A stretch of 64,000 bases of DNA from Thiotrichaceae bacterium UBA4486. Lineage in GTDB: Bacteria; Pseudomonadota; Gammaproteobacteria; Eutrophobiales; Eutrophobiaceae. The translations under genes and the position numbers were made by a program. Under the pieces are notes generated by a model. The model was not told the origin of the DNA and did not search any database. It saw only the letters and a list, made by a program, of their open reading frames with translations. The stretch covers positions 155,523-219,522 of the forward strand of contig DGNS01000013.1 of the NCBI GenBank assembly GCA_002389045.1, written 5' to 3'. Numbering within the stretch: the stretch's first letter is position 1; each line of letters begins with the position of its first letter. Of the stretch, positions 1-64,000 are shown one piece after another.

Positions 1-30
1 CATTCTGTATTTTCCTGATATTCTTTACTC

Positions 31-624
31 ATGGACAATACATTCGCGGCATTTTACAACTGGATTGAACTGAACAGTTCGAGGCTGGTGATCAGCCTGG
101 TGATCCTTTCCGCCTACCTGGTCATCCGCAGGCTCATCATTCCGAAACTGCAGAAACTCATCGAGCGTGACCGGCTCAAAAACAAGACCCTGAAGGACGC
201 CGTATTCAGTCTGAATCTGTTTATTGGTGTCCTGGCTTTCCTGTTTATCCTGTTTACCTGGGGTTTTAATTTCGGGGAACTGCTGGCTTTGTCCACCGGG
301 CTCGTCGCGATCACCGGTGTCGCCCTGTTCGCCAACTGGTCTATACTCAGCAATATTACGGCATTCTTTATCCTGGTGGCCCACCAGTCCTACCAGCGTG
401 GCAACTATATCCGCATCATCGATATGGATAATTATATCGAGGGCTATATTTCAGAAATCAACCTGTTCAACACCAGGCTCATCGGCGAGAACCGCGAGGT
501 GATTACCTACCCCAATAACCTGCTCATCGCCAGACCGGTGATTATCAACCCGCGGACCAGGCACGTTATAACCGGGAAAATCCAGGATTTATCCCAGGCA
601 GCCATGACTGACGGGGATGGCTGA
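31..624 (+). CDS. Small-conductance mechanosensitive channel, MscS family
   Basis: 197-aa ORF. N-terminal hydrophobic helices are followed by an MscS-type pore helix and beta-domain pattern (GELLALSTGLVAITGVALFANWSILSNI...; YIRI..D...EGYISEINLFNTRL...NREVITYPNN). Confidence 0.8.
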   Translation: MDNTFAAFYNWIELNSSRLVISLVILSAYLVIRRLIIPKLQKLIERDRLKNKTLKDAVFSLNLFIGVLAFLFILFTWGFNFGELLALSTGLVAITGVALFANWSILSNITAFFILVAHQSYQRGNYIRIIDMDNYIEGYISEINLFNTRLIGENREVITYPNNLLIARPVIINPRTRHVITGKIQDLSQAAMTDGDG

Positions 625-694
625 GCATGCGGCATACGCCGCGCGCAGTTGATCCGTGTTCCGGCTGTGAACCTCGCTGCAGTCTGCTACTCCA

Positions 695-1177
695 ATGAAC
701 ATGAATCGCAGCATAACCATGACCGGGTTGGTGGCGTCGCTGATGATTACGGCTATGCCGTTGCTTGCCTCGTGTACACCTGCGCACAAATCTTTCTGGG
801 AAGTCCCCGACCCTTCCTTGCGTGATATTGCTATTATCCGACAACTGCGTGGTGAAAATTCTGTTGTCATTTACAATCCTGTCGCCTGCCGTGAAATCGG
901 CGTGGCCTGTGGCTTCTTTCGTTCGCAGGCCTTTGCCCATCGGCGACTGAATCACCTCATTCTTGATATACCCTCGGCGTACCCGCCCACCCAGCGTGCA
1001 CAGGCGGACTGCTGGGCTGCAAGGTATGCCGACGCCCGGGAAGTTGCGGCGGCCGTGCGTTTTCTTGAAGCCGGTGATGAAGCGAAAAAATGGCGTGTTC
1101 CCGGTGATCTGGCGGAGCGGGCCCGTAACATTCGTGAATGTGCGGCAGAGGCCGGAAACTGGCCGGCCACTGGGTGA
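695..1177 (+). CDS. Hypothetical lipoprotein
   Basis: 160-aa ORF with a signal peptide ending in a lipobox (MPLLASC). I did not recognise any domain. Confidence 0.5.
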   Translation: MNMNRSITMTGLVASLMITAMPLLASCTPAHKSFWEVPDPSLRDIAIIRQLRGENSVVIYNPVACREIGVACGFFRSQAFAHRRLNHLILDIPSAYPPTQRAQADCWAARYADAREVAAAVRFLEAGDEAKKWRVPGDLAERARNIRECAAEAGNWPATG

Positions 1178-1240
1178 TCCGGGGACCGGGCACTTTTAGC
1201 ACCGCATGGCAATCGCAGGCGTGTTTCCGCCGGGATCTCG

Positions 1241-2155
1241 CTAAGGGTTTATGTTCCGGTCCCAGTAGGGTTCATCACCGAAACGCTCTACCAGAAATTC
1301 AATCAGAATTCGTACGCGTTGTGACAGATAGCGGTTAAGCGGATAAACCGCGCAGGCATGGCGCTGCAGCAGGGAATAATCCGGCAACACCGCTACCAGT
1401 GCGCCACTGGCAAGTTCCTGCCAGCAGATAAAGGTCGGTAATTGCACGATTCCGTGGCCGGCCATGGCCATGCGCTTGAGGAAATCGCCATTATTGGCGG
1501 TAATTTCCCCGGAAACATTGATAACGGATTCTTTTCCGGAGGCATCATATAACCGCCAGTAGCCGGATGCGGACATGTTGTAATGTAACAGGCGGTGTTT
1601 TTTCAGATCCGCGGGCAGTTCAGGTGTTCCGTGTTTCTCGAGATAAGCCGGACTCGCGCAGAGTCTGAATCTTATCGGGCAAATTCTTCTGGCTACCAGG
1701 CTGGAATCTTTCAGTTCAGCGATGCGGAAGGCCAGATCCAGACCCTCCTCGACGAGGTCAACCTGGCGGTCGGAAAAATCAATATGGATACGGATGTTTG
1801 CATGTTGTTTTAAGAAATCATCAATCGCGCCGGCGAGGTGGCAGAGTCCGAACGACAGGGGCGCAGCCAGCTTGATGGTGCCTTGCAGAGAGGTATTGTC
1901 ATCGGCGGTGATGCTATTCAGTTCGGTGACATCATCAACAATTCCTAATGCCCGTGTGTAGTAGATACGACCGGCCTCCGTGAGGCTGGATGTGCGTGTG
2001 GTGCGGTTCAGCAGGCGGACCCCGAGATGCTTCTCCAGTTCGACCAGACGTCGACTGACTGCGGATTTGGCGATATCGAGTTGTTCCGCGGCTCGCCCGA
2101 TTCCGCCGGCATCGACGATACGAATGAACAATTGCATGTCTTCAAGCTGGCCCAT
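1241..2155 (-). CDS. LysR-family transcriptional regulator
   Basis: 304 aa. N-terminal winged HTH (FIRIVDAGGIGRAAEQLDIAKSAVSRRLVELEKHLGVRLLNRTTR) plus a LysR substrate-binding domain of typical length. Confidence 0.9.
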   Translation of the reverse strand: MGQLEDMQLFIRIVDAGGIGRAAEQLDIAKSAVSRRLVELEKHLGVRLLNRTTRTSSLTEAGRIYYTRALGIVDDVTELNSITADDNTSLQGTIKLAAPLSFGLCHLAGAIDDFLKQHANIRIHIDFSDRQVDLVEEGLDLAFRIAELKDSSLVARRICPIRFRLCASPAYLEKHGTPELPADLKKHRLLHYNMSASGYWRLYDASGKESVINVSGEITANNGDFLKRMAMAGHGIVQLPTFICWQELASGALVAVLPDYSLLQRHACAVYPLNRYLSQRVRILIEFLVERFGDEPYWDRNINP

Positions 2156-2408
2156 ATTATTGATTCTTATTATCAGAACAATAAACCATGATTATTGGAT
2201 TTTAATCGTATTAAAGCAATAAACAGGCAAACTTCAATTGAATGTTTTTCAATACCTGTGCAGGCAGACATGCGGCTTTTGTCCTGGTGTTTCTCCGTAC
2301 CCGGTCAATTGCAGCCTGCCATTCTACTTCCACGATGAACTCTGTAAGGATGTTGTCGCTGTATAATTCCGGACCGTCGCTTGCGCTGATGGATACGATA
2401 CGCTTTTC

Positions 2409-3383
2409 ATGCTACAGAAACTGACTTTGGCAGCCTGGGCAGCAGGTATGCTGCTGCTTCTGGGTATCCTTTTTTACCACGGTTTCGGGACGGTTACCGT
2501 GGCGGTGGTTATGGCGGGCTGGGGACTGGTTGTTGTTACTGCCTTTCATCTGCTGCCCATGATCTGTGACACACTAGCCTGGCGTTGCCTGTTGACCGTT
2601 GAAACGCGCCCGCTATTTACACAACTGCTCTGGATGCGCTGGATAGGTGAATCAGTCAACGCCCTGTTGCCGGCTGCCCAGATCGGCGGCGATATGCTGC
2701 GTGGCAGACTTGCCGCACATCGGGGTGTACCGAGGGCGGAGGCGGCAGCCAGTATTGTTGTTGACTTAACTCTCAGTGTATTCACGCTGGTGGTGTTTGC
2801 CATCGGCGGCGTTCTGCTCACACTGAGACAGAATGAAGCCGCTCTTGTCCTGTTGGCGGGGTTGCTGACAGCAAGCCTGTTGGTACTGTTGCTGTTGAGA
2901 CTGCTGCGGCGTGGGCTTTTCCGAATTCTTGCACAATCACTGACCCGACTGGTTCGCCACCGCGATTGGGACCGTCTGGTCGGCGGTGCAGCCGCACTGG
3001 ATGCTGCCATAGCTGCAATGTACTCACACCCCCGGCAACTGCTGGCAAGCAGTGCCTGGGCTTTGCTTGCCTGGATCCTGGGCGCCGGGGAGATCTGGCT
3101 GGCGCTGTATTTTCTCGGTCATCCCGTCAGTGTACTTGATGCATTGATTCTTGAGAGCCTGACCCAGGCCGTGCGCAGTGCCGCCTTCCCGGTGCCGGGC
3201 GCCTGGGGCATACAGGAGGGTGGCTTCGTATTGCTGGGGACACTGGTCGCCGTGCCTGCAGAGACAGCGCTTGCCACCTCGCTGATCAAACGTGTGCGGG
3301 AAATGGGTCTTGGAATACCGGGACTCATGGCTTGGCAGTTTGCCGAGGGCCGGCGCTGGTATTATTCAAAAAAAGTGAATTAA
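2409..3383 (+). CDS. Polytopic membrane protein of the UPF0104 / lysylphosphatidylglycerol-synthase transmembrane-region (flippase-like) family
   Basis: 324 aa with about 8 hydrophobic helices. Contains a family-like LLPAAQIGGDMLRGRL segment. Lies next to a CDP-alcohol phosphatidyltransferase gene. Confidence 0.6.
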   Translation: MLQKLTLAAWAAGMLLLLGILFYHGFGTVTVAVVMAGWGLVVVTAFHLLPMICDTLAWRCLLTVETRPLFTQLLWMRWIGESVNALLPAAQIGGDMLRGRLAAHRGVPRAEAAASIVVDLTLSVFTLVVFAIGGVLLTLRQNEAALVLLAGLLTASLLVLLLLRLLRRGLFRILAQSLTRLVRHRDWDRLVGGAAALDAAIAAMYSHPRQLLASSAWALLAWILGAGEIWLALYFLGHPVSVLDALILESLTQAVRSAAFPVPGAWGIQEGGFVLLGTLVAVPAETALATSLIKRVREMGLGIPGLMAWQFAEGRRWYYSKKVN

Positions 3384-3843
3384 CAGTAATGAATGCGTAG
3401 CTGTATAGCTGCGGCATAACGGTGCCTGATCGCTGACTTGCGGATGGCGGTGATGCGTAAAAATGCTGGTGTTTTCCCGCTATAACCAAAGGCGAGCCAA
3501 GGCAGGCAACTGGTTTTACAGAATGGGTAATGGTATCTTTATCTTCAGGGAAAGTTAAAGTGGTGGCATCGCTGGTTGAATATGGAAGCCTCTGTTCGGG
3601 TTGAACATTTACCGGAATAAATCCCACGGGGACAGGTTCACTCGCCGGCTTGATACACACGGTGTATGCGTTAATCCGGTTCTGCACGCGGTCACGGATA
3701 ACAGCTGAGCCTGGAAGATCCACGATCCGGCCGCTTGCAGCCGGGAGCGCGCCGGGATTTCCTGATTTCATGACTATTATGTATATATATGCCGGCCTGG
3801 TGGAGCACGATGCGCCGTTGCCGGACAGTGTAATTCTACCGCT

Positions 3844-4467
3844 ATGAACAACAATGGCACATTAACCGATGCACCCGCCAAAACCTGGGTACACCAGGCC
3901 GCGCGGTGGGCTATACGTCCCCTTGTAGGCAGTCCTGTAACTCCAAACCATTTGACTACCCTGCGGCTTGTTACCGGTATTGCAGCCGCGGCCGCGTTTA
4001 CAGCCGGTGATTCCGTGTGGACGGCCTGGGGTGGTTTGCTATTTGTGTTGTCTGCATTCCTGGATCGAGCCGACGGTGAACTGGCCCGTTTGAGTGGGCA
4101 AACCAGTGCCGCCGGTCACCGCTACGACCTGCTTTCCGACGCCATCGTCAATGTGCTGTTATTTATCGGTATCGGTATCGGTCTCAGCAACAGTGTCCTT
4201 GGTCTGTGGGCCCCGTTACTGGGGTTTATCTCCGGCGCCAGTGTCGGTGCCATTTTCTGGGTGGTCGCAATCATGGAAAGCAAGGGAGATATGATGGGCG
4301 CCTTGCCATTCAGCGCTGTTAAAGGCTTTGATCCGGATGATGTCCTGTTCATCGTCGGCCCATTGTCATGGATTGATGACCTGATCAGCTTTTTGGTCGC
4401 TTCCTCGTTCGGGGCGCCACTGTTCCTCGCCTTTGCCATGTACTGTGTGATGCGTCTGCAGCACTGA
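3844..4467 (+). CDS. CDP-alcohol phosphatidyltransferase family protein
   Basis: 207-aa membrane protein with the D-x2-DG-x2-AR...G-x3-D-x3-D signature (DRADGELARLSGQTSAAGHRYDLLSD). Confidence 0.8.
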   Translation: MNNNGTLTDAPAKTWVHQAARWAIRPLVGSPVTPNHLTTLRLVTGIAAAAAFTAGDSVWTAWGGLLFVLSAFLDRADGELARLSGQTSAAGHRYDLLSDAIVNVLLFIGIGIGLSNSVLGLWAPLLGFISGASVGAIFWVVAIMESKGDMMGALPFSAVKGFDPDDVLFIVGPLSWIDDLISFLVASSFGAPLFLAFAMYCVMRLQH

Positions 4468-4758
4468 TCCGGTGGCCGGTGTTGTCGAGGTTTCGCATCA
4501 GAACCTGGTCCGCGCCCGCCTCGTCGTAATCATTCAGCATCGTGCAGCCTGCAGTCTGCTAGCGCCGGTTATTGCCGGCAAGCAGGTGGATTAACACCAT
4601 ATACAGCAGATCGACCGTTATTTAATAATTCTCATAATAAGAACAATATTTTGCATATAATGCTATTTATCCTTTAAATATCAACAGTTAGACTTCCGGT
4701 TAATTATCATTGCCGCCCGCTAGACGGGTGGATCAATCATCATCGGAGTGTCATCAAT

Positions 4759-5628
4759 ATGCAGGCAACACAACTTCCCCAACAGGCGATTCGTGGATTG
4801 CGGCGGGTCACGGCAGGCATCCAGGCCAGCGATGGCGACGGCGTCAACCTGACCCGGATGATCGGTGGACCGGAATTGAACATGCTCGATCCGTTTTTGT
4901 TGTTCGATGTCTTTGAATCGGACCGGCCGGACGATTACATCGGCGGATTTCCGGCACACCCCCACCGCGGTTTCGAGACGGTTACCTACCTGCTCGCCGG
5001 CCGTCTGCGTCACCGGGACAGTGCCGGCCATGAAGGTGTTATCGAGCCCGGTGACGTGCAATGGATGACGGCAGGTCGCGGCATCGTTCATTCAGAAATG
5101 CCCGAGCAGGAAAACGGCCTGCTGCAGGGTTTCCAGCTCTGGGTCAACCTGCCCGCCCGCGAGAAAATGTGCGCACCGGCTTACCAGGAGTTTAGCGCAG
5201 AGGATCTTGCCGTGGCGTATGAACCTGGAGGGATCCAGGTCCGCATCATTGCCGGCCGTAGCGATGGCGGTCTGACCGGCCCCGTCATCAATCACCATGT
5301 ATCGCCGCTGTTCATGGATATCTCGCTGCCGGCGGGGCAGACCTTTGAACAGGGTGTTGATGCCGGTGATAACGCGTTTGTCTACGTAATCGATGGCGCC
5401 GTTGCAGTGGGCACCCCGGAACGTGATCTTGAAAGCCGGGAACTGGGTATCCTGCAACACGGCGAGCGTGTGCGCTTGCGTGCGCAACGGGCTGCCCGTT
5501 TCCTTCTTGTCGCGGCACAACCGTTACGGGAACCGGTAGCGCGCGGCGGCCCGTTCGTCATGAATACGCCTGAAGAGGTTATGCAGGCGTTTGAAGATTA
5601 TCGCAACAATCAATTCAAGGATCAGTAA
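4759..5628 (+). CDS. Pirin family (bicupin) protein
   Basis: 289 aa with the pirin metal-binding motif HPHRGFETVTYLL and a ...GDVQWMTAGRGIVHSE segment. Confidence 0.9.
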   Translation: MQATQLPQQAIRGLRRVTAGIQASDGDGVNLTRMIGGPELNMLDPFLLFDVFESDRPDDYIGGFPAHPHRGFETVTYLLAGRLRHRDSAGHEGVIEPGDVQWMTAGRGIVHSEMPEQENGLLQGFQLWVNLPAREKMCAPAYQEFSAEDLAVAYEPGGIQVRIIAGRSDGGLTGPVINHHVSPLFMDISLPAGQTFEQGVDAGDNAFVYVIDGAVAVGTPERDLESRELGILQHGERVRLRAQRAARFLLVAAQPLREPVARGGPFVMNTPEEVMQAFEDYRNNQFKDQ

Positions 5629-6633
5629 ATGGGTATGTTGGTCAATGGTGTCTGGGAGGATCGCTGGTATCCGACGGAGGAAAACCGGGGACGCTTTGTC
5701 CGTGACGCGGCACAGTTCCGCAACTGGATCACCGCCGACGGCAGTGCCGGTCCCGGCGGCCGGGCGGGGTTTCCGGCGGAACATGATCGTTATCATCTCT
5801 ATGTTTCCTACGCCTGTCCCTGGGCCAATCGCACCCTGATTTTTCGTGAACTGAAAGGCTTGCAGGAGATGATCACTGTTTCCGTTGTTCACTGGCATAT
5901 GGGCGAGGAGGGCTGGACCTTCGCGGACGGACCGGGTGTGATACCGGACCCGGTGTTCGGCGCTGACTACCTGCGCGAAATCTACCTGAAGGCCAACGAA
6001 CACTACACCGGTCGCGTGACCGTGCCCGTACTCTGGGACAAGCAGCAGGCAACCATCGTGTCCAATGAATCGGCGGACATCATTCGCATGTTCAACAATG
6101 CCTTTGACTCGATTGGTGCAAGTCCCGGGGATTATTACCCCGTTGCCTTGCGTGATGACATTGATGCGTTGAATGAACGCATTTACAACACGGTGAATAA
6201 CGGTGTTTACCGGGCCGGTTTTGCCACCCGCCAGGATGCCTACGAGGAAGCGGTCGAGGAACTGTTCACGACGCTGGACTGGCTGGAAGACAGGCTCGGC
6301 TCACAGCGTTATCTTGCCGGCGATCAAATCACCGAGGCCGACTGGCGGCTGTTTACAACACTGGTGCGTTTCGATGCGGTGTATCACGGACATTTCAAAT
6401 GTAATATCCGTCGTATCATCGATTACCCCAACCTCCACGATTACACCCGTGATCTGTATCAACAACCGGGAATTGCCGGAACGGTCAACATGCACCACAT
6501 CAAGCAACACTATTACGGCAGTCACCGGACCATCAATCCTCACGGTATCGTTGCAGTGGGTCCGCGGGTCGATTTTACCGGACCCCACGGCAGAGAGGCG
6601 CTTTCTGCGGTGGCGCCGCAAAATAACCGATGA
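5629..6633 (+). CDS. yqjG: Glutathionyl-hydroquinone reductase (Xi-class GST, YqjG/ECM4 type)
   Basis: 334 aa. Active-site CPWANR motif in a YqjG-like N-terminus (GRF.R....FR.WIT.DG...F.AE..RYHLYVSYACPWANR). The start codon abuts the pirin stop. Confidence 0.85.
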   Translation: MGMLVNGVWEDRWYPTEENRGRFVRDAAQFRNWITADGSAGPGGRAGFPAEHDRYHLYVSYACPWANRTLIFRELKGLQEMITVSVVHWHMGEEGWTFADGPGVIPDPVFGADYLREIYLKANEHYTGRVTVPVLWDKQQATIVSNESADIIRMFNNAFDSIGASPGDYYPVALRDDIDALNERIYNTVNNGVYRAGFATRQDAYEEAVEELFTTLDWLEDRLGSQRYLAGDQITEADWRLFTTLVRFDAVYHGHFKCNIRRIIDYPNLHDYTRDLYQQPGIAGTVNMHHIKQHYYGSHRTINPHGIVAVGPRVDFTGPHGREALSAVAPQNNR

Positions 6634-6663
6634 TTTATTTCTCATACAGGAGACTGGAGGTAT

Positions 6664-7251
6664 ATGAACACATTGAAAAATACTGCGAAAAATTACGGCA
6701 GCGTCGCCCGATGGATTCACTGGCTTACGGCAGTTCTGTTTCTGGCTTCCTACACGGCTGTCTATTACCGGCAATGGTTCACTGACAAGGATACCCCGGA
6801 AAACTGGATTTCACTCCAGTTACATCTGTCAATCGGTATCACGATTCTGGTCCTGGTACTGTTACGCATCCTCTGGCGTTGGCAGAACCGTCAGCCGGAT
6901 CCCGAGCCTGGTTCCCGACTTGCGCACATGGCGGCGCATGCCGGGCATTACCTCTTGTATGCAATCATGATTATTATGCCGGTCACCGGGTATCTGGGAA
7001 CCGGGGTAAATACCGAGTATTTCTTTTTGTTTGATATTCCGAAATTCGAGACGACAGCGGTTTTTCAGTCGTTGGTGGCTGATGGCATGGAATTGACATT
7101 CAAGGAATTCGAAAAACCACTGGATTTTTTCCACAAAAAAATCATGGGCGAGTGGCTGGTCTGGTTGTTGATCCTGGGGCATGCCGGTGCCGCCATGTAT
7201 CACCACTTCATCAGGAAAGACCGTACACTCATGAAAATGACCACGGGTTGA
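6664..7251 (+). CDS. Cytochrome b561 (CybB family)
   Basis: 195 aa with 4 TM helices and paired His ligands (WIHW..., LHLSIG..., HAGHYLLY..., GHAGAAMYHHF.RKDRTLMKM). Confidence 0.88.
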   Translation: MNTLKNTAKNYGSVARWIHWLTAVLFLASYTAVYYRQWFTDKDTPENWISLQLHLSIGITILVLVLLRILWRWQNRQPDPEPGSRLAHMAAHAGHYLLYAIMIIMPVTGYLGTGVNTEYFFLFDIPKFETTAVFQSLVADGMELTFKEFEKPLDFFHKKIMGEWLVWLLILGHAGAAMYHHFIRKDRTLMKMTTG

Positions 7252-7254
7252 AGA

Positions 7255-7437
7255 TTGTGGAAATATTTCCTCCCCGGAGAACTGGTCCAGTCGCCGGAAC
7301 CCGTCAGTGATGCCATCATTGAAGCTCTAACCAGAGGCAACTTTCACGTATACCCGGATGCCATGGCCGGAAAGATCGGGGAACAGTACCGGGGGTATGC
7401 TGAAAATATCGTCGAAGTCAACCTGATGGAAGGGTGA
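7255..7437 (+). pseudogene. Probable remnant: C-terminal tail of a short-chain dehydrogenase/reductase-like gene
   Basis: 60-aa ORF with a non-ATG start 4 nt after the cytochrome b561 stop. ELVQSPEPVSDAIIEALTRGNFHVYPDAMAGKIGEQY resembles SDR C-termini by eye. The upstream DNA is occupied by the b561 gene, so no Rossmann part can be present. Confidence 0.35.
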
Positions 7438-7563
7438 ATAACCGGTTATAATGAACCTGCGTTCAGCCGGTGACGGTGTTGCTGCGGATATTCAGCACTG
7501 GCATGGATAACACCAGGAAACCGCTGATGAAGTCAGGGATTTATAAATAATAAGGGGGCTGTT

Positions 7564-7881
7564 GTGCAACACTGGTATCGACGGATCTACGCTGATCCGG
7601 AATTTCATGAACTGGAACGAAAACGCGGCCGATTCAGCTGGCTGCTCGCCGGCATCGTGCTGGCCAGTTATTACACATTCATTCTGATCATCGCTTTCGC
7701 CCCGGAACTCTTTGCAACACCGGTATGCGAGGGCACTATCATCACCTGGGGCCTGCCGGCAGGCATATTCGTTATCCTGTTGAGCTTTTTGTTGACCGGT
7801 GTGTATGTGCATCGTGCCAACACCGAATTTGATCATCTGACCCGGGATATAGTCGAGCATGTTCAAAACACAGATGAATAA
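7564..7881 (+). CDS. yjcH: DUF485 inner-membrane protein (YjcH-like partner of ActP)
   Basis: 105 aa with two TM helices and an N-terminal [11 protein letters not shown] motif. Lies immediately upstream of actP. Confidence 0.85.
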
Positions 7882-7888
7882 CGCCGGG

Positions 7889-9544
7889 ATGCGTTATCGG
7901 TTGTTGTTGATATTGTCGTTGTTTCCCGGCGTCCTGGCCGCTGCCGATGCCCTCCAGGGTCCGGTGGAACGCCAGCCGGTGAATATCACCGCCATTATCA
8001 TGTTCATGCTGTTCGTTTCCGTAACCCTGGGGATCACATACTGGGCAGCAAGGCGAACGCGCAGTACCAGTGATTTCTATGCTGCCGGCTCCAGTATCAG
8101 CGGATTACAGAACGGTCTGGCCATTGCCGGCGACTTCATGTCGGCTGCCTCTTTCCTCGGCATATCAGGACTGGTCTTCGCCAGTGGTTTTGATGGACTT
8201 ATTTACTCAATCGGCTTCCTGGTTGGCTGGCCAATCATTCTTTTCCTTCTGGCCGAGCGTTTACGCAATCTTGGAAAATACACCTTTGCCGATGCGGTGA
8301 GTTACCGCTTGCGGCCGCTACCCATACGCAGTCTGGCCGCCTGTGGTACGCTGACGGTGGTATTGTTTTACCTGATTGCGCAGATGGTCGGGGCCGGCAA
8401 GCTTATCCAGATTCTGTTTGGCCTGGATTATCACTATGCCGTGGTATCTGTAGGCGTACTCATGATTCTGTACGTGACCTTCGGCGGAATGCTGGCTACC
8501 ACCTGGGTGCAGATAATAAAGGCGGTTCTGTTACTGATTGGTGCGAGTTTCATCGCTATAGCCGTGATGTATAAAATGGACTTCTCGTTCGAGCATCTGT
8601 TTAGTAGCGCCGTGAAAATTCATAATGATGGCATGGATATCATGGCGCCGGGCGGGCTGGTTTCCGATCCCGTATCCGCGATTTCGCTGGGGCTGGCGCT
8701 GATGTTCGGCACCGCGGGACTGCCGCATATACTCATGCGCTTTTTTACCGTCCCCGATGCCCGGGAAGCGCGCAAGTCGGTTTTTTACGCCACCGGTTTT
8801 ATCGGCTATTTTTACATTCTTACTTTCATCATCGGTTTTGGCGCCATCGTTCTGCTGACCAACAACCCGGATTTTCTTGACCCGGTTAGTGGCGGTATTT
8901 ACGGTGGTAATAACATGGCCGCGGTACACCTGTCCCGGGCCGTGGGCGGGGAGGCTTTTCTCGGTTTTATTTCGGCCGTGGCTTTCGCCACGATTCTGGC
9001 CGTCGTTTCCGGATTGACACTGTCCGGTGCGTCGGCCATATCGCATGACCTGTATGCCAGCGTGATATGTCATGGAGAAATTCCGGAAGGTGAGGAAGTA
9101 CGGGTATCCCGGATCGCCACCGTGATCCTCGGTATCGTCGCTATCATTCTCGGGATTATTTTTGAACAACAGAATGTGGCCTATATGGTGGGGCTGGCTT
9201 TCGCAATTGCCGCCAGCGTCAATTTCCCGGTTCTGTTCCTGTCCATGTACTGGCAGCGTCTGACGACACGGGGCGCCTTCATAGGTGGCAGTGTCGGTTT
9301 ATTCACCGCGGTTTTGTGCATGGTGCTGGGGCCGACCATCTGGGTGGATATACTGGGTAACCCCGAAGCCGTTTTCCCTTACAAGCACCCGGCCCTGTTC
9401 TCCATGAGTGCCGCATTTGCCGTTATCATAGTTGTTTCGAAACTCGATAGTTCACAGTCCGGTAAAGATGAAGCCAAAGCCTTCGAGGACCAGTACGTAC
9501 GCTCGCAAACGGGTCTCGGCGCCGAAGGCGCAACCAGTCACTGA
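7889..9544 (+). CDS. actP: Cation/acetate symporter (solute:sodium symporter family)
   Basis: The N-terminus (signal-like segment then [20 protein letters not shown]) resembles E. coli ActP as I recall it. Polytopic SSS architecture. I chose the ATG at 7889, which is 30 nt inside the 7859 ORF and just after the yjcH stop. Confidence 0.9.
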
Positions 9545-9581
9545 ATAGCTGTTTGATCGATATTTCCGAAACAGCTATTCA
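9542..9581. terminator. Putative bidirectional hairpin between convergent actP and the RND pump gene
   Basis: A 13-bp perfect inverted repeat (TGAATAGCTGTTT ... AAACAGCTATTCA) with a 14-nt loop starts at the actP stop codon. There is no clear U-tract. Confidence 0.45.
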
Positions 9582-9602
9582 GGGAGGCTGATCAGAGCGT
9601 TC

Positions 9603-12600
9603 TTAAATTTCAGACGGTTGCTGTTTAAGCGGTGTCGGATGTTTGTGCGGAAACCAGCGTGACTGGCATTGCAATACCAGGGACAAAAGGGATGGCATGA
9701 AAGTGAGTGTAATCACGGTTGAGAACAGCAGACCAAAGAGCACAATGGCGCCGAGACCACGATAAAGCTCGGTACCTTCTCCCGGATTGAAAACCAGCGG
9801 TGACAACCCGAATATGGTTGTGATCATGGACATCATGATCGGTCGCAGCCTGGATTCGGTCGCCTCACGGATAGCCTCAAGATAATCCATGCCTTTTCTC
9901 CTGATACTGGTCATGGTGCGTTCCACGATCAGGATCGGATTGTTGACCACGGTGCCGATGAGCACCAGGAAACCCAGCATGGTGATCATGTCAAAGGGTT
10001 GCTGGATATTTTGCAGGCCGATTTTATCGAGCTGACCACCCAGGTAATTCATCAGCCATAGACCTACCAGTCCACCGCTGATACCGATGGGTACCGTGGT
10101 CATGATCAAAAGCGGGTAACCCCAGTGTGAAAAAATAGCCACCATCAGCAGGTAGGCGATGACAATGGCCGTGATGAAATTGCCCTGCAGTGCCTGCCGG
10201 GTGGAATCCAGACGATCGCTGGCGCCGCTGATAGTCATGGTCATGCCGGGTGCCAGTTGATCGTTGTCTTTCATATACCGGATCAGATCCTCCCGGACCA
10301 CACGCACACCGTCCTCCAGTGGCACATTTTGCGGTGGAATTATCGAGAGAGTGATGGTCCGCCGGCTGTCAACGCGGCGGATGGTTTCGGTGTTTACCGT
10401 TTCCCGAATGCCGGCGACCGCACCCAGGGGAACAATACCGCCCTGTTCGGAGTACAGCATCAGGTGATTGATGTCCTCGGGCGAGTCGATAACGCCATCG
10501 GTTGAATAGAGGAACATATCGATTTTGTGATCGCCCTTGAAGTACTCATCGACGAACGCACCGTCCGAATAGGCCCAGATGGTATAGCCAAGCTCATCGG
10601 CATCGATTCCGAGTTCGGCCGCACGCTCCCAGTCCGGTCTTATCTCGATCATGGGCTGGCCGAGCGACAGTGAGGACGGTTCCGGCCTGACACGCGGATT
10701 GTCAAAGATTTCCCTGGCGCGAATAAAAGCCTTGAAGCCGACGGCATACAGGCTTTCCAGATCGGTACCGCTGATATCCAGATTGATACTGCGTGTACCG
10801 CCACTGTTGCCGGCGAATATGCTGCCCCTGGAGACAAAGGTGATGACACCGGGAAATTGACCGATGTAGTCCTGGGTCAGCTCGATCAATTTGCCCAGGT
10901 GTTCGCGGGAATGCACTTCCACCACAAAGCGTGTTCTGGATGAATCATTGAATACCACCATGTAGTCAAGCGGCGGTATCTCCTTTTCTCCATCCTGGTA
11001 AGCGGCAGGGTCCTTGTTAAGGTGAGGCAGGTAAAAGTCATTCACCGCCCGGGTAATGGCATGCATCTCGTCGATGTTGTAACCCGGGGGTGCGAATATG
11101 GAGGCGAAGATTTTCTTTTCCTCGCCTTCCGGCAGGTATTCGGCCTTGGGCGTCAGTTCAGTGATAATGAGCACTGTCAGAAACAATACCAGGCCTATCA
11201 GGGCGATACGCCGGATTACGCCATGCAGCAGCCAGTCGACAAACCACATAACCGCCTTGCCGAAAAGCTGTCCGGCATGGTAAATACCGAAGCGAAAGGA
11301 AGCTGAGGTATTGGGTGTGAGGAAACGACTGCAGGCCACGGGCACCACCGTTATGGCGATTATCATCGACATCAGAATCGAGGCCGAGACCGCCACGGCA
11401 ATATCGGAATAGAGTTGTCCGGCTTCCTGTTCGATGAAAACAATGGGCAGGAAAACAAAAACCGTGGTCAGGGTCGAGGCGAGCACGGCAGTCCAGACTT
11501 CCCTGACGCCCTCGTAGGCTGCCTGCATGCGCGTCTTGCCAAGTGCCATATGCTTGTAAATGTTTTCCAGCACCACGATGCTGTTATCCAGCGTCATGCC
11601 GATGGCGAAGGCCACGCCGGCCATGGAAATGACATTGATGGTGCGACCGCTGATCAATAATCCCAGGAAGGCCACCACCGTACATACCGGGATGCCGAGT
11701 GCTCCAACCAGTGTGGCCGAGGTCGAACGCAGGAAAATAAACAGGACAATGGTAGCCAGGACAGCGCCAATCAGCAGATTTTGTGAAACCACTTTCACCG
11801 ATTGTTCAACGTAACGCACGTCCTCGGAAATCAGTTCCATGACCATGCCGTTGTCTTTCAGGAAGCCGTTGTTGAGTCTGTCGACAACCTCGAGCATCGC
11901 TTCCTTGATTTCGATGACATTGGTACCGAGCTGGCGTTTAACCGCCAGGTTTATGATCCGTTCGCCGTTGGTATAGGCGATGGAGCGGATCTCGGCGATG
12001 TCCTCATCCACATAACCGACGTCGCCCAGACGTATGAAGGTGTCTCCACGGCGGGCGATGACCAGGTTTTCCATTTCCTCGATACTGTCAAAACGGCCGC
12101 GGGTACGCAGCAGGTAGCGGCGCTTGCCGGTATCCAGATCACCGCCCGAGACATCACGGTTGCGTGATCGGATGGCATTGCGCACATCGATAAGACTGAT
12201 ATTGCGTTCAGCCAGCTTGATCGGGTCAACATAGATCTTTATCTGCGGATCCTCACCTCCGCGCAGACGCACGGAATCAACGCCGGGCACCCGTTCGAGA
12301 AAGGTCTGCACGTTGTCCTCGAGGAAATCACGCATGTGCACCATGTCGATTCCCAGCGGATTACCCTCGAGCGGGCGGATACTGAAATACATGAAAGAGT
12401 TGCTGGAAAAGGAACTGGCGGTGATGCGTGGCTCATCGACGTTTTCGGGATAGCCCGGGACCTGTGACAGGGCATTATTGACTTCCAGCAACACCTTGTT
12501 GATATCGGTGCCGTGCGGGAACTCAAGTTCGATATAGGACGAACCCGTATCCGCGGTCGAGGTCATGCGATCCAGGCCGGGAATGCGCCGCAGGTACTCC

Positions 12601-12797
12601 TCCTGCTCGATGAGGATTTCCTTTTCGATGTCCTGTGGTGTAGCTCCCGGCCAGCGGGTCTGGACGGAAATGACGCGGGGATCCAGGTCCGGGATCATCT
12701 GTACGGGGACATTAAGGAAAGACAGGATACCGAACAGGCACACGATCAGCATGGCGACCGTGACGATGATGGGATTGTTCAGGGCGAAGCGAAACAT
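9603..12797 (-). CDS. RND efflux transporter, inner-membrane permease (AcrB/HAE-type)
   Basis: 1064 aa with a 12-TM, two-large-periplasmic-loop layout. N-terminus is typical of RND pumps (FALNNPIIVTVAMLIVCLFGILSF..VPVQMIPD). Translationally abutted to the adaptor gene. Confidence 0.9.
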   Translation of the reverse strand: MFRFALNNPIIVTVAMLIVCLFGILSFLNVPVQMIPDLDPRVISVQTRWPGATPQDIEKEILIEQEEYLRRIPGLDRMTSTADTGSSYIELEFPHGTDINKVLLEVNNALSQVPGYPENVDEPRITASSFSSNSFMYFSIRPLEGNPLGIDMVHMRDFLEDNVQTFLERVPGVDSVRLRGGEDPQIKIYVDPIKLAERNISLIDVRNAIRSRNRDVSGGDLDTGKRRYLLRTRGRFDSIEEMENLVIARRGDTFIRLGDVGYVDEDIAEIRSIAYTNGERIINLAVKRQLGTNVIEIKEAMLEVVDRLNNGFLKDNGMVMELISEDVRYVEQSVKVVSQNLLIGAVLATIVLFIFLRSTSATLVGALGIPVCTVVAFLGLLISGRTINVISMAGVAFAIGMTLDNSIVVLENIYKHMALGKTRMQAAYEGVREVWTAVLASTLTTVFVFLPIVFIEQEAGQLYSDIAVAVSASILMSMIIAITVVPVACSRFLTPNTSASFRFGIYHAGQLFGKAVMWFVDWLLHGVIRRIALIGLVLFLTVLIITELTPKAEYLPEGEEKKIFASIFAPPGYNIDEMHAITRAVNDFYLPHLNKDPAAYQDGEKEIPPLDYMVVFNDSSRTRFVVEVHSREHLGKLIELTQDYIGQFPGVITFVSRGSIFAGNSGGTRSINLDISGTDLESLYAVGFKAFIRAREIFDNPRVRPEPSSLSLGQPMIEIRPDWERAAELGIDADELGYTIWAYSDGAFVDEYFKGDHKIDMFLYSTDGVIDSPEDINHLMLYSEQGGIVPLGAVAGIRETVNTETIRRVDSRRTITLSIIPPQNVPLEDGVRVVREDLIRYMKDNDQLAPGMTMTISGASDRLDSTRQALQGNFITAIVIAYLLMVAIFSHWGYPLLIMTTVPIGISGGLVGLWLMNYLGGQLDKIGLQNIQQPFDMITMLGFLVLIGTVVNNPILIVERTMTSIRRKGMDYLEAIREATESRLRPIMMSMITTIFGLSPLVFNPGEGTELYRGLGAIVLFGLLFSTVITLTFMPSLLSLVLQCQSRWFPHKHPTPLKQQPSEI

Positions 12798-13928
12798 CTA
12801 GAGGGCGGGAGGTTGATCCTTGCTGGCGTATACCAGTTGTCCCGGCTGCAGGATCTCGTTGCCGCGGATGATGACCTGATCGCCGGCTTTCAGGTTGCCA
12901 TAGAGTATTTCCACCATTCCCTTGCTGCTGCGGCCGCTGCGCACGTTGATAGGGGCGGCGCGCTGCTGGCCGTTCTGTTCACGCATGACCCAGACTGTTT
13001 CCGTTCCACCGGGATGACGCACTATCGCATCGCGCGGGATTTGCAGAGTCCGGGTCGTGGATTGTTCCTCGAGCTGGATAAAAACGCGGGCGGACATCCC
13101 CGGTGCCAGCTTTCGCTCGTGGTTATCGATATCCACTTTCACCGGAAAGGTACGGGCGTTTTCAAGTCCCAGCGGTACGGTCGCGGTAATGGTGGCCTCG
13201 AGTTTCATCTCCGGCAAGGCATCAAATACCACCCGAACCGGCGTGCCTGGCCGAATGCGCGCGAAATAAAACTGCGGCACCGGTGCTTCAACCCGCAGTG
13301 TATTCAATTCGGTAATTTCCAGTAACGGATCGTCGGTATTTATCCATTGTCCGATTTCAGTCAGTTTGGCGGTAACGACACCGCCAAAGGGTGCGTAAAC
13401 GGTATGACGGCGGAGGATTTCCTTCTGCCGTTCCACATCGGTCTTCAGACGCTGGACTACAGCGGCATTGATTTCCACCTCGGCAATCCGGGACTCGTAG
13501 GTAGTGGTGGAAATGTGTTTTTTATCCACCAGTTCGGCCGCTTCATCACGCTGGCGCTCGGCTTCCCGGTAACGGGCCCTGGCTTCTTCATACAGGGCAT
13601 CGGCCCTGGCCAACTCGATTTTCGCCAGTTCGTTGTCGATGCGGGCAATCACATCGCCCTGCTTTACAGTATCACCCTCGTCGAAATTGAGAGCCTCGAC
13701 AATGCCGCTTTGCCTGGAGGCAATCCGGGTTCTGCGTATGGGCATGAGTGTGCCGGTGAGCGGTATTTCCTCCACCATGGTGCCCAGGGTGACATCGACT
13801 ACCGTCACGGGGAGGCCGACTTCCTCGGCGTACAGGGCGGGTAGATGCGCACAGAACAGGCTAATCAACAGTATCTGTAGTCCGGATGTATGCGATCTGT
13901 GTCGTGTGGATACCTTGCAGTTCATCAA
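12798..13928 (-). CDS. RND efflux periplasmic adaptor (membrane fusion protein, HlyD family)
   Basis: 376 aa with a signal/anchor, a lipoyl-like segment, a coiled-coil hairpin and a beta-barrel pattern. Its stop is adjacent to the RND permease start. Confidence 0.88.
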   Translation of the reverse strand: MMNCKVSTRHRSHTSGLQILLISLFCAHLPALYAEEVGLPVTVVDVTLGTMVEEIPLTGTLMPIRRTRIASRQSGIVEALNFDEGDTVKQGDVIARIDNELAKIELARADALYEEARARYREAERQRDEAAELVDKKHISTTTYESRIAEVEINAAVVQRLKTDVERQKEILRRHTVYAPFGGVVTAKLTEIGQWINTDDPLLEITELNTLRVEAPVPQFYFARIRPGTPVRVVFDALPEMKLEATITATVPLGLENARTFPVKVDIDNHERKLAPGMSARVFIQLEEQSTTRTLQIPRDAIVRHPGGTETVWVMREQNGQQRAAPINVRSGRSSKGMVEILYGNLKAGDQVIIRGNEILQPGQLVYASKDQPPAL

Positions 13929-14252
13929 TTGTTACAGATCAGTATGTTATGTGCATTGTCCATGTATCGGAGTGACAATCAATAACAATTCATTGCGGAT
14001 TGTCTCGGGTACCGGGATAGCCTTGCAGGCTGGCTTAGACCGAATGCATAGGCAATTAATTCATGGAAATATAAAAATTGTGAAAATTCAGGTAAATCCG
14101 CAAGGGAAGGCACTGCAACCAGGCTGTTGCGGGTCGCTCACGCCCGGTTTCCCGGCATTGTGCAGGGGCTGCGGTCAGACAATCCGCCGTAACGGGCCTG
14201 GATTCGGAGGCGGTCTGAAGACCGCCGCTATGGTGATGAGAGGTACGTTACC

Positions 14253-15674
14253 TCAGTATTTGAATTGCGCCCAGACCCAGAGTTTGTCCACGTCACGGTT
14301 AATGCCGTTATTACTGCCATTACGGGCAATGGCCAGGGCGTCACGATCGGCGGAGTAGGAAGAGTATTTGATGCCCAGGGTATATTTTTCACGGAATGTC
14401 CGGCTCAGCATCAGGTCAATTTCATCACCGTAATCATAGCTCATATTGTCGGAGTTCAGGTCATGATAAGCGGCTACGAAGTTGGCGCCCATAATATTGG
14501 CGACCAGTGTGAAAATATAATCCTCGATACCATCACCCGGTGTAATCAGGAAACGATCCGCCCACCCCTGAAAGGCGTGATTGGTGCCGAGAATAGTGAC
14601 AAACCGATCGGCGCCACCGTCACCCTGCAGCAGTTCGTAGCTGAACTTGAGTGTCAGCGAATCGATAAATGCAGCCGGTTTGAAATTGATCCCGGCCTCG
14701 CCGAGAACATATCCGGCATCGATGTCGGCAGGATTATTCTCGTAGTCGCTCTGGTGGGCATATTCCGCTGTATACAGGGCGTTGACATTGTTCATTATCG
14801 GCTGCTTACCCGAGAAACGCAGTCCATAAGTCTGACTTGAGAACGCGGCGGCGTTATCAAAATCCAGCAGGTAGGCATAGCCTTCAAGTTTACCGAAGGG
14901 CAGGCTGGTATTCGTCACATTGACAAAATGCGAGTCGCTGTCGAAATTATCCAGCGGGCTGGTCGCATCCTCGCCGAAGATGCGATTGACGTTCCAGACG
15001 TAGGCGTAATTGATGGTGGTATCCGGCAGATAATCGTTGCTGACCGTGAATGCATCATGGGTCTGCCAGTTCTGTCGCCAGAGTATGGTGCCGATAAAAC
15101 GATGAAACGGCGCCTGGCGATAGGTAATATACTGGCGGCCCAGCCTGAATTCAGTCGCAGTTAACCCGGTATAACTGATAAAGGACTGGTCCACTTCCGT
15201 GCCCTCGGGATCGATGACGGCGGCATATCGCGTCTTGCGGTTGGAACCGTCATTGAAATCATCGCTGAACACCTCGGTGACATTTTCCAGATCCAGGGTC
15301 AGGCCGAATCCGTGAAACCGGCCGGTTTCATAACCGAGTACCGTACGTATGGTGGATGCATTCGCGTCCTTGAGTTTCGTGGTTGTCGCGCCGAACAGGA
15401 TATCGTCATCGACATGCTCGAAGCGGTAGCGTACCGAAAAATGAACCTTGCCGCCGGTCAGCGCATTCCATAGCTGATCTTCGGCATGGGCCCCGGGCGG
15501 CAGCATCAGGCACATCGACAGGAGTATGACAACCGGAATGCCCGTGAGAGCAGGGCCGGAAAACCATGGGTTTACAAGCGTCTTGGAGTCAGTGTTCAGT
15601 GTTCTTCTCCCTTCATGTAGTCTTATTATTAAATTGTAATGTGAGACAGAATTTGTGACATTGATATGGATCAA
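14253..15674 (-). CDS. Alginate-export family outer-membrane beta-barrel protein
   Basis: 473-aa ORF with a signal peptide (...LMLPPGAHA), alternating beta-strand pattern and a C-terminal aromatic residue (...WVWAQFKY). Contains the RFIGTILWRQNWQTHDAF segment typical of AlgE-like barrels. Starts within 35 nt of the nirN stop. The exact start codon is uncertain. Confidence 0.7.
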   Translation of the reverse strand: MIHINVTNSVSHYNLIIRLHEGRRTLNTDSKTLVNPWFSGPALTGIPVVILLSMCLMLPPGAHAEDQLWNALTGGKVHFSVRYRFEHVDDDILFGATTTKLKDANASTIRTVLGYETGRFHGFGLTLDLENVTEVFSDDFNDGSNRKTRYAAVIDPEGTEVDQSFISYTGLTATEFRLGRQYITYRQAPFHRFIGTILWRQNWQTHDAFTVSNDYLPDTTINYAYVWNVNRIFGEDATSPLDNFDSDSHFVNVTNTSLPFGKLEGYAYLLDFDNAAAFSSQTYGLRFSGKQPIMNNVNALYTAEYAHQSDYENNPADIDAGYVLGEAGINFKPAAFIDSLTLKFSYELLQGDGGADRFVTILGTNHAFQGWADRFLITPGDGIEDYIFTLVANIMGANFVAAYHDLNSDNMSYDYGDEIDLMLSRTFREKYTLGIKYSSYSADRDALAIARNGSNNGINRDVDKLWVWAQFKY

Positions 15675-15708
15675 AGCAGATATGTTCTATTATTATTTTG
15701 GCTAAATT

Positions 15709-17268
15709 TCAATGGCTGGTGCCCCGTGACAGGTTGATTTTGTTATAAACGTTATATTTTCCCGACGGCTTGTTCATGGGCAATCGCTTGATTTCCTCGA
15801 GCGTATGGCTGTCATAGACAATGATCGTACCGTCCTCATCCCAGATGCTGAGCAGGGCATAACGTCCGTCGCGGGTAAATTCCACATGAGCCGAGATTTT
15901 CCCGGGTTCCGGTTGCAGTGTCTTGACGATTTCCAGGGTCTGCTTGTCAATGACATGCACCAGGTCCCGGTCAGGACCGAAAAATACGTCAACCCAGCAG
16001 TACGGGCTGTTTTCATGTGTGCGCATGAAGAAGCCGGGTCCCCGGGTTTCGATGCGTTTTATGACTTCCCAGGTACCGGTATCGATGATGCTGACCCTGC
16101 TTTCCCTGAGATTGGGGCTGGCGAGCACAGTGCGCCCGCCGTACTCCCAGCTGATACCGGAACCCAGGTGCGGCAGTCCGCTGAGGTCAATATCGGCAAT
16201 CTTTTTGCCCACCAGCAGGCTGACGACCTGGCCGTTGCGGCTGTTACGGGCGGCGCCGATGACGTTGTTGTAATCCGTATCGAAAAAGAAGTCGTCCAGA
16301 TAATCGTCGAGACGTATGCGGCGTACGGGGAACGGTCCTTCTTCGGCCAAAGCCTCATCATAGCGGTAATCATGAACGAGTCCACTGTACACGGGTTCGG
16401 CGTTTTCAGCGTAAGGGATTTCCCAGACCTCGGTCAGATCTTTCAGCGCGACAATAAAACTCTGCCGGGGCGGAGCGTCATAGACGGCACTGACACGCGA
16501 CGAATTGCCCGTGCCGTCAGTGACAGGGATGAGCTTGATGAGCTGCAGGTCCGCGGCATCGAGCACAGCCAGTGAATGCGGCAGGTAATTGCCGACCAGT
16601 ACGAATCTGCCGTCGCTGGAAACGGCCAGGTTGCGCGTATTGATCCCGGCACGGATTTCGGCAACGTACTCCAGTGCATACAGATCGTACTTGGCTATCC
16701 AGCCATCCCTTGAAGCAAGGTAAACATAGCGCCCGTCCGGAGAGAATTTCGGACCGCCATGCAGTGCCACCCGGGTCCGGAAACGATGCACGGGCTCAAA
16801 CCGATCACCATCGAGAATCGTAATATGATGATCCCCGGTTTCCACCACGACAAACAGATTCAGGGGGTCGGCAGTGTATTCCGGCCGGCTGATATCCGGG
16901 TTTGCAGCACGCAGGATCCGGTGGGAATCAGTGATACGTCGTTCATCCCATGTCGGGACAAAATCCAGCGGCTGGTAAATAAATTCCACCAGGCTGGCAA
17001 TTGTCGATTTATCGAGCCTGTGACCATAGGCAGGCATCTGTGTCGCTGATCGGCCCGAGCGAATAACTTCCGCCGCCTCTTCGCGTGTCAGCCGTTTCAG
17101 GTTTTCCGGTAACAACGCGGGACCCTGTCCCCCGAGCCTTGAATCTCCATGACAGTCCGCGCATTCCTGTTTATAAATTATCCCGGTATCCGCTGCCGCA
17201 GTAACTGCGGGGAGCACGAACAGTAACAGGAATAGCGCCGGAACCTTGGGTTCAGACCATTTCCGCAT
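15709..17268 (-). CDS. nirN: NirN, cytochrome c plus d1-type beta-propeller protein (dihydro-heme d1 dehydrogenase)
   Basis: Signal peptide, one CxxCH site (CADCHG), then a NirS/NirF-like eight-blade propeller. Located after nirJ. I chose the ATG at 17268 (MRKWSEPKV...), which overlaps the nirJ end by 17 nt, rather than the 17436 ORF start. Confidence 0.85.
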   Translation of the reverse strand: MRKWSEPKVPALFLLLFVLPAVTAAADTGIIYKQECADCHGDSRLGGQGPALLPENLKRLTREEAAEVIRSGRSATQMPAYGHRLDKSTIASLVEFIYQPLDFVPTWDERRITDSHRILRAANPDISRPEYTADPLNLFVVVETGDHHITILDGDRFEPVHRFRTRVALHGGPKFSPDGRYVYLASRDGWIAKYDLYALEYVAEIRAGINTRNLAVSSDGRFVLVGNYLPHSLAVLDAADLQLIKLIPVTDGTGNSSRVSAVYDAPPRQSFIVALKDLTEVWEIPYAENAEPVYSGLVHDYRYDEALAEEGPFPVRRIRLDDYLDDFFFDTDYNNVIGAARNSRNGQVVSLLVGKKIADIDLSGLPHLGSGISWEYGGRTVLASPNLRESRVSIIDTGTWEVIKRIETRGPGFFMRTHENSPYCWVDVFFGPDRDLVHVIDKQTLEIVKTLQPEPGKISAHVEFTRDGRYALLSIWDEDGTIIVYDSHTLEEIKRLPMNKPSGKYNVYNKINLSRGTSH

Positions 17269-18439
17269 CCTGACCGATCCTTGTATTTGCACGGAAGTCC
17301 GCTGGATTGATTTCATCATCATCCAGATAACAGCCCGGATCCTCCGCCCAGGGATCGTCGTGGGTTTGCCACGCCCGGATACGGGTATTGCCGCCGCAGA
17401 CATCAAAAAAATGGCAACCGGCGCAACGACCGCCAATCTGTCGTGGCCGCCGTTTCAGACCGGCCATGATCGGGTCTCCGGTATCGGTCCAGATATCGGC
17501 GAATCGACGTTCCTTGACGCTGCCAAGGCTGTAATGCCACCAGAAGGTGTCGGGATGTACGTTGCCCAGGTTATCGATATTGGCGATGTTGACGCCGGAA
17601 CTGTTACCACCCCATTGCCGCAATCGTTCATGGATATGGTCATAACGTTCAGGGTGGTGCTTTTTTATCCAGTGCAACAGGTAAACCGCATCGGCATCGT
17701 TGTTGCCGGTGACGTATTCACGGTCAATGCCACGCTGAATATCCGACCAGCAGCGATCAATCAGAGTCTGTACAGCCTGACGGCTCACGGCATGGGTGGC
17801 GTCGTCCTTGCGATTGCGGTTGCCACGACCGGCATAGTTGAGATGGGACAGGTAAAATTTGTTGACGTCCTCGACTTCCATCAGGTCAAGCAGGGGTGTC
17901 AGTTCATGGGCATTGTCCATGGTCACCGTGAAGCGCATACCCACCTTGAGATCACGGTCACGGCAGAGTCGTATCGCGCGCATCGATGCATCAAAAGCGC
18001 CCTGCTTGCGGCGGAACATATCATGCGTTTCACGCAGGCCATCAATGCTGATGCCGATATAGTCGTAATTCATGGCCGCAATGCGATCGATGTTGGATTC
18101 GTCGATCATCGTGCCATTGGTGGACAAGCCCACATAAAAACCCATGGCCCTGGCGCGGGCGGATATATCGAAAATATCAGGCCGCAATAGCGGTTCACCG
18201 CCCGATAATATCAGTACCGGCACCCTGAACTGTTTGAGTTCATCCATGACCCGGAAGATTTCATCGGTTGACAATTCGCCGGGGAAGTTATGGTCAGCCG
18301 AAATCGAATAGCAGTGTTTGCAGGTGAGATTGCACCGGCGTATGAGGTTCCAGATGACGACCGGGCCGGGCGGCTGTCGCGTTGCTCCCGTGGCTGTGGG
18401 TGCGGCGACTTCGCGAAGGTACTGGCTGATACGAAACAT
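17252..18439 (-). CDS. nirJ: Radical SAM heme d1 biosynthesis protein NirJ
   Basis: 395 aa with the CNLTCKHCY radical-SAM cluster motif and a C-terminal Cys-rich SPASM-like region (CAGCHFFDVCGG). Sits between nirH and nirN. Confidence 0.9.
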   Translation of the reverse strand: MFRISQYLREVAAPTATGATRQPPGPVVIWNLIRRCNLTCKHCYSISADHNFPGELSTDEIFRVMDELKQFRVPVLILSGGEPLLRPDIFDISARARAMGFYVGLSTNGTMIDESNIDRIAAMNYDYIGISIDGLRETHDMFRRKQGAFDASMRAIRLCRDRDLKVGMRFTVTMDNAHELTPLLDLMEVEDVNKFYLSHLNYAGRGNRNRKDDATHAVSRQAVQTLIDRCWSDIQRGIDREYVTGNNDADAVYLLHWIKKHHPERYDHIHERLRQWGGNSSGVNIANIDNLGNVHPDTFWWHYSLGSVKERRFADIWTDTGDPIMAGLKRRPRQIGGRCAGCHFFDVCGGNTRIRAWQTHDDPWAEDPGCYLDDDEINPADFRANTRIGQDAEMV

Positions 18440-18496
18440 GACAGGGGATCTCCCGGTTAATCTAAAATTCCGTGTTAATACATGGGGTTTGCGGGG

Positions 18497-18991
18497 TTAT
18501 ATCCGCAAACCTGTTTTTTTCAGTATGCGTTTACTGTAGAGCACGGTGCCGGAGCGGCTTTTATCACCGAGTAATTCGGTGATCATCGCGGCCTTTTGCC
18601 CGGTACTTTCACGGGATTTACCGTGTACCATGGCGAACAGATTATATGGCCATTCCGGCAGGTGCCGCGGGCGTTGATAACAATGACTGACAAAATCCAG
18701 TGCCCCGATAATCATGCCGGCCTTGTCGACGTAGTCGTCTCTCACGTCCCAGACTGCCATACCATTGGCCGTGAAGCCAAGGGCATAATGATTGGGAACC
18801 GCGGCGATGCGGCGGATTACGCCCTGATCAAGCATGCGCTCAAGTCTTTCCATTACTGTTTTATCACTGATGCCAAGTTTGTCAGCAATGGTCTTGTAAG
18901 GTTCACGGCAGAGCGGCAGACCGGACTGGGTCTGTCTGATGATGGCTATATCGATATCATCACAGGCACCGTTGACAGTACAGTCAGACAT
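18497..18991 (-). CDS. nirH: Siroheme decarboxylase subunit NirH (AsnC/Lrp-like)
   Basis: 164 aa with an Lrp/AsnC-like N-terminal HTH and the NirDLGH-type repeat (…AVPNHYALGFTANGMAVWDV…). Fourth of four paralogous genes. Confidence 0.8.
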   Translation of the reverse strand: MSDCTVNGACDDIDIAIIRQTQSGLPLCREPYKTIADKLGISDKTVMERLERMLDQGVIRRIAAVPNHYALGFTANGMAVWDVRDDYVDKAGMIIGALDFVSHCYQRPRHLPEWPYNLFAMVHGKSRESTGQKAAMITELLGDKSRSGTVLYSKRILKKTGLRI

Positions 18992-19427
18992 GAAATTTCA
19001 GGCCCACAAAATATTCCTTCAGCTTCGGCATATTGTACACTTGCAAGCCGGTGTGATTTTCGATTTCATCGATGACGCGTTGCAGTTCCCCGGTATTGTC
19101 GGCGGCGATGACAAACCACATATTGAATTCATGTTCGCGTTCATAATTATGCGCGACCTCAGGAAAAGCGTTGACACGGGCGGCGGTTTCGTCAAAGACA
19201 TCATCGGGAACCTTCATGGCCGCCAGACTGTAGATGCCACCCAGTCTTTCCATGTTATACATTGGTCCAAAGCGTGACAGTATCCCGTTTTTCAGCAATG
19301 TTTCAATGCACTTGATCAGGGCGTTCTCGTCCAGGTTGAGTTCACCGCCGATTTCGGCGAAAGGCTGTTTGCAGACAGGAAAGCCATCCTGCAATCTGTT
19401 GATAATATGTCTGTCAAGATCGTCCAT
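18984..19427 (-). CDS. nirG: Siroheme decarboxylase subunit NirG
   Basis: Paralogue of the nirD/L/H products. I chose the ATG at 19427 (MDDLDRHIINRLQDGFPVC...), which has AAGGAG 10 nt upstream and gives a NirG-like 147 aa. The 19556 ORF start would overlap nirL extensively. Confidence 0.8.
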   Translation of the reverse strand: MDDLDRHIINRLQDGFPVCKQPFAEIGGELNLDENALIKCIETLLKNGILSRFGPMYNMERLGGIYSLAAMKVPDDVFDETAARVNAFPEVAHNYEREHEFNMWFVIAADNTGELQRVIDEIENHTGLQVYNMPKLKEYFVGLKFHV

Positions 19428-19443
19428 TGGCGTATGTCTCCTT

Positions 19444-19980
19444 TCAGGAATCATCATCTCCTGTCTTCCTGCAGGGATGATAATGCATACCCCGCTGCTT
19501 GAAACGACGCTTGCTGAACAGGATATCGTACCTGGCGTTGCCATGTGTATAGTCATTAGCGAGCCTGTGCACCTGATCGATTACCGTTTGCCGATCCTTG
19601 CCGTGTATCATACAGAACAGGTTATACGGCCAATGTGGCAGTATCCGGGGACGGCGATAACACAGATTCACTGTTTCTGATGCAGCAAGCTGCTGTGCGA
19701 ATTCGCGTACGTGTTCGTCAGGTATATTCCATACCACCATTGCGTTGGCGGTGTAGCCGAGTTCCCGGTGATTGACCACGACTCCGAAGCGCTTGATCAG
19801 TCCGCAAATACGCATGATACGGATCCGATCAAGGACTTCCTTTTCAGTGATTCCCAGTTTCTCCGCAATGTCCAGATAAGGTCGTTTTACAAAGGCGATG
19901 CCGCCGGCAATGATATCGATCAGTTGCCAGTCCACGGCATCCGGTCTGTACTCCGGCATTTTCGGGTTGTTCATCACCAT
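19444..19980 (-). CDS. nirL: Siroheme decarboxylase subunit NirL
   Basis: 178-aa AsnC-like paralogue (…VVNHRELGYTANAMVVWNIP…). Overlaps the nirD stop by 7 nt. Confidence 0.8.
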   Translation of the reverse strand: MVMNNPKMPEYRPDAVDWQLIDIIAGGIAFVKRPYLDIAEKLGITEKEVLDRIRIMRICGLIKRFGVVVNHRELGYTANAMVVWNIPDEHVREFAQQLAASETVNLCYRRPRILPHWPYNLFCMIHGKDRQTVIDQVHRLANDYTHGNARYDILFSKRRFKQRGMHYHPCRKTGDDDS

Positions 19981-20450
19981 TGCAGTTCGAAACCCAGATC
20001 AATATGAAAATTTTCAAGCATGGGCAGTTTCAGACAGCGATAGCCGGTGGCCTCTTCTATACTGTCGAGGAGATTGTCAAGTTCATCATCCGTCGACGCG
20101 GCAATGACAAACCAGAGGTTATATTCATGCTGCCGTTCGTAATTATGGTTTACACCATCATACGAATTGATTATGGCAGCGATTTTCTCCAGTTCCGCTT
20201 CCGGGATCGACATGGCGACCAGCGTGCTGACCCCCAGCGAGTTGCATTTGAACACGGGCCCGATACGGCTGATGTAGCCGCGTTCCTGCAGCGATTGCAA
20301 TCGCTGTATAACCGCGTCCTCGTCAATACCGGTTTTGTCGGCCAGGTCCTGCCAGGGCCGTACGCTGAGTGGAAACTCGTGCTGGAAGTTGTTCAACAGC
20401 TCGCGATCAATATCGGCAAGCTCTTCAGGACTGGACAGGCGCTCACTCAT
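19974..20450 (-). CDS. nirD: Siroheme decarboxylase subunit NirD
   Basis: 158-aa AsnC-like paralogue. First of the D-L-G-H series, directly after nirF. Confidence 0.8.
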   Translation of the reverse strand: MSERLSSPEELADIDRELLNNFQHEFPLSVRPWQDLADKTGIDEDAVIQRLQSLQERGYISRIGPVFKCNSLGVSTLVAMSIPEAELEKIAAIINSYDGVNHNYERQHEYNLWFVIAASTDDELDNLLDSIEEATGYRCLKLPMLENFHIDLGFELQW

Positions 20451-20452
20451 TA

Positions 20453-21628
20453 TTACAATCCCGTCATGTGCGCACGTGCGGTAAAAAATATACCGCTGGG
20501 TTTTTCAACGTCAATTGCGGTGATTTGGCGAAAGCTTCCGGTATCGTAAACATTGACACGGTCGGTATCACGTACCGAGACCCATACCGCTTCACCCCGC
20601 GGAGTGAATTCCATATGCAGCACACCCTTGCCGGGTTTGAGTTCATGGACAACAGCCATGGTGCTGGCATCGATAACCTGGACCGTATCATTATCGGGTA
20701 GTGCAAAGTTGACCCAGAGATGTCGGCCATCCGGCCTGGCCATGACAAAGACCGGTTGTCCATGCACGGGAATCCGCTGCGCTTCACTCCAGTCATGGCG
20801 GTTGATGGCGATGACCTCGTGTCTGCCGACAGCGGGTACGAACAGATGGTCACCGGCTGCAGCCCAGCCTTCCAGGTGCGGCATTTTGTAGACCGGCAGT
20901 TTTTCCTCGCCGCGGCCATAATCCGGCAGTATTCTGCGAATACCCTGTTGCGGTTGCCACAAATCCACCAGGGCGAGGCCGTCCTCGCCAAAGAGGCCGG
21001 CAATGTAATAACGACCATCCGGGGTAATCAGCGCGTCATAAGGCTGATTACCTGCGCCGGTCAGTTTCAGGATTTCCGGGTTATCCCGATCCGAGAAATC
21101 GGCAATCCATATCTCTCCGGCATCAAACAGGCTGAAAACAAAGCGGTTCCCGGGAGCGTCGACCAGGCCCACCACCCTGGATACAGCATCTCCCGCACCG
21201 TGTATTGCCGGGATGTCGGCCACCGGTTGCAGGGTTTCCGAGTCGAATACCCTGACGCCACCGGGTTCGTAATTGGAAACAGCAATCAGGCGGCCGTCCT
21301 GGGAAATAGCACCCCCGATACTGTTACCGGCCTGGATTACGCGATGGCTGATTTTTTGTTCCAGCAGATCAATCTTCGTCAGGCCGCCATCACGGCCAAA
21401 AACATAGGCATAGCGGGTATCACGGGAGAACACGGCCGAAGCATGCGACAGGTCACCCAGCCCCGGTATTCTGCCCAGTACGGTATGTTGTGTGGTTTCA
21501 ACGACTGTTATGCTGCCGCTGGTCCGCTCTATGATAATACCGAGATCGCCGGTCCCGCGTACGGCTGCCCAGGCCACGAGCGTCGTTGACGCGGCAATGA
21601 ACAGTCCGGCCAACGCCCGGTATTTCAT
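20453..21628 (-). CDS. nirF: NirF, d1-type beta-propeller protein required for heme d1 maturation
   Basis: Signal/anchor followed by a NirS-like propeller with no heme c site. I chose the ATG at 21628 (MKYRALAGLF...), 2 nt after the nirC stop. Confidence 0.85.
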   Translation of the reverse strand: MKYRALAGLFIAASTTLVAWAAVRGTGDLGIIIERTSGSITVVETTQHTVLGRIPGLGDLSHASAVFSRDTRYAYVFGRDGGLTKIDLLEQKISHRVIQAGNSIGGAISQDGRLIAVSNYEPGGVRVFDSETLQPVADIPAIHGAGDAVSRVVGLVDAPGNRFVFSLFDAGEIWIADFSDRDNPEILKLTGAGNQPYDALITPDGRYYIAGLFGEDGLALVDLWQPQQGIRRILPDYGRGEEKLPVYKMPHLEGWAAAGDHLFVPAVGRHEVIAINRHDWSEAQRIPVHGQPVFVMARPDGRHLWVNFALPDNDTVQVIDASTMAVVHELKPGKGVLHMEFTPRGEAVWVSVRDTDRVNVYDTGSFRQITAIDVEKPSGIFFTARAHMTGL

Positions 21629-21630
21629 GG

Positions 21631-23731
<2,101 letters not shown>

Positions 23732-23773
23732 TTATATCGACGGGCATGCTAGGCTAACTAACGGTCAGCAGCA

Positions 23774-23787
23774 TTGACATAAATCAA
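23774..23787. promoter_or_regulatory. FNR/Dnr-type box upstream of nirS
   Basis: TTGACATAAATCAA matches TTGAT-N4-ATCAA at 9 of 10 half-site positions. Its centre is about 85 nt upstream of the nirS ATG. TAGCAT on the minus strand (23751..23746) sits about 32 nt from the centre, where a -10 element would be expected. Confidence 0.7.
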
Positions 23788-23895
23788 ATGGGAATCGGAT
23801 TGATAGTAAGTTTTTTAACAGACGAAATTAACGAGTACAGACAAAGTTTACGGCAAGTAGAGGAGCGCCGCGGCTGAAATTTCACAGTCGAGATG

Positions 23896-24642
23896 TTATT
23901 CATTCAGTAATTTCCGCAGTGCATCAGTATCAAGCAAAACGATTTCATGCCCTTTGACGTCAATTATATTGTCTTTTCTCAGCCGCGCCAGTATCCGTGA
24001 CAATGTTTCCGGTTTAATCGCAAGTCGTGATGCCAGAACGCTTTTCGGATAATCCAGGGCGATATGGGTAGCAACGGGTGAATGTTCAGGAATGGAGTTC
24101 AACAGGTGCCAGGCCAGGCGGTAGGTGGCGTTATGCAGGGTCAGGTTATCGATTTCCATGAGTTGTATATGCAGCCTTTTGCACATGGTGGCGAGCAGGG
24201 AGAAGCAGGTATCCACCGATTCCCTTAGGATATCCCTGAACCCGGCCATGTTGATCGCCAGTAACCGGGAATCCTGAATGGCGATGGCATTAACGGGATA
24301 GGTCTGGCCCTCGAAAAACGTCACTGCTTCGGCGAAAATCTGCCCTGGATCAATGATATCAATCACTTTTTCCTGACCGTTTTCAGACACCAGGTACAAC
24401 TGGATCTGACCCTTTCTTAACATATAAAAGTACTCGGCGTGGTCGCCACGATGGAACAGGTGGCGACCCGAAGCCAGGGATATGCTGTGAACCCGGGTGA
24501 GTACTTTCAACAACTGTTCATCATCCAGGGCCTTGAATAAAGGGATTGATTTGAACTCGCTGAGTAGCTCAAGGCGATTAACGGATTGATTATTATTGAT
24601 GTTTTCCACTTGACTTCGGTCAATGCTATATAATTCCGGCAA
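23896..24642 (-). CDS. Crp/Fnr-family transcriptional regulator, Dnr/NnrR type (no FNR Cys cluster)
   Basis: cNMP-binding-like domain plus a C-terminal HTH carrying the FNR-type E--SR recognition motif (PETLSRILARL). The only Cys residues are in DTCFSLLATMCK, so an N-terminal [4Fe-4S] ligand set is absent. The start is non-ATG, either TTG at 24642 or GTG at 24609. Confidence 0.85.
   Translation of the reverse strand: MPELYSIDRSQVENINNNQSVNRLELLSEFKSIPLFKALDDEQLLKVLTRVHSISLASGRHLFHRGDHAEYFYMLRKGQIQLYLVSENGQEKVIDIIDPGQIFAEAVTFFEGQTYPVNAIAIQDSRLLAINMAGFRDILRESVDTCFSLLATMCKRLHIQLMEIDNLTLHNATYRLAWHLLNSIPEHSPVATHIALDYPKSVLASRLAIKPETLSRILARLRKDNIIDVKGHEIVLLDTDALRKLLNE
24610..24623. promoter_or_regulatory. 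Perfect FNR/Dnr-type palindrome overlapping the 5' end of the regulator gene
   Basis: TTGACTTCGGTCAA is a perfect 5-4-5 inverted repeat. On the plus strand, TAGTAT at 24645..24650 lies about 31 nt from the box centre. Confidence 0.6.
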
Positions 24643-24958
24643 GTTAGTATCCGCTCTGTCAGCCGGTCAGGGATTTTAACGCAAAGAGAAAATTCTGCGA
24701 ATAAATCGATCCAGGGGCCTTTGCCAGTTGAGTATTGTATTACCTGGCGCAAACCAGGCGGCCCTGCCAATTATTCTACCCGGTCTGATGGTGAATTGAG
24801 TAAACAGCCTGGATAATGATCGGGTGGCTGGATCAACGTCTCACGCTGATTATACACCCATGAGGACAATGTCTGGTAACACGCACTGGTGGTATGTAAG
24901 CCCGGTAAATACTGATGTCCTGATCGAATAATCATTTATTAATGGAATCAATAACTTT

Positions 24959-26323
24959 ATGGCATACCAATACGTTCTTGATATTCCTGAAGATTACCGG
25001 AGAGCCCTGGCGATTAACTGGCTCTGGCTGGCGATCATCACCCTGTTGGGAGCCGGGATATTCTCGGTCTTGCTGGTACTGTCGAGGACGCCGGTAATTG
25101 GCGGGTTGATCCCGTTTACGGATTTTTTCCATACTGCACTGGTTATCCACGTTAACTTCTCCTCGCTGGTCTGGATACTTGCCTTCGCCAGTATGCTGTG
25201 GAGCCTGAACAGCCGTCCGATTTATCCTTTTGCGGGCAAGTCAATTTTCATTCTCGTCGTTACTGCGGCTGTATTTATGGCCGTATCACCGTTCCTCGGC
25301 GACAGCAGGGCATTGATGAGCAATTATATTCCGGTACTGGACAGTTCCGCGTTCCTGACCGGGCTGGGCCTGTTTGCCCTGGGTATGGGATTGCAGGTGC
25401 TGTTCAGTATGAGTTCGATGTTTCGCGTCGGTGAAACCGTGAGCGGGCAGGGGGTCATACGCTTTGGCCTGAATTGCGCGGCCATCGGCGTTTTCATGGC
25501 GCTGGCCGCGTTTGCCTGGTCCTGGATTGAGTTACCCGCCAATCTGCCCGGGGAAACCTATTACGAGGTCCTGTTCTGGGGCGGTGGTCATGTGCTGCAA
25601 TTTACCTATACCTTACTGATGATGGTCGCCTGGTTATGGCTTTCTTCAAGCGCCGGGCTGACATTACCGCTCAGCCCCAGGGTTGCCCTGTTGCTGTTTG
25701 CAGTCGGTCTTGTTTCCATCTTCCTGACGCCGGTAATTTACTATGCATACGATATAACGAGCGTGGATTACCGGGCCTGGTTCACCCGCTTGATGAGCTT
25801 CGGCGGCAGTCTGTCCGTATTCCCGCTGGCGGTCGCAATCATCTACGCCTTGTTTCAAAAACGGGCGGACGAAACCGCTGCCTCATCCGCGCGCACGGCG
25901 CTGGTCACCTCGCTACTGCTGTTCGGGGCAGGTGGAATCATCGGTTTTCTCATTGACGGCAATAATGTAAAGATTCCGGCCCACTATCATGGCTGTATTG
26001 TCGGGGTGACACTGTCACTCATGGGCTTGACCTATCAGTTGTTGCCGGCACTGGGTTTTGACAACATCAATAACCGGCTGGCAAGCCTGCAACTCTGGGC
26101 ATACTCCTGCGGCCAGTTTCTGCATATTCTCGGTCTGGTCTGGTCGGGCGGTTACGGTGTCGAGCGCAAGGTAGCCGATGCCGCGCAGGGATTCCCGTCA
26201 TCAGGTCATGTGGCGGGCATGGGCCTGATGGGGGCGGGCGGTCTTCTGGCAACAATCGGCGGATTTCTATTCATTCTGATCGTCATCCGGTCCATGGTTG
26301 CAGGCAAGCGGCATCGGGAATGA
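24959..26323 (+). CDS. Heme-copper oxidase subunit-I-like membrane protein lacking the helix VII His-His CuB/FeB ligands
   Basis: 454-aa polytopic protein that is collinear with HCO subunit I. It has a helix II His (ALVIHVNFSSLVW), a helix VI FWGGGHVLQF and a helix X PAHYHG. There is no His at all between GGGH and AHYH. Confidence 0.7.
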   Translation: MAYQYVLDIPEDYRRALAINWLWLAIITLLGAGIFSVLLVLSRTPVIGGLIPFTDFFHTALVIHVNFSSLVWILAFASMLWSLNSRPIYPFAGKSIFILVVTAAVFMAVSPFLGDSRALMSNYIPVLDSSAFLTGLGLFALGMGLQVLFSMSSMFRVGETVSGQGVIRFGLNCAAIGVFMALAAFAWSWIELPANLPGETYYEVLFWGGGHVLQFTYTLLMMVAWLWLSSSAGLTLPLSPRVALLLFAVGLVSIFLTPVIYYAYDITSVDYRAWFTRLMSFGGSLSVFPLAVAIIYALFQKRADETAASSARTALVTSLLLFGAGGIIGFLIDGNNVKIPAHYHGCIVGVTLSLMGLTYQLLPALGFDNINNRLASLQLWAYSCGQFLHILGLVWSGGYGVERKVADAAQGFPSSGHVAGMGLMGAGGLLATIGGFLFILIVIRSMVAGKRHRE

Positions 26324-26342
26324 TGCGTTGATGGTTACCGTA

Positions 26343-27308
26343 TCAACCGGAATGGTTGCGGACCTGCATGGTCAGGTTGATTACCGAAAACAGCAGCAGC
26401 ACGGCCATCAGGTTGTGCAGGGTATTGGTCCATAACGGCATATCGGCCAGGACGTTGAAGATACCCAGTGCGAATTCGGCCACGAAGACCATCACAACCG
26501 CTCTGATGGCGCCGCGCAAATGTGGATAATGTCTGCTCGCCAGCCGCCAGGATATCAACACTACTATTGCCATGACGATGGCTATGAGCCGATGAGTGTA
26601 TTGAATGATGCTGGATGAAGTATCAATCACCATACGGTCATTTTCATCCAGCGTAAGCCTGCGCAACGGATTCAGGCTGTCGGTGATGTGAGCCTTTATA
26701 TTTTCAGTATGGGAACAGGTTAACAATTCCGGGCAGGCGGAGCCGGTGTAATTGGCGCTGGCCCAGGCACCGCTGATTAACTGCAATGTCAGGGTTGCAG
26801 AGAGCAGGTAAAGTACGAAATGGCCCTCGATGATCCGGCGGGACCTCATGCGCAGGAGTTGCCGCCAGATCAGACCCGACAACACGATACCACCGAGGAT
26901 ATTGCCGAACGTGACAACGGGTAAACTGCGTGTCGGTGTCGTCATGCCGATAACGGAGAGAAAAATGACGACGAGAAACATCAGCGCCGGCAATCCGGGT
27001 GCAATAACCCTGCGATAGCGCAAGGCCAGCAACAGGATGACGAGAATATTCACGCCGAGCAGGGATGCTACGTAACGGTGCATGGCCCTGAACGTCCTGA
27101 ATTCCGAATCCGGTATTTGCAAACCCTTGATGCCATCGGCGAACGACAGCTGAGCGTAGCATTGCGGCCACGGGGAGCATCCCAGGCCGGCTTCACCCAG
27201 ACGGATATGGGTACTGAGCATGAGGATAGTCAAGGATAGTATCAGTGCAGACCCGGTCAGGCAGATGAAAATCCGTATCGGTAACCGGTATGGATTCGGA
27301 GTATTCAT
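26343..27308 (-). CDS. ctaA: Heme A synthase (COX15/CtaA family)
   Basis: 321 aa with 8 TM helices. N-terminal Cys pair (GLGCSPWPQC) and conserved His in TM helices (AMHRYVASLLG, THRLIAIVMA, LHNLMAVLL). Confidence 0.8.
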   Translation of the reverse strand: MNTPNPYRLPIRIFICLTGSALILSLTILMLSTHIRLGEAGLGCSPWPQCYAQLSFADGIKGLQIPDSEFRTFRAMHRYVASLLGVNILVILLLALRYRRVIAPGLPALMFLVVIFLSVIGMTTPTRSLPVVTFGNILGGIVLSGLIWRQLLRMRSRRIIEGHFVLYLLSATLTLQLISGAWASANYTGSACPELLTCSHTENIKAHITDSLNPLRRLTLDENDRMVIDTSSSIIQYTHRLIAIVMAIVVLISWRLASRHYPHLRGAIRAVVMVFVAEFALGIFNVLADMPLWTNTLHNLMAVLLLFSVINLTMQVRNHSG

Positions 27309-27419
27309 GAAATGCTGAATGCCGGGCGTGTTGTGGAGGTTGTTTTTTTAGATGAATTACGCGGATAATGCAAACCACACACCCGCACAATTCAATGCAG
27401 ACTTCATACCGAAAAGCCG

Positions 27420-27608
27420 ATGTTCGAAGCTATCATCTATACCACAGCCGCTGTGTTGTTATACCTGGTTTCAGACTGGATACTGCAACGACTGGAACTA
27501 CGTGCCGGCCGGCGATTTGAGCACAGAAGTTTTGTCTTTTTCTTTATAATTACAGTCCTTGCCGTCAGCAGTTTTGCCATTGTGCAGCATTTCCTGACCA
27601 ATCGGTAA
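27420..27608 (+). CDS. Hypothetical small two-helix membrane protein
   Basis: 62-aa ORF with two hydrophobic segments. It has a weak RBS and no recognisable family. Confidence 0.35.
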   Translation: MFEAIIYTTAAVLLYLVSDWILQRLELRAGRRFEHRSFVFFFIITVLAVSSFAIVQHFLTNR

Positions 27609-27824
27609 GACAACCCGGAAATTGTCCCGGCGATGTCGCCATGTCAGGCTGGCCGGGTCAAAATAGATGCGTTTAACTTGTTGAATCGTATATTAAAATA
27701 CAGAGTCATTATCTTTTTGAGTGCACTTTTGTACGCTTGCAAATGAAGCCGATACGATCTTGCCGGATCAAATTTCTGCACTGATCGCCACTGCACTTGA
27801 AATACACCTGTAGGTCATCAATAC

Positions 27825-27838
27825 TTGACCTATGTCAA
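27825..27838. promoter_or_regulatory. Perfect FNR/Dnr-type box upstream of the HCO operon
   Basis: TTGACCTATGTCAA is a perfect palindrome. Its centre is about 90 nt upstream of the first ATG (27921). TTTAAT/TAATAA at 27862..27869 sits at -10 distance. Confidence 0.7.
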
Positions 27839-27920
27839 TGACATGTGACGAATTGTCGCAGTTTAATAAGACCTGTTTAATTGAGGTCGTGATTACCACT
27901 TAATCTAGAGGGGAGGTCCT

Positions 27921-28088
27921 ATGTCGGAATCAGAAAAGGATACCAATGAAAACGAGGAAAAGATTCCCGTAATGCAACAACTGCTGGATAATCCGTTTTT
28001 ACTGCTTTTCCTGGGCGTGACCATACCCACTGTCTTCTATCTAATCTGGGGAATCATGGAGATCGTAACGATTCCGATTGCCAAATAA
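27921..28088 (+). CDS. Small single-TM protein, candidate HCO accessory subunit (ba3 subunit-IIa-like position)
   Basis: This 55-aa ORF is below the ORF-track cutoff: MSESEKDTNENEEKIPVMQQLLDNPFLLLFLGVTIPTVFYLIWGIMEIVTIPIAK. GGGGAGG lies 5 nt upstream of the ATG. It has one hydrophobic helix and lies 27 nt upstream of subunit II. Confidence 0.55.
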   Translation: MSESEKDTNENEEKIPVMQQLLDNPFLLLFLGVTIPTVFYLIWGIMEIVTIPIAK

Positions 28089-28115
28089 ATAATATCCAAT
28101 ACGGGAGATAGCACT

Positions 28116-28664
28116 ATGTCGGTTACCCCTCCACAACAAAAAGTCTGGTGGAATGAACCTGTTCCCAAATCAGAACTGATCTGGGTCATCGTCGCATTTA
28201 TCTGGGGCCTGATCATGTTTTTCATGATGGTGTACTGGCATGCTTACGGGGAGCAGAACCTGTCCAACGAATCCTATCGCATTACGGCGGAAGACTACTC
28301 CGCGAAAACGGAAGCGATGGTGGAAAAATACACGGTACGTGAAGAGTCCGGTTACCCGGTCGTGCATCCACCTCCCGGCAGCGACGTCTACCTGATTGCG
28401 CGATTATGGCAATGGTGGCCTATTCTGGAACTGGAAAAAGGGCAGACATACAGGCTGCATCTTTCATCCCTGGACTGGTTGCACGGCTTTTCCCTGCAGC
28501 CGGTCAATATCAATGTTCAGGTACACCCCGACTATGAAATGGTGATTACGACCACACCGGATGTCGCCGGAGAATACGGCATTGTTTGCAACGAATATTG
28601 TGGCATCGGACATCACCAGATGCTGGGTAGATTGTACGTCGTCGATAATGGGGAGAGTAAATAA
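28116..28664 (+). CDS. Heme-copper oxidase subunit II, single-TM, CuA-containing (B-family-like)
   Basis: 182 aa with one N-terminal TM helix and a cupredoxin domain carrying a complete CuA motif (H...CNEYCGIGHHQM). Confidence 0.9.
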   Translation: MSVTPPQQKVWWNEPVPKSELIWVIVAFIWGLIMFFMMVYWHAYGEQNLSNESYRITAEDYSAKTEAMVEKYTVREESGYPVVHPPPGSDVYLIARLWQWWPILELEKGQTYRLHLSSLDWLHGFSLQPVNINVQVHPDYEMVITTTPDVAGEYGIVCNEYCGIGHHQMLGRLYVVDNGESK

Positions 28665-30352
28665 TGGCAACCAATGAACAATACAGAATATGCCAGTCGA
28701 CCGGACTCCGGGTCTATAAATCCGCCGAGAATCTGATCAAGGCCAATGCTGTAGTGGCCGTTGTATTTCTCGCCATTGGGGGATTGTTTGGTTTGATGGT
28801 CGCATTGACACGCTGGAAAGCGGTCCACCTGCTGCCCGCTGACTGGTTCTACCTGGTGCTGACCGCACATGGCATTAATGTGCTGATTGTATGGATTATT
28901 TTCTTCGAAATGGCCGTACTGTATTTTGCTTCGGCAGTATTGCTTGGCTGCCGCCTGGCGACGCCTCGCTGGGCATGGGCCGGATTCGTGCTGATGTTGA
29001 TCGGGGCCATCATGACCAATGTCGCGGTGCTGCAGGGTGATTCCAGTGTCATGTTCACCTCCTATGTGCCATTGAAGGCGGCGCCTTCCTTCTACCTCGG
29101 TATCATCCTGTTTGCGGTAGGTGCACTGGTCGGCTGTTTCGTGTTTTTCGGCACCCTGGTTCTGGCCAAGCAGGAGCGTACCTATGAAGGTTCGGTGCCA
29201 CTGGTGACGTTTGGCGCGACCGTGGCGGCCATTATTGCCGTTTTCACCATTGCCTCCGGCGCCATTATTCTGATTCCCACATTTCTCTGGTCGTTTGGAT
29301 ATATCAGTCATATCGACACACTGATGTACAGAACCATCTGGTGGGGGCTGGGGCACTCATCACAGCAAATCAACGTTGCGGCACATATCTCCATCTGGTA
29401 CCTGATATCCGCGGTGGTGCTTGGCGCCAAGCCGTTATCGGAAAAAGTCAGCCGCGGCGCGTTCCTGCTGTATATTCTGTTCCTGCAACTGGCCAGCGCC
29501 CATCATCTGTTGGTTGACCCGGGCATCAGTTCCGAGTGGAAGGTGTTCAATACCAGTTATGCAATCTATCTCGCTGTTCTCGGCAGCATGATTCATGGTC
29601 TCACCGTGCCAGGTCAGATCGAGGCGGCGCAACGAAAGAAGGGCTTCAACAATGGTCTTTTTGAATGGTTGAGAAAAGCACCGTGGGGTAATCCCGCCTT
29701 TTCGGGAATGTTCATTTCACTGATCCTGTTCGGGTTCCTCGGTGGCATCTCCGGCGTGGTCATGGGTGTTGAACAGATTAACCTCATAATCCACAACACC
29801 ATTTATGTTCCCGGTCACTTCCATGCCACCGTGGTGGCCGGTACCACCCTGGCTTTCATGGCTGTCACTTACCTGCTGGTCCCGCTGATCTTTCAGCGGG
29901 AACTGGTTTTGCCCGGCTGGGCCAAGGTGCAACCGTACGTATTCGGTATCGGTGTTGCCGGTATATCGCTGTTCATGATGGGCGCCGGCACGCTGGGTGT
30001 GCCACGACGGCACTGGGATATATCCCAGGCGGATGCGATACTGCCCTATGACTTCCCCGGCGCGGCAAACCTGATGATGGGGTTGAATGGCCTGAGCGCG
30101 CTTCTGGCCGGTGTTGGCGGTATCATGTTCGTCGTCGTCGTCGTGGGTTCGATTCTGTTCGGCAAGAAAATCGAATCCAGTTCTGAGGTGGCGAAAACCG
30201 ATCCGGCAGCGGAGGTTGCTACCAAATACGGCAGTGAGGAACATCCATCGGTGCCCGGTACGCTGGTGCTGGTTGCGGTATTCTTCATAAGTTTCGTACT
30301 TTACTATTACGTGAACTGGAAATACCTGGCGGAAATCTGGCCGTTACGCTAA
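28664..30352 (+). CDS. Heme-copper oxidase subunit I, ba3/B-family-like, with Gln in place of the cross-linked Tyr (candidate NO-reductase-type HCO)
   Basis: 562 aa. By eye it is collinear with Thermus ba3 subunit I as I recall that sequence (VPLVTF.., APWGNPAF, HNTIYVPGHFH, GVPRRHW). All six His ligands are present (TAHGINV; WWGLGH; SAHH; PGHFH). Helix VI reads HSSQQ where ba3 reads HPIVY. The ATG overlaps the subunit II stop by 1 nt. Confidence 0.9.
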   Translation: MATNEQYRICQSTGLRVYKSAENLIKANAVVAVVFLAIGGLFGLMVALTRWKAVHLLPADWFYLVLTAHGINVLIVWIIFFEMAVLYFASAVLLGCRLATPRWAWAGFVLMLIGAIMTNVAVLQGDSSVMFTSYVPLKAAPSFYLGIILFAVGALVGCFVFFGTLVLAKQERTYEGSVPLVTFGATVAAIIAVFTIASGAIILIPTFLWSFGYISHIDTLMYRTIWWGLGHSSQQINVAAHISIWYLISAVVLGAKPLSEKVSRGAFLLYILFLQLASAHHLLVDPGISSEWKVFNTSYAIYLAVLGSMIHGLTVPGQIEAAQRKKGFNNGLFEWLRKAPWGNPAFSGMFISLILFGFLGGISGVVMGVEQINLIIHNTIYVPGHFHATVVAGTTLAFMAVTYLLVPLIFQRELVLPGWAKVQPYVFGIGVAGISLFMMGAGTLGVPRRHWDISQADAILPYDFPGAANLMMGLNGLSALLAGVGGIMFVVVVVGSILFGKKIESSSEVAKTDPAAEVATKYGSEEHPSVPGTLVLVAVFFISFVLYYYVNWKYLAEIWPLR

Positions 30353-30364
30353 CGCGGGCTGTCG

Positions 30365-31231
30365 ATGATGTATAACGCGATCAAACTGGCAGCATCGGTA
30401 TTCAAGCTCAGGATTGGTTTTGCAATCATGCTGACCGGTCTTGCCGGTCTTGCAATAACCCCCGGCATGGCGCCGTCAGTTGCAGAGACCGTTCTCTTCG
30501 CTGTTGCCATATTGTTATCTTCAGCAAGCGCCGGCGCTTTTAATCAGTATGTTGAGCGCGATCTCGACGCGAGGATGAAGCGTACAAGAAACCGGCCTTT
30601 CGTGACGGGCCGGTTTCGTGCCGACAAATACTGGCTGACCCTGATATATCTGATGTTGCTGGTTTCGGTACTGGCCACCTCGATTGTTATCAATGCAATG
30701 GCCGCGCTCTATGTATTCCTGGGAGCATTCACCTACGGGGTCGTCTATACAGTCTGGTTGAAAAGGCGCACCTGGCTGAATATCGTCATCGGTGGTTTGT
30801 CAGGCAGTTTTGCAGTTCTTGCGGGTGCCGCGGTTGTTGATCCCGGCCTGTCCGCGGCGCCGGTTCTTCTGGCTGTCGCCCTTTTTCTCTGGACTCCGCC
30901 ACATTTCTGGAGTCTCGCTTTCGTTTGTGCCGATGATTACAGGTCCGCAGGTGTACCCATGCTGCCGGCGGTATTTGCAAAACCGGTGGCTGCAAGGATT
31001 ATATTTCTACACACTGTTGCTTTGGTACTGGTATCAGTATTACCGTTTTTTTATGGTCTCGGCTGGATCTACCTTGTCGGAGCACTGGCAGGCGGATTGT
31101 ATTTCCTGAAGAAAAGTTATGATCTCGTCCGCCGGCCATCTGTAGCGACAGCACGCGCCAACTTCAAGGCATCCCTTGTTCAATTGACACTGTTACTGTG
31201 TGCATGTGTTCTGGATGTAGTATTTGTCTGA
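30365..31231 (+). CDS. ctaB: Protoheme IX farnesyltransferase (heme O synthase)
   Basis: 288-aa UbiA-family membrane protein with the NQYVERDLDARMKRTRNRP motif. Confidence 0.9.
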   Translation: MMYNAIKLAASVFKLRIGFAIMLTGLAGLAITPGMAPSVAETVLFAVAILLSSASAGAFNQYVERDLDARMKRTRNRPFVTGRFRADKYWLTLIYLMLLVSVLATSIVINAMAALYVFLGAFTYGVVYTVWLKRRTWLNIVIGGLSGSFAVLAGAAVVDPGLSAAPVLLAVALFLWTPPHFWSLAFVCADDYRSAGVPMLPAVFAKPVAARIIFLHTVALVLVSVLPFFYGLGWIYLVGALAGGLYFLKKSYDLVRRPSVATARANFKASLVQLTLLLCACVLDVVFV

Positions 31232-32099
31232 TTCATCCGGTAACCATGTGCTGTTCCCTATCAAAAAATCACTGATAAATTCATTACCGGTCCTGTGTGC
31301 CGTAATTGCCCTCTGGGCAACCGGTCTGCGACCTGTTGTTGCCATGGATGAGCATACGCACACGGCAGACAGGTATGATAAGGACCAGGCACTGGAGTTC
31401 AGCCAGTCAGCGTTGAACCGGACTATAGGTGACTATGCGTTCGTCAATCAGGACGGGAAACCTGTAAGCCTGTTACAATACAGGGGGAAACCATTGATTG
31501 TCAGCCTTGTCTATACCAGTTGTCATCATGTCTGTCCGATGCTGACCAGCCATCTGGATGAGGTGGTGGATATCGCCAGGGAGGCACTGGGGCATGACAG
31601 TTTCTCGGTTGTAACCATCGGCTTTGATACGGCGGTTGACAGCCCTGAACGCATGCGGCTTTTTGCCAGGGAGCGGAATATCGATTTCAGGGGCTGGGAT
31701 TTCCTCAGTGCGGATGCGGAAACGATAGAAGCATTCAGTAATGATATCGGCTTTATTTTTTTTGAATCGGCGAAGGGTTTTGATCACCTGTCCCAGACAA
31801 CGCTGCTTGATGCGCAAGGTCGCGTTTACCGGCAGATATACGGCGTGCAGTACGAAGCTCCCGTCCTGGTTGAGCCGCTCAAGGAACTGGTGTTCGGCAA
31901 GTACAGCGAGGCAACTCTTGTAGAAGGCTGGATCAACAACATCCGCCTTTTCTGCACGCTGTATGATGCCCGTTCAGGACGTTATTACTTCGATTATTCG
32001 ATATTTATAGGACTTATTATTGGTATTGTTATCCTCGTTTCCATTGCGGTATTTATCATACGCTCATGGCGACAACACACACCCGACAGTAACAGGTAA
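31224..32099 (+). CDS. senC: SCO1/SenC copper chaperone with an extra C-terminal TM helix
   Basis: 291 aa with an N-terminal anchor and a thioredoxin fold carrying the CxxxC motif (YTSCHHVCP) and a downstream His. Overlaps ctaB by 8 nt. Confidence 0.88.
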   Translation: MSDSSGNHVLFPIKKSLINSLPVLCAVIALWATGLRPVVAMDEHTHTADRYDKDQALEFSQSALNRTIGDYAFVNQDGKPVSLLQYRGKPLIVSLVYTSCHHVCPMLTSHLDEVVDIAREALGHDSFSVVTIGFDTAVDSPERMRLFARERNIDFRGWDFLSADAETIEAFSNDIGFIFFESAKGFDHLSQTTLLDAQGRVYRQIYGVQYEAPVLVEPLKELVFGKYSEATLVEGWINNIRLFCTLYDARSGRYYFDYSIFIGLIIGIVILVSIAVFIIRSWRQHTPDSNR

Positions 32100-32102
32100 C
32101 TG

Positions 32103-33677
32103 ATGTCTGCTATCAAAGCCGTGCTCAGGAAAGGGTTCGAAACCATTGAGGACCTGTTCGACAGGATTTTTGGCGCAAAAAACAATCCTTTCTATCAGCT
32201 TGGGGCCCTGGGATGGTTTTATTTCTGGATTGTCGTGGTCAGTGGGATCTATGTGTATATCTTCTTCGATACCGGCGTTACCCAGGCTTATAAGTCACTT
32301 GAATACCTGACGCATGAACAATGGTATGCAGGCGGGGTCATGCGCAGTCTGCATCGTTATGCCTCGGATGCACTGGTTGTGATGATGATGGTGCATATGT
32401 TAAGAGAGTTTGCCATGGACAGGTTCCGGAGTTCACGCTGGTTTGCCTGGTTTACAGGCGTACCCATGTTATGGCTGGTGTTTGCCGCGGGTATTTCCGG
32501 ATACTGGATGATCTGGGACCAGCTTGCCCAGTATATTGCTATCACAACCGCGGAATTCCTGGATGCCCTGCCAGTGTTTGGCGAATCCATTGCCAGGAAC
32601 TTTGTCACCGATGCAAAACTGAGCGGACGGTTTTTTACGCTGATGGTTTTTGTTCACATTGCCTTGCCACTGATCCTGCTCTTTATCATGTGGATACACA
32701 TTCAGAGGCACGCATCACCAAAGGTCAATCCACCAAGGACGCTGGCTCTTGGCACATTCGCAATGTTGCTCGTTGTTTCCTTTGTCAAACCGGCGCTAAG
32801 CCAGCCCCCCGCGGATTTGAACTATGTGCCTGCGACGGTAAATCTGGACTGGTTCTACATGCCGATATACCCGGTTCTGAACAATGTCTCGGGTGTTACG
32901 GTCTGGATCGCCCTGGTGGCGGCCACCGTTTTTTTGATGATGATGCCATGGTTGCCACCGGGCAAACGTCATCCGGTTGCGGTTGTCAATCTGGATAATT
33001 GTAACGGCTGTGGCCGTTGCGCGGCTGATTGCCCGTTCAGTGCCATTACCATGGAACCCCGTTCCGATGGCAGTGCCTACCAGCTGGAAGCTGTTGTGCA
33101 TGCGGATCACTGTACCAGTTGCGGGATATGCGTGGGTTCCTGTCCCACGGCGACACCGTTCAGGACAAAATCCGATTTGTCTCCCGGGATTGAATTGCCC
33201 GAGCATCAAATCAGTGAGCTCAGGGATAAAACCATTGCGGCTTCCGGCAAAATGACCGGCAATGACAGGATTATTATATACGGTTGTGATAACAGTCTTG
33301 ATGCAACCGACGTTATTGATGATAAAACGCAGGTGCTGACCATGCCATGTGTCGGCATGCTGCCGCCATCATTTATTGATTATGTTTTATCCAGAAATCT
33401 TTTCGATGGTGTATTCCTGACCGGTTGCCGGCAAGGCGATTGCAATTACCGCCTTGGCCTTAAATGGACCGATGCCCGCCTGGCGGGTGAACGCGACCCG
33501 CGTCTGCGAAAACGGGTCAACGCGGATCGGGTCAGTAAATACTGGGCAGGATTGACACGGCATAAGGAATTTTTCAGAAAGTTGACGGCTTTTCGTAAAC
33601 GGCTGGCTGCTATGGGGCCAGAACAGGACAGCGGCCAGCAGGGTAAAAAAACCGGGGTTGCGGATATCAATGCTTGA
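32103..33677 (+). CDS. Fusion protein: dihaem cytochrome b (bc-type N-terminal domain) + 2x[4Fe-4S] ferredoxin + MvhD/FlpD-like domain
   Basis: 524 aa. It has two H-x13-H pairs in TM helices (HRYASDALVVMMMVH and HIALPLILLFIMWIH). Two CxxCxxCxxxCP motifs follow (CNGCGRCAADCP, CTSCGICVGSCP). The C-terminal segment is IIIYGC...LTMPCVGMLPPSFIDYVL...GVFLTGCRQGDCNY, as in the methyl-viologen-reducing hydrogenase delta subunit. Confidence 0.8.
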   Translation: MSAIKAVLRKGFETIEDLFDRIFGAKNNPFYQLGALGWFYFWIVVVSGIYVYIFFDTGVTQAYKSLEYLTHEQWYAGGVMRSLHRYASDALVVMMMVHMLREFAMDRFRSSRWFAWFTGVPMLWLVFAAGISGYWMIWDQLAQYIAITTAEFLDALPVFGESIARNFVTDAKLSGRFFTLMVFVHIALPLILLFIMWIHIQRHASPKVNPPRTLALGTFAMLLVVSFVKPALSQPPADLNYVPATVNLDWFYMPIYPVLNNVSGVTVWIALVAATVFLMMMPWLPPGKRHPVAVVNLDNCNGCGRCAADCPFSAITMEPRSDGSAYQLEAVVHADHCTSCGICVGSCPTATPFRTKSDLSPGIELPEHQISELRDKTIAASGKMTGNDRIIIYGCDNSLDATDVIDDKTQVLTMPCVGMLPPSFIDYVLSRNLFDGVFLTGCRQGDCNYRLGLKWTDARLAGERDPRLRKRVNADRVSKYWAGLTRHKEFFRKLTAFRKRLAAMGPEQDSGQQGKKTGVADINA

Positions 33678-34173
33678 ACCACGTCTCATTTTCGGCCAGA
33701 TAATAGCTTATGGCATATTTGCAATCGTGCTCGGCTATTTCTCCAACTCACCGGCTTATACCTATCACGACCCGGAAAAGGCGCTGTTAATGGTGAGTTT
33801 CAGTCATGCCAGCCAGACAAAAGAAGAGTGTCGGCGTTTTACCCAGGAAGAACTGGCGGAACTGGCGCCCAATATGCGCCGCCCGATGGATTGTCCAAGG
33901 GAGCGAGTTCCTGTATACCTGGAAATAACCATGGATGATGAAGTTGTCGTGAGTAATTCCTATTCACCAACGGGTCTGGCAAAAGACGGTTCAACATCGA
34001 TTTATGAAAGTATTCCTGTGAAACCGGGGAAACACGAGCTGGTTTCCAGGATGCGAGACAGCCGGCGTAAGGAAGGTTTCGATTACACGAGTAAAATTAC
34101 AGTCGACCTGGAACCCAGAGAGCTTTTCGTAATTGATTTCAGAAAAGAGCTGGGTGGTTTTTATTATAAATGA
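33670..34173 (+). CDS. Hypothetical N-terminally membrane-anchored protein
   Basis: 167 aa from the ATG at 33670, which forms an ATGCTTGA overlap with the upstream stop. One TM helix is followed by a soluble domain containing two Cys. I did not recognise a family. Confidence 0.6.
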   Translation: MLEPRLIFGQIIAYGIFAIVLGYFSNSPAYTYHDPEKALLMVSFSHASQTKEECRRFTQEELAELAPNMRRPMDCPRERVPVYLEITMDDEVVVSNSYSPTGLAKDGSTSIYESIPVKPGKHELVSRMRDSRRKEGFDYTSKITVDLEPRELFVIDFRKELGGFYYK

Positions 34174-34182
34174 GGTTGTCCC

Positions 34183-34569
34183 ATGAGTTTGGTTGAGTGG
34201 CGCGAGGAATTCAGAACGGGGATTGATGAAGTAGATTTCGAACATAAGGAGTTGATCGAGTTAATCAATAATACTTATAAAGAAGCCTCTGAAAAAGGCA
34301 CCTCAGACGCTCTGGATGAGGGCCTGGGTGAAATATTTTCAAAAATTTCGGCGCATTTCGCTCTTGAGGAAAAGATAATGCGTGAGCTTGAATATGACCA
34401 GTATCAGGATCACAAGGAAGATCACGAACGGTTGCTGGATAGCATCAGGGATATCATGGATGATGTTTCAAGGCTGGATGAAGAGAAGTTCGGACAGAGC
34501 CTGAAGGACTGGTTTGTTATTCACTTCAGTACCAGGGATGCGAGAATGCATAAACAACTGCAGAGGTAA
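34183..34569 (+). CDS. Bacteriohemerythrin-like protein
   Basis: 128 aa. The N-terminus W.EEF.TGIDEVDFEHKELIELIN is typical of hemerythrin-like metal-binding domains. Further H/E/D ligand positions are present (HFALEE, HKEDHERL, HFSTRD). Confidence 0.85.
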   Translation: MSLVEWREEFRTGIDEVDFEHKELIELINNTYKEASEKGTSDALDEGLGEIFSKISAHFALEEKIMRELEYDQYQDHKEDHERLLDSIRDIMDDVSRLDEEKFGQSLKDWFVIHFSTRDARMHKQLQR

Positions 34570-34688
34570 CCTGTGCCGATTGATGCATGGTTTTACCGCT
34601 GCTGTCCGGTCGCACGATATTCGCTGCGGCCTGAATGATTCCCGGTGCGAGAGTACAGGGTGATTCAATAACCACAGGAGAAACCGCA

Positions 34689-34991
34689 ATGATAAAAACA
34701 CGCAGTATTTTGTTGTACTCACTTATGGCCTGCATGCCGGCTGTCTCATCGGCTGGTGATGCCGAAGCCGGCAAGGCCAAATCATCCACCTGTGCTGCCT
34801 GTCATGGTGCCGAGGGTATCAGCCCGAATGACATGTGGCCCAATCTTGCGGGCCAGAAAGAAGGTTACCTGGTCAAGCAGTTAAAGGACTTCAGGGACGG
34901 TAATCGTAAGGATCCCATGATGGCGCCTATGGCTTCGCCGCTCAGTGATGATGACATTGCAAATCTTGCCGCCTACTTCAGCAGCTTGTAA
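34689..34991 (+). CDS. Periplasmic monoheme class I cytochrome c
   Basis: I chose the ATG at 34689, which has AGGAG upstream. It has a signal peptide, a CAACHG heme site and a distal Met region (PMMAPMA). Confidence 0.85.
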
Positions 34992-35033
34992 GCAGACTGT
35001 ATTTTAATATCGGAACTGTTGCCGTGGGTGAGA

Positions 35034-35627
35034 TTATCTCTCGCCCACGGCAGCACTCGGATCAACAGATCGCATGTCAGGAAGGGAGTGCGCCACTCCT
35101 TTGTGACAGTCAATACAGGTTTGTCCTTCCTCAAATGCCACGATATGTCTGTCGCGCGCACGGCGGCCCTGGGCCATGTAATCCATGGATTTGAAATCAT
35201 GACAGTTCCGGCATTCCCGTGAATCTGTTTTTTTCATGGCGTCCCAGACATGCGTGGCCAGTTCCAGGCGTTTGGCTTCGAATTTTTCCGGAGTATCTAT
35301 ACTCCCCAGCGCCTTGTGCAACAGTTCATTGCTTGCCCGGATCTTGCGTACTATCTTGTGATGCCATTCTTTAGGGACATGGCAATCGGGGCAGGTGGCA
35401 CGTACACCGGTACGGTTGGAATAGTGAATGGTATTCTTGTACTCGCGATAAACATTTTCTTCCATCTCATGACAGGATATGCAAAAGGTTTCGGTATTGG
35501 TTGCTTCCATTGCCCAGTTGAATCCACCCCAGAACATGATGCCGAAGATGAATGCTCCTATAGCAATGGTAATTACCGAAAACCTGCCAAGAAAAGACCT
35601 GAACCACAGATACGATGATTTAAACAT
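35034..35627 (-). CDS. napC: Tetraheme quinol dehydrogenase NapC (NapC/NirT family)
   Basis: 197 aa with an N-terminal TM anchor and four CxxCH sites (CISCH, CPDCH, CRNCH, CIDCH). Confidence 0.9.
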   Translation of the reverse strand: MFKSSYLWFRSFLGRFSVITIAIGAFIFGIMFWGGFNWAMEATNTETFCISCHEMEENVYREYKNTIHYSNRTGVRATCPDCHVPKEWHHKIVRKIRASNELLHKALGSIDTPEKFEAKRLELATHVWDAMKKTDSRECRNCHDFKSMDYMAQGRRARDRHIVAFEEGQTCIDCHKGVAHSLPDMRSVDPSAAVGER

Positions 35628-35731
35628 TGTTCATTTCCCTGCTTTCATTTTATTGAAGAGTCCCCGGCCACTGCGCCGCTCCGGTTGCATTGGTTTCAAT
35701 TCAGGACTGTGTGCCGGTTATGAATGGTCAT

Positions 35732-36199
35732 TCAGTGCTGCTGTATCGCCCTTACCGGTTCAAATTCGTTATCCACGAGGGGTTTTGCATTGACCTGCGG
35801 GACATGACACTGATTGCAGAAATAGCGCCTGGCGGCGACGTTGGCCTGTACATTTCTGTCGCGGTCCTCAAAATGGGTCTGGCTGATCTTGGTGGCGCCG
35901 GATTCCTTGTAATTGGCCCAGCTGTGGCAGGTCAGACACTTGTTGAATTTGACATTGATCACATAACCCTCGATGGAATGCGGGACCAGTGGCGGTTGTT
36001 GCACATAATCACGCGGAATGGGATCACGATCCGGCTGCCACTGTTTCAGTTCCGGTGCGGTGTCCGGTTCATCTATCATGGTTTCACCGCGCAGGGATTT
36101 GACTTCGGTTGTATCAGCAGCCGCAGCGAACTTCACTGCACTAGCGGTGATTGTGAACTGCAGTAAAATGATCAGCAGATAGATACGCTTCTTTTTCAT
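35732..36199 (-). CDS. napB: Diheme cytochrome c NapB
   Basis: 155 aa with a signal peptide and two CxxCH sites (CLTCH, CNQCH). Overlaps the napH stop. Confidence 0.9.
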   Translation of the reverse strand: MKKKRIYLLIILLQFTITASAVKFAAAADTTEVKSLRGETMIDEPDTAPELKQWQPDRDPIPRDYVQQPPLVPHSIEGYVINVKFNKCLTCHSWANYKESGATKISQTHFEDRDRNVQANVAARRYFCNQCHVPQVNAKPLVDNEFEPVRAIQQH

Positions 36200-37092
36200 G
36201 TCATTGCCTCACCCTGGTTTGTAGTTACTGGGGTTGTCCGGTGGTCGAATCGCTGTGTCAGACTGAATACATCACGGTTACAGACATCGAGACAGCGAAA
36301 GCAGTTGGTACAGTTTCCGGAAAGGATCAGCGGTGTGCTGCCGGCAGTATCTGGTTTCAATGCCGGTTTGATCACCTGTGGTTCGGGACAGACGCGAAAG
36401 CAGTCCATGCAGTCGTTACATTGATCCCGGCGGATGGCGGATACCCGCAGCAGGCTGATTTGTCCGGGGATACTGTAAAAAGCGCCTACCGGACACAGAT
36501 GCCCGCACCAGCCATGCCTGCTGACGAACACATCGAACAGAAATATGCCGATGATGAATATCCAGGCCATGCCGAAGCCGAACAGCACGCCTCGATACAC
36601 CATGGACACCGGGTTCAGCAGTTCCCAGGCGATAGTGCCGGTAACGGCGGCAACCGCCAGCGACACGCCCAGTATCCAGTAACGAGTGGATTTGCCGAGG
36701 CGCCAGCCGTTACCGGTAATGCCGAGTGTTCTCCGGCACCATGCAGCCACGTCGGTGACGATATTGATCGGGCAAACCCAGGAGCAGTACACACGTCCGC
36801 CGAGGATTATGTACGCGCCGAGTACGATAAGGGTGCCGGTGATCGCCGTGATACCGGGGACATGCCCGGCAAACAATGACTGCAACACTACGTATGGGTC
36901 GGTCAACGGTAGTACATCCAGTGTCCGGCTCGAAGCCAGGCTGCCCTTGACGATCCAGATCCCGGCCAGCGGTCCGAGCAGGAAGATTCCCAGGATACCC
37001 AGCTGTGTCAGGCGCCTGAAGACCAGCCAGCGGTGCAGCGCCCAGCCATTTTTTTCGCGGTGTTGCCCTGGGCCTGTATCGAGTACTCTCAC
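36196..37092 (-). CDS. napH: Membrane-bound ferredoxin-type quinol dehydrogenase component NapH
   Basis: 298 aa with 4 TM helices, CxxxCP motifs (CSWVCP, CGHLCP) and C-terminal 4Fe-4S motifs ([23 protein letters not shown]). Confidence 0.9.
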
Positions 37093-37946
37093 TGAACTTC
37101 CCCGGAGTGCCGGTTCAGGGTTTTCAGTGGATCACCGGCAAATGGTGTTTCGCCCGTGTCCTGTTTCAGACCCGCTCCTCCGTGTTCGTACTGTATTCCC
37201 TGTGGCAGGTTGTACTGATGTTCCGTGTCCGGGGTGACCAGGCTCCTGCCGGCTTTGCGTTTTTCCTCCCAGCCCATGCGGTAGTGTCCTGCGGCTTCGC
37301 CCTTCGCCAGTTTGCGGGGAAAGACCTTGACCGCGGCTTCCGGCAACACACAGGCGTATTCGCATTTACCGCAGCCGGTGCAGGCATCCGAATGTACAGT
37401 GGGCAGGAACAATGCGTGCTTGCCGCTGCGCGGGTTATGCAGCATTTCCAGAGTGATGGCCTCGTCTATGAGCGGGCACACCCGGTAGCAGACATCGCAG
37501 CGCAGACCCTGGAAATTCAGGCAGGTCTCCTGATCAATCAGTGCAGCGAGCCCCATGCGGGCGTCATCGATATCCTGCAGATCCGGATCCAGCGCGCCGG
37601 TGGGACAGGCCTTGACACAGGGAATGTCCTCACACATCTCGCAGGGCACGTCACGCGCGATGAAATACGGCGTGCCGGTGGTGACGTCTTCAAGAAAGCC
37701 GGCCAGACGCAGGGTATCGTAGGGGCAATCGCGCACGCACAGTCCGCAACGGATGCAGGCACCACCGAACTCATGCTCATCGATGGCACCGGGCGGACGT
37801 ATGGCGCCGGCCGGCAGGGAACTGGCCTTGCCGGAGTAAATACCCAGGCCCGTGGCCAGCAGTCCGAAACCGCAGACGGCCCCGGCGCTGTCGAGCAGAA
37901 ATTTTCTGCGTCCGGGAATGGTGCTATGCCCGTTTGATGTCATCAT
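37089..37946 (-). CDS. napG: Periplasmic ferredoxin-type protein NapG
   Basis: 285 aa with a twin-arginine signal (GRRKFLL) and four 4Fe-4S Cys motifs. Confidence 0.9.
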
Positions 37947-37958
37947 CCAGTGTCACTC

Positions 37959-40517
37959 TCAGGCTTCGCGAACGACCTTACAGGCGCATTTCTTGAAATC
38001 TGTTTCCTTGGAGATCGGACAGGTGGCATCCAGCGTCAGTTTGTTTACCAGGCGGCTGGCGTCAAACCAGGGAATGAAGACCAGGCCTTCCGGGGTGCGG
38101 TTCCTGCCGCGGGTTTCAACACGCAAACTGATCTCGCCCCGGCGTGTCTGTACCCTGGCGACCATGCCCCGGCGCAGGTTGCGTTTTCTGGCGTCGTTCG
38201 GATGCATGAACACTACGGCATCGGGAAAGGCGCGATAAAGTTCCGGCACACGCCGGGTCATGGACCCGGAATGCCAGTGCTCCAGCACCCGCCCGGTACA
38301 GAGCCACAGGTCATAGTCGTTATCCGGTTCCTCCGCGGCGGGTTCATAGGGCAGGGCGAAGATCCAGGCCTTGCCGTCGTCCTTGCCATAAAATTCGATC
38401 CCGGCGCCCTTTTTCACGAACGGATCGTAGCCTTCACGATAGCGCCACAGGGTTTCCTTGCCGTTCACTACCGGCCAGCGCAAGCCCCGGGTTTCATGGT
38501 AGTGATCGAATTCGCCCAGATCGTGGCCCTTCTTGGGGCCCTCCAGACCGAAGCGGCGGTATTCCTCGAACAGGCCTTTTTGTACATAAAAGCCGAAATG
38601 CTGCATTTCATCGTTGTCGTAGTGATGACCGCGGCTGTCAGTAACCATGGCTTGCGGGTATTGATCAACCTGGCCGTTTTTATACAGCACTTCGTAGAGC
38701 GTTTTCCCTCGATACTCCGGTTTTTTGTCCAGCAGTGCCTGTGGCCAGATTTCTTCCATTGTGAAGCGTTTGGAAAATTCCATTATCTGCCAGAGATCGG
38801 ATCTGGCTTCACCGGGCGCTTTGACCTGCTGGCGCCAGAACTGGGTGCGACGCTCGGCATTGCCATAGGCGCCTTCCTTCTCGGTCCACATGGCGGTCGG
38901 CAGGATCAAATCGGCGGCCATGGCGGTGACGGTGGGGTAGGGATCGGAGACGACGATGAAGTTGTCCGGATTGCGGTAACCGGGAAACGTCTCATTGTTC
39001 ATGTTCGGGGCGGCCTGCATGTTGTTGTTGCACATGACCCAGTACGCATTCAGCTTGCCGTCCTTTAACATGCGGTTTTGCAATACAGCGTGGTAGCCCA
39101 CCTTGCCGTTCAGCGTCCCCTGCGGCAGTTTCCAGACCTGCTCGGTGAATGCACGGTGTTTTTCGTTATTGACCACCAGATCGGCGGGCAGCCGATGGGC
39201 GAAGGTGCCGACCTCGCGTGCCGTACCGCAGGCCGACGGCTGACCAGTCAACGAGAAGGGACTGTTACCGGGCTCGGAGATCTTGCCGGTGAGCAAGTGC
39301 ACGTTGTAGACCATGTTATTGACCCAACTACCCCGGGTATGCTGATTGAAACCCATGGTCCAGTAGGAAGTGACTTTTCTGTCCGGGTCAGCGTAGAGTT
39401 CGGCCAGTTCCTGCAAATCCCTGGCCGGGACCCCGGAGAGTCTGGATACGTTTTCCAGGTCATAGTCAGCAACAAATTCTGCAAACTCTTCAAACGAGAT
39501 GGCTTGTGATCCTATGGTGTCGGCACGGCTCTTGTTGTTTTTCGCGCTGACCTCAAGCGGATGATCCGGGCGCAGCCCGTAGCCGATGTCCGCATTGCCG
39601 AGCCGGAAATTGACATGGTTCTTGATGAACTCCTCGTTGACGTTGCCGGACTGGATGATGTGGTTACAGATGTAGTTGAGGATGGCGAGATCCGTCTGTG
39701 GCCGGAAAACAATGCCGAGATCGGCCAGTTCGAAATTACGGTTTTCAAATACCGAGAGCACGGCGACCTTGACATCATGCCCGGTCAGTCGGCGATCAGT
39801 GAGGCGTGACCAGAGTATGGGATGCATCTCAGCCATGTTTGCGCCCCAGAGTACGAATGCATCGGCATGTTCCAGGTCGTCGTAACAGCCCATGGGTTCA
39901 TCGCTGCCGAAAGTGCGTATGAATCCGGCCACGGCCGAGGCCATGCAGTGGCGCGCGTTGGGATCGATATGATTGCTTCTGAAGCCGGCTTTCATCAGTT
40001 TTGAAGCCGCGTAGCCTTCCCACACGGTCCACTGCCCGGAACCGAACATGCCTACCGATGAGGTCAGTTCTTCCGGCGCCTTGCCCTGGTTGGCGGCCAG
40101 ATCCTTTTTTATGGCGGCTTTGAACTTTTCCGCCATCACATCAAAGGCTTCATCCCAGCTTACCGGGGTAAATTCACCGTTCTTGTCGTAGTTACCGTTT
40201 TTCTTGCGCAGCAACGGTTGTGTCAGGCGATCCTCACCGTACATGATCTTGGACAGGAAATAGCCCTTGATACAGTTCAGACCACGGTTCACCGGCGCAT
40301 CCGGATCGCCCTGGGTGGCAACAATGCGGCCGCCTTTTGTACCGACGAGTACGCTGCAGCCGGTACCGCAAAAACGGCAGGGCGCCTTGTCCCAGCGGAT
40401 TTTTTCATCCTCGTGTGCGGCCATGACCCGGCTGATGCCGGGTAGATTGATACCTGCCGCCGCCGCGGTGGCAAGAATGGCATTACTCTTGACAAAGTCT
40501 CGTCGGGTCAGCTTCAT
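37959..40517 (-). CDS. napA: Periplasmic nitrate reductase catalytic subunit NapA
   Basis: 852 aa with a Tat signal ([11 protein letters not shown]), an N-terminal 4Fe-4S motif (CRFCGTGC...C) and a molybdopterin oxidoreductase body. Confidence 0.97.
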
Positions 40518-40780
40518 GATGACATCTCCTCGTTCGCGTCATCCTCTTCATAATGCTGGTAAACAACCGCAGCGGAGAGAATGTGTTCGTGTGTCTGTAA
40601 CTCGTTTAACAGGTAACCGGTTTCTTCACGGGTTTGTTTTTCGACCGTGATCACCATGCGCCCGTCCGGCATAACCTTATGGACTTCAACACCGTCTTCA
40701 TTGTTGAGGTAATCGAGAACTGCCGCGCGATGTGCAGGCAGGCTGTGGATCAGCAGGCCACTGATATTGATGACGGACAT
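40514..40780 (-). CDS. napD: NapA chaperone NapD
   Basis: I chose the ATG at 40780 ([15 protein letters not shown]...), giving 88 aa, which is NapD-like in length and has an acidic C-terminus. An ATGA overlap joins it to napA. Confidence 0.85.
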
Positions 40781-41286
40781 GGTGTGTCTCCATTTGCGAT
40801 TGCAGGGGGCTGCCTGTGCATGGTAATTGACTGCACCGGGCATACGGCTACACATTCACCACAACCGGTGCAGGTCTCGGAGTTGATCTGTGGCCGGGCA
40901 ACACCACCGGGCTGTAATTTGAAACAGATTGCAGCACTGTTGCAGGCATCGCCGCAGACCCGGCAGGTTACGGCGTTCACTGCCAGGCAGGTGTCGCCGA
41001 TACCGGCTTTCAGATCCCAGGGGACGGTATCGGTATCGAACTCAACCAGCGCGCCATCCGGGCAGGCCGCCGCACAGGCGTTGCAGAACGTACATCCACC
41101 CTGGCTGAAATCGATTTCCGGGAAGCGACCTGAACCGCGGATGATAATGTGTTCCGGGCAGGCCTCGATGCAGGCTGCACAACGGCTGCAGGCTGCGGTG
41201 AATTCATCCCCGGGAAGAGCTCCGGGTGGCCGTATCGAAGCCCTGTGAGGGCCAAAATAGCCAGTCAGGAATTCGCGTCTGTTCAT
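40750..41286 (-). CDS. napF: Cytoplasmic ferredoxin-type protein NapF
   Basis: 178 aa with an N-terminal RREFL motif and three or four 4Fe-4S Cys clusters (CSRCAACIEACP, CTFCNACAAACP, CRVCGDAC, CTGCGECVAVCP). Confidence 0.85.
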   Translation of the reverse strand: MNRREFLTGYFGPHRASIRPPGALPGDEFTAACSRCAACIEACPEHIIIRGSGRFPEIDFSQGGCTFCNACAAACPDGALVEFDTDTVPWDLKAGIGDTCLAVNAVTCRVCGDACNSAAICFKLQPGGVARPQINSETCTGCGECVAVCPVQSITMHRQPPAIANGDTPCPSSISVAC

Positions 41287-41357
41287 GTGACCTCAGGGCT
41301 CGGACTCGGAATATTCAAAACTCATATGCAGCATGATCAAGATCCTCATCAGCTTCT

Positions 41358-41371
41358 TTGACATAGGTCAA
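41358..41371. promoter_or_regulatory. Perfect FNR/Dnr-type box upstream of napF
   Basis: TTGACATAGGTCAA is the exact reverse complement of the 27825 box. Its centre is about 78 nt upstream of the napF ATG. Confidence 0.65.
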
Positions 41372-41447
41372 ATGAACACCAGATTCCGGAAATTTAATTC
41401 ATTGAGTATCAATTAATAGGTGCACGATTATTTATAACTGCAGTTTA

Positions 41448-41461
41448 TTGATGTATGTCAA
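41448..41461. promoter_or_regulatory. Second FNR/Dnr-type box in the nap upstream region
   Basis: TTGATGTATGTCAA. Its centre is about 168 nt upstream of napF, and its centre-to-centre distance to the first box is 90 bp. Confidence 0.5.
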
Positions 41462-41938
41462 GGAGTCTTCACTCAGACTTTATGTATATTGTTATGATCT
41501 GCAGTTAATTCATGGCCGGTTTTATTAAACATTGCTGATATGTTGAATTTTACAGCAGCGGCCATCAGGAGTGGACATCCTGACCGGCTGACTGCACATA
41601 TTATCCTGAAGACCAGGACATCATATGAAAGCCAGACCATGCGCAACCATAGATGTGGATATCCAATACAGGACTGCAACAGGTTATTCATGCCGCCGGC
41701 GTTTCTGAAGCAATACCGGAATTTTGTAAATACTGATATTTTTATTTTATTGGTGTATTCAGCAAAGGGAAGTATAACGGTCAGTCGATAATGATAAATA
41801 TCAGGCTGTCTCGAAACCATGATCGGCCCTTAATGCTGTCAGAATCTGTTATTTTTATTACAGTCAATTCCATTGAAAGTCACCGACATGTCATCAAGTC
41901 GGACGGGGAGATAATAATACGGGATCGTCCGTGAAGTT

Positions 41939-42940
41939 ATGATGGAAATGTTTAATGAAGATAATATGGATTTTGTTAAACCTGCATTGAAGACTGATGT
42001 ATCCACCCTTGCGGATTATGTACATACATTCGGCCAGGATGCCAAAGTCCGATATGGTGAGCGCGTGCACAAGATTGCAATTGATGCCGCATTTACCTGT
42101 CCCAATCGCGACGGTAGTAAAGGCCGGGGCGGTTGCAGTTTTTGCAATAATGCATCTTTCAGTCCAAACGGTTTGAAACCATCACCTGTGGCTGAACAGA
42201 TAGAATCCGGCCGTCGCGTGATACGAAAACGTACCGGGGCAAACCGTTATATCGCTTATTTCCAGGCCTATACCAACACATATGCCGATATTGAATACCT
42301 GCATTCCCTTTATGATGAAGCTTTATCGTATCCGGATATTGCCGGATTATCAGTGGGCACACGTCCTGACTGTGTGCCTGATGAGGTAATGAAACTGCTT
42401 GCCGGTTATCAGGAACAGGGTTTTGAAGTCTGGCTTGAGCTGGGACTGCAATCCAGTTTTGATGATACGTTGCTTGAAGTCAATCGTGGACATGACTACG
42501 CGGATTATTGCCGGGCGGTATCATCGGCACACCACTATGGATTACAGGTTTGCACCCATCTTATGGCCGGATTGCCCGGTGAAGGCAGGGCACATGTCAT
42601 TACTACACTGCAACGCGTGCTTGACCAGGGTGTTGCCGGACTGAAAATTCATCCATTGCATGTTGTCAGGGGAACAAGACTGGCGAATGACTGGCGCAGG
42701 GGAAACTATCATCCGCTATTACTGGATGATTATGTCGAAACCGTTTGTGACATGATTGCAATGACGCCGGAGAATATTTCCTATCATCGCCTTACCGGTA
42801 CGGCATCGGGACATCTGTTGCTGGCGCCGGACTGGTGTACGAAGAAATGGCAGGTATTGAACACTATCAAGAACAGGATCATAGAGCGCGGGATGCGTCA
42901 GGGATCGGCGTTGCAGGCGGCGAAATCCGCCCAGGCATGA
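41939..42940 (+). CDS. Radical SAM protein, TIGR01212 (YhcC-like) family
   Basis: 333 aa with the family-typical CPNRDGSKGRGGCSFCN cluster motif near the N-terminus. Confidence 0.85.
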   Translation: MMEMFNEDNMDFVKPALKTDVSTLADYVHTFGQDAKVRYGERVHKIAIDAAFTCPNRDGSKGRGGCSFCNNASFSPNGLKPSPVAEQIESGRRVIRKRTGANRYIAYFQAYTNTYADIEYLHSLYDEALSYPDIAGLSVGTRPDCVPDEVMKLLAGYQEQGFEVWLELGLQSSFDDTLLEVNRGHDYADYCRAVSSAHHYGLQVCTHLMAGLPGEGRAHVITTLQRVLDQGVAGLKIHPLHVVRGTRLANDWRRGNYHPLLLDDYVETVCDMIAMTPENISYHRLTGTASGHLLLAPDWCTKKWQVLNTIKNRIIERGMRQGSALQAAKSAQA

Positions 42941-43047
42941 ACTGGAAGACCGGCAGGGGCCTGTTACCGTTTCGGGTATGCAGATCCTTATATTTGCCTG
43001 TTATCGTACTGTTTGAATAAGCAGGTCTGGTTTGACTGTACATACTA

Positions 43048-43605
43048 ATGACTGCATCAACGTTACATAAGTTTTACGCCGGGCCGGGACTCGCATGTGT
43101 TTCAACGTGTTTTGTATACAGGTGTTTGCTGTTATGGCTGTTCTCTTCTTTACTGCCTGTTTCGGGTGGGGAATACGGGGCATTCAGTGAAAATCCGGAT
43201 TTGCCGGATTACAGCCAGGGTTTCGACCCGGCGCGTGACCCGTTCGTGGATGGTGATAACGCGCTGCGTCTTGCCCGGGAAAGCGGTCGCCGGGTCCTGA
43301 TTGAAGCCGGCGGTGAGTGGTGTATGTATTGCAAACGTCTTGACCATTATATTCACGGCAATCCGATGGTCAGAGAGGCCTTGTACAAAAATTTTGTGGT
43401 CCTGAAAGTGAATATCAGCGACAAAAACGATAATCGTGAATTCATGGCGGGATTGCCGAAGATCCATGCTTATCCGCATTTCTTCATTACCGAAAGCGAC
43501 GGAACCCTGATTCATTCACAGGATACTTCCCGGTTCCTGCACCGGGGTGTGTATTCGGAATCGCTGATTCTGGAATTCATCGACAAATGGGGATCGGACA
43601 ATTGA
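43048..43605 (+). CDS. Thioredoxin-fold protein with CxxC motif, N-terminal signal/anchor
   Basis: 185 aa with a hydrophobic N-terminus and a WCMYC redox motif in a thioredoxin-like context (VLIEAGGEWCMYCKRLD). Confidence 0.7.
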   Translation: MTASTLHKFYAGPGLACVSTCFVYRCLLLWLFSSLLPVSGGEYGAFSENPDLPDYSQGFDPARDPFVDGDNALRLARESGRRVLIEAGGEWCMYCKRLDHYIHGNPMVREALYKNFVVLKVNISDKNDNREFMAGLPKIHAYPHFFITESDGTLIHSQDTSRFLHRGVYSESLILEFIDKWGSDN

Positions 43606-43627
43606 TTCTATCGGGCACGTTGCAATT

Positions 43628-44281
43628 ATGACCATACGCAGAGAGTCCCGGTCAGACGGATCCGACGCAGGTATCCCCGACTCATTGACCTCGTTTTTTG
43701 ATGAATGGTGCAGTGGCAGAATTGATCGGCGCAGATTTCTTCTGCACTTCGCTGCATTGACATCGGCGGCGGCACTGCCCTCCATGGTCCGGGCGGAACC
43801 CGGTGCCATTGCTATGGACGGGAATATGGACTCTGCCTTATTTACGGAAGAACCCTGGCATACCCTGTCCGCGGTGCAGGAACATCTTTTCCCCACCACC
43901 ACCGATGCTCCCGGCGCCAGGGAAATCCACGCCACGGCCTATCTCAAGGCTGCGCTGGAGTTGCCGGACATGGACCCGGATTACCGGGAATTCATCCATA
44001 ACGGCGTTACCTGGCTGAACGATATTGCCCTGAAACACCATCAGGCCGGGTTCGCCGGACTGGATGAAGATCAGCGCGAAGCTGTACTGCGCCGGATTGA
44101 ACAAACCGGGACCGGCCGGCGCTGGCTCAGCCTGCTGCTGCTCTATCTTTTCGAGGCGTTGCTGGGCGATCCGGTTTATGGCGGCAACCCCGACGGGGCG
44201 GGCTGGCGGTGGCTGGACCATCAGCCCGGGTTTCCACTGCCACCGGCACGCTATAGCTACGCGGAGTTGAAAAAGCTGTGA
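43628..44281 (+). CDS. Gluconate 2-dehydrogenase subunit 3 family protein (Tat-exported small subunit)
   Basis: 217 aa with a twin-arginine motif (RIDRRRFLLH) and a family-like C-terminal region (LGDPVYGGNPDGAGWRWLDHQPGFP). Overlaps the downstream GMC gene by 4 nt. Confidence 0.75.
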   Translation: MTIRRESRSDGSDAGIPDSLTSFFDEWCSGRIDRRRFLLHFAALTSAAALPSMVRAEPGAIAMDGNMDSALFTEEPWHTLSAVQEHLFPTTTDAPGAREIHATAYLKAALELPDMDPDYREFIHNGVTWLNDIALKHHQAGFAGLDEDQREAVLRRIEQTGTGRRWLSLLLLYLFEALLGDPVYGGNPDGAGWRWLDHQPGFPLPPARYSYAELKKL

Positions 44282-45987
44282 CTGACGACTTCGATGTCTG
44301 CGTGATCGGCAGTGGCGCCGGCGGTGGCCCGGTAGCGCTGACGCTGGCTGAAGCAGGGTATTCGGTGGTAGTGCTGGAGAAGGGGCCCTGGTTCAGGGAG
44401 AAACATTTTTACAAGGATGAACTGGCCTGTTGCCGGCGCAGTATCTACACCCCCAGGTTATGGGAGGAACAACATGTGATCGAGGACAGGAACAGGGACG
44501 GCCCCTGGGTTGCACAACCGACCTATGAAACAGGTCGTGATTTCTGGAACGGCAATTGCGTCGGCGGGGCGACCAATTTCATGAGCGGTTTTTTCCATCG
44601 CCTGAAGCCGGATGATTTTCGGCTGCTATCGGCCTTTGGCCCCATTGCCGGCGCAAATATCACTGACTGGCCGATAAGTTATGATGACCTGGAACCTTAT
44701 TATACAAAGGTTGAAACAGAAGTGGGTGTTTCCGGCCGGGTGGTAAAACACCCCCATGCCGAGCCGCGATCCACGGATGATTTTCCTTATCCTCCGACCC
44801 GTGAGCATCCCATCGCCGGCTGGTTCGATCAGGCCTGTACGGAACTGGGTGTGCACCCGGTCCCGGTGCCGCGCGCCATTTTGCCTTATGGTGCAATGGG
44901 TCGCCATGGATGTTCCTATTCCGGTTACTGTGGCAGTTACGGGTGTTCCACCGGCGCCAAGGGCAGCTCCCGGGCGGCGCTGCTGGATCGGGCAGTTGCC
45001 ACCGGTCATTGCCAGGTGTGGCCGCATGCCAGGGTTTTCAAACTCACAAGTGACAACAGTGGCAGGGTCACAGCGGTGGAATATTTCGATCGCGAGGGAG
45101 CCAGGAAACGGCTGGATGCGCGGATCTATGTTGTTGCCTGCCAGGCCATCGAAACCGCGCGGCTGTTGTTAACCTCCACGGGTCCGAAGCATCCCCGGGG
45201 TCTCGCCAATGATAATGCCCAGGTGGGCAAAAACCTGATCTTTTCCGCCGGCGGTTCCGGTAGCGGCGATTTCTATTTCGATAAATTACCATCCAGCAAG
45301 GCTTTTGATCTGGCAATCAGGGGGCCGTTCGTCAACCGTGCCCTGCAGGACTGGTATGTTTACGATGATCCGGAACAGGACCGGCGCCTCAAGGGCGGCA
45401 CTATTGATTTCCTGTTCAAACATCCCAATGCCATCGCCCGGGCCAATGCGCAAAAGCGTGACGGCAACGGACAGTTGCTGTGGGGACGGCCACTGAAACA
45501 GAAACTCAAATCCTTCTTTACAGAGGCGCGGTACCTGCAGTTTGAGGTTTTCTGTGACTGGAACCCGGTCGATGATTGTTTTGTATCGCTCGATCCCGAA
45601 GTCAGGGACAAGTGGGGGATCCCGGTGGCGAGGGTGCGTGTCGGTTATCATCGTCATGATCTGAAAGTTGGCCGTTACCTTGCCGATCGTGCAGAGCAGG
45701 TGTTACGGCAGATGGGCGCAGACAATGTCCGTTCCGGTATCAGCGCTTCCCCGCCGCCGAACCTGGTGGCCGGAGGCTGCCGGTTCGGCAGTGATCCTGA
45801 AACATCGGTTCTGGATGCCAATTGCCGTGCCCACACGGTAGAAAATCTCTATGTTACCGACGGCAGTTTCATGCCCACGGGCGGCAGCGTGCCTTATACC
45901 TGGACTATCTACGCCAATGCTTTTCGTGTTGCTGATCACATCCGCAGTGAACTTGGTGCTGCCGTGGCATCATCGGGAGTTCATTAA
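44278..45987 (+). CDS. GMC-family FAD-dependent oxidoreductase (large dehydrogenase subunit)
   Basis: 569 aa with an N-terminal FAD fold (DVCVIGSGAGGGPVA...E.G) and a GMC C-terminal domain (…LYVTDGSFMPT…). Confidence 0.88.
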   Translation: MTDDFDVCVIGSGAGGGPVALTLAEAGYSVVVLEKGPWFREKHFYKDELACCRRSIYTPRLWEEQHVIEDRNRDGPWVAQPTYETGRDFWNGNCVGGATNFMSGFFHRLKPDDFRLLSAFGPIAGANITDWPISYDDLEPYYTKVETEVGVSGRVVKHPHAEPRSTDDFPYPPTREHPIAGWFDQACTELGVHPVPVPRAILPYGAMGRHGCSYSGYCGSYGCSTGAKGSSRAALLDRAVATGHCQVWPHARVFKLTSDNSGRVTAVEYFDREGARKRLDARIYVVACQAIETARLLLTSTGPKHPRGLANDNAQVGKNLIFSAGGSGSGDFYFDKLPSSKAFDLAIRGPFVNRALQDWYVYDDPEQDRRLKGGTIDFLFKHPNAIARANAQKRDGNGQLLWGRPLKQKLKSFFTEARYLQFEVFCDWNPVDDCFVSLDPEVRDKWGIPVARVRVGYHRHDLKVGRYLADRAEQVLRQMGADNVRSGISASPPPNLVAGGCRFGSDPETSVLDANCRAHTVENLYVTDGSFMPTGGSVPYTWTIYANAFRVADHIRSELGAAVASSGVH

Positions 45988-46007
45988 CATTAAAGAGGTA
46001 TGGAAAA

Positions 46008-46445
46008 ATGCATGGTATTTCTGAATTTATGGCGGCCGATCATGATCGGCTGGACTCGATTTTAGCGAATTTTATTGACACCCTGAAAGCGGACATGAAC
46101 TCGGCCGGGGCAATGTTTAACGAATTCAACGAGGGATTGCGCAGGCATATTGAATGGGAAGAGGAAATCCTGTTTCCCGTATTCGAGGAGAAAACCGGAA
46201 TGCGTGATATGGGGCCTGTCAGCATCATGCGCATGGAACACGATCATATCAGGAACTGTTTACAACAGATCTCACTGCTTCTTCCCGGAGATGACTTCGA
46301 GGAAATTGAAAAGCACCATGGCACCTTGTTCGAAATATTATCAGCACACAACAGCAAGGAAGAAAATGTGCTTTATCCCTGGATTGACAGGGAAACAAGC
46401 CGCGAGGAAGCTGAAGAACTGATTAGGAGAATGAAAAATTCCTGA
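46008..46445 (+). CDS. Hemerythrin HHE cation-binding domain protein
   Basis: 145-aa four-helix pattern with DH..LD, H...EEE.LFP, ME.H..I and H...EE..L.P ligand motifs. Confidence 0.8.
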   Translation: MHGISEFMAADHDRLDSILANFIDTLKADMNSAGAMFNEFNEGLRRHIEWEEEILFPVFEEKTGMRDMGPVSIMRMEHDHIRNCLQQISLLLPGDDFEEIEKHHGTLFEILSAHNSKEENVLYPWIDRETSREEAEELIRRMKNS

Positions 46446-46548
46446 TCGGGAACCGCCCGCCGTGAACCTTGACGGCGGTGGTGAGATTCGATCATCACTC
46501 CGTGTATCGCGTGCCCGGTCGTATGTTCCCGTCTCCGGCGTCAGGTCA

Positions 46549-47799
46549 TCAAGCGGCAGGCTCTGAAATCCTGTTACTGTTCCCGAAACACAGCTGCGCC
46601 GTGGTCAGCAGGTAAGCGATACTCCAGCCCAGCGCCGAAACCCACAGCAGCAGGACCTGCTCACCGTAGCCCAGTGCGGCTGCAAAGCGGGTCAGGGTGG
46701 CGAGGGTCATCATGATCAATGCCGGCGCCAGGAAACGGGAGGCGGACGGGTCCCGCTTCAGGCGCTGAAAATGTATTCGCGTCATTACGCAAATGGACAG
46801 TGTGCCGATGGCGCCTACCGTGATCAGGTGAATGGCCGGTACCGGCGATGTGCCGAAAAACAGAAGTCCACCGAGAAGTAACTGACCAAGCGCAAGCCAG
46901 CCGTAGCCGATGCCAAGACCAACGAGATCAGTACGATGCAAAAGGCCCCATAGTCGCCAGCGGTAAAGGCGTATGGCTGCAATCAATCCGGCGGCGATGA
47001 CTGCCGGCCCGGTTATGTATGTGCCCATGGGCACAAATACAGCCAGTACTGCCAGCATGTGTAACAGGATAAGCGCCGCTTCCAGTCGCGGTTGTACCCG
47101 CGCTTCAAGATTCATGCCCAGCCTGTAATAAGCACCGGCCGCTGCCGGCGCAATGACTCTTCCACCCATAAAGGACATCAGCAACGAAAGCAGGATAATC
47201 ATGGCCAGCAATAAACTGTAGCCAAGGGATACATGGCGACCATGAGCCGCCACTGTGTAGACGACAGGGACCGCGCACAGGGCGATCAGCAGGGGCTGGA
47301 TCATGCGGTTACGCCATTTTTTTGCGCTGCTGAACCTGGGCACCACGATTACTGCAAGCAGCAGTGCGAACAGTGGGGTGAGAATACCCGCTGCCAGACT
47401 GCCGGGTGCGAACAGGTAACTCAGCCGTGCAGCCAGCCATATGGCGCACAGTAACAGCAGGCGGGGCCTGTTGGTCGGGCCGAGCAGGTAACCTGCCACC
47501 AGGGCCAGGGCAAAACCGAACAACATCTCCCGTGCATGACCTGTACCGGCAAGGGCCGTCAAGCGGCCACCGGTCATGGCATATACGGATAACGGAACGA
47601 CAATCGCGGCATACAGTGACGCCGCCGGAAAAAACACCGTGTATGACTGGACTTTCGATCGCCGGTTTATTTGCCCGGCGGTTTTGTTGTTAGTTACGGG
47701 AGTGTTCATACAATGTGCACAGACAGTCTTGATGAATGAACCCATACTGCCTGAGCCGGTGCCATGGAAGCAATAAACTGAATTTTTATGATCTCGCAA
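46549..47799 (-). CDS. nnrS: NnrS family heme-copper membrane protein
   Basis: Polytopic protein of about 12 TM helices with the GHAREMLFGFALALVAGYLLG motif. The true start is probably an internal ATG (M19 or M32 of the 416-aa ORF). Confidence 0.82.
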   Translation of the reverse strand: MRDHKNSVYCFHGTGSGSMGSFIKTVCAHCMNTPVTNNKTAGQINRRSKVQSYTVFFPAASLYAAIVVPLSVYAMTGGRLTALAGTGHAREMLFGFALALVAGYLLGPTNRPRLLLLCAIWLAARLSYLFAPGSLAAGILTPLFALLLAVIVVPRFSSAKKWRNRMIQPLLIALCAVPVVYTVAAHGRHVSLGYSLLLAMIILLSLLMSFMGGRVIAPAAAGAYYRLGMNLEARVQPRLEAALILLHMLAVLAVFVPMGTYITGPAVIAAGLIAAIRLYRWRLWGLLHRTDLVGLGIGYGWLALGQLLLGGLLFFGTSPVPAIHLITVGAIGTLSICVMTRIHFQRLKRDPSASRFLAPALIMMTLATLTRFAAALGYGEQVLLLWVSALGWSIAYLLTTAQLCFGNSNRISEPAA

Positions 47800-48016
47800 A
47801 GACGCCAGGCATGCCAGGAAAAAATACTAACGGAAACAGAATTTGGAATAGTACGGAATGGTGCTATCCCGAATTCTATATACCCTGGTCCTGCTCCTTG
47901 TCCATCTCACTGGATCCGGCTTCATGAATAGTGTGATTGACTTACCTGGCGTGAGAAAAATCCTTTGTCCCTGACCACGAATCCTGCTGACAGTCCTTTT
48001 ATTTAACTGGTATGGA

Positions 48017-48937
48017 TCAATACTGACCCTGCCAGCGGTAACCCTCACTGCCATGGTAGAATCCGTTGGCGTAGGGAAGAGAAGGTCCGTCCTCTTCCAG
48101 CCGGGTCATGGCTTCATCGGTCGATATGTCCTGGTTCAGCAATGCCCTGAAAACCCTGGCGGTAGCAACCATGTCATTGCTGTGCGGGGATATGCGAAAG
48201 GCGCCAATACCCAGACCCTGCATTTCAGGCAGCTCGCGCACCAGGTTGAGATAATTCCAGGACATTGTCTGCACACCGTTGATTGCCAGAAACGGTGAAC
48301 CGTTCATTGTTTTTAATTCCATCCCGTCAGGATCCTGCTCGCAGATGAAACCGCAATTATCCTTTACCCGATCATGCGCCCGGGCATGATAGCAACGCGC
48401 TGACAGCGCCAGTCCGATACGGCCGTAGACCTGAACTTCAAGGGAAATACCCAGCCTCGATGCGCCGGCACCCAGCACAAGCAGCGATTCATAAGGTAAT
48501 TCCGGTGGCAGGGTGAAGTGTGTTGCCCCTCTGGCAGCCAGTAATTCCAGTGTTTTTTCATTATAAACGTTGAGAAATGGCCCGATTCGATGCGCTTTGC
48601 CACGCAAAAAATTCAACGCCGCCGAATCATTGGCTTCGACAATCGTATCCGCCTGTGCGCACAATTCTTCGGTCAGCCTGCGTTCACGCACCAGCATGAT
48701 CTCCGCCAGGGTTGAAAATACCACGCGTTTTCCCGCCTGTTGCAGGCGTTCGATGACTTCATCGATATACGGTTTGAAAAAGGGTTCGCGTTTGGAGCAG
48801 ATAACCTCACCCAGGTAGACGGTATCCACGGGTGCTTCATCGGCGATACGGAAATAAAAGTCACGCTTTAGTTCGGCCGGCCAGTGAAAAAGAACCGGCC
48901 CCAGGGTCAACTCATGGCTCACGGGTTTCACCTCCAT
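48017..48937 (-). CDS. ubiV: U32-family protein UbiV (O2-independent ubiquinone hydroxylation)
   Basis: 306 aa. The N-terminus LTLGPVLFHWPAELKRDFYFRIADEAPVDTVYLGEVICSKR closely parallels E. coli YhbV/UbiV as I recall it. Overlaps ubiU. Confidence 0.85.
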   Translation of the reverse strand: MEVKPVSHELTLGPVLFHWPAELKRDFYFRIADEAPVDTVYLGEVICSKREPFFKPYIDEVIERLQQAGKRVVFSTLAEIMLVRERRLTEELCAQADTIVEANDSAALNFLRGKAHRIGPFLNVYNEKTLELLAARGATHFTLPPELPYESLLVLGAGASRLGISLEVQVYGRIGLALSARCYHARAHDRVKDNCGFICEQDPDGMELKTMNGSPFLAINGVQTMSWNYLNLVRELPEMQGLGIGAFRISPHSNDMVATARVFRALLNQDISTDEAMTRLEEDGPSLPYANGFYHGSEGYRWQGQY

Positions 48938-49947
48938 TTCTTGCCGGCGTAAGCGCCGTGAGATTGTTTATGACCCTCGGTGAGCGCCAGCAGATTGTCC
49001 ATTTGTAACTCTTCTCCGGCCAGAACACTGTCCACGGCCCGGCGCCACGAGGAAACCACTGTCTTGACATAGGCGCGCGAGCGCTGCCGCCCTTCGATTT
49101 TGAAAGCATTGACGCCGGCCTTTATCAAGTCGGGCAACAGGGTTGCAAGGTTCAGGCTCAAGGGCTCTTCGAAAGCGTAGTATCCCTGTTGCCTGTGCGG
49201 CGCCAGGTAACGTCCCTTGCAGATGGTCGGATAACCGGGACTTTGACCGCAGGGAAAACTGTCAATGGTAAAGATACCCAGCCTGGTCGTCAGGTTACGG
49301 TCCTTGTCTTCATCATATTTCACATGACTGGCGGGAGAACATACACCGTCCATATTCGTCGAATAGCCGGTCACATAGTTGGTCAGGCTGCAGCGGCCCT
49401 CAAACATCAAACCGTGATTGCCGAAGACAAAGCATTCAATTTCACAATCGATTTCCTGCTGCAGGGCCGTGATTTCCGGGAGCGTAAGGATGCGCGGTAA
49501 TACCACCCGCTTGACGGCGAATTCCTCGCAATAGTACCGGATCGCTTCGGCCGATGATGCGCCGGCCTGGACCGAGAGGTGCAGCCTTTGCCCGGGATGG
49601 CTGCTGCGGGCGTAATCGGCAACACCGATGTCGGCAATGATCAGGGCATCAACACCCGCCTCGACGCCGGTGTCTACCGCTTGTTCCCACAGCTCAAACT
49701 TGCCCGCGGGCGGAAAGGTATTGATCGCCAGCAGCACCCTGGCGCCGTGGTCATGGGCATAGGCCACGGCCTGTTTGAGTTCTTCCGGCGTGAAGTTGAG
49801 TCCGGGAAAGTTACGGGCATTGGTGGCATTGCGCAAACCGCAATAAACGGCGTCGGCGCCGGCATCCACCGCCGTTCGCAACGCCGCCGGTGTTCCGGCG
49901 GGACAGACCAGTTCCGGGCGTTTCAATGTGTCGTCAATCGATTTCAT
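48928..49947 (-). CDS. ubiU: U32-family protein UbiU
   Basis: 339 aa. LVCPAGTPAALRTAVDAGADAVYCGL...TNARNFPGLNF, ...YPTICKGRY... and ...FKIEGRQRS parallel E. coli YhbU/UbiU as I recall it. Confidence 0.85.
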   Translation of the reverse strand: MKSIDDTLKRPELVCPAGTPAALRTAVDAGADAVYCGLRNATNARNFPGLNFTPEELKQAVAYAHDHGARVLLAINTFPPAGKFELWEQAVDTGVEAGVDALIIADIGVADYARSSHPGQRLHLSVQAGASSAEAIRYYCEEFAVKRVVLPRILTLPEITALQQEIDCEIECFVFGNHGLMFEGRCSLTNYVTGYSTNMDGVCSPASHVKYDEDKDRNLTTRLGIFTIDSFPCGQSPGYPTICKGRYLAPHRQQGYYAFEEPLSLNLATLLPDLIKAGVNAFKIEGRQRSRAYVKTVVSSWRRAVDSVLAGEELQMDNLLALTEGHKQSHGAYAGKKWR

Positions 49948-50518
49948 GGATACGGATTTTTCTCATCATGGATAACAGATGTCTGCCCGGGGGGCCAAAT
50001 ACGTCGGCGGCATCATCAGCGATGCTGCTTTCCAGGTCATCCAGCGCATTGCGCAGGCAGACCACGATTTCCGTATCACCCTCGATCATTAAATCACGGG
50101 TAAAAAACAATGCGTCACCGTCCAGGTTGCCGTCGACCAGGTTGAGCAGGGTCAGGAATGTACCGGCAATACGCGCGTCGCAGCGTGGCAGGTTGCAGCG
50201 CCGACAGGCCCGTAACCCGGGTCTTTGCGGGTGTGGCCGCAGAACCAGTGCAAAAGGCAGATTCAGCGGGTCGATGATCAGTTGTTTGTCCTTGTGCTCG
50301 CCGATACGATCAAATAACTCCGGCCGGGTGCGGGCGATATGCCGGGCGATCCTGGCCAGCGCCGGTTGAATAATAAACAGGGGCACCGGGGCCAGCGCAC
50401 AGTTTACAACTGCAGAGGCGCGGTCCGGGTGTGGGTTTATTCTGGATTTGCTGGCTTGCGTAGCGTACACAAAATAACCATATACCGGCCCATGAGGGGA
50501 GTGAATGATCCAGGTCAA
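49934..50518 (-). CDS. ubiT: SCP2-domain ubiquinone biosynthesis accessory factor UbiT
   Basis: Contains an SCP2-like C-terminal core (DGDALFFTRDLMIEGDTEIVVCLRNALDD), as in YhbT/UbiT. Overlaps ubiU by 14 nt. The exact start is uncertain. Confidence 0.78.
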   Translation of the reverse strand: MTWIIHSPHGPVYGYFVYATQASKSRINPHPDRASAVVNCALAPVPLFIIQPALARIARHIARTRPELFDRIGEHKDKQLIIDPLNLPFALVLRPHPQRPGLRACRRCNLPRCDARIAGTFLTLLNLVDGNLDGDALFFTRDLMIEGDTEIVVCLRNALDDLESSIADDAADVFGPPGRHLLSMMRKIRIHEID

Positions 50519-50928
50519 GCTTCACTGACAAATTACGAAAAGCACCGGGGTTTCTCACAACGGCCAGTGCCGGTATGACCGGACGCTTTCTGTTACCGTT
50601 CCATCGGCGCCCGTAATGTTTACCTGTGAAATACCAGCACGGTCTTTATGTAAAACTGTTTCGTGGCCGGTGTGATGCGCCGGCTGTGGTAGTGGAAACA
50701 GGGGCGTTACGTGATGTGCTACGGGCTGAATTCAGGGAATGAATGAAAGCGGTAAAGAGGCCGGAATCCACTGGTGCGGGCAACATTCCCGCCTCTGGAC
50801 TCGTCGCAATGACTTAACATTCTGAAATGAAAGGCAATTCATCCCCGCAGATAATTCTGACCTGTACCGGACAGCCACGGATTTCCCGGCTTAGTACCTG
50901 AGTGATCATGAGCGCAATATCTGGTGTC

Positions 50929-50942
50929 TTGATTCAGATCAA
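50929..50942. promoter_or_regulatory. Consensus FNR box of a class II-type promoter upstream of nrdD
   Basis: TTGATTCAGATCAA is a perfect match to TTGAT-N4-ATCAA. TATAAT at 50965..50970 places the box centre about 32 nt upstream of the -10 centre, which puts it near -41.5. Confidence 0.75.
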
Positions 50943-51020
50943 TGCACAAGATATTGGGGTTGACTATAATTCCCGCTCGTCTGATCAGTCATTCAATAAT
51001 AATATCCGGGGGAAGTGACC

Positions 51021-53066
51021 ATGCTAGAGATAGACAGCCTGGCGGTATCCCAGCCGCCAAAATCTACATCGATTAACGAAATCGTCAAGCGTGACGGCAG
51101 CCGCGTTCGCTTCGAGGCGGACAAGATCCAGTCCGCCATTCAACGCGCCGGTCAGGCAACGGGCGAATTTGATGCAACAGTGGCGCGCGAACTGGCCCGC
51201 CAGGTGCTGGCGCGCCTTGAGGCGATGCAGCCGGCCCCGCTGACCATCGAGGCGATTCAGGACGTGGTTGAACAAACCCTGGTCGACAGCGATTTTTTCA
51301 AAACCGCCCGCGCCTACATTGTCTACCGCGAGCAGCACCGGCGCCTGCGTCAGGATCGCAAGACCCTGGTGGACGTGGAGAGCGCAATGAATGAGTACCT
51401 GAACCGCCAGGACTGGCGCATCAATGCCAACGCCAACCAGGGTTATTCGCTCGGTGGTCTGATTCTCAATGTGTCGGGCAAGGTGGTCGCCAATTACTGG
51501 CTCAGTCATGTCTATCCACCGGAGATCGGCGAAGCGCATCGCGAAGCCGATATTCATGTGCACGATCTGGACATGCTCTCCGGTTACTGCGCCGGCTGGT
51601 CGCTGCGCGTGCTGCTGCAGGAAGGGCTCAACGGCATCCCCGGCAAGGTCGAGGCCGGGCCGCCACGGCACCTGAGTTCGGCGGTCGGACAGATTGTCAA
51701 TTTCCTCGGTACCCTGCAGAACGAATGGGCCGGCGCCCAGGCGTTCAGTTCCTTCGATACTTACATGGCCCCGTTCATACGCAAGGACAACCTGGATTAC
51801 AGCGAAGTCCGGCAATGTATACAGGAACTGATTTACAACCTGAATGTACCCTCGCGCTGGGGTACGCAAACACCGTTCACCAATCTGACCTTTGACTGGA
51901 CTTGTCCGGAGGATCTGCGCGAACAGGCGCCGGTCATCGGTGGTGAGGAAATGCCGTTTACCTACGGTGAATTGCAACAGGAAATGGATCTCATCAACCG
52001 CGCCTACATCGAGGTGATGGCAGCCGGAGATGCCCGCGGCCGCGTCTTCACGTTCCCGATACCGACCTACAACATCACCCGGGATTTTCCCTGGGACTCC
52101 GAAAATGCCGATCGCCTGTTCGCCATGACCGCCCGCTACGGCTTGCCGTATTTCCAGAATTTCATCAATTCCGACCTGGAACCAAACATGGTGCGCTCCA
52201 TGTGCTGCCGGTTGCAACTTGATTTGCGCGAGCTGTTGAAGCGCGGCAATGGCCTGTTCGGCAGCGCCGAACAAACCGGTTCGCTGGGTGTGGTTACCGT
52301 CAACTGTGCGCGCCTGGGTTATCTTTACCGCGGTGATGAGGGCGGTCTTTATCGCCGCCTCGACGAGTTGCTGGAACTGGGCAAGCAGAGCCTGGAGATC
52401 AAGCGTAAGGTCATCCAGCGCCACATGGACGCCGGACTGTTTCCCTATACCCGGCGCTACCTCGGCACGTTGCGTAACCACTTCTCCACGCTGGGCGTCA
52501 ACGGCATCAACGAGATGATCCGCAACTTCACCGAAAATGCGCACGATATCACCAGCGAGTGGGGTTATGATTTCGCCGCCCGGCTGCTGGATCATGTGCG
52601 TGAGCGCATGGTGGCGTTTCAGGAAGAAACCGGTCATCTGTACAACCTTGAGGCGACTCCGGCCGAGGGCACTACGTATCGCTTCGCCCGCGAGGATCGC
52701 CGGCGCTATCCGGATATCCTGCAAGCAGGCACCGACGAGCAGCCCTACTACACCAATTCATCACAACTCCCGGTGGGTTTTACGGATGATCCGTTCGAAG
52801 CCCTGGAACGCCAGGATGAACTGCAGCGCAAGTATACCGGCGGTACGGTGCTGCACCTGTACATGAGCGAGCAGATCTCCAGCACCGATGCCTGCAAACG
52901 CCTGGTCCGTCGGGCCCTGGAACGCTTCGGCCTGCCGTACATCACGGTGACACCGACATTTTCCATCTGCCCGAAACACGGCTATTTGTCCGGTGAGCAT
53001 GAGTTCTGCCCGCGTTGCGATGAGCAGATTCTGGCTGACAAGCAGGCGGCACTGGCGAAGCACTGA
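51021..53066 (+). CDS. nrdD: Anaerobic (class III) ribonucleoside-triphosphate reductase large protein, ending after the Zn-ribbon and lacking the glycyl-radical motif
   Basis: N-terminal ATP-cone (IVKRDGSRVRFEADKIQSAI), a class III RNR body, and a C-terminal CPKH...CPRC motif. The ORF opens at a GTG at 51015, but I chose the ATG at 51021, which has GGGGGAAG upstream. No R-x-x-G-Y motif appears before the stop. Confidence 0.9.
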   Translation: MLEIDSLAVSQPPKSTSINEIVKRDGSRVRFEADKIQSAIQRAGQATGEFDATVARELARQVLARLEAMQPAPLTIEAIQDVVEQTLVDSDFFKTARAYIVYREQHRRLRQDRKTLVDVESAMNEYLNRQDWRINANANQGYSLGGLILNVSGKVVANYWLSHVYPPEIGEAHREADIHVHDLDMLSGYCAGWSLRVLLQEGLNGIPGKVEAGPPRHLSSAVGQIVNFLGTLQNEWAGAQAFSSFDTYMAPFIRKDNLDYSEVRQCIQELIYNLNVPSRWGTQTPFTNLTFDWTCPEDLREQAPVIGGEEMPFTYGELQQEMDLINRAYIEVMAAGDARGRVFTFPIPTYNITRDFPWDSENADRLFAMTARYGLPYFQNFINSDLEPNMVRSMCCRLQLDLRELLKRGNGLFGSAEQTGSLGVVTVNCARLGYLYRGDEGGLYRRLDELLELGKQSLEIKRKVIQRHMDAGLFPYTRRYLGTLRNHFSTLGVNGINEMIRNFTENAHDITSEWGYDFAARLLDHVRERMVAFQEETGHLYNLEATPAEGTTYRFAREDRRRYPDILQAGTDEQPYYTNSSQLPVGFTDDPFEALERQDELQRKYTGGTVLHLYMSEQISSTDACKRLVRRALERFGLPYITVTPTFSICPKHGYLSGEHEFCPRCDEQILADKQAALAKH

Positions 53067-53178
53067 CGCGGTTTGGTGAACGCCGCTGCATGGCCCGGCT
53101 GCATCGGCACAGAGAGATTTCCGGGATACGTTAAATAAAATCAAAGAGGGTTTTTTCACCTGAGGAGGTAACAAGACC

Positions 53179-53364
53179 ATGAACCAGCAACTACAACAAT
53201 CATGCACTGACACCATCCGGTTAAGTGACGAAGAGCGCCAGCCCTGCGAAGTGTGGACACGGGTCATGGGGTATCATCGTCCGGTGGCCTCTTTCAATAC
53301 CGGCAAGCAGGGTGAACATCATGAGCGCCGCCATTTCCGCGAGCAACCCACTGCAACCCTGTGA
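53179..53364 (+). CDS. Stand-alone NrdD C-terminal glycyl-radical peptide
   Basis: 61-aa ORF with its own GAGGAGG (53162..53168) 10 nt upstream of the ATG. It contains EVWTRVMGYHRPVASFNTGKQGEHHERRHF, which resembles class III RNR glycyl-radical C-termini (R-V-x-G-Y-x-R-P). Confidence 0.75.
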   Translation: MNQQLQQSCTDTIRLSDEERQPCEVWTRVMGYHRPVASFNTGKQGEHHERRHFREQPTATL

Positions 53365-54079
53365 ACAGTCCGGGCCGCCCACCCTGCGGGTGGGTGGCCT
53401 GACACCGCTGACGACGACGGATTACCCGGGACAACTCGCGGCAGTACTGTTTTGCCAGGGCTGCCCCTGGGCCTGTGGCTATTGTCACAATCCGCACCTG
53501 ATACCGGCCCGTTCGGACAACGGCCGGGACTGGGAACATATCACCGGGTTTCTGCAACGCCGCCGCGGCCTGCTCGATGCGGTTGTCTTCTCCGGCGGTG
53601 AACCGCTCTACCAGCGTGGCCTGGATACGGCGGTGACAATGGTCAGGGATATGGGATTTCGTGTCGGCCTGCATACCGGCGGCTCCTATCCGGATCACCT
53701 GCAACGCCTGTTGCCGCAACTGGACTGGGTAGGACTGGATATCAAGGCGCCGTTCGACCGTTACCCGCAGGTAACCGGCGTACCGGGCAGCGGAGAGCGT
53801 GCGCGAAGAAGTCTGGAGCACCTGCTGGCAAGTGACTGTGATTATGAAATTCGTACCACCGTTCATCCGCTGATTTTCAGCCCGTCCGGCTTGCGGGACC
53901 TGGCGCGGCAACTGGCGTCACTGGGTGTTCGGCATTATGTACTGCAGGCGTTTCGCGACACCGGTTGCATGAACAGCGCCTATCAACAGGTGTCGGCAAC
54001 ATCACTGCTGGATAGCGGGTTGCGTGATGAACTGCAGGGCCTGTTCGAAGACTTCACCATACGCGGACTTGCAGACTGA
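53321..54079 (+). CDS. nrdG: Anaerobic ribonucleotide reductase activating protein (radical SAM)
   Basis: I chose the ATG at 53321 (MSAAISAS...). The CQGCPWACGYCHN cluster motif follows a TTDYPG segment. It overlaps the 61-aa ORF by 44 nt in another frame. Confidence 0.9.
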   Translation: MSAAISASNPLQPCEQSGPPTLRVGGLTPLTTTDYPGQLAAVLFCQGCPWACGYCHNPHLIPARSDNGRDWEHITGFLQRRRGLLDAVVFSGGEPLYQRGLDTAVTMVRDMGFRVGLHTGGSYPDHLQRLLPQLDWVGLDIKAPFDRYPQVTGVPGSGERARRSLEHLLASDCDYEIRTTVHPLIFSPSGLRDLARQLASLGVRHYVLQAFRDTGCMNSAYQQVSATSLLDSGLRDELQGLFEDFTIRGLAD

Positions 54080-54465
54080 AATTCATGGCAACAGGGATAT
54101 AGCCGCCGCTCCATCCTGTGGGTGTTCAGTGCCCGGGACGAGCGTAATACCAGGTCACTCTGTTTATCCAAATCCATGCCGCCTCGTTGTGATTAATGCA
54201 AACTTGTCACATAATCAAGAGGATAATTTATTCTCCCATCGCATACACCGTTGCAAACAGGCCATCTGGTGAAGCATCCCAACAACATGCAAAAACAGCC
54301 ATGAGCATGGCGAATACCGGCAAGGGCCGGATCAACAGCCGTAAAGACAAAATAAACTGGACGGATTCAACACTATCGTGAACGCATGATCCAGCAGACT
54401 AATGTATAACCGGCGGTTTCACACAGTCCGCCAGCCTCATTCCCAAAAAAAAGAGGGTAACCCAT

Positions 54466-55638
54466 ATGAAACAGGATAAACCTGCTGGATTGGCCACGCG
54501 AAGCATTCACGGCCACAGCTACAAGGACGCACACGGCAGTCCCCACATGCCGACCTATGATACGACCACTTTTACATTCGAGAGCACCGCCGACATACTC
54601 GATGTAGTGGAAGGCCGCAAGGTGGGCAGCCTCTACACCCGCTACGGTCTCAACCCGTCCATCTTCGCGCTGGAGGAAACCCTGGCCGGACTGGAGAATG
54701 CCGAACTGGCCTGGGTCTTCTGCTCGGGCATGGCCGCTGTAACCTCGCTGTTTTTGACCCATGGTTTTGCAGGCATTATCTGCATCGGTGATGCCTACGG
54801 TGGCACCATGGAGTTGCTGTCGGATCAATTGCCGAAGCTGGGCATTCCGACCCACCTGATCCTTGGCAGCGAGCTGGATCAACTGGATTCGCTGCTCGCT
54901 GCCGGTGCCGGCATGGTGTTTCTTGAGACACCTACCAACCCGACACTGGAGTTGTTTGATATTGCCGGGATAGCCCGTCGTGCCCATGCCCATGGCGCGA
55001 TTGTAGCCGTCGATAACACGTTTGCCTCACCGGTGAATCAACAGCCACTGGCGCTGGGGGCCGATGTGGTCGTACATAGTGCCACCAAGTATCTGGGTGG
55101 ACACAGCGATGTGACGGCCGGGGTTCTGATGGGCTCGAAAGAATTGTTGGCCCCGGTCTGGAGTTGGCGCAAGAACCTGGGCTCGATGCCGGCGCCGGCC
55201 ACGGCCTCGCTACTGGCCAGAAGTCTGCGCACGCTGGTGATCCGGATTAAACAGCAGAACGCCTCGGCGCAGTCAATCGCCGAGGTCATGGCCAGGCACC
55301 CGGGTGTTGAGCGGGTTTTCTATCCCGGCCTGCCGGATTTCCCCGGGCATGCATTGGCCCGTGAGCAGATGCAAGGCTTCGGCGGCATGCTCAGCATCGA
55401 GGTGAAGGGTGGACGTGAAGCCGCCACACGCACGGCGAACAGTCTGCGGTTGTTCGCCCTTGCCCCAAGCCTGGGCGGTGTAGAAAGTCTGGTTACCCAA
55501 CCCTGTACCACGTCTCACCACGGGCTGACCCCGGAAGAGCGGGCAAGGCGCGGCATTTCAGACGCTCTGCTGCGTTTTTCCGTGGGGCTGGAAGATACCG
55601 ATGACCTCATTGCCGACCTGGAGCAGGCGCTGCCGTGA
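54466..55638 (+). CDS. Cys/Met-metabolism PLP-dependent enzyme (cystathionine gamma-synthase / beta-lyase / gamma-lyase family)
   Basis: 390 aa with the PLP-lysine motif SATKYLGGHSD and family-typical ETPTNP and LAPSLGGVESL segments. Confidence 0.88.
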   Translation: MKQDKPAGLATRSIHGHSYKDAHGSPHMPTYDTTTFTFESTADILDVVEGRKVGSLYTRYGLNPSIFALEETLAGLENAELAWVFCSGMAAVTSLFLTHGFAGIICIGDAYGGTMELLSDQLPKLGIPTHLILGSELDQLDSLLAAGAGMVFLETPTNPTLELFDIAGIARRAHAHGAIVAVDNTFASPVNQQPLALGADVVVHSATKYLGGHSDVTAGVLMGSKELLAPVWSWRKNLGSMPAPATASLLARSLRTLVIRIKQQNASAQSIAEVMARHPGVERVFYPGLPDFPGHALAREQMQGFGGMLSIEVKGGREAATRTANSLRLFALAPSLGGVESLVTQPCTTSHHGLTPEERARRGISDALLRFSVGLEDTDDLIADLEQALP

Positions 55639-55835
55639 ACAATCCTGTCTCCCTGGATCACCATGCCACCACGTCCGTTGCAGACGCAGTGGCCGATGCG
55701 ATGGCGCTTACGTTACGGAAAATTCCGGCAATCCGTTGCCTGCCTCAATGGCGGTCGTGCCGGCAGGCTCGTGTTCACCGCCAGCCCTGTAAGACATCTG
55801 TTTGCCACATCTGATCGAAGCCGGCATAACCTGCT

Positions 55836-58800
55836 TCAGTCAGTGCCTGGCTGCTTGTCTTTCAAACGCGCCCGGCCCAGGTCGTCGAACAGTATATACA
55901 GTGCCGGGATGATCAGCAGCACCAGCACGGTTGAGGCCAGCAGACCGAAGACCACCGAAATCACCAGCGGCTTGATGGCTGCCGCCTGGGTGCTGGTCTC
56001 GGCCAGCAGCGGCAGCAACCCGGCAATGGTGGTGGAGGATGAAATCAGGATCGGCCGTAACCGATCCCGGCTGGCCTGACCCGCGGCGGCTACCGCCGAC
56101 AGCCCGCTGTCTCGGTAGCCCTTGATAAACTGGATCAGCAAGATGGCATTGTTGACCACAATCCCGGCCAGCGAGGCCGCTCCGATCAGCGAGGGCATGG
56201 AGATATACCAGCCCATCAAGACATGACCCCAGAGGGCGCCGACGAACGCCAGCGGGATCGACAGCATCACGATCAGGGGCTCCATGTAACTGCGAAACTG
56301 GAAAGACAGGATCACGAAAATTCCGACCAGTCCGATCAGCAGGCCACGGCCGATGGAACCGGCGGTCTCGGCGGTGTTGGCTACCTGGCCTTCGAAGCTC
56401 AGGTCCACACCCGGATGGCGGCCGAGAAAATCCTCCAGCCAGTCGCCGCGCAAGTCTCCGACAATAGCCTGGCCACTGGAGAGACGTGCATCCACGTTGG
56501 CTTCCACGGTCACGGTGCGGCGGCCATCGATATGGGTGATGCTGCCCCAGTCACGGTGCTCGTTCATGGTCGTGACCACCTCCAGCGGTACGCGTTCGCC
56601 ATTATCGAGGCGGATCGTCTGGTCGGCGAGATCGTCAAGACTGCTGCGATCCGCTTCCGCCTGGCGGATCAGGATCTCGACATCCCGGTCACCAATACGC
56701 CGGGTATCGGCAATCTCTCCGAGCAATGCCGCCCGCAACTGCGAGGCTACGTCCTCGGCGGTCAACCCGAGGCCGTGAGCGCCCTCGGCCAGGGTGAAGG
56801 TACGTTGCGGCTTGCCCGGGCGCAGATTGTCGATAACGTTGTAGGTTGCGGCATAGCCCGCGAGATGAGAGGAGAGATCCAGGGCGGCGGCCTTGAGCTT
56901 ATCCAGGTCCTCGCCCTGCAGTCGAATCTCCACCGGCACCCCGGCCGGGCCGAATCCCGGCTCCTGGATCATCAGCTTGAGCAGGCCGCTGATCTCACCA
57001 ATTTCCTCACGCCACGCTTCGGTGAGCGTGTCGAGATCAATACTGCGCAGTTCAGCGGTGAGCAGGTCCACTATGACCGTGGCGACATGGGCGCCGGCCT
57101 CGCGAGCGCCGGGATTGTGATTGAAACGAACCTGGATAGCCCTGACCAGGGAGGCTGCGCCGGGTTGTTGCGGTGACAGGCGCGCATCAAGCCGCCGCAT
57201 GGCCGTCTCGACCTGTGCGGCCACCGCCCTGGTTCGCGTCAGTGGTGTGCCCTGGGGCATGAGGATACGGGCCTCGAGAACGTCGCCATCGATGTCGGGC
57301 ATGGCTTCGCTGCCGATGTGACCGCCGGCAAGGAAACCGGCCGTCCCGAACAGTATTACCAGCACCAGGCCCAGCACCGCGTGGCGGTGGCGGATCGCCG
57401 CATCGGCGCCGCGCCCGACCTGCTCGCGAAAGACCGTAAAACCCTGCTCGAATGCGTTACGCAGGCGTGACTCATGGCCTTCCCGCAACCCCGGTACGCT
57501 GCCCTTGAGGTGATGCGGCAGGATCCAGAAGGCCTCGATCAGGCTGGCCGCCAGGGCAGCGATCAATACCACCGGCAATACCTCGAGCACGGCGCCAAGC
57601 TCGCCGGCCAGAAACGACAGCGGTGCAAACACCGCCACCGTGGTCAGGAATGACGAAACCACGCCCGGTAATACCTGGCGTGTGCCCGTCACCACCGCAT
57701 CGAGCGCTGTGGCCTGTTCACCGGCGTGGGCGGCGATGTTATCAGTGATGACGATGGCGTCGTCCATGACAATACCAATGGCCATCAGCAGCCCGACCAG
57801 GGTGATCATGTTCAGGGACAGTCCGCCCAGGCCCATAATGAAAAAGGCGCCCATAAAAGCCACCGGCAATCCCAGTACTGCCCACAGCGCCAGCCGGGGA
57901 CGGAAAAACAGGCTCATCACCAGGATCACCAGGGCCAGTCCCATCAACCCGTTAGTGATCAGCATCTGCAGGCGGTCACGGATGATGCTGGTCATGTCCT
58001 GGGTCAGGGTGAGGCGCATGCCCTCACCCAGGCGCCGACGTTCGGCGTCGACCAGGGCGGTCAATTCGTCCATGACATCGAGCGAATCGTCGTGCAGGGT
58101 CTTGCTGACTTCCAGCACCAGGGCACGCTCATCATTAAATAGAATCTGCTCCTCTTCACGCTCGCCGGTCTGTTTCAGACTGGCGATCTCACCCAGCATC
58201 AGTTCGCCGCCAGTGGCATCCGAGACCACCACCAGGTGTTCCAGTTCACGCAGCGAACGGCGCTGGTCGGTAAAACGCAGCAGGAAGTCCCGGTCTGGAG
58301 TTTCCAATGTCCCCAGTGGCATGTCGATGTTCTGACGGGCTATACGATTGGCCAGGTCGCGCGCCGACAGGCCATATTGCCCCAGCACCACGCGTGATAC
58401 TTCGATTTGCCACTGGCGCTGGGACAGTCCGTGAATGGCGACGCCGGCGACCCCGGGCAGGCGCATGATCCGCTGTTCAAGTCCGATGGCGTAGTCCTCG
58501 AGTTGTTGCAGCGGCAGATCTCCGGCAACGGCAACGGCGGCGACCAGGTCACTGCGGTGCAGTTCACGGATCACCGGCGCCTCGGCGCGGGCCGGCAGAT
58601 CGGTAAGGGCGTTGACCTCGGTATCGATATCACTGAGGAAGCGAACCGCGTCGCCGCCGGCCTTCATGCCGGCGGTTGCACTGGCCAGGTTGTCCTGGGC
58701 CACGCAGATCAGTTCGTCGAGGTAATCCACGCCCTTGACTGTATCGTGCAGGCGCCGGCAAATGTCATCCTCGACATCCGTGGCACTGGCGCCGCGATAC

Positions 58801-58943
58801 TCGATCTCGATGCTCACTTCGACCGGCCGGTAGTCGGGAAACGTTTCGCGTTTCAGCGACGGTGTCGCAAACAGCCCGGCGGCCAGCAGCAGTATCAGCA
58901 GCAGATTGGCGGCGGTGGGATGACCGGCAAACCAGCGGATCAA
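55836..58943 (-). CDS. RND efflux transporter permease
   Basis: 1035 aa with the 12-TM, two-periplasmic-loop RND layout. Overlaps the adaptor gene stop by 4 nt. Confidence 0.9.
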   Translation of the reverse strand: MIRWFAGHPTAANLLLILLLAAGLFATPSLKRETFPDYRPVEVSIEIEYRGASATDVEDDICRRLHDTVKGVDYLDELICVAQDNLASATAGMKAGGDAVRFLSDIDTEVNALTDLPARAEAPVIRELHRSDLVAAVAVAGDLPLQQLEDYAIGLEQRIMRLPGVAGVAIHGLSQRQWQIEVSRVVLGQYGLSARDLANRIARQNIDMPLGTLETPDRDFLLRFTDQRRSLRELEHLVVVSDATGGELMLGEIASLKQTGEREEEQILFNDERALVLEVSKTLHDDSLDVMDELTALVDAERRRLGEGMRLTLTQDMTSIIRDRLQMLITNGLMGLALVILVMSLFFRPRLALWAVLGLPVAFMGAFFIMGLGGLSLNMITLVGLLMAIGIVMDDAIVITDNIAAHAGEQATALDAVVTGTRQVLPGVVSSFLTTVAVFAPLSFLAGELGAVLEVLPVVLIAALAASLIEAFWILPHHLKGSVPGLREGHESRLRNAFEQGFTVFREQVGRGADAAIRHRHAVLGLVLVILFGTAGFLAGGHIGSEAMPDIDGDVLEARILMPQGTPLTRTRAVAAQVETAMRRLDARLSPQQPGAASLVRAIQVRFNHNPGAREAGAHVATVIVDLLTAELRSIDLDTLTEAWREEIGEISGLLKLMIQEPGFGPAGVPVEIRLQGEDLDKLKAAALDLSSHLAGYAATYNVIDNLRPGKPQRTFTLAEGAHGLGLTAEDVASQLRAALLGEIADTRRIGDRDVEILIRQAEADRSSLDDLADQTIRLDNGERVPLEVVTTMNEHRDWGSITHIDGRRTVTVEANVDARLSSGQAIVGDLRGDWLEDFLGRHPGVDLSFEGQVANTAETAGSIGRGLLIGLVGIFVILSFQFRSYMEPLIVMLSIPLAFVGALWGHVLMGWYISMPSLIGAASLAGIVVNNAILLIQFIKGYRDSGLSAVAAAGQASRDRLRPILISSSTTIAGLLPLLAETSTQAAAIKPLVISVVFGLLASTVLVLLIIPALYILFDDLGRARLKDKQPGTD

Positions 58944-60310
58944 GGACTCTCTCCCCGTGCCATTGCCTGCAGGCGCTGTTCCTTTTCCGGGGCCCGGCGT
59001 GGCTTCACCGGCATACCCTCCAACGCCGGTATCGGGTCATCGATGATGACCCGGTCACCGGGTTCAAGACCTTCATGGATTACCGTCAGGTCCCGCTGTT
59101 CGAAGGCTACCGTAACCGGGCGGCGTTGCAGACGATCCTGATCATCAACAATATAAATCTCGTCACCGTGGACCGCCGCAGCCGGAATGATCAGCAGCGG
59201 TTCCTGACCCGGCGCCAGGAGCCGCACCTGCACGTACATCCCCTGCTGCAGTGGCGGACGATCCGGCGGCAGGGCATGGCGGTAGGGTTCATCCACCGTG
59301 ACCACGACTCGTGCGGTACGGGTGTTCGGATCCAGGCCGCTGGCCAGTCGTGTCACCCGGGCGGGCCAGCGTATATCATTGTTGGCGCCCGTCAAAGTGA
59401 CTTCAGCCTGAATGGCGGCGAAGTCGAGCCGCTTGCCGATATCCAGGGAATCTGTCGGTGACTCAACGCGCACAACACTGCCCATCAGCCTGCGCAGTAT
59501 GCTCAGCGGCACATGGGTTTCGACCTCGGCGGCCTCGATACTGTCGGCCCGGAACAGCCGCTGGCCGGCGCTGGCATGCTGGTACAGTTCTACATCCACC
59601 TCACCGAGGCGCAAGTCATAGGGGGCCACGAAACGGGTGTCCTGCAGATCCCTGCGGGCCTGTTCAAGCCGGCTAGCGGCCTGTGCCTGCCGGGCCTGCA
59701 GCCGCTTTTGCCGGGGCGGAATCAATGACAGTTGATTGCTCAGCGAGGCCACCGCCTGACGCCGGGCAAGGGTGGCGCGGCGCTGTTCGTCACGTTGCGA
59801 GTGCGATACTGTGCCGCTGGCGGCCAGACGCTCGATGCGCTCCAGTTCCTGCTCGGCCAGCTCAAGCCGTTCCCGCTCCAGTTCGAGTAACCGGGCGGTA
59901 TTGTCCTCTTCGACTGCAAGCTGGTTCGTATCAGCGTCCAGCGAGGCCAGCTCTGCCTCGGCCTCGGCGATGGCGAGTTCAAAGCGGCTGGGATCCAGCA
60001 CCAGCAGCAGGGTGCCCTCGCGCAGTATAGCGCCGCTCTCCAGTTGCGGATGGCGCTCGACCACCCGGCCGGGAACATTGGCAATGGCCAGCCAGCTTTG
60101 CGCGGGCCGCGCCACGCCATGGCCACGTGCTTCGAAGAGGAACGCCAGTGGCCGTACCTCGATTACCGAGACAGCAGGGACATCGATAAATGCCTCGTCG
60201 CGTGTCGGCGGTTGGCGGTTGATCAGAAACAGGACGGCCAGACCGATACCCGCCGCCAGGCCGCCCGCTATCCACCACGCCCGGCTGCGCCGCCCGACCC
60301 CGGCGCTCAT
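58940..60310 (-). CDS. RND efflux periplasmic adaptor (HlyD family) with a long coiled-coil
   Basis: 456 aa with an N-terminal anchor and an extended Ala/Glu/Arg/Leu-rich hairpin region between beta domains. Overlaps the TetR gene stop by 4 nt. Confidence 0.85.
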   Translation of the reverse strand: MSAGVGRRSRAWWIAGGLAAGIGLAVLFLINRQPPTRDEAFIDVPAVSVIEVRPLAFLFEARGHGVARPAQSWLAIANVPGRVVERHPQLESGAILREGTLLLVLDPSRFELAIAEAEAELASLDADTNQLAVEEDNTARLLELERERLELAEQELERIERLAASGTVSHSQRDEQRRATLARRQAVASLSNQLSLIPPRQKRLQARQAQAASRLEQARRDLQDTRFVAPYDLRLGEVDVELYQHASAGQRLFRADSIEAAEVETHVPLSILRRLMGSVVRVESPTDSLDIGKRLDFAAIQAEVTLTGANNDIRWPARVTRLASGLDPNTRTARVVVTVDEPYRHALPPDRPPLQQGMYVQVRLLAPGQEPLLIIPAAAVHGDEIYIVDDQDRLQRRPVTVAFEQRDLTVIHEGLEPGDRVIIDDPIPALEGMPVKPRRAPEKEQRLQAMARGESP

Positions 60311-60933
60311 GCCTGCGTCTCCGTTTCGATCCCGGCCCGTATGCCGCGCTCATATATTGCAAAAACCCCGGCTGCCTCACGGTGAATGCGCTGTACGTCC
60401 CCGGCCAGCAGGGACTGCATCACCAGTCCCTGGATAGTGCCGATAAACAGGGTTATCGCCGCTTCGTTATCAAGTGAATCCGGCAATTCGCCACACGCCT
60501 TGCCCTGTTCAATGAGCCGTTGCAGGCGTTCGCCGTAATGCTGGATGAGAGTTCGGGCAATGCGCTTGGCAGGCGTCGATTCGGCACGCTGCAATTCACC
60601 GAAGAGCATCCGCGGGACACCGGGATGGTCAGCTACGAATTCGGTGTGACTCATAAAGATTGCGCGCAATGTTGCCAGCGGGGAATCCTGATCCGCCGCG
60701 GCGCCATCGATGCGCGCCAACAGCCGCTCGGCCACCCATTCCATGACTGCCTTCCAGATGGCCTCCTTGGTGGGAAAATGGCGGAACAGCGCACCCTGGG
60801 TCAGGTTCATGTGTCCGGCAATGGCGGTGGTCGTGATATCACCGGGATTTTGTGATGCGGCCAATTCCACGACCGTCTCGATGGTAGCTGCGCGTCTTTG
60901 TTCCGCGGGAAGGTGCCTGGTTGTGGTAGTCAT
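60307..60933 (-). CDS. TetR/AcrR-family transcriptional regulator
   Basis: 208 aa with an N-terminal TetR HTH (ITTTAIAGHMNLTQGALFRHFPTKEAIW). First gene of the pump operon. Confidence 0.9.
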   Translation of the reverse strand: MTTTTRHLPAEQRRAATIETVVELAASQNPGDITTTAIAGHMNLTQGALFRHFPTKEAIWKAVMEWVAERLLARIDGAAADQDSPLATLRAIFMSHTEFVADHPGVPRMLFGELQRAESTPAKRIARTLIQHYGERLQRLIEQGKACGELPDSLDNEAAITLFIGTIQGLVMQSLLAGDVQRIHREAAGVFAIYERGIRAGIETETQA

Positions 60934-60951
60934 GGGGCATTCTCTATAAGT

Positions 60952-60967
60952 TAGTAATCTATTACTA
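60952..60967. promoter_or_regulatory. Candidate TetR operator palindrome
   Basis: TAGTAAT-CT-ATTACTA is a perfect 7-2-7 inverted repeat 19 nt upstream of the TetR gene ATG. Confidence 0.5.
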
Positions 60968-61206
60968 TCTTAGTTCCGAGTGCTGCCCGTGTCTACTGGC
61001 CGAGAGGTGCCCAGGCAGTTCTTGAAGGAATGGATTGGTTCAGGGGATACTTTTACATGGTCCCGTCGCTGACCGGTTGTGATGCTTTTCAGTGTCTTGA
61101 ATGGATGATGGGGTGTTGCTGACTTACACGGCCGGCTGTGCTTTCACCCGTACCCGTTGCCATGATGCCGGGTATTCGGGACGACGCCTTCCTGCCATTG
61201 TGCTTA

Positions 61207-61641
61207 TTATTTACGCGGCAGGCGGTTATATTCCGGGAAGTCATCCGCATAGCAGACGGCTGATGCCGGAATGCCCGAGTCTCCCCGTCCGGCCGGTTCA
61301 TCCATGAGAATCTGTTTGAGTACGACAGCCTGGTTATGCTTCTGGTCACGGGCCGCGTACAGCAGCGTGACCCGCCCCTGGTCAGCCAGCGATTTCAGTT
61401 GTTTAAATGCCTGTGGATTATCCTGTAGCTCGCGGCGATATCGTTTCCTGAAGGTTTCCCACTTCTGCGGGTCGTGATCAAACCACTTGCGCAGTTCAGA
61501 GCTCGGCGCGACCTCCTTCAACCAGTGATCGATATCCGCGTCCTGCTTTTTCAGGCCACGCGGCCAGAGTCGGTCCACCAGCACGCGTTGTCCGTCCTGT
61601 TTTGACGGTGGATCATAGGCACGTTTCAGGCGAATTTGCAT
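61207..61641 (-). CDS. DUF488 (YeaO-like) protein
   Basis: 144 aa. The N-terminus IRLKRAYDPPSKQDGQRVLVDRLWPRGLKK...WLKEVAPS.ELRKWF is typical of DUF488. Confidence 0.85.
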   Translation of the reverse strand: MQIRLKRAYDPPSKQDGQRVLVDRLWPRGLKKQDADIDHWLKEVAPSSELRKWFDHDPQKWETFRKRYRRELQDNPQAFKQLKSLADQGRVTLLYAARDQKHNQAVVLKQILMDEPAGRGDSGIPASAVCYADDFPEYNRLPRK

Positions 61642-61662
61642 GGTTTTAGACCCGCACAGTGC

Positions 61663-62895
<1,233 letters not shown>

Positions 62896-63057
62896 GATCT
62901 ATTGCGTTCAGGATGAATGTTCAATACCCCGGGTCTGTCCAGGTGTCCGTGCGGGCGAAACCGGCACCCGTGGTTTGTTGCCGGGCGAATGTTCAGTCTA
63001 TGCCTTGCAGACAGCCGCCACAACCATGCACTGCCGCGGGACCGCGCCTGCTGCCGC

Positions 63058-64000
63058 TCAGCCCGGGCGCCCGTCCGGCCGGGGTGTTGCCAGCATCGGT
63101 GTGTAAAGCGCGGTGAACAGCCCGAACGCCAGGATCCAGCCGATCGCCGCGAGGATGAGGCCGGTTTGATAATCGATCACTCCGGCCGCGGCCATCAGCC
63201 GCAGTACTGTCGCGGCAAAAATGGCAACATAGATAACGATAGCAAAGCGCACCAGCCGCATGGGTCGCCCGGTATGTCCCGCAGTGACCCGGGTCATCAC
63301 GCCCAGTATGAGTGTGCCCATGGCGCCCACGCCCAGCGTGTGCTGCCACAACCCGGCGGGCATTGAGTCGCTAATCAATCCGGCGCCGCGCAGCAGTAAC
63401 GCCAGCACTATCCAGAAATAGGCCAGGTGCAATATCCACAACAGCGGCTCGGCGGCGACCCGCCATCCGGACCATTGCCACAACCTCAGGCCATTGATCA
63501 GGCCGGCAATAATGATCGCCCACCCGAGCACTAATGCAGGTGCGCTGAAGAGATCCAGCACCACGAGCACCACGATAGTGCCGATGGCCAGTTGGTCAAC
63601 ACGGGGATTGCGAGAGACGGGTTCCGGGTTCATGCCCTGCATGCGTAACCAGTTCGCTGAAAATGCCGGCGTGATGCGACCGGCGACAATGACCATCATC
63701 AGTGTAATGACATTGAATCCCGTGTTCTGACCCAGCTGCAGTAATGGGCCCGATGACTGGATGACGCCAAGATGCATGAACAGGTTGCCCAGAAACAGCA
63801 GCCCGAGTACACCGACCAGCAGCAGATTGCGTTGATTTTCATAGCGTATCAATATCATTGCGGCATAGCCGCCAAACACCGGTAGAAAGGCGAGATCCAG
63901 GATCGCCACCAGCCAGGCCGACAGCCAGGCCGAGGTCCACAACGCAATACGTCCGGCAAGCCAGAGCAATGCCAGCGCCAGCAGGGGTTTCCCGGACAAG
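63058..64000 (-). CDS. nnrS: NnrS family protein, 5' end beyond the window (partial)
   Basis: At least 313 aa of polytopic protein with an NnrS-like C-terminal half (WQHTLGVGAMGTLILGVMTRVTAGHTGRP). The ORF runs off the window edge. Confidence 0.8.
   Translation of the reverse strand, partial: LSGKPLLALALLWLAGRIALWTSAWLSAWLVAILDLAFLPVFGGYAAMILIRYENQRNLLLVGVLGLLFLGNLFMHLGVIQSSGPLLQLGQNTGFNVITLMMVIVAGRITPAFSANWLRMQGMNPEPVSRNPRVDQLAIGTIVVLVVLDLFSAPALVLGWAIIIAGLINGLRLWQWSGWRVAAEPLLWILHLAYFWIVLALLLRGAGLISDSMPAGLWQHTLGVGAMGTLILGVMTRVTAGHTGRPMRLVRFAIVIYVAIFAATVLRLMAAAGVIDYQTGLILAAIGWILAFGLFTALYTPMLATPRPDGRPG

Follow-up and report, generated by a model that had tools for sequence, protein, structure and literature searches.

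A probable eNOR-type nitric oxide reductase operon with an adjoining membrane redox module in Thiotrichaceae bacterium UBA4486

Gene order and control of the operon

The window, i.e., the whole stretch of 64,000 nt analysed here, belongs to contig DGNS01000013.1 of Thiotrichaceae bacterium UBA4486. It contains nine co-directional, closely packed genes (27921-34991, + strand) downstream of an exact TTGACCTATGTCAA box. The initial annotation spoke of ten genes and itself listed nine; all nine are present on the + strand in the order given. The spacing is as tight as it had described, with intergenic gaps of 27, -1, 12, -8, 3, -20 and 9 nt, followed by a final gap of 119 nt if the ATG at 34689, preceded by an AGGAGA ribosome-binding site, is taken as the start of the cytochrome c gene. 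The heme A synthase gene ctaA lies divergently just upstream, also as annotated. The features are as follows.

23896-24642, -: Crp/Fnr-family regulator, Dnr/NnrR-like (PF00027, PF13545)
24959-26323, +: second, divergent heme-copper homologue, 454 aa (PF00115, 52 bits only)
26343-27308, -: heme A synthase, CtaA/Cox15, divergent from the operon (PF02628, 104 bits)
27825-27838, +: FNR/Dnr-type box TTGACCTATGTCAA, centre about 90 nt 5' of the first start codon
27921-28088, +: 55-aa peptide with one TM segment
28116-28664, +: eNOR subunit II (weak COX2/CoxB matches, CuA ligands)
28664-30352, +: eNOR subunit I, 562 aa (PF00115, 221 bits)
30365-31231, +: heme O synthase, CtaB/CyoE (TIGR01473, 255 bits, above cut-off)
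31224-32099, +: SCO1/SenC copper chaperone / thiol-disulfide protein (PF02630)
32103-33677, +: cytochrome b + 2x[4Fe-4S] + FlpD/MvhD protein (Pfam and NCBIfam matches)
33658-34173, +: 171-aa partner protein (no Pfam, NCBIfam or PDB match)
34183-34569, +: bacteriohemerythrin (NF033749, 88 bits; TIGR02481)
34689-34991, +: monoheme cytochrome c (PF00034, PF13442)

The setting of the operon is denitrification. Besides NirS (21986-23695, -), the window encodes nirFDLGHJN and napFDAGHBC; norB/C/Z and nosZ were not found in it, and no NorB, NorC or NosZ domain was seen among its scanned ORFs of at least 300 aa, which agrees with the initial annotation. The window has just two exact copies of the 14-mer TTGACCTATGTCAA, one at 27825 (+) and the other at 41358 (-), upstream of napF (40750-41286, -); relative to transcription they point the same way, as had been noted earlier. 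It had also been called a perfect palindrome, which is true of its 5-nt arms; the central CTAT is not self-complementary. The pattern TTGAY-N4-RTCAA was observed 7 times in the window against 0.27 expected, and a related box, TTGACATAAATCAA, is located at 23774, about 85 nt upstream of nirS. Beyond the window, 51 of 79 related loci have TTGA-N6-TCAA no more than 350 nt upstream of the operon, the background being 0.03 per 360 nt. FNR/Dnr-type control of the operon, as predicted from these motifs, is well supported. The probable reader of the boxes is the regulator at 23896-24642, whose translation lacks the N-terminal Cys cluster of FNR; a Crp/Fnr gene adjoins the eNOR cluster in several related loci as well.

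For the neighbourhood counts below, 85 related loci with enough flank were used, 61 from the window's clade and 24 from a sister clade.

Two further genes were not mentioned in the initial annotation: an NnrS gene at 46549-47799 and the second heme-copper homologue, which stands next to dnr and is a recurrent neighbour of eNOR clusters (6/61 loci in the window's clade, 18/24 in the sister clade). The latter has no NCBIfam or PDB match and no subunit II. Across 39 homologues, three heme-ligand His and one metal-B His are kept and the HH pair is absent, and in the tree it falls in a separate clade with 94% bootstrap.

The catalytic subunits and their family

Subunit I retains all six His ligands: H69 and H387 for the low-spin heme, H385 for the high-spin heme, and H231, H280 and H281 for the non-heme metal. 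When it is aligned to the ba3 oxidase of T. thermophilus, H233 corresponds to H231 and Y237 to Q235, that is to say, Q234-Q235 occupies the place of the cross-linked Tyr of the oxidases, and the earlier description of a Tyr-less subunit I is borne out. The same alignment gives Y246, S259, S308, H311 and T314 as the K-channel counterparts. In C-family oxidases the Tyr sits at an alternative position in helix VII; the sequence of subunit I has no Tyr at that position, six residues before H280. Subunit I shares the GH-x-x-Q-Q motif with the haloarchaeal sequences and the sequence P0241; throughout the clade Gln stands in for the cross-linked Tyr, and a scan with the pattern GH[SMG][ST]QQ led to 576 confirmed candidate stretches.

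Subunit I is 41% identical to the eNOR of Natronomonas pharaonis over its full length (E = 1e-132) and groups with the haloarchaeal eNORs at 99% bootstrap in the tree, in which the QQ clade is monophyletic. Subunit II consists of one TM helix and a cupredoxin domain, and its CuA site is complete (H123, C158-x3-C162-x3-H166-x2-M169). Gln at the cross-linked-Tyr site is a published diagnostic of eNOR (PMC8756737), a family that was put forward in 2008 and whose NO reduction was demonstrated in 2024 (PMC11214002). Subunit I is therefore assigned by its sequence to eNOR, on the Gln at the Tyr position, the Natronomonas clade and the CuA subunit II; its tie to the biochemically tested R. marinus eNOR is indirect, by way of the family signature and the Natronomonas clade. 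The initial annotation had suspected an NO-reductase-type enzyme of B-family origin and had named eNOR among several candidate families; the tree now places the enzyme with the eNORs.

The gene for the 55-aa peptide is conserved directly ahead of the subunit II gene (59/61 loci in the window's clade, 21/24 in the sister clade), and Natronomonas pharaonis has a 49-aa gene at the equivalent position. By analogy the peptide is probably the counterpart of subunit IIa, the third subunit of B-family oxidases, a likeness based on the T. thermophilus cbaDBA operon.

It could be argued that the enzyme still reduces O2, alone or along with NO, serving to scavenge O2 or to respire microaerobically, and that the denitrification context reflects no more than low-oxygen co-regulation. 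In many bacteria high-affinity oxidases are under the control of FNR-type boxes, both the hemerythrin and the a-type heme pathway have to do with oxygen, and the nearest relatives outside the clade (only 38-44% identity) retain the Tyr as GHxxQY. This reading is nevertheless highly improbable, in view of the Gln found throughout the clade with no alternative helix VII Tyr, and of the Dnr-like regulator and the boxes shared with nap and, in related form, nirS. The biochemical precedent points the other way: the eNOR of Rhodothermus marinus was shown to reduce NO (Murali 2024, PMC11214002) and did not reduce O2 with several donors (PMC11214002).

The cytochrome b-FeS-MvhD protein, its partner and the hemerythrin

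The product of 32103-33677 starts with a six-TM cytochrome b6-like domain, followed by a cytoplasmic 2x[4Fe-4S] domain and an MvhD-like domain; in PDB it matches cytochrome b6 (1.5e-20) and MvhD best. The heme ligands are H84, H98, H185 and H199, accompanied by a Qo-like L-D249-W250-F-Y motif; the cluster ligands are C300/303/306/310 and C337/340/343/347, and the MvhD-like domain carries C395, C416, C442 and C447. The four heme His, the D-W of the Qo motif, the eight FeS Cys and the four MvhD Cys are conserved across 110 homologues. The partner (171 aa), whose gene overlaps the preceding one by 20 nt, has an N-terminal TM helix and a domain of about 140 aa that is inferred to be periplasmic. 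H50, C58, C79, R81, R83 and D134 are invariant in its alignment. It matches nothing in Pfam, NCBIfam or PDB.

The neighbourhood survey upholds the linkage of these genes to the enzyme. The cytochrome b-FeS-MvhD gene lies beside eNOR in 85/85 loci (61/61 and 24/24 in the two clades) and the partner gene in 83/85 (61/61 and 22/24), and in 46 of 109 homologues the partner is fused in frame to the cytochrome b-FeS-MvhD protein, for example as 715 aa in L087. Conservation and gene fusion thus show the two, as read from their sequences, to form a single redox unit that spans the membrane and goes with proteobacterial eNOR. Its predicted topology has two b hemes within the membrane, the FeS clusters on the cytoplasmic side and, on the periplasmic side, a His/Cys2 domain devoid of cofactor. 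How electrons would get from the b hemes to CuA is not apparent, since no motif for a redox cofactor is recognisable in the periplasmic domain. Cytochrome b-FeS genes have been noted in a Ferrigenium eNOR operon in a 2026 preprint, which reports eNOR together with cytochrome b-FeS proteins of the same operon from the proteome of a Ferrigenium straubiae culture that denitrifies and oxidises Fe(II).

The cytoplasmic bacteriohemerythrin has all seven di-iron ligands (H21, H58, E62, H77, H81, H114, D119) and no signal peptide; its gene is found in 57/61 loci of the window's clade against 0/24 of the sister clade. Together with the module it could form a cytoplasm-facing system for NO/O2 detoxification or repair, in which quinol electrons passing through the b hemes and FeS clusters re-reduce the di-iron protein, and the latter binds or reduces NO or O2 leaking into the cytoplasm while NirS and eNOR work. 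By topology the FeS and MvhD domains lie on the cytoplasmic side, as does the hemerythrin; YtfE/RIC and other hemerythrin-like di-iron proteins respond to nitrosative stress, and energy would be conserved, as in NarGHI, if electrons ran from a P-side quinol site to an acceptor in the cytoplasm. But the sister clade keeps the module without hemerythrin, the periplasmic conserved domain is left unexplained, and no evidence of NO turnover by bacteriohemerythrins of this type was found, so that this role is unlikely.

Somewhat better placed, though still doubtful, is the view that the accessory genes form a maturation module outside the electron path. Heme A synthase needs O2 and a reductant. In one version, trace O2 would be caught or stored by the hemerythrin and electrons for CtaA would come from the cytochrome b-FeS-MvhD unit, so that a-type heme for eNOR could be made under near-anoxic, denitrifying conditions. 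In the other, the periplasmic His/Cys2 domain helps Sco1 (CxxxC at 100-104, C100HHVC; TM segments at both the N- and C-terminal ends) to keep the CuA cysteines reduced or metallated. Eukaryotic Cox15 depends on ferredoxin and ferredoxin reductase, and the invariant His and two Cys of the partner domain are chaperone-like. The module is accompanied by sco1 in every locus of the window's clade (61/61; 21/24 in the sister clade), usually by ctaB (47/61) and sometimes by ctaA, which lies downstream of the hemerythrin gene in L001 and L004. In the L005 genome, ctaB-sco1-module-hemerythrin is kept with subunits I and II absent within 10 kb, an arrangement that fits maturation better than electron input. 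The O2 source for heme A synthesis in eNOR organisms grown without oxygen is an explicit question in the literature (2026 preprint; PMC11214002). Against maturation, ctaA is within 10 kb in only 9/61 loci, the sister clade retains the module in 24/24 loci lacking hemerythrin, and the conserved Qo-like motif and two transmembrane hemes seem excessive for a donor to CtaA. In addition, the archaeal eNOR locus (N. pharaonis) lacks the genes for the cytochrome b-FeS-MvhD protein, the partner and the hemerythrin, although its enzyme presumably has the same heme; the module would thus be dispensable for eNOR catalysis as such.

The cytochrome c gene, which the initial annotation listed last in the operon, does not belong to the conserved set. 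It follows the cluster in only 3/61 loci and is a lineage-specific addition; its homologues adjoin nirS in L127 and L129, and the protein is likely a periplasmic, c551/NirM-like electron donor.

Proposed working of the operon

As a whole, including its regulation and accessory module, the region is best explained as an eNOR-type nitric oxide reductase operon, with a probability of about 0.8. The nearby-encoded Dnr-like Crp/Fnr regulator would, judging from the motif, bind the TTGAC-N4-GTCAA box and turn on the operon together with nap and nirS at low oxygen or in response to NO. The B-family-derived heme-copper enzyme would then convert 2 NO to N2O along a path modelled by homology on the characterised R. 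marinus enzyme. The electron donor would be a cytochrome c of the periplasm, in this operon probably the c551-like protein encoded by the last gene, and the electrons would pass from CuA of subunit II through the low-spin heme to the high-spin heme and non-heme metal site of subunit I, where Gln234/Gln235 would replace the Tyr required for oxygen reduction. Protons would probably come from the cytoplasm by a K-channel-like path, which is proposed to make the step electrogenic. CtaB and CtaA would produce a-type heme, and Sco1 would act in CuA assembly; the R. marinus eNOR uses heme As, and many eNOR operons carry ctaA (Murali et al., PMC11214002).

As for the module, the leading guess, which remains tentative, is that it oxidises quinol at the Qo-like site and thereby couples eNOR to the quinone pool and to a redox partner in the cytoplasm; the hemerythrin would then be a partner of its FeS end, restricted to this clade and binding O2 or NO in the cytoplasm. 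The self-contained, possibly quinol-linked respiratory unit of the initial annotation is a candidate reading; no evidence was found for the path of the electrons. What that annotation regarded as unexplored is so only in part: the eNOR enzyme family is already known, and cytochrome b-FeS genes appear in the preprint, while the membrane redox module adjoining the enzyme and the hemerythrin gene are the less known part of the operon.

Operon layout and FNR-type boxes

The nine genes named in the initial annotation were all found on the + strand at 27921–34991; the "ten genes" counted in the same text did not hold, since only nine are named there. The operon is listed below together with two genes that lie upstream of it.

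Genes of the operon and its upstream neighbours (window coordinates, strand, description)
24959–26323, +, second heme-copper homologue, 454 aa (PF00115 weakly, 52 bits)
26343–27308, −, ctaA, divergent from the operon
27921–28088, +, 55-aa single-TM peptide
28116–28664, +, cupredoxin subunit II
28664–30352, +, heme-copper subunit I (PF00115, 221 bits)
30365–31231, +, heme O synthase, ctaB (TIGR01473, 255 bits)
31224–32099, +, SCO1/SenC
32103–33677, +, cytochrome b with two [4Fe-4S] motifs and an FlpD/MvhD domain
33658–34173, +, 171-aa protein without a family match
34183–34569, +, bacteriohemerythrin
34689–34991, +, monoheme cytochrome c

The intergenic distances within the operon are 27, −1, 12, −8, 3, −20, 9 and 119 nt, the last being counted from the ATG at 34689, which is preceded by a ribosome-binding site. 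The tenth gene of the initial count may be a 62-aa ORF (27420–27608, +). This ORF has two TM segments and no family match, lies 5′ of the FNR box, and is kept at the same position with 35–58% identity in many gammaproteobacterial loci. Promoter and terminator scans gave counts no different from those of shuffled sequence and were uninformative on co-transcription. The exact-sequence look-up returned no names for the small peptide, the second heme-copper homologue, the 62-aa ORF or the hemerythrin, and no entry for the 171-aa protein with the chosen start codon.

In the scan of the window, the 14-mer TTGACCTATGTCAA occurs exactly at 27825 (+) and at 41358 (− strand). The latter copy is located about 78 nt upstream of napF, so that both copies have the same orientation relative to transcription, and the earlier claim of one shared box before the operon and napF is thereby borne out. 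The more general pattern TTGAY-N4-RTCAA occurs 7 times in the window, compared with 0.27 expected; the other sites are found before nirS, in the intergenic area between dnr and the second heme-copper homologue, and before nrdD/ubiT. Of 79 related loci, 51 carry TTGA-N6-TCAA in the 350 nt that precede the small peptide gene, against a background rate of 0.03 per 360 nt. Both a TTGAT/C-N4-A/GTCAA box upstream and a Crp/Fnr regulator, the marks of FNR/Dnr control, are present. Since the regulator (23896–24642) has no N-terminal Cys cluster of the FNR kind, it is regarded as Dnr/NnrR-like and not as FNR proper. Taken together, the box copies, their enrichment, their conservation in 51 loci and the Dnr-like regulator make the predicted control of the operon by an FNR-family factor well supported at the sequence level.

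The window is an anaerobiosis and denitrification island. Two U32-peptidase-family genes and an SCP2 gene are situated near 48017–50518 (−)/51015–53066 (+), divergent from nrdD, and an FNR-type box at 50929 stands between the U32-family genes and this anaerobic ribonucleotide reductase gene; the U32-family pair and the SCP2 gene resemble what we take to be ubiUVT, the genes of O2-independent ubiquinone synthesis. Downstream of nirN, a 473-aa ORF (14253–15674, −) has no Pfam match and a weak Opr-porin NCBIfam match, and an FNR-type box (15661–15674) overlaps its predicted start. An NnrS gene (PF05940), absent from the initial annotation, is found at 46549–47799 (−); NnrS proteins are a heme- and copper-containing membrane protein family commonly tied to NO stress.

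Assignment of subunit I to the eNOR family

The best solved-structure match of subunit I is the ba3 oxidase of T. thermophilus (E about 1e-46, residues 30–491), in which GH233-P-I-V-Y237 aligns with GH231-S-S-Q234-Q235 of subunit I. That is to say, the Tyr that B-family O2 reductases carry four residues after the first CuB His is replaced by Gln235, so that the His-Tyr cofactor, on which O2 reduction depends, cannot be formed. A Gln in this place is the published diagnostic of eNOR (PMC8756737). The metal-B ligands (H231 and the H280/H281 pair) and the heme ligands (H69 in helix II, and H385/H387 of the H-x-H in helix X) are kept, and the CuA ligands of subunit II (H123, C158, C162, H166 and M169) are complete, with weak COX2/CoxB matches. 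The counterparts of K-channel residues Y248, S261, S309, T312 and T315 of ba3 are Y246, S259, S308, H311 and T314; Y246, S308 and H311 are invariant in the alignment of relatives, while S259 and T314 vary. The three-gene plan of ba3 (a small TM peptide, then a CuA subunit II with a single TM segment, then subunit I) and its sole K-channel recur in the window operon; the differences are Y237→Q235 and T312→H311.

Representatives were drawn from all detectable relatives of subunit I. Among them, GH-x-x-Q-Q is carried by the window protein, by the sister-clade representative P0241 (56% identity) and by the haloarchaeal P0247 (42–43%); the next relatives (38–44% identity) have GH-x-x-Q-Y and retain the Tyr. 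The family of P0247 includes a protein of Natronomonas pharaonis DSM 2160 with the same GH-x-x-Q-Q motif, 41% identical to the window subunit I over its full length, and Schwartz et al. state that earlier studies placed eNOR in Natronomonas. A neighbour-joining tree (a distance method, 100 bootstraps, built without the R. marinus sequence) joins the Gln-bearing sequences of the window clade, the P0241 clade and the haloarchaea, N. pharaonis included, in one clade with 99% bootstrap; the Tyr-bearing GHxxQY group is its sister, and the ba3-like oxidases lie further out. This tree places subunit I with haloarchaeal eNOR and apart from the B-family oxidases. In addition, the more distantly related P0300, P0316, P0332, P0373 and P0376 show F-H-x-x-H-Y in helix VI, with Y-H replacing H-H in helix VII; they represent another Tyr- or His-rearranged heme-copper family.

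On the evidence of its residues and its position in the tree, subunit I is assigned to the eNOR family, the tie to the R. marinus enzyme running through signature and phylogeny and not through sequence comparison. Like the eNOR family (Hemp & Gennis 2008; Murali et al. 2024), the locus has Gln for Tyr, three metal-B and three heme His, a CuA-type subunit II, K-channel-like polar residues, and ctaA/ctaB beside the structural genes. It shares with the N. pharaonis eNOR, besides the clade, a small peptide gene before subunit II. The core of the initial reading, a Tyr-less B-family enzyme of an NO-reductase type, matches the eNOR signature and clade and is right; its novelty was overstated, eNOR being a family already named and biochemically validated (PMC11214002).

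Other NO-reductase families were also considered. In gNOR, one active-site His is replaced by Asp and the cupredoxin subunit has no CuA ligands (PMC11214002); with all three metal-B His kept and complete CuA ligands, subunit I is not a gNOR. For sNOR (no equivalent of S309) and nNOR (a His/Met low-spin heme and a cNOR-like site), S308 as the S309 equivalent and a predicted bis-His low-spin heme (H69/H387) in subunit I speak provisionally against membership. The NorB-type subunit of cNOR and qNOR is a relative of C-family oxidases and is either accompanied by the cytochrome c subunit NorC or extended at its N-terminus for quinol binding. Both were rejected in turn, since the best structure matches are ba3 oxidases only and the partner subunit is a cupredoxin and not a cytochrome c.

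For the R. marinus eNOR, NO reduction without O2 reduction and the presence of heme As have been reported, together with the remark that many eNOR operons contain ctaA (Murali et al. 2024, PMC11214002). By analogy with the R. marinus enzyme, the window enzyme may be an NO reductase without O2 reductase activity. Modified heme a (As) may likewise occupy both of its heme sites, the indirect hint being ctaB in the operon and ctaA divergent upstream. By homology, electrons would pass from a periplasmic cytochrome c to CuA, to the low-spin heme and then to the site of the high-spin heme and the non-heme metal, where 2 NO + 2 e− + 2 H+ → N2O + H2O would proceed, the protons probably being taken from the cytoplasm through the K-like channel.

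Linkage and structure of the cytochrome b-FeS-MvhD module

In the linkage survey, the window proteins were mapped by tblastn and HMMs onto two locus sets: 80 genome loci from the motif scan described below (window clade) and 80 metagenome loci from the sister clade to which P0241 belongs, in which subunit I shares 50–59% identity with that of the window. A locus was counted if its sequence extended at least 6.5 kb beyond subunit I on the downstream side, which left 61 in the window clade and 24 in the sister clade.

Occurrence of operon genes in the counted loci (window clade; sister clade)
sco1: 61/61; 21/24
cytochrome b-FeS-MvhD: 61/61; 24/24
171-aa partner: 61/61; 22/24
hemerythrin: 57/61; 0/24
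ctaB: 47/61; 11/24
small peptide: 59/61; 21/24
cytochrome c: 3/61; 1/24
ctaA within 10 kb: 9/61; 1/24
second heme-copper homologue: 6/61; 18/24

The co-occurrence that the initial annotation had proposed to look for was found for the fusion protein (85/85) and its 171-aa partner (83/85), while the hemerythrin is confined to the window clade. These counts, together with the gene fusion of the two proteins, rule out the accessory genes as chance neighbours. At the N. pharaonis locus, a UbiA gene accompanies the small peptide and the two subunits, with none of the module; compared with it, the proteobacterial clades add the cytochrome b-FeS-MvhD protein and the periplasmic partner, and the window clade adds the hemerythrin. 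Literature searches returned no paper tying eNOR to hemerythrin, to an MvhD domain or to Woeseiaceae. What goes beyond the accessible literature is that two large proteobacterial eNOR clades carry the module as a rule, frequently with the partner fused to it, and that the hemerythrin is a clade-specific addition.

In 46/109 homologues, including all 34 sister-clade cases, the cytochrome b-FeS-MvhD protein runs on in frame from its C-terminus into the partner (the product of L087, a sister-clade locus, has 715 aa); L016, L021, L026, L033, L054, L058, L069 and L071 in the window clade are among the other examples. The fusion shows that the two proteins are parts of one complex, and it fixes the topology of the module, with the His/Cys2 domain of the partner in the periplasm. 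The predicted arrangement is six TM segments of the cytochrome b, a cytoplasmic ferredoxin and MvhD part, a seventh TM segment, and a periplasmic domain of about 140 aa.

Across 110 homologues of the cytochrome b-FeS-MvhD protein, the heme-ligand His H84, H98, H185 and H199, D249-W250 of a Qo-type motif L-D-W-F-Y, the eight ferredoxin Cys and the four MvhD Cys are conserved; bc complexes carry P-E-W-Y at the Qo motif. The N-terminal half thus resembles cytochrome b6 and Rieske-associated cytochrome b in its four heme His and Qo-like D-W, and the C-terminal domain resembles the MvhD subunit of Mvh-Hdr complexes in its four Cys. Unlike in those complexes, there are no Rieske, cytochrome c1/f, hydrogenase or Hdr genes near the module, and the operon cluster and the surveyed related loci showed neither a Rieske nor a c1/f gene. 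The gene at 32103–33677 was accordingly rejected as part of a Rieske/cytochrome b complex, the four His and the Qo-like motif being kept but the Rieske and c-type subunits missing. A further difference is the covalent link of the b-type cytochrome to ferredoxin and MvhD domains, and often to a periplasmic domain as well. In the latter, H50, C58, C79, R81, R83 and D134 are invariant, and neither a heme c nor a Rieske motif is present. The partner had no match when its profile was run against PDB sequences, and its single-sequence AlphaFold model, with a pLDDT of 37.8, is too poor to use. The bacteriohemerythrin has the full di-iron set of the H-HxxxE-HxxxH-HxxxxD pattern (H21, H58, E62, H77, H81, H114 and D119) and scores 88 bits against NF033749 (cut-off 84).

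A close counterpart is the operon of Ferrigenium straubiae, described in a 2026 preprint (bioRxiv 10.64898/2026.01.22.701106). It contains eNOR II, eNOR I, heme o synthase, sco1, a "scaffold protein of unknown function" and a pair of cytochrome b-[FeS] proteins, of which one also bears FAD and NADH domains; its proteins were detected in the proteome of a denitrifying culture. Its authors call the pair "rather unusual", propose it as a genus marker and suggest a supercomplex or a quinol:NAD+ oxidoreductase; they also ask for the source of O2 for heme A synthesis. The window operon shares eNOR II/I, heme o synthase, sco1 and a cytochrome b-FeS protein with this one. Compared by description, the FAD/NADH domains on one Ferrigenium protein contrast with the MvhD-like cytoplasmic end here, the occurrence of the module throughout two large clades contrasts with a genus marker, and the preprint does not mention a hemerythrin, which the window operon has.

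The second heme-copper homologue is located between dnr and ctaA and has about 11 TM segments by hydropathy prediction, with no match in NCBIfam or PDB sequences. Its 39 homologues conserve H64 (helix II), W-G-x-G-H211-V-L-Q, P-A-H342-Y-H344 and R403-K404, and have no conserved His, Asp or Glu at the HH-pair position; the heme-ligand His and one metal-B His are thus kept without the HH pair. It forms a separate clade (94% bootstrap), is without a cupredoxin partner, and in 18/24 sister-clade loci immediately precedes the small peptide gene. It looks like a two-heme, metal-B-less derivative; gNOR was rejected for it, there being no conserved Asp/His at the HH position and no cupredoxin partner. 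Its distribution is nearly complementary to that of the hemerythrin in both clades, and the window itself carries both; the two may be alternative solutions to one task.

Possible functions of the module and their meaning

While the membership features, the linkage and the unity of the module are observed directly, its function we infer by sharing belief among four readings of a single step. The leading one, to which we give a probability of roughly 0.4, is that the module, coupled to eNOR, serves quinol-linked electron transfer and perhaps divides the electrons between eNOR and a cytoplasmic acceptor; the conserved Qo-like motif and the universal position beside the structural genes speak for it. 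A gammaproteobacterial locus, L005 (CP070821.1, 138043–159626), has ctaB-sco1-cytochrome b-FeS-MvhD-partner-hemerythrin at 8128–12483, and neither subunit I nor subunit II within 10 kb. This arrangement, like the steady presence of sco1 and ctaB, favours a maturation aid, which would supply reductant (and O2 via the hemerythrin) for heme a or handle CuA thiols or metal; as an explanation of the whole module it is weakened by the absence of the hemerythrin from the sister clade, and it appears unlikely. The same absence weakens a cytoplasm-facing route of NO/O2 detoxification through the hemerythrin as an explanation of the whole module; we consider this route quite unlikely. The fourth reading is that the module does something else. 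At L005, a 136-aa ORF is also found upstream of the cluster.

In a bolder reading, which we regard as distinctly unlikely, the proteobacterial eNOR would be the high-potential arm of a Rieske-less quinol-oxidising supercomplex and not a simple cytochrome c-dependent two-subunit enzyme. The two electrons of a quinol would part at the cytochrome b6-like Qo site. One would flow downhill to CuA and NO reduction (the NO/N2O potential is about +1.2 V). The other would be driven along the b hemes, the pair of [4Fe-4S] clusters and the MvhD-type cluster until it reached an acceptor of low potential in the cytoplasm, whether ferredoxin, NAD(P)+ or the hemerythrin. In this picture, O2 or NO would be handled by the hemerythrin and the CuB-less heme-copper homologue as alternative partners. 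If true, NO respiration would drive reverse electron flow in chemolithotrophs.

A protein search with subunit I gave at least 8000 candidates, all with E ≤ 1e-10. The best 120 of them are 78–98% identical to subunit I, and almost all those named are labelled "cytochrome c oxidase subunit I"; the named members of the P0247 family bear this label too. A scan for the motif GH[SMG][ST]QQ[IV]N[VL] in one genome per species matched at least 600 stretches, 576 of which were confirmed. The 80 closest of the matches listed (67–88% identity) belong to Gammaproteobacteria (Woeseiaceae, Steroidobacteraceae and Sulfuricaulis) and Alphaproteobacteria (Rhodospirillaceae, Hyphomicrobiaceae, Xanthobacteraceae, Rhodobacteraceae and Bradyrhizobiaceae), together with one Bacteroidota bin.

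The operon is an environmentally common new member of the known eNOR family, and its most interesting content is the cytochrome b-FeS-MvhD/partner module, the hemerythrin and the second heme-copper homologue. Since eNOR genes are still annotated as oxidase subunits, genomes like UBA4486 seem to make NO through NirS without a means of removing it. The conserved module is a testable lead to how eNOR is wired to the quinone pool and to energy conservation, and to how O2-dependent heme a is made while denitrifying at very low oxygen. Once recognised, the operon closes the gap in NO removal for a widespread range of marine and soil Gamma- and Alphaproteobacteria, including Woeseiaceae, with at least 576 candidate stretches carrying the motif, and this recognition matters for predicting which organisms emit N2O.

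Follow-up and report, generated by a model that had tools for sequence, protein, structure and literature searches.

A gene cluster centred on a two-subunit HCO lies within the 64,000-nucleotide stretch of DNA analysed here (hereafter the window), between the clusters for nirS/heme-d1 and for nap; NnrS is encoded in the same window (Table 1). The stop of the subunit II gene overlaps the start of the subunit I gene, and the subunit II product carries a complete CuA site (H...C-x3-C-x3-H-x2-M), all ligands of which align with those of the Thermus CuA domain. Counts out of 80 refer to the closest 80 related loci from a genome scan, all of them in MAGs and many of these from Woeseiaceae. The short ORF that precedes subunit II was conserved in 81 of 84 loci, including those of a clade at 56% identity and, weakly, a haloarchaeal locus; it is a candidate third small subunit, and its gene position is presumably that of ba3 subunit IIa (cbaD). 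The SCO1/SenC protein is likely the CuA assembly factor.

Table 1. Features of the probable eNOR operon and its surroundings, in window coordinates.
Feature	Position	Strand	Basis or remark	Related loci
nirS (cytochrome cd1 nitrite reductase)	21986..23695	-	FNR/Dnr-type box at 23774..23787	
Crp/Fnr-family regulator	23896..24642	-	between nirS and eNOR region	
Subunit I paralogue, 454 aa	24959..26323	+		
ctaA, heme A synthase	26343..27308	-	PF02628, E 8e-30	
62-aa ORF, two predicted TM helices	27420..27608	+	upstream of operon	64/80
FNR/Dnr-type palindrome TTGACCTATGTCAA	27825..27838	.	83 bp upstream of 55-aa ORF	
55-aa ORF, one TM helix	27921..28088	+	adjoins subunit II on its upstream side	
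Subunit II, 182 aa, one TM helix, cupredoxin domain	28116..28664	+	Thermus CuA domain alignment	79/80
Subunit I, 562 aa, very probably eNOR-type	28664..30352	+	PF00115 COX1 match, E 3e-65; ba3 alignment	
ctaB, heme O synthase	30365..31231	+	TIGR01473, 255 bits (cut-off 210)	49/80
SCO1/SenC copper chaperone	31224..32099	+		74/80
Cytochrome b6-like / two [4Fe-4S] clusters / MvhD/FlpD-like fusion protein	32103..33677	+		71/80
171-aa protein, one TM helix	33658..34173	+	invariant Cys58/Cys79 pair	
Bacteriohemerythrin	34183..34569	+	last conserved gene of cluster	68/80
Small monoheme cytochrome c	34635..34991	+		13/80

Active-site residues of subunit I

The HMMER alignment of subunit I with ba3 runs without gaps from helix VI to helix VII and pairs H69 with ba3 H72, H231 with H233, Q235 with Y237, H280-H281 with H282-H283, and H385 and H387 with H384 and H386. 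All six His ligands are present (H69, H385 and H387 for the hemes; H231, H280 and H281 for the non-heme metal), and Gln235 occupies the position of the cross-linked Tyr237 of ba3. In the DNA, 29339..29377 translates to WWGLGHSSQQINV, with the H231 codon at 29354..29356 and that of Q235 at 29366..29368. An earlier note on this DNA had claimed that the protein keeps the six ligands but reads HSSQQ where ba3 reads HPIVY, with Gln in place of the cross-link Tyr; the alignment and the translation bear this out, and every motif that the note had quoted (VPLVTF, WSFG, APWGNPAF, HNTIYVPGHFH, GVPRRHW, LTAHGINV, WWGLGH, SAHHLLVDPG and LLYILFLQLASAHH) is found in the translated ORF. From the sequence we infer that both a Tyr near H231 and a His-Tyr cross-link are probably absent from subunit I.

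Helix VII contains a single Tyr (Y270), 10 residues N-terminal of H280, and two further tyrosines, Y299 and Y302 on helix VIII, are specific to eNOR. Among K-channel-like residues, Y246, S259, S308 and T314 match ba3 Y248, S261, S309 and T315, and H311 replaces T312. Among solved structures, subunit I comes nearest to its Thermus ba3 counterpart (E about 1e-46) and to the Aquifex oxidase 7deg. An AlphaFold2 model built from 36 close homologues was of modest quality (pLDDT 63, pTM 0.70; the ligand region was modelled with low confidence) but sufficed for Foldseek to confirm a B-family fold, with a TM score of 0.71 to ba3.

Conservation and phylogeny

Subunit I homologues number in the thousands. 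Conservation across homologues, which the earlier note had proposed as a check, was complete for Gln235 and for all six His ligands in the 205 sequences compared (identity down to 43%), among them those of the 56%-identity clade and, at 43%, a protein of Natrarchaeobius, the one named relative that cluster look-ups gave; ten further clusters yielded none. The K-channel analogues (Y246, S259, S308, H311 and T314) were likewise retained among the homologues compared, and the motif GHxxQQ was found in every intact 50%-identity cluster representative at least 45% identical to subunit I. Because the residue is conserved in all 205 homologues and the motif in the cluster representatives, Gln235 is a real feature and neither chance nor a sequencing artefact. 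One distant match (P0260) reads GHTLVN, with Asn at the Tyr position.

In a neighbour-joining tree the window protein shares one clade with P0121 and with the haloarchaeal Natrarchaeobius protein (P0127), which carries the same motif. The sister group of this clade consists of archaeal GHxxQY proteins, which bear the Tyr, and the GHPxVYFW B-family oxidases stand apart from it; the placement agrees with the published grouping of eNOR together with K-family O2 reductases (10.1101/592808).

Probable assignment to the eNOR family

The branch of the HCO superfamily known as eNOR is descended from B-type oxygen reductases, and its diagnostic residue is Gln in place of the cross-linked Tyr (Hemp & Gennis 2008, tabulated in PMC8756737, section 2.7.1, Table A4). 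The purified enzyme of Rhodothermus marinus, the only eNOR for which NO reductase activity without O2 reductase activity has been demonstrated, reduced NO, with a low turnover of 0.68 NO per second, but not O2 with any of several donors; it holds heme As in both sites, ctaA is present in many eNOR operons, and in the authors' models of family members no Tyr had migrated (PMC11214002). At the locus described here we found Gln at the helix VI His + 4, six His ligands, a CuA subunit and K-channel-like residues, and on the side of heme supply ctaA and ctaB adjoin the subunit genes. We therefore regard the ORF as very probably encoding the catalytic subunit of a nitric oxide reductase of the eNOR type, an assignment that draws on the diagnostic residue, the clustering with a same-motif haloarchaeal protein and the gene context. 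Two inferences of the earlier note hold up in this light: that loss of the Tyr marks an NO-reducing HCO relative, which matches both the diagnostic (PMC8756737) and the R. marinus biochemistry (PMC11214002), and that the flanking ctaA and ctaB, both confirmed, imply an A- or O-type heme.

Other members of the superfamily were considered and rejected. A B-family O2 reductase of the ba3 type is excluded by HSSQQ in place of HPIVY. In cbb3 the cross-link Tyr comes from helix VII and precedes the His pair by about 6 residues; a C-family O2 reductase of this kind is excluded by the spacing of Y270 and by the CuA type of the partner subunit, and the note's view that no cbb3-style replacement is obvious stands, since Y270 also occurs in relatives that keep the canonical Tyr. 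The cNOR and qNOR enzymes are relatives of the C family; they and nNOR are excluded because residue 235 is Gln and not Glu (the fourth FeB ligand) and because the closest solved structures are of the B family, not NorB. An sNOR, first considered on account of similar subunit genes and senC order, would be expected to have Asn where Gln235 is found, and bNOR is excluded on the same residue (PMC8756737, Table A4). The gNOR type, with Asp for one active-site His and a subunit II lacking CuA ligands, is excluded by the three His and the complete CuA site.

Regulation and denitrification context

FNR/Dnr-type sites occur 7 times in the window against 0.27 expected, and 48 of 79 loci have an exact one upstream, where 0.027 would be expected per 300 bp. 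The palindrome upstream of the 55-aa ORF, a TTGAC-N4-GTCAA site, is likely the anaerobic/NO-responsive promoter element of the eNOR operon. A scan of the operon for sigma-70 promoters and terminators performed no better than on shuffles. The nirS product would be the source of the NO substrate; nir genes were present within 10 kb in 29 of the 80 related loci. None of the window ORFs scanned encodes cNOR, qNOR or nosZ. Heme A synthesis by CtaA needs O2, which contrasts with the anoxia signalled by the flanking genes and the FNR-type boxes, and the setting may be microoxic.

Accessory genes

Further genes accompany the core. The cytochrome b6-like/Fe-S/MvhD fusion protein is conserved together with the eNOR genes, and in some genomes the 171-aa Cys-pair protein is fused to its C-terminus in a single 715-aa gene, where the Cys-pair domain comes after a further TM helix. 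The 171-aa protein itself had no Pfam or NCBIfam match, and a PDB profile search returned nothing below E 0.19. Of the ligand set, the paralogue of subunit I retains those of the hemes and a single metal His; the helix VII His pair is missing. A true paralogue of this type was present in 9 of the 80 loci; "HCO-like" matches at 24–27% identity in related loci were rejected as cross-hits to subunit I. The monoheme cytochrome c is a candidate periplasmic electron donor to CuA.

Literature searches for this accessory module (the 55-aa peptide, the b6-like/Fe-S/MvhD fusion, the Cys-pair protein, the hemerythrin and the paralogue) did not find a description. It is conceivable, though we hold it only tentatively, that the proteobacterial eNOR core does not work alone and that the conserved co-operonic set is an undescribed partner module, with Y299 and Y302 perhaps serving a catalytic or protective role. 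Such a module could comprise the one-helix 55-aa peptide, the b6-like/2x[4Fe-4S]/MvhD fusion and the hemerythrin or, in its place, the subunit I paralogue, and could act in electron input, cofactor maturation or NO/O2 handling.

Discussion

What was observed at the probable eNOR operon (its sequence features, how far they are conserved, the genes around it and the regulatory sites) can be set against three other readings of the enzyme. The first is that it has another small-molecule role (NO/O2 scavenging and detoxification, a peroxidase-type reaction or N2O reduction), which might involve the co-operonic cytochrome b/Fe-S protein, the hemerythrin and the subunit I paralogue. The conservation of these accessory genes is indeed unexplained, hemerythrins bind O2 or NO, no nosZ was seen among the scanned ORFs, and the R. 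marinus turnover is slow; against this, the sole biochemistry of the family is the conversion of NO to N2O (PMC11214002), and the adjacency of nirS together with the lack of another NOR among the scanned ORFs suits a respiratory or a detoxifying NOR equally. We consider such a role unlikely.

Still less probable, in our judgement, is that the enzyme has remained an oxygen reductase that uses another redox-active residue (e.g. Y299 or Y302) or none. In its fold, its six His and CuA, its K-channel-like residues and its A-type heme biosynthesis it is like the B-type oxidases, heme A synthesis requires O2, and Y299 and Y302 arise exactly in the lineage without the H+4 Tyr. However, the R. marinus eNOR does not reduce O2 and the family models show no migrated Tyr (PMC11214002); Y270 and other conserved tyrosines are not replacements, since they occur also in relatives with the canonical Tyr; the helical register would place Y299 and Y302 off the face of helix VIII that bears the channel residue Ser308; and the genes around the operon are those of denitrification under FNR-type control. 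That the enzyme has lost all activity and is a relic of a ba3-type oxidase, as the loss of a residue essential for the ancestral activity might suggest, is barely credible and already contradicted by conservation, given thousands of homologues, invariant ligands and GHxxQQ, and a conserved operon and regulatory site.

What the window enzyme would do as an eNOR, which metal and heme it would carry and how it would take up protons may be pictured as follows. Electrons would pass from a periplasmic cytochrome c to the CuA centre of subunit II, from there to the low-spin heme (H69/H387), and on to a binuclear site made up of the high-spin heme (H385) and the non-heme metal (H231, H280, H281), with Gln235 adjacent, where two NO supplied by the neighbouring NirS would be converted to N2O. 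Without a redox-active His-Tyr cofactor the fourth electron for O2 reduction would be missing. The K-channel-like Y246, S259, S308, H311 and T314 could carry protons from the cytoplasm; if they do, NO reduction would be electrogenic. The A-type heme would be made by CtaB and CtaA and CuA loaded by SCO1, and the FNR/Dnr-type site would put the operon under low-oxygen/NO control shared with nirS, nap and nrdD.

The enzyme is of an already known kind, eNOR having been named and characterised before, which the earlier note did not recognise, and in itself adds nothing new for the field. Apparently eNOR ranks among the commonest of all enzymes that form N2O in nature and, within coastal sediments, exceeds the other nor types in both abundance and transcription (PMC11214002, PMC13592168). 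In genome annotation it still goes under the name "cytochrome c oxidase subunit I"; once eNOR is recognised here, what looked like a nirS region lacking nor becomes a nap, nirS, eNOR pathway that ends at N2O. The accessory genes conserved around eNOR are the only part that might merit further study.

Comparison with known systems

In the ba3 operon a gene for a small one-helix subunit lies upstream. Thermus thermophilus ba3 (PDB 1EHK, 1XME) has the same six His and a subunit II of CuA type with a single TM helix, but reads HPIVY with the cross-linked Tyr237 and reduces O2, whereas the window protein reads HSSQQ and has His311 at the place of T312. The nearest relatives outside eNOR are archaeal GHxxQY oxidases of Hodarchaeales and Thermoproteota (36–43% identity), which have Q234, N237, E82, H311 and Y270 in common with the window protein but keep the H+4 Tyr and have neither Y299 nor Y302; presumably O2 reductases, they are probably the 'K family' of 10.1101/592808. 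The bNOR (qCuANOR) of Bacillus azotoformans, which is electrogenic, and sNOR are likewise NORs of B-family descent that have a cupredoxin subunit and lack the cross-link Tyr, but they belong to other clades and have Asn at the Tyr position (PMC8756737, Table A4) where the window protein has Gln.

Within eNOR, the Magnetospirillum enzyme is alphaproteobacterial, whereas the clade of the window protein is gammaproteobacterial. We take the Magnetospirillum gene order to be subunit II, subunit I, heme O synthase, as in the window. The neighbourhood of the M. magneticum AMB-1 eNOR holds ctaA and ctaB (10.1101/2021.10.15.464467), and the 'cytochrome a1-like hemoprotein' of Magnetospirillum magnetotacticum, a heme-A HCO without cytochrome c oxidase activity, has been classed as an eNOR (PMC11214002). 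The eNOR of R. marinus DSM 4252 (Rmar_0161; PMC11214002) is, like the window enzyme, a two-subunit, CuA-containing, B-family-derived HCO with Gln for the cross-linked Tyr and K-channel-like residues, and has an A-type heme and a place in denitrification beside a nitrite reductase, both of them presumed for the window enzyme. By this comparison of descriptions, the b/Fe-S/MvhD fusion, the Cys-pair protein, the hemerythrin and the subunit I paralogue of the window operon may be additional to the R. marinus set.

Subunit I has Gln where ba3 has its cross-linked Tyr

Subunit I matches Pfam COX1 (E 3e-65), its nearest solved structures being subunit I of the Thermus thermophilus B-family O2 reductase ba3 (E about 1e-46) and the Aquifex oxidase 7deg, and all the motifs quoted in the earlier note are found in its translation. 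From helix VI to helix VII the HMMER alignment with ba3 is gap-free and pairs H231 with ba3 H233 and, within the helix VI stretch WWGLGHSSQQINV (translation of 29339..29377), Q235 with ba3 Y237, the Tyr cross-linked to the helix VI His. All six canonical His (H69, H231, H280, H281, H385 and H387) are matched to ba3, in agreement with the earlier reading of retained ligands and Gln at the cross-link position. The sole helix VII Tyr, Y270, does lie 10 residues N-terminal of the His pair, as had been stated. K-channel positions are largely retained (Y246, S259, S308 and T314 for ba3 Y248, S261, S309 and T315), but ba3 T312 is replaced by H311. An AlphaFold2 model of modest quality (pLDDT 63, pTM 0.70) has its best matches among B-family structures (TM about 0.71). 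Subunit II retains all CuA ligands of the Thermus domain, and ctaA and ctaB do flank the two subunit genes as first described.

Gln235 is invariant in the 205 homologues compared, including P0121 from a metagenomic clade (56% identity) and P0127 from the haloarchaeon Natrarchaeobius (43%). In a motif survey of 50%-identity cluster representatives covering the Tyr site, intact representatives at least 45% identical read GHxxQQ(I/V/M)N, except for GHQSHQ once (Gln retained at +4) and a differing last residue once; one fragment loses frame just past QQ. Four archaeal proteins (36-43% identity) read GHxxQY(I/V)N, B-family oxidases (about 30%) read GHPxVYFW, and one distant match, GHTLVN, has Asn in place of the Tyr. 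By neighbour-joining, the window protein, P0121 and P0127 form one clade whose sister is the archaeal QY group, with the B family proper apart, a placement that agrees with published work in which eNOR and the K-family O2 reductases cluster together (10.1101/592808). We note that five other subunit I relatives (P0180, P0196, P0212, P0253 and P0256, one from a Dehalococcoidia MAG) carry the ligand motifs FHxxHY, LYH and GYFH; one His of helix VII is missing, as is the proximal heme His of helix X, and in the tree the five fall with P0264, which is of the CuB-less paralogue type.

In the residue table adapted from Hemp & Gennis 2008 (Table A4 of PMC8756737), the Tyr position is Y in O2 reductases, E in cNOR and qNOR, N in sNOR and CuANOR, D in gNOR and Q in eNOR, and eNOR sequences were chosen by this diagnostic Gln. 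The residue, the grouping with a haloarchaeal protein of the same motif and the gene context together make the window protein a probable member of the eNOR family. The earlier reading of Tyr loss as the mark of an NO-reducing relative was right, and the Gln is the already known, defining trait of eNOR (PMC8756737).

Conserved tyrosines and the question of a migrated Tyr

Of the four QY-type relatives, which keep the canonical Tyr, most or all also have Tyr at the positions of Y63, Y134, Y144, Y246, Y270 and Y403; these six are therefore not substitutes for the canonical residue. Y299 and Y302, where helix VIII begins, are confined to the Gln-bearing lineage and invariant only there; judged by helical register, they would lie off the Ser308 face. 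Published modelling, together with the absence of O2 reduction by the Rhodothermus marinus eNOR (Rmar_0161; PMC11214002), argues against a hidden cofactor; K-channel-like residues and the absence of a migrated Tyr are reported for eNOR (PMC11214002). E82 is common to the window protein and the Tyr-bearing archaeal relatives and absent in ba3.

Features of the eNOR-type locus and its surroundings
Feature	Position	Strand	Remark
473-aa ORF	14253..15674	-	end of nir cluster; no Pfam match
FNR/Dnr-type site	15661		overlaps annotated start of 473-aa ORF
nirN, nirJ, four NirD/L/G/H-type genes, nirF, nirC, nirS	15709..23695	-	upstream of eNOR genes
FNR/Dnr-type site	23774		upstream of nirS
FNR/Dnr-type site	24610		inside annotated 5' end of Crp/Fnr regulator ORF, facing divergent paralogue gene
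Subunit I paralogue	24959..26323	+	454 aa
ctaA	26343..27308	-	flanks eNOR genes
62-aa ORF	27420..27608	+	between ctaA and eNOR operon; two predicted TM helices
FNR/Dnr-type site	27825..27838		upstream of eNOR operon
55-aa ORF	27921..28088	+	one TM helix; good ribosome-binding site
Subunit II	28116..28664		aligned to Thermus CuA domain
eNOR-type subunit I	28664..30352	+	562 aa; Pfam COX1 match
E82	28907..28909		subunit I, helix II
Y299	29558..29560		subunit I, helix VIII
Y302	29567..29569		subunit I, helix VIII
ctaB	30365..31231		flanks eNOR genes
Cytochrome b6-like/2x[4Fe-4S]/MvhD-like fusion and 171-aa protein	32103..34173	+	
Bacteriohemerythrin	34183..34569	+	end of conserved eNOR cluster
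napC, B, H, G, A, D, F	35034..41286		downstream of eNOR operon
FNR/Dnr-type sites	41358 and 41448		both upstream of napF
NnrS, two U32 peptidase-family genes, NrdD (anaerobic ribonucleotide reductase)	46549..53066		downstream of nap
FNR/Dnr-type site	50929		upstream of nrdD

Conserved accessory genes

The eNOR operon exceeds two subunits and is strongly conserved. The 55-aa ORF, shorter than the default ORF-list minimum, stands directly 5' of subunit II in 81 of 84 related loci, distant clades included (the haloarchaeal locus weakly). The ba3 subunit IIa gene occupies the corresponding position, and the ORF probably encodes a third subunit like subunit IIa. Subunit I is followed by ctaB, SCO1, the cytochrome b6-like fusion, the 171-aa protein (one TM helix, an invariant Cys pair) and hemerythrin, the last cluster gene in 68 of 80 loci. 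The fusion, labelled in databases only as 'hydrogenase iron-sulfur subunit' or 'cytochrome b N-terminal domain protein', is kept together with the 171-aa protein beside eNOR in about 70 of the 80, and the two are a single gene in L081-L083 and several other loci. The 62-aa ORF, without family match, is kept in 64/80.

The paralogue (26% identity to subunit I, E 3e-25) retains the heme ligands (the His of helix II and the HxH of helix X), a single metal His in helix VI (GGGH211) and the Arg/Lys pair, and lacks the helix VII His pair, so that a three-His metal site is impossible. Its homologues number thousands; in several lineages the gene adjoins an eNOR operon or is part of one, and in both Pseudomonadales-type loci examined it is within the operon, at the position of the window's hemerythrin. 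No description of these partners of eNOR (55-aa ORF, fusion, 171-aa protein, hemerythrin, paralogue) was found in the literature searched; any remaining novelty sits in the accessory genes.

A denitrification neighbourhood with shared palindromes

The nir cluster is followed by a Crp/Fnr regulator gene, and no cNOR, qNOR or nosZ was found among the window ORFs scanned. Exact TTGAY-N4-RTCAA palindromes occur seven times in the window (0.27 expected), and in 48 of 79 related loci one stands no more than 300 bp 5' of the eNOR operon (expected 0.027 per 300 bp). The sequence pattern suggests a single low-oxygen/NO regulon. The U32 genes are possibly UbiU/UbiV-like, for O2-independent ubiquinone synthesis; NnrS, the U32 genes and NrdD are at odds with the O2-requiring heme A synthase adjoining eNOR.

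nirS or heme d1 genes lie within 10 kb in 29 of the 80 related loci, which are mostly gammaproteobacterial MAGs, many of them Woeseiaceae. This fits reports from estuarine sediments, where eNOR is the nor type with the highest abundance and transcription and Woeseiales dominate the net N2O producers (PMC13592168).

Discussion

Predicted in 2008, biochemically characterised in 2024 and already known from Gammaproteobacteria (PMC8756737), the eNOR family includes the purified R. marinus enzyme, which reduces NO and not O2 and carries heme As at both heme sites (Murali et al., PMC11214002). Many eNOR operons contain ctaA (PMC11214002), and the Magnetospirillum magneticum neighbourhood contains ctaA and ctaB (preprint 10.1101/2021.10.15.464467).

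In the inferred mechanism, electrons would pass from periplasmic cytochrome c to CuA, then by the low-spin heme to a site formed by the high-spin heme and the non-heme metal; two NO would there yield N2O. Cytoplasmic protons may arrive through the K-channel analogue, making the enzyme electrogenic; CtaB and CtaA would supply its A-type hemes and SCO1 would serve CuA assembly. CtaA is O2-dependent, and the enzyme may therefore be used under microoxic conditions. Such use has been proposed for R. marinus (PMC11214002).

Follow-up and report, generated by a model that had tools for sequence, protein, structure and literature searches.

A bc-type cytochrome b joined to Fe-S and MvhD domains as a companion of eNOR-type haem-copper gene clusters

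The fusion gene described here, found in a haem-copper operon of the window (the whole 64,000-nt stretch of DNA that was analysed), is predicted from its sequence to encode a membrane redox protein in which a six-helix, two-haem cytochrome b of the bc1/b6f type is joined to cytoplasmic Fe-S domains. Together with the product of the next gene, orf171, it makes up a four-module unit, which serves eNOR-type and B-family haem-copper enzymes as a dedicated accessory. The family is widespread and its architecture is common, and no dedicated study of it was found: the literature search returned no publication on the family except for one table entry, a Chloroflexi ORF (PMC8756737). Database names given to its members, such as 'hydrogenase iron-sulfur subunit', are misleading.

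The fusion gene and its fourth module

The modules of the unit were located in the window as follows:

32103..33677, + strand: fusion gene (cytochrome b, two [4Fe-4S] and MvhD), ATG start, 524 aa (ORF and Pfam/NCBIfam domains)
32103..32972, + strand: cytochrome b module, residues 1-290 (Pfam, hydropathy, His positions, PDB profile matches)
32976..33155, + strand: two-[4Fe-4S] ferredoxin domain, residues 292-351 (Fer4_7; Cys 300/303/306/310 and 337/340/343/347)
33255..33626, + strand: MvhD/FlpD-type [2Fe-2S] domain, about residues 385-508 (FlpD match; Cys 395, 416, 442 and 447)
33670..34173, + strand: orf171, 167 aa, one TM helix and a periplasmic beta-sandwich (ATG at 33670; exact 167-aa database entry)

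The cytochrome b, Fer4 and MvhD/FlpD domains claimed in the first-pass annotation of this DNA were all found above the curated Pfam cut-offs. Residues 28-200 of the fusion matched Cytochrome_B (PF00033) with an E-value of 1.2e-20 and 74.6 bits against a gathering cut-off of 27.2, residues 299-350 matched Fer4_7, and residues 403-505 matched FlpD (PF02662; E 5.5e-12, 46.2 bits against a cut-off of 22.3). The two bis-haem pairs with H-x13-H spacing and the two ferredoxin CxxCxxCxxxCP motifs of that annotation could be located as well, the former as H84/H98 and H185/H199 on helices B and D and the latter at residues 300-311 and 337-348. The Cys residues given in the list above are the only ones of the protein. 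In an alignment of 79 sequences (27-53% identity) the four haem His, the eight ferredoxin Cys, C395 and C416 were invariant and C442 was at least 90% conserved, and among the close relatives of the fusion C395, C416, C442 and C447 were all invariant. By bc1 numbering, H84 and H185 would ligate haem bL, and H98 and H199 haem bH.

The N-terminal part is predicted to correspond to cytochrome b6 plus the first two helices of subunit IV, keeping a Qo-type pocket on the periplasmic side. Profile matches of the cytochrome b module in the PDB included cytochrome b6 (E 1.6e-23) and yeast cytochrome b (residues 24-284), and residues 213-283 could be aligned with residues 43-114 of b6f subunit IV, with LDWF opposite PEWY. 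The putative Qo-type ef loop reads LDWFY and its Asp (D249) is at least 90% conserved. The fusion stayed under the cut-off of every NCBIfam cytochrome b equivalog (ExtP, b6, SoxC, QcrB), the best score being 108.7 bits against 290. In the C-terminal part, residues 292-508 matched the C-terminal region of HdrA2 (571-775 of 777; NCBIfam), and the MvhD domain matched the PDB MvhD chains 9sw2_D and 5odc_D (E 1e-12 to 3e-11), 5odc_D also being its best Foldseek match (TMt 0.71); the AF2 model of the fusion is of low confidence (pLDDT 62.5). Since the ferredoxin-then-MvhD unit corresponds to the HdrA2 C-terminus and to solved MvhD chains, the [2Fe-2S] would be the distal docking cluster.

Hydropathy analysis gave six TM helices for the cytochrome b module, in cytochrome b orientation. 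In the Chloroflexota locus L010 the module that follows the seventh TM helix is fused to a cytochrome c domain and is therefore placed in the periplasm; an ORF similar to this protein is tabulated in PMC8756737. Because of the six helices and the periplasmic position of the post-helix-7 module, the topology prediction called for in the first-pass annotation puts the Fe-S/MvhD tail in the cytoplasm, on the opposite side of the membrane to the periplasmic CuA.

The start of orf171 overlaps the fusion gene by 8 nt (ATGCTTGA), and 206 homologues of its product were present in the database. The beta-sandwich is fused C-terminally to the cytochrome b-FeS-MvhD chain in 71 of 150 representative clusters, most other lineages having the fused form, and the best 120 orf171 homologue clusters are nearly all 165-178 aa long and adjoin a three-module gene; orf171 is the fourth module of the same unit. 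No Pfam match was obtained for 38 orf171 homologues even at E <= 10, nor any PDB fold match at E < 1e-3 for its AF2 model (pLDDT 89.8), and no redox cofactor was evident in the proteobacterial beta-sandwich. H/N-M-R and C-x-R-E-R are conserved motifs of orf171. A copper site made up of His46, Cys54, Met69 and Cys75 was considered and dropped, as only about half of the representatives keep the Cys pair and the Chloroflexota lack it.

In total, 4971 database proteins matched the fusion at E <= 1e-5, and the best 120 of them, mostly 500-550 aa in length with a few fragments of 441-445 aa, have a domain set identical to that of the fusion. Cytochrome b, Fer4 and MvhD occur within a single chain in 111 of the 150 best representative clusters, and as many as 536 representative clusters matched at E <= 1e-30, so that an architecture first described as unusual turned out to be common. 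The 80 closest relatives were obtained by a metagenome scan, and the wider diversity was drawn from the representative clusters and the contigs of relatives. The frameshift fusion that the first-pass annotation had named as a refutation, and more generally the view that three separate proteins were joined by an assembly or sequencing artefact or belong to a decaying gene, is of negligible probability: thousands of full-length homologues come from independent assemblies with all ligands conserved, and the only split, that between fusion and orf171, is itself conserved among homologues.

The haem-copper operon and its conservation

The following genes surround the unit:

24959..26323, + strand: subunit-I-like protein, 454 aa (weak COX1 match; His pattern)
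26343..27308, - strand: CtaA haem A synthase, divergent from the operon (Pfam)
27921..28088, + strand: single-TM ORF of 55 aa that opens the operon and may encode a small subunit (read from sequence)
28116..28664, + strand: subunit II with the CuA motif CNEYCGIGHHQM (NCBIfam CoxB and NosZ C-terminal matches)
28664..30352, + strand: haem-copper subunit I, predicted eNOR-type (Pfam COX1; alignment to T. thermophilus ba3)
30365..31231, + strand: CtaB-type haem O synthase, UbiA family (Pfam)
31224..32099, + strand: SCO1/SenC copper-site assembly protein, CHHVC motif (Pfam, motif)
34183..34569, + strand: bacteriohemerythrin (Pfam, NCBIfam)
34635..34991, + strand: monohaem cytochrome c with signal peptide (Pfam, sequence)

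The operon sits within a nirS/nap denitrification island. The senC stop codon TAA (32097-32099) is followed after 3 nt by the ATG of the fusion, and the boundaries given earlier for the gene within the operon were thus confirmed. Subunit I carries GHSSQQ where the ba3 oxidase has GHPIVY, with Gln at the position of the cross-linked Tyr, and this motif is common to subunit I of all proteobacterial-type loci. Gln in place of the active-site Tyr is the diagnostic residue of eNOR (PMC8756737, Table A4), and the published description of eNOR also includes a CuA-type subunit II and haem A synthesis genes nearby (PMC11214002); here a CuA-type subunit II is present, with the CtaA and CtaB genes in the vicinity. 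The haem-copper enzyme beside the fusion is predicted to be of the eNOR type. A reading of the fusion as 'orf1' of norSY-senC-orf1, the sNOR cluster of ammonia oxidisers, was considered; an sNOR identity was rejected for the enzyme, because the Tyr site carries Gln (eNOR) and not Asn (sNOR).

The subunit-I-like protein has neither the CuB His-His pair nor an accompanying subunit II, and a PDB sequence search with it gave no match. The hemerythrin is without a signal peptide and therefore cytoplasmic. Searches of the window found no NuoF-, GltD-, FNR- or CPR-like donor homologue and no NnrS, PCuAC or CtaG. Heterodisulfide reductase and [NiFe] hydrogenase genes were seen neither in the operon nor in the sampled large ORFs of the window or the annotated related loci. 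Promoter and terminator scans gave sites no more numerous than in shuffled sequence.

The gene order subunit II, subunit I, (CtaB), SenC, fusion, beta-sandwich, hemerythrin hardly varies across about 80 proteobacterial-type loci. In 45 of 45 such loci the fusion is preceded by eNOR-type subunits I and II; SenC comes immediately before it in 76 of 76, and the beta-sandwich gene follows it in 74 of 76. Hemerythrin follows in 57 of 61 loci and CtaB is present in 29 of 45, and the 55-aa ORF is conserved just upstream of subunit II in 54 loci. The monohaem cytochrome c gene is confined to the closest relatives (8 of 56 loci), and hemerythrin is missing from the Chloroflexota loci. CtaA recurs near the fusion in distant lineages. 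Of 23 well-flanked loci, only 6 have CtaA within reach and only 7 have a subunit-I-like gene no more than about 8 kb away. The mapping of distribution and neighbourhood proposed in the first-pass annotation revealed in this way a widespread family with an eNOR-type subunit I that is constant in the proteobacterial-type loci.

The link between fusion and haem-copper genes is also seen in SAR324, Thermodesulfobacteriota and Chloroflexota. In L110 and L112 the fused gene and the haem-copper genes are transcribed separately, and in L110 a single small ORF separates the fused gene from CtaA. Proteins encoded beside the fusion in other lineages are PCuAC, CtaG, a second Sco, a CcdA-like DsbD_2 protein and a copper P-type ATPase, and the Chloroflexota relatives adjoin operons of the anammox Rieske/cytochrome b kind, in which GltD-like, cytochrome b6, subunit IV and Rieske genes occur. 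In Gammaproteobacteria, SAR324, Thermodesulfobacteriota and Chloroflexota the family accompanies eNOR-type clusters almost universally, and it is a candidate for the missing electron-input or biogenesis component of eNOR. About half of the NOR abundance in nature belongs to haem-copper NO reductase families that were recognised recently and that include eNOR (PMC11214002), and these families therefore stand for much N2O production.

Proposed electron wire and alternative functions

In the first-pass annotation the fusion was taken for a quinol-to-FeS wire feeding the CuA enzyme. An electron wire, with two haems and three Fe-S clusters predicted, is retained; the feeding of CuA is given up, since the tail is predicted to be cytoplasmic and CuA periplasmic and the tail therefore cannot feed it directly. 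We tentatively favour, with somewhat less than even confidence, a trans-membrane electron wire leading from a cytoplasmic donor to the periplasmic face and a haem-copper partner. A soluble cytoplasmic donor, encoded outside the window, would reduce the distal [2Fe-2S], from which electrons would pass over the two [4Fe-4S] clusters to haem bH and on to haem bL. They would leave at the periplasmic Qo-like pocket and the beta-sandwich towards a haem-copper-type partner. This could be eNOR, with cytochrome c and CuA as intermediates, or the CuB-less subunit-I-like protein, to which transfer would be direct and inside the membrane. A quinone bound in the Qo-like pocket might act as a relay or provide a second input. 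With NAD(P)H as the source, outward flow would be the downhill direction.

Across the family the cytoplasmic tail is predicted to be interchangeable, consisting of Fe-S/MvhD domains or of NAD(P)H-flavin reductase cassettes. The cytochrome b of the family bears a Fer2-FAD-NAD(P) tail in P0162 and L106 and a flavodoxin-FAD-NAD(P) tail in P0161, a NuoF-like gene is situated directly downstream in L103, and GltD-like flavoproteins are encoded near the Chloroflexota loci. The interchangeable tail, like the eNOR-type enzyme with Gln at its Tyr site and the fourth module, goes beyond the first-pass annotation.

These tail swaps speak for a wire, as do the invariance of the haem His, the ferredoxin Cys and C395/C416 down to 27% identity, the genomic coupling to eNOR-type loci and the lack of a Rieske gene, for which neither the window nor 106 of 109 related loci gave a homologue or motif. 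The cytochrome c gene that follows the operon in the window and in the closest relatives also points to a wire, and so does the joining with subunit-I-like proteins: P0263 is a cytochrome b joined to a homologue 52% identical to the subunit-I-like protein, such fusions exist in both gene orders (P0263, P0183), and the two genes adjoin in L103, L105, L106 and L108. Against a wire stand the lack of a donor homologue in the window, the low number of loci with a subunit-I-like gene close by, the separate transcription in L110 and L112, and the conserved Qo-like Asp, which favours a quinol/quinone chemistry that the wire does not strictly need. The eNOR of R. marinus reduces NO with artificial donors, and no fusion-like partner of it is mentioned (PMC11214002).

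The constant adjacency of SenC and CtaB and the PCuAC, CtaG, CcdA-like and Cu-ATPase neighbours of other lineages count against the wire too, as they fit a maturation role equally well. The unit would then supply reductant for cofactor insertion into the haem-copper enzyme, by periplasmic reduction of Cu(II) to Cu(I) or of SenC/CuA thiols or by cytoplasmic Cu(II) reduction, as a functional analogue of CcoG of the cbb3 oxidases or of the eukaryotic Fre/Dcytb reductases. The position directly after SenC (76 of 76 loci) and near CtaB and the second Sco of other lineages are consistent with such a role, and the layout of CcoG (PMC7558416) equals the Fe-S domain, TM helix and beta-sandwich of the unit. 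The haem protein CrpH also supports haem-copper enzyme function, and both motifs of orf171 are conserved. However, haem-copper operons carry assembly genes anyway, the tail has no conserved Cys/His for copper beyond its cluster ligands, only about half of the representatives retain the Cys pair of orf171 and the Chloroflexota do not, and no Pfam or structural similarity to the FixG_C domain of CcoG was detected. The fusions to subunit-I-like proteins and cytochrome c are hard to fit with a copper reductase, and the variety of NAD(P)H reductase cassettes looks suited to sustained electron flow. On balance a maturation reductase, in line with the redox maturation factor that the first-pass annotation gave as its alternative, is considered rather unlikely, though still a serious candidate.

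The conserved Qo-like loop is consistent with an inward flow as well, in which quinol would be oxidised at the Qo-like pocket. Both electrons would run over bL and bH into the Fe-S tail and on to an acceptor in the cytoplasm whose potential is moderate or high, in the manner of NarI. Candidate acceptors are the co-encoded hemerythrin, which would be kept ferrous, and CtaA, which needs O2 and electrons. Apart from hemerythrin, which follows in 57 of 61 loci, the operon encodes no soluble protein of the cytoplasm; CtaA or CtaB recur as neighbours, and the fused gene of L110 is near CtaA. Mitochondrial Cox15 needs ferredoxin and ferredoxin reductase, and Fer2-FAD-NAD and flavodoxin-FAD-NAD modules are typical oxygenase reductase partners, which counts for this outlet. 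So does the use of haem As by eNOR, whose operons often contain CtaA (PMC11214002). It nevertheless appears improbable, as the Chloroflexota loci have no hemerythrin, CtaA is reachable in only 6 of 23 well-flanked loci and NAD(P)H-binding tails would drive the reverse flow. From bc1 chemistry, moreover, transfer of quinol's first electron to the low-potential bL is difficult without a Rieske centre.

The same pocket might bifurcate quinol electrons without a Rieske protein, the first going to a high-potential periplasmic acceptor and on to NO/O2 reduction and the second via bL, bH and the Fe-S tail to a low-potential cytoplasmic reductant, ferredoxin or NAD(P)H. The very high potential of NO (or O2) reduction would draw the first electron out through the periplasmic module and thereby drive the second one inward. 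Low-potential reducing power would in that case be available to a denitrifier with no need for reverse electron transport. The family retains the Qo-like loop together with the cd-helix region, a very high-potential terminal reductase (eNOR or ba3-type) always accompanies it, NAD(P)-linked flavoproteins occur as tails or neighbours, and the periplasmic module of L010 bears a cytochrome c. A comparable NAD(P)H-making role has been put forward for anammox Rieske/cytochrome b complexes (PMC12954380). Bifurcation is quite improbable here, with no Rieske protein, no redox cofactor evident in the proteobacterial beta-sandwich and no flavoprotein or ferredoxin acceptor found in the window. We know of no described case of Rieske-less Qo bifurcation.

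In the fusion a bc-type cytochrome b is physically wired, on its predicted cytoplasmic face, to Fe-S clusters; in relatives NAD(P)H-flavin modules take their place. That haem bH exchanges electrons with a cytoplasmic carrier has until now been no more than a postulate, made for anammox and similar complexes, and this one- or two-gene fusion system offers a simple test bed for it.

Comparison with known electron-transfer systems

The fusion has in common with the cytochrome b of bc1/b6f complexes the fold, the sequence family, and the four H-x13-H haem His, and its ef loop can be aligned with that of b6f subunit IV. It differs from them in having no Rieske or cytochrome c1/f partner, only six helices, LDWF in place of PEWY and C-terminal Fe-S domains. 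Its best NCBIfam label, below the cut-off, is ExtP of Geobacter, which itself pairs with the Rieske protein ExtO. SoxC of the Sulfolobus SoxABCD complex is a Rieske-less cytochrome b homologue that serves as electron-entry subunit and is encoded with a haem-copper enzyme. The fusion too is a Rieske-less bc-type cytochrome b encoded beside such an enzyme, but it is not a member of that family, the SoxC model matching residues 31-199 with 41 bits against a cut-off of 740. Moreover, SoxC has no Fe-S/MvhD tail and SoxA no CuA, whereas subunit II in the window has CuA.

The two-[4Fe-4S] and [2Fe-2S] domains of the tail stand in the same order in the C-terminus of HdrA2, and the MvhD domain matches MvhD of Mvh-Hdr complexes in sequence and fold. 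In the window, in contrast, they are attached to a membrane cytochrome of a denitrifier, and no Hdr or hydrogenase gene was seen nearby. In NarI/NarH, HdrE/HdrD, QmoC and DsrM/DsrK a two-haem membrane cytochrome b is wired to cytoplasmic Fe-S clusters and thereby connects the quinone pool with a redox reaction in the cytoplasm. The fusion follows a similar principle, and the proposed wire would be NarI/NarH run in reverse; the cytochrome b fold of those systems is unrelated, whereas the fusion is of the bc type with a predicted Qo-kind quinone pocket.

CcoG (FixG), a cupric reductase that acts in the assembly of cbb3 oxidases, is a membrane protein whose two [4Fe-4S] clusters are cytoplasmic and whose Ig-like C-terminal domain is periplasmic; it is encoded beside oxidase genes, and its electron donor is not known (PMC7558416). 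Like CcoG, the unit is encoded beside a haem-copper enzyme and, as can be seen by comparison with L012, a Cu-ATPase. No homology to the CcoG membrane domain or to FixG_C was found by Pfam in the fusion or in the 38 orf171 homologues, or by structure for orf171. CcoG has neither haems nor MvhD, and the fusion tail has no conserved copper-binding residues. In the NOX/FRE reductases and MsrQ a two-haem TM domain carries electrons from cytoplasmic flavin/NAD(P)H to the outer face, to which the flavin-tailed relatives of the family are similar, and the proposed wire would work on a like principle; the haem domain fold of those reductases is unrelated, however, and the protein of the window has Fe-S clusters instead of flavin. 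The anammox Rieske/cytochrome b complexes with NAD(P)-oxidoreductase subunits likewise combine a cytochrome b with cytoplasmic Fe-S flavoproteins, but they retain the Rieske protein and have the Fe-S flavoprotein as a separate subunit.

Domain composition, fold and topology

The fusion protein is encoded by a single ORF directly downstream of senC:

32103-33677, + strand: fusion ORF, ATG start, 524 aa

Its three-module architecture, proposed in the first-pass annotation, was borne out by Pfam, in which Cytochrome_B (residues 28-200, E 1.2e-20), Fer4_7 (residues 299-350) and FlpD (residues 403-505, E 5.5e-12) each scored above the curated cut-off, while residues 236-285 gave a sub-threshold match to the C-terminal cytochrome b/subunit IV family. 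According to NCBIfam, residues 292-508 resemble the HdrA2 C-terminus, with its ferredoxin and MvhD regions; the cytochrome part matched b6-type models best (ExtP, PRK03735 and SoxC), the equivalog cut-offs of which were never reached. The predicted H-x13-H haem pairs (H84/H98 and H185/H199) and both ferredoxin motifs could be located as well: eight of the twelve cysteines lie in two CxxCxxCxxxCP motifs, the rest being C395, C416, C442 and C447. The ATG follows the senC stop after three bases, the spacing that had been read earlier.

A word-indexed search yielded 4971 proteins matching the fusion at E<=1e-5. Among the best 120 of these, most measure 500-550 aa and a few are shorter fragments; their domain set is that of the fusion. 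In databases, homologues go under names such as 'hydrogenase iron-sulfur subunit' or 'cytochrome b N-terminal domain-containing protein'. At E<=1e-30, an exhaustive HMMER scan against 1.84 billion representatives recovered 536 clusters. In an alignment of 79 sequences (27-53% identity), neither the four His nor the eight ferredoxin Cys, C395 or C416 ever vary, and C442 and D249 are conserved in at least 90%. An artefactual fusion caused by a frameshift, raised as a possibility at the outset, is excluded, since full-length homologues share the domain set and the ligands are conserved. The fusion is a real, conserved gene.

Six transmembrane helices were found by hydropathy. The family profile matched cytochrome b6 (E 1.6e-23), mitochondrial cytochrome b across residues 24-284, and also solved MvhD chains and the HdrA ferredoxin domain. 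Residues 213-283 align with residues 43-114 of b6f subunit IV, with LDWF opposite PEWY, and the protein therefore corresponds to b6 plus helices E and F, including a Qo-type loop. Overall confidence in the AF2 model is low (pLDDT 62.5); within it, the MvhD part matches 5odc_D (TMt 0.71) and the membrane part bc1 cytochromes b.

The next gene, orf171 (167 aa), overlaps the end of the fusion, its start at 33670 falling within the final codons (ATGCTTGA). The database contains an identical entry as well as 206 homologues, every one annotated as hypothetical and without a Pfam domain. A confident AF2 model (pLDDT 89.8) consists of one TM helix and a beta-sandwich, for which the PDB gave no significant match. 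Many relatives of the fusion reach 690-720 aa because an orf171-type module is joined to their C-terminus; among the best 150 representative clusters, 71 have all four modules and 40 have three, like the window protein.

Given the orientation of cytochromes b, the C-terminus after six helices is predicted to be cytoplasmic, in keeping with Fe-S clusters being inserted in the absence of an export signal. At L010, a Chloroflexota locus, the beta-sandwich runs on into a cytochrome c domain. Such a c-type domain is necessarily periplasmic, and it independently fixes the topology, with the Fe-S tail inside the cell and the beta-sandwich outside, an arrangement that we regard as established from these sequences. 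The earlier idea that the Fe-S part feeds the CuA enzyme is thus topologically wrong. One ORF listed in PMC8756737 unites cytochrome c, cytochrome b6, an Fe-S domain and FlpD.

Operon context and denitrification island

The operon comprises, in order, a 55-aa TM ORF, subunit II, subunit I, CtaB, SenC, the fusion, orf171, bacteriohemerythrin and a cytochrome c, with intergenic gaps of -8 to +65 nt; the CtaA gene is divergent from it. Subunit II carries the full CuA motif. When aligned to T. thermophilus ba3, subunit I shows GHSSQQ in place of GHPIVY. At that Tyr position Gln marks eNOR, Asn sNOR and Asp gNOR among haem-copper NO reductases (PMC8756737 Table A4). In R. marinus, eNOR has been proven to reduce NO and uses haem As, and CtaA is frequent in eNOR operons (PMC11214002). 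Upstream of the operon lie genes for a CRP/FNR regulator and a subunit-I-like protein.

Features around the operon
15709-23695, - strand: nirS-type nitrite reductase cluster with three cytochrome d1-domain proteins and a radical-SAM gene, farther upstream of the operon
24959-26323, + strand: subunit-I-like protein, 454 aa, no subunit II gene beside it
35034-41286, - strand: napFDAGHBC, downstream of the operon
51015-53066, + strand: anaerobic ribonucleotide reductase

Among the annotated ORFs of the window no norCB was seen. The nirS cluster, nap and the anaerobic ribonucleotide reductase form a denitrification island, in which NO is therefore probably reduced by the eNOR.

Some further features were observed. 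A palindrome resembling an FNR/DNR box (TTGACCTATGTCAA, 27825-27838) precedes the first ORF of the operon by about 80 nt, another FNR/DNR-like box is situated at 41448-41461 upstream of napF, and the CRP/FNR-family regulator is encoded at 23896-24642. The 55-aa ORF (27921-28088, + strand), with one TM helix and located just 5' of subunit II, has conserved counterparts at the equivalent position in 54 related loci; it may encode a third, small subunit for the eNOR-type enzyme. SenC (31224-32099, + strand) is long (291 aa), has a hydrophobic C-terminal helix besides its N-terminal anchor, and gave a weak TlpA-like match. A 472-aa ORF adjoining the nir genes (14253-15674, - strand) had no Pfam match at E<=1e-5.

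Neighbours of the fusion in 85 proteobacterial-type loci (49-90% identity); denominators are loci with enough flank
SenC directly upstream: 76/76
orf171 downstream: 74/76
Hemerythrin downstream: 57/61
Subunits II and I upstream: 45/45
CtaB nearby: 29/45
Cytochrome c downstream: 8/56

Every subunit I of the proteobacterial-type loci has the Gln motif. Distant four-module relatives (SAR324, Thermodesulfobacteriota and others; 31-45% identity) are also accompanied by eNOR-type subunit I, CtaB and SenC. Of the Chloroflexota loci, three pair the gene with an eNOR-type enzyme and four with a genuine B-family oxidase that has the Tyr, so the association is with B-family-type haem-copper enzymes, mostly eNOR. 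Chloroflexota relatives adjoin GltD-like flavoproteins and complete Rieske/cytochrome b operons. The operons of this kind beside the fusion in L010 (11290-15501) and a second locus, L011 (2540-7762), include a GltD-like NAD(P)H flavoprotein that has additional [4Fe-4S] motifs, and they resemble the atypical Rieske/cytochrome b complexes known from anammox bacteria.

Modular tails and candidate electron path

Related cytochrome b modules, 40-54% identical to that of the window, are joined to several different partners. These include Fer2-FAD-NAD(P) tails (protein P0162 and locus L106), a flavodoxin-FAD-NAD(P) tail (P0161), Fer2 alone and the beta-sandwich alone (P0201), while in P0263 and P0183 the module is fused, in either order, to a homologue of the 454-aa subunit-I-like protein. 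The Fer2-FAD-NAD version of L106 fills the same post-SenC slot, with an orf171 homologue next, and in locus L103 a NuoF-like gene directly follows the fused gene. Two paralogues of the cytochrome b family occur in one cluster of locus L108 (3695-13798): the Fer4-FlpD paralogue is followed by an orf171 homologue and a subunit-I-like gene, the flavodoxin-FAD-NAD(P) paralogue stands between SenC and an NnrS gene, and PCuAC and CtaG lie between the two. The subunit-I-like protein of the window keeps the three haem-ligand His and one CuB His, with Ile/Tyr replacing the CuB His-His pair; it turns up again in the eNOR clusters of distant lineages, and a PDB match by sequence was not found.

Beyond the cofactor ligands, topology, modular tail and genomic coupling, which we consider established, a tentative mechanism can be put forward in which the fusion is a trans-membrane wire. 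Its Fe-S tail would act as an electron-input cassette: the distal MvhD cluster would dock a cytoplasmic donor, the two [4Fe-4S] clusters would relay electrons to bH and on to bL, and the electrons would exit at the periplasmic face to a haem-copper-type partner. We infer the inside-to-outside polarity because the tails of relatives are of NAD(P)H type, from which outward flow is downhill, and the acceptor because relatives are fused to the subunit-I-like protein or to cytochrome c. Our confidence stays below even, since no gene for a cytoplasmic donor is encoded in the window and the conserved Qo-type Asp suggests quinone chemistry. A NarI-like outlet, carrying electrons from quinol to the cytoplasm and ending at hemerythrin or CtaA, would reverse the polarity indicated by the NAD(P)H-type tails and is improbable; Rieske-less bifurcation seems to us about as improbable. 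The wire is further tempered by the company of assembly genes: the steady neighbours SenC, CtaB, PCuAC, CtaG, a CcdA-like protein and a Cu-ATPase fit almost as well a CcoG/Fre-like maturation reductase for the haem-copper enzyme, a role in line with the maturation factor offered as the second reading in the first-pass annotation, which we hold to be rather unlikely but a serious competitor of the wire.

Comparison with known systems

All domains of the fusion belong to known families. Wiring of a two-haem cytochrome b to cytoplasmic Fe-S proteins has precedents with the NarI fold, which is unrelated to the cytochrome b of the fusion, and in SoxC a haem-copper enzyme is served by a cytochrome b homologue that has no Rieske partner. 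CcoG, an Fe-S protein with a periplasmic Ig-like domain, serves oxidase assembly (PMC7558416). No description of the cytochrome b-Fe-S/MvhD family was found in the literature searched. The novelty lies in a bc-type cytochrome b that bears an Fe-S/MvhD or flavin tail on its cytoplasmic side and is a constant companion of eNOR, combined in the same unit with a periplasmic beta-sandwich of no recognised fold family.

Follow-up and report, generated by a model that had tools for sequence, protein, structure and literature searches.

Class III ribonucleotide reductases (RNRs), oxygen-sensitive enzymes that supply DNA precursors in the absence of air, are described in textbooks as homodimers with the glycyl radical at the C-terminus of the catalytic chain. 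The nrdD locus found in the 64,000-nucleotide stretch of DNA analysed here (the window) raises the question of whether this radical-bearing end can be a gene product of its own. A first, sequence-only reading had noted that the 681-residue NrdD encoded there ends without a glycyl-radical motif, that the missing segment seems to lie on a separate 61-residue ORF, and that this naturally split enzyme would resemble the stand-alone spare part of another glycyl-radical enzyme. Profile matches, comparative genomics, independent assemblies and RNA contigs bear out the split, and the locus very probably encodes a class III RNR of two subunits, of which the one bearing the radical is translated on its own.

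Gene organization of the nrdD locus

The large nrdD ORF (51,021–53,066, forward strand; 681 aa from the ATG at 51,021, or 683 aa from a GTG at 51,015) contains an ATP-cone, the catalytic barrel, a finger loop with the sequence SMCCRL (MCCR type) and, near its end, a predicted zinc ribbon C-x2-H...C-x2-C (CPKH...CPRC), a pattern also seen in fused and split relatives. As read from the sequence, its C-terminus is ...SICPKHGYLSGEHEFCPRCDEQILADKQAALAKH, also given as ...TPTFSICPKHGYLSGEHEFCPRCDEQILADKQAALAKH, each followed by the stop codon; the 15-aa tail after the zinc ribbon, DEQILADKQAALAKH, has no cysteine. The product matches the NCBIfam PRK08270 model NF006126 (1154 bits; cut-off, 548; positions 3–653 of 684), Pfam NRDD PF13597 (E = 3e-174; positions 2–531 of 562), TIGR02487 (461 bits; cut-off, 326) and the ATP-cone PF03477 (E = 2.5e-23). 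Among the features by which NrdD proteins are recognized, the barrel, the finger-loop cysteine motif (MGCR or MCCR, as defined in PMC9669993), the four-ligand zinc ribbon and an adjoining NrdG are all present. The RVxGY motif is not on the same polypeptide as the barrel: R-V-x-G-Y was not found anywhere in the 681-aa product, and TRVMGY is located on the 61-aa ORF. Sequence and profiles are therefore in agreement that the large NrdD ends after the zinc-ribbon-like motif and lacks the glycyl-radical motif, as first proposed.

The intergenic spacer between the nrdD stop and the small ORF (53,067–53,178, forward strand; 112 nt) shows neither an Rfam family match nor a terminator-like site, and includes the Shine-Dalgarno sequence GAGGAGG (53,162–53,168, forward strand), placed 10 nt ahead of the ATG at 53,179. 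The small glycyl-radical subunit ORF (53,179–53,364, forward strand) encodes the 61-aa protein MNQQLQQSCTDTIRLSDEERQPCEVWTRVMGYHRPVASFNTGKQGEHHERRHFREQPTATL, containing ...CEVWTRVMGYHRPVASFNTGKQGEHHERRHF, with a variable N-terminus, a conserved core LSDEERQPCEVWTRVMGYHRPVASFNTGKQGEHHERRHF and the motif RVMGY, in which Gly31 (codon, 53,269–53,271) is the predicted radical glycine. This ORF corresponds to positions 649–683 of 684 in PRK08270/NF006126 and to positions 531–562 of 562 in Pfam NRDD, with a profile match (E = 2.5e-8) above the Pfam gathering score, and its proposed identity with the missing NrdD C-terminus is thereby confirmed. Because the profile coverage of the two ORFs is 3–653 and 649–683 of 684 positions, they are complementary pieces of one canonical NrdD, in which, judging from these alignments, the break falls past the zinc ribbon but ahead of the glycine loop. 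In the Pfam scan of the 61-aa protein (E ≤ 0.1), PF13597 NRDD was the only family returned and PF01228 Gly_radical gave no match; a search against PDB sequences gave no match even at E = 10, and neither Pfam nor NCBIfam has a model dedicated to the small glycyl-radical protein.

The nrdG gene (53,321–54,079, forward strand; 252 aa from its likely start, the ATG at 53,321) encodes a radical SAM activase of the NrdG2 type (TIGR02495, 195.5 bits; cut-off, 131) and shares 44 nt with the small ORF, an arrangement in which translational coupling between the two is plausible. Homologues align from residue 1, at their own ATG; a 284-aa ORF starting from the GTG at 53,225 was rejected as a mechanical upstream extension, the ATG at 53,321 being in frame with the NrdG homology. 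The spacer length, the Shine-Dalgarno distance, the extent of the small ORF and the nrdG overlap thus all hold as originally read.

Upstream of nrdD, an FNR/Anr/Dnr-type box TTGATTCAGATCAA (50,929–50,942), an exact match to TTGATNNNNATCAA, directly abuts the –35 element of a sigma-70-like promoter (TGCACA-16-TATAAT; 50,943–50,970, forward strand; a 10/12 match to the consensus only) in a class II arrangement, and a similar Dnr box, TTGACGCAGATCAA, is known from the P. aeruginosa nrdD promoter (PMC5645315). In all likelihood, nrdD, the small ORF and nrdG form an anaerobically induced three-gene operon for the two-subunit enzyme. The divergent genes near nrdD encode an SCP2 protein, two U32 peptidases and then NnrS. 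The SCP2/U32/U32 trio resembles UbiT/UbiU/UbiV, which serve O2-independent ubiquinone synthesis; on this view, the neighbourhood would suit an anaerobic, NO-exposed life.

A nonsense or frameshift error, whether in sequencing or assembly or as a recent pseudogenising mutation of a one-piece nrdD, would look alike, with a stop soon after the zinc ribbon and the missing segment next to it, and frameshifts are indeed found in nrdD at one related locus, that of Massilia sp. H-1. At the present locus, however, positions 52,700–53,700 are identical in contigs of two studies with independent public runs, a biofilm metagenome at 84x depth and a landfill metagenome, which argues against an assembly error. 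A strain related at ~97% keeps the arrangement; it differs by 28 substitutions and by a net gain of 3 nt, in frame, within the variable N-terminal part of the small ORF. Metatranscriptome contigs of the biofilm study span 52,865–53,575, beginning in the 3' end of nrdD, taking in the spacer and the entire small ORF and reaching into nrdG, and agree with the DNA without differences or joints. Because these RNA contigs, from libraries that may contain DNA, are colinear with the DNA, the region appears to be transcribed as it stands, unspliced.

Conservation of the split layout

The small protein is related to 5220 protein clusters, and the best 120 of these 5220 are all stand-alone proteins of 55–85 aa. 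A scan of species-representative genomes (one genome per species) gave at least 590 small-protein stretches, the best 80 of which were inspected closely. In 78 of these best 80 loci, the survey for the same two-gene arrangement found an nrdD stop 22–388 nt ahead of the WTRVMGY motif, and the last 200 residues of NrdD are 69–86% identical in all but one of the 78. Relative to nrdD, the small ORF can be found in each of the three reading frames; the two share a frame in about one third of the best 80 loci, as would be expected if the frame did not matter. With a median length of 63 aa in the best loci, the small ORFs start with ATG in 80 of 81 cases, and in 78 of 81 a Shine-Dalgarno-like sequence (typically AAGGAG) stands ahead of the start. 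By approximate nrdG start positions, 35 of 66 related loci show an overlap between nrdG and the small ORF, and in 15 more the two are no more than 30 nt apart. In the small-ORF core of 80 related loci, the differences at codon positions 1, 2 and 3 number 465, 354 and 1645, respectively, with 82% amino-acid and 74% nucleotide identity; this concentration at third positions, far beyond chance, indicates purifying selection in the frame of the small ORF.

The large subunit tells the same from the other side. None of its 120 closest homologues (78–100% identity), which include proteins from Thermithiobacillus, Thioalkalivibrio, Sulfuriferula and Gallionella, has a glycyl-radical motif; they end 12–24 residues past the last zinc cysteine, with a conserved tail motif D-E/Q-E-L/I-L/I-A-R/K-K (D-E-E-L-L-A-R-K-like). 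The identical sequence in independent assemblies, the layout kept in all three frames and with variable spacers, the conserved start codon and Shine-Dalgarno sequence, the selection on the small ORF and the lack of fused forms among the closest homologues together leave almost no probability that an error or a recent mutation broke a one-piece gene.

The same observations bear on the idea that the two ORFs are joined at expression, by programmed frameshifting or read-through, bypassing, RNA splicing or protein trans-splicing. It is generally known that T4 nrdD has a group I intron and that NrdD genes are often intein hosts; many NrdD representatives are longer than 1000 aa with several matched stretches, and one fused relative (P0270) has a split-like linker. 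Against joining, the frame relation is random and the spacer lengths differ widely across loci, an ATG and a Shine-Dalgarno sequence are retained for the small ORF, the 112-nt spacer matches no Rfam intron or other RNA family, and the RNA contigs are colinear. For split-intein halves, the 15-aa large tail and the ~20-aa poorly conserved small N-terminus are far too short. We therefore regard joining at expression as very improbable, and separate translation of two subunits as the preferred reading.

Split forms also occur in more distant NrdD lineages. Among the best 150 NrdD-family representatives (clusters at 50% identity), the glycine motif follows the zinc ribbon within 60 residues in 54, and 67 stop 9–60 residues past the ribbon and lack the motif. 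When more distant C-termini without the motif were used to seed a metagenome scan, 51 fused and ~19 split loci came out, the downstream ORF of the latter carrying EVYSRIVGYYR-type motifs. In one split subtype, the large protein ends in a K/E-rich, heptad-like helix and the small protein (150–190 aa) consists of an N-terminal helix and the glycine segment, often with a thioredoxin-like TCPNCPP domain; in another, a large protein ending in CPHxH is paired with a small protein of 49–60 aa. Because the split loci belong to different subtypes, fission was either repeated, or old with repeated re-fusions, for which P0270, a fused relative keeping the split-like linker, provides an example. Some split large subunits, that of P. 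aeruginosa included, end in Cys-rich tails reminiscent of the redox tails found in class I and class II RNRs.

In a plasmid and chromid collection, 161 records hold the small gene, mainly from Ralstonia, Bradyrhizobium, Cupriavidus and Paracoccus, and it is annotated inconsistently, as nrdD, as a hypothetical protein or not at all. Two studied organisms have the layout. On pHG1 of C. necator H16, a 676-aa "ribonucleoside triphosphate reductase" is followed by a 66-aa protein with the RefSeq label nrdD and by NrdG, with a 17-nt overlap. The calculated mass of the 676-aa protein, 76.2 kDa, is reportedly equal to the NrdD mass in the abstract of Siedow et al. 1999, which suggests that the small gene was not counted there. 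The pHG1 nrdDG genes are required for anaerobic, denitrifying growth of C. necator, as Siedow et al. 1999 is cited in PMC2864759. In P. aeruginosa, the 675-aa nrdD product ends in ...CPKCDEELLQRSTPKSCCGGCGG before its stop codon and is followed by a 43-nt spacer with AAGGAG and by a 48-aa small ORF, MNPNQLPEGQRQRCEVWTRVMGYHRPVAAFNAGQQSEHRERRHFRETR, in ATGA overlap with the 232-aa nrdG. The operon has been treated as nrdDG, and an nrdD deletion was complemented by a plasmid described as carrying nrdDG (PMC4860495); this insert would include the small ORF if it is a contiguous genomic region. The genetics of C. necator (PMC2864759) and P. aeruginosa (PMC4860495) thus lend indirect support to the predicted glycyl-radical formation and NTP reduction under anoxia.

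Structure model and proposed mechanism

For an AF2 model, the two chains were concatenated, and fused relatives were aligned with close homologues of the large subunit; since MAFFT misplaced the free small proteins, the C-terminal part was modelled from the fused relatives. The joined model has a mean pLDDT of 86 and a pTM of 0.79 (pLDDT 36 for the joined sequence without an alignment), and its best PDB matches are all class III RNRs (PDB IDs: 9d3x, 8p23, 4coi, and 1h7a), namely the S. thermophilus, P. copri, T. maritima and T4 enzymes. The segment after the glycine (small-protein residues ~33–58) has pLDDT values of 63–88, and the model supports the predicted fold and placement of the C-terminal part. 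The glycine loop (joined residues 691–713) and the finger loop (398–415) score below 50, in the case of the glycine loop partly because the alignment misplaces the EVW/YxRV (EVYSRV) stretch; docking of the radical loop thus rests on homology rather than on the model. A continuous helix at residues 664–688 is probably an artefact of chain joining.

In the enzyme that we propose, the 681-aa NrdD would supply allosteric control through the ATP-cone, the substrate barrel with the finger-loop cysteines, and the zinc ribbon, and the 61-aa protein, translated from its own Shine-Dalgarno sequence and ATG, would be the detached C-terminal glycyl-radical segment, which, from the sequence, appears to be alone in carrying the radical glycine. 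By analogy with the chemistry of class III RNRs and other glycyl-radical enzymes, NrdG with S-adenosylmethionine and an electron would abstract a hydrogen from Gly31 of the small subunit, which would bind to the large subunit and insert its glycine loop in the barrel beside the finger-loop cysteine; the glycyl radical would then generate the thiyl radical that starts nucleotide reduction, as in the one-piece enzymes. In one-piece class III RNRs, the glycyl-radical domain flips out of the core for NrdG (PMC12662201). With a free small subunit, this step would be replaced by dissociation and re-association, that is, by a binding equilibrium.

Glycyl-radical enzymes are cleaved by O2 at the glycine. 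Because the cleavage is at this residue, O2 damage would likely destroy only a replaceable 7-kDa peptide and spare the 76-kDa subunit, and a replaceable radical module for repair after damage by O2 or NO is a reasonable hypothesis by analogy. Dosage control, or a large-subunit C-terminus set free, are alternatives for the benefit of the split. Some split forms come from metagenomes of apparently anoxic habitats, and the O2-repair rationale therefore need not be general. A wider view, which we put forward tentatively and hold to be somewhat doubtful, is that fission of the radical segment is adaptive and recurrent: it would give exchangeable, separately dosed subunits that NrdG charges in the free state, cleaved ones being swapped as the 76-kDa subunit is kept, and some of the freed large C-termini would gain new roles. 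Cys-rich redox tails, coiled-coil docking helices and thioredoxin-like domains on the small subunit would be such new roles.

Relation to known ribonucleotide reductases and glycyl-radical proteins

The proposed enzyme has in common with the one-piece class III RNRs of E. coli, phage T4, T. maritima, P. copri and S. thermophilus the ATP-cone, the barrel, the finger-loop motif and the zinc ribbon, and also the RVxGY loop with a conserved tail, the adjoining NrdG and the FNR-type anaerobic control. In contrast to the one-piece NrdD, the chain breaks off past the zinc ribbon, ahead of the glycine loop, the small protein has ~20 extra N-terminal residues as well as a conserved L-S/T-D-D/E-E-R motif, and the split large subunit has a short conserved tail of its own.

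GrcA/YfiD and T4 Y06I/vs.6 are autonomous glycyl-radical cofactors that repair O2-cleaved pyruvate formate-lyase (PFL). T4 vs.6 is mentioned in PMC1524935. Like GrcA/YfiD, the 61-aa protein is a small stand-alone protein with a glycyl-radical loop that would depend on a radical-SAM activase and complement a large protein in trans. It might accordingly be read as a spare of this kind for a separate complete enzyme, with the truncated NrdD inactive or served by another radical source; the precedent of GrcA for PFL, the stand-alone small protein with its loop and the lack of a Pfam family of its own are in line with this. The small protein nevertheless matches NRDD and not the Gly_radical family of PFL and GrcA, its ORF stands downstream of nrdD and usually upstream of nrdG, no one-piece NrdD is found among the 120 nearest homologues, and loss of the class III RNR locus with the same layout impairs anaerobic growth in both C. 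necator and P. aeruginosa. We consider a spare for another enzyme very improbable. The likeness to GrcA/YfiD suggested by the sequence-only reading thus stands for a stand-alone radical-loop protein, and fails as to family (no PF01228 match) and as to the role of a spare. GrcA serves an enzyme with its own glycine, whereas the large subunit here has none (0 of 120 homologues with the motif); because the large subunit never has the radical glycine, the small protein would be, unlike GrcA, an obligate subunit of the two-subunit RNR.

A split RNR chain has a precedent in NrdJa/NrdJb of P. aeruginosa, where the class II catalytic chain is encoded by two adjacent genes (PMC4520616, PMC9669993). By sequence, the present locus qualifies as a split RNR in the same sense: two adjacent ORFs with complementary profiles, and an ATG and Shine-Dalgarno sequence conserved across 80 loci. 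In both cases, the chain is split near the C-terminal zinc-finger region, and both splits occur in P. aeruginosa; NrdJa/NrdJb, however, belongs to another RNR class with other chemistry, and NrdJb has redox and zinc-finger domains and not the radical site. A 2015 paper called NrdJa/NrdJb unique among free-living organisms as a split RNR and described class III enzymes as homodimers (PMC4520616), and this uniqueness is contradicted by the class III RNR of P. aeruginosa, which is also split. The layout is reminiscent of class I RNRs, in which a large subunit is responsible for catalysis and allosteric control and the stable radical is kept in another. In class I, that radical is tyrosyl or metal-centred, resides in a ferritin-like protein and covers ~35 Å by proton-coupled electron transfer, whereas the 61-aa peptide presumably places its glycine straight inside the barrel.

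A full-text literature search turned up no account of a split class III RNR, and an earlier mention is possible in subscription papers. Large RNR phylogenies aligned the barrel only and were filtered by sequence length (PMC9531940, PMC9669993), and database entries for these genes already exist, under generic names. The layout is nevertheless widespread: about half of the nearest 150 family representatives are without the motif, and the small gene occurs in hundreds of species genomes, including the pathogen P. aeruginosa, the plant pathogen Ralstonia solanacearum, Bradyrhizobium and the model denitrifier C. necator. Labelled nrdD or hypothetical, or left uncalled, it matters for reconstitution and annotation alike. 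The split enzyme offers a natural system for the encounter between the activase and the glycine loop and for docking of the radical domain, and permits a test of the replacement of damaged radical modules; it should be of considerable interest for the RNR and glycyl-radical fields. If the adaptive reading is true, class III RNR would gain an alpha/beta logic like that of class I, and biochemical re-examination of the P. aeruginosa class III enzyme may be worthwhile.

Terminal extensions and altered architectures in the NrdD family

A subset of the split large subunits carries Cys-rich C-terminal tails, for example KSCCGGCGG, KQEQCKACKG, and KSCCNCETEKTI, reminiscent of the redox-active tails found at the C-termini of class I and II ribonucleotide reductases. 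Such tails are found at the P. aeruginosa locus (L162, 3380–3457) and in the family representatives P0126, P0129, P0133, P0135, P0138, P0154, P0172, and P0238; the tail of the large subunit in the window contains no cysteine. In another NrdD lineage, encoded at the metagenome loci L082, L084, L089, L091, L092, L096, L097, L107, and L144, the large chain terminates in a heptad-like helix rich in K and E, and the glycine segment is carried by a separate small protein of 160–210 residues that also has an N-terminal helix and a thioredoxin-like domain (TCPNCPP). The arrangement suggests coiled-coil docking and a built-in reductant.

The representative P0270 is a fused protein, with the glycine motif on the NrdD chain itself, that retains a split-like linker (CPQCDAAWLGKQPMPRALPDEARTRCEFWTRVMGYHRP). 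At the Massilia sp. H-1 locus (L054, 3700–4147), the small ORF is reached in frame from the nrdD tail, and several frame changes occur within nrdD itself. These two cases could represent either re-fusion events or poor assembly. Many representatives among P0121–P0270 are 1000–1900 residues long and match the query in two to five separate stretches, a pattern as expected for intein-containing nrdD genes.

Genes divergent from nrdD

An SCP2-domain ORF (49934–50518) and two U32-peptidase ORFs (48928–49947 and 48017–48937), all on the reverse strand, are divergent from nrdD and, as a trio, resemble UbiT, UbiU, and UbiV of O2-independent ubiquinone synthesis. This trio is followed on the same strand by an NnrS gene (46549–47799). 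The intergenic region containing the FNR-type box (50929–50942) may be common to nrdD and these divergent genes (46549–50518, reverse strand).

Transcripts, strain variation, and gene calling at the small ORF

Two metatranscriptome contigs begin at 53092 and 53094, within the spacer between nrdD and the small ORF (region 53092–53317), and the depth in one run was 22.9 for the contig over the small ORF versus 6.5 on the 5′ part of nrdD. An internal 5′ end or more small-ORF RNA could underlie this pattern, but evidence drawn from where contigs end and how deeply they are covered is weak.

In the ~97% related strain (run X8), a net insertion of 3 nt lies at 53206–53209, within the small ORF's variable N-terminal stretch, and an A>G substitution at 53321 changes the nrdG start from ATG to GTG and also alters the overlapping small-ORF codon. 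Mechanical ORF calling in the window yields a 284-residue frame from GTG 53225 to 54079; this upstream extension of NrdG, read in a different frame, spans most of the small ORF. The small gene would be hidden by gene callers that pick the GTG 53225 start.
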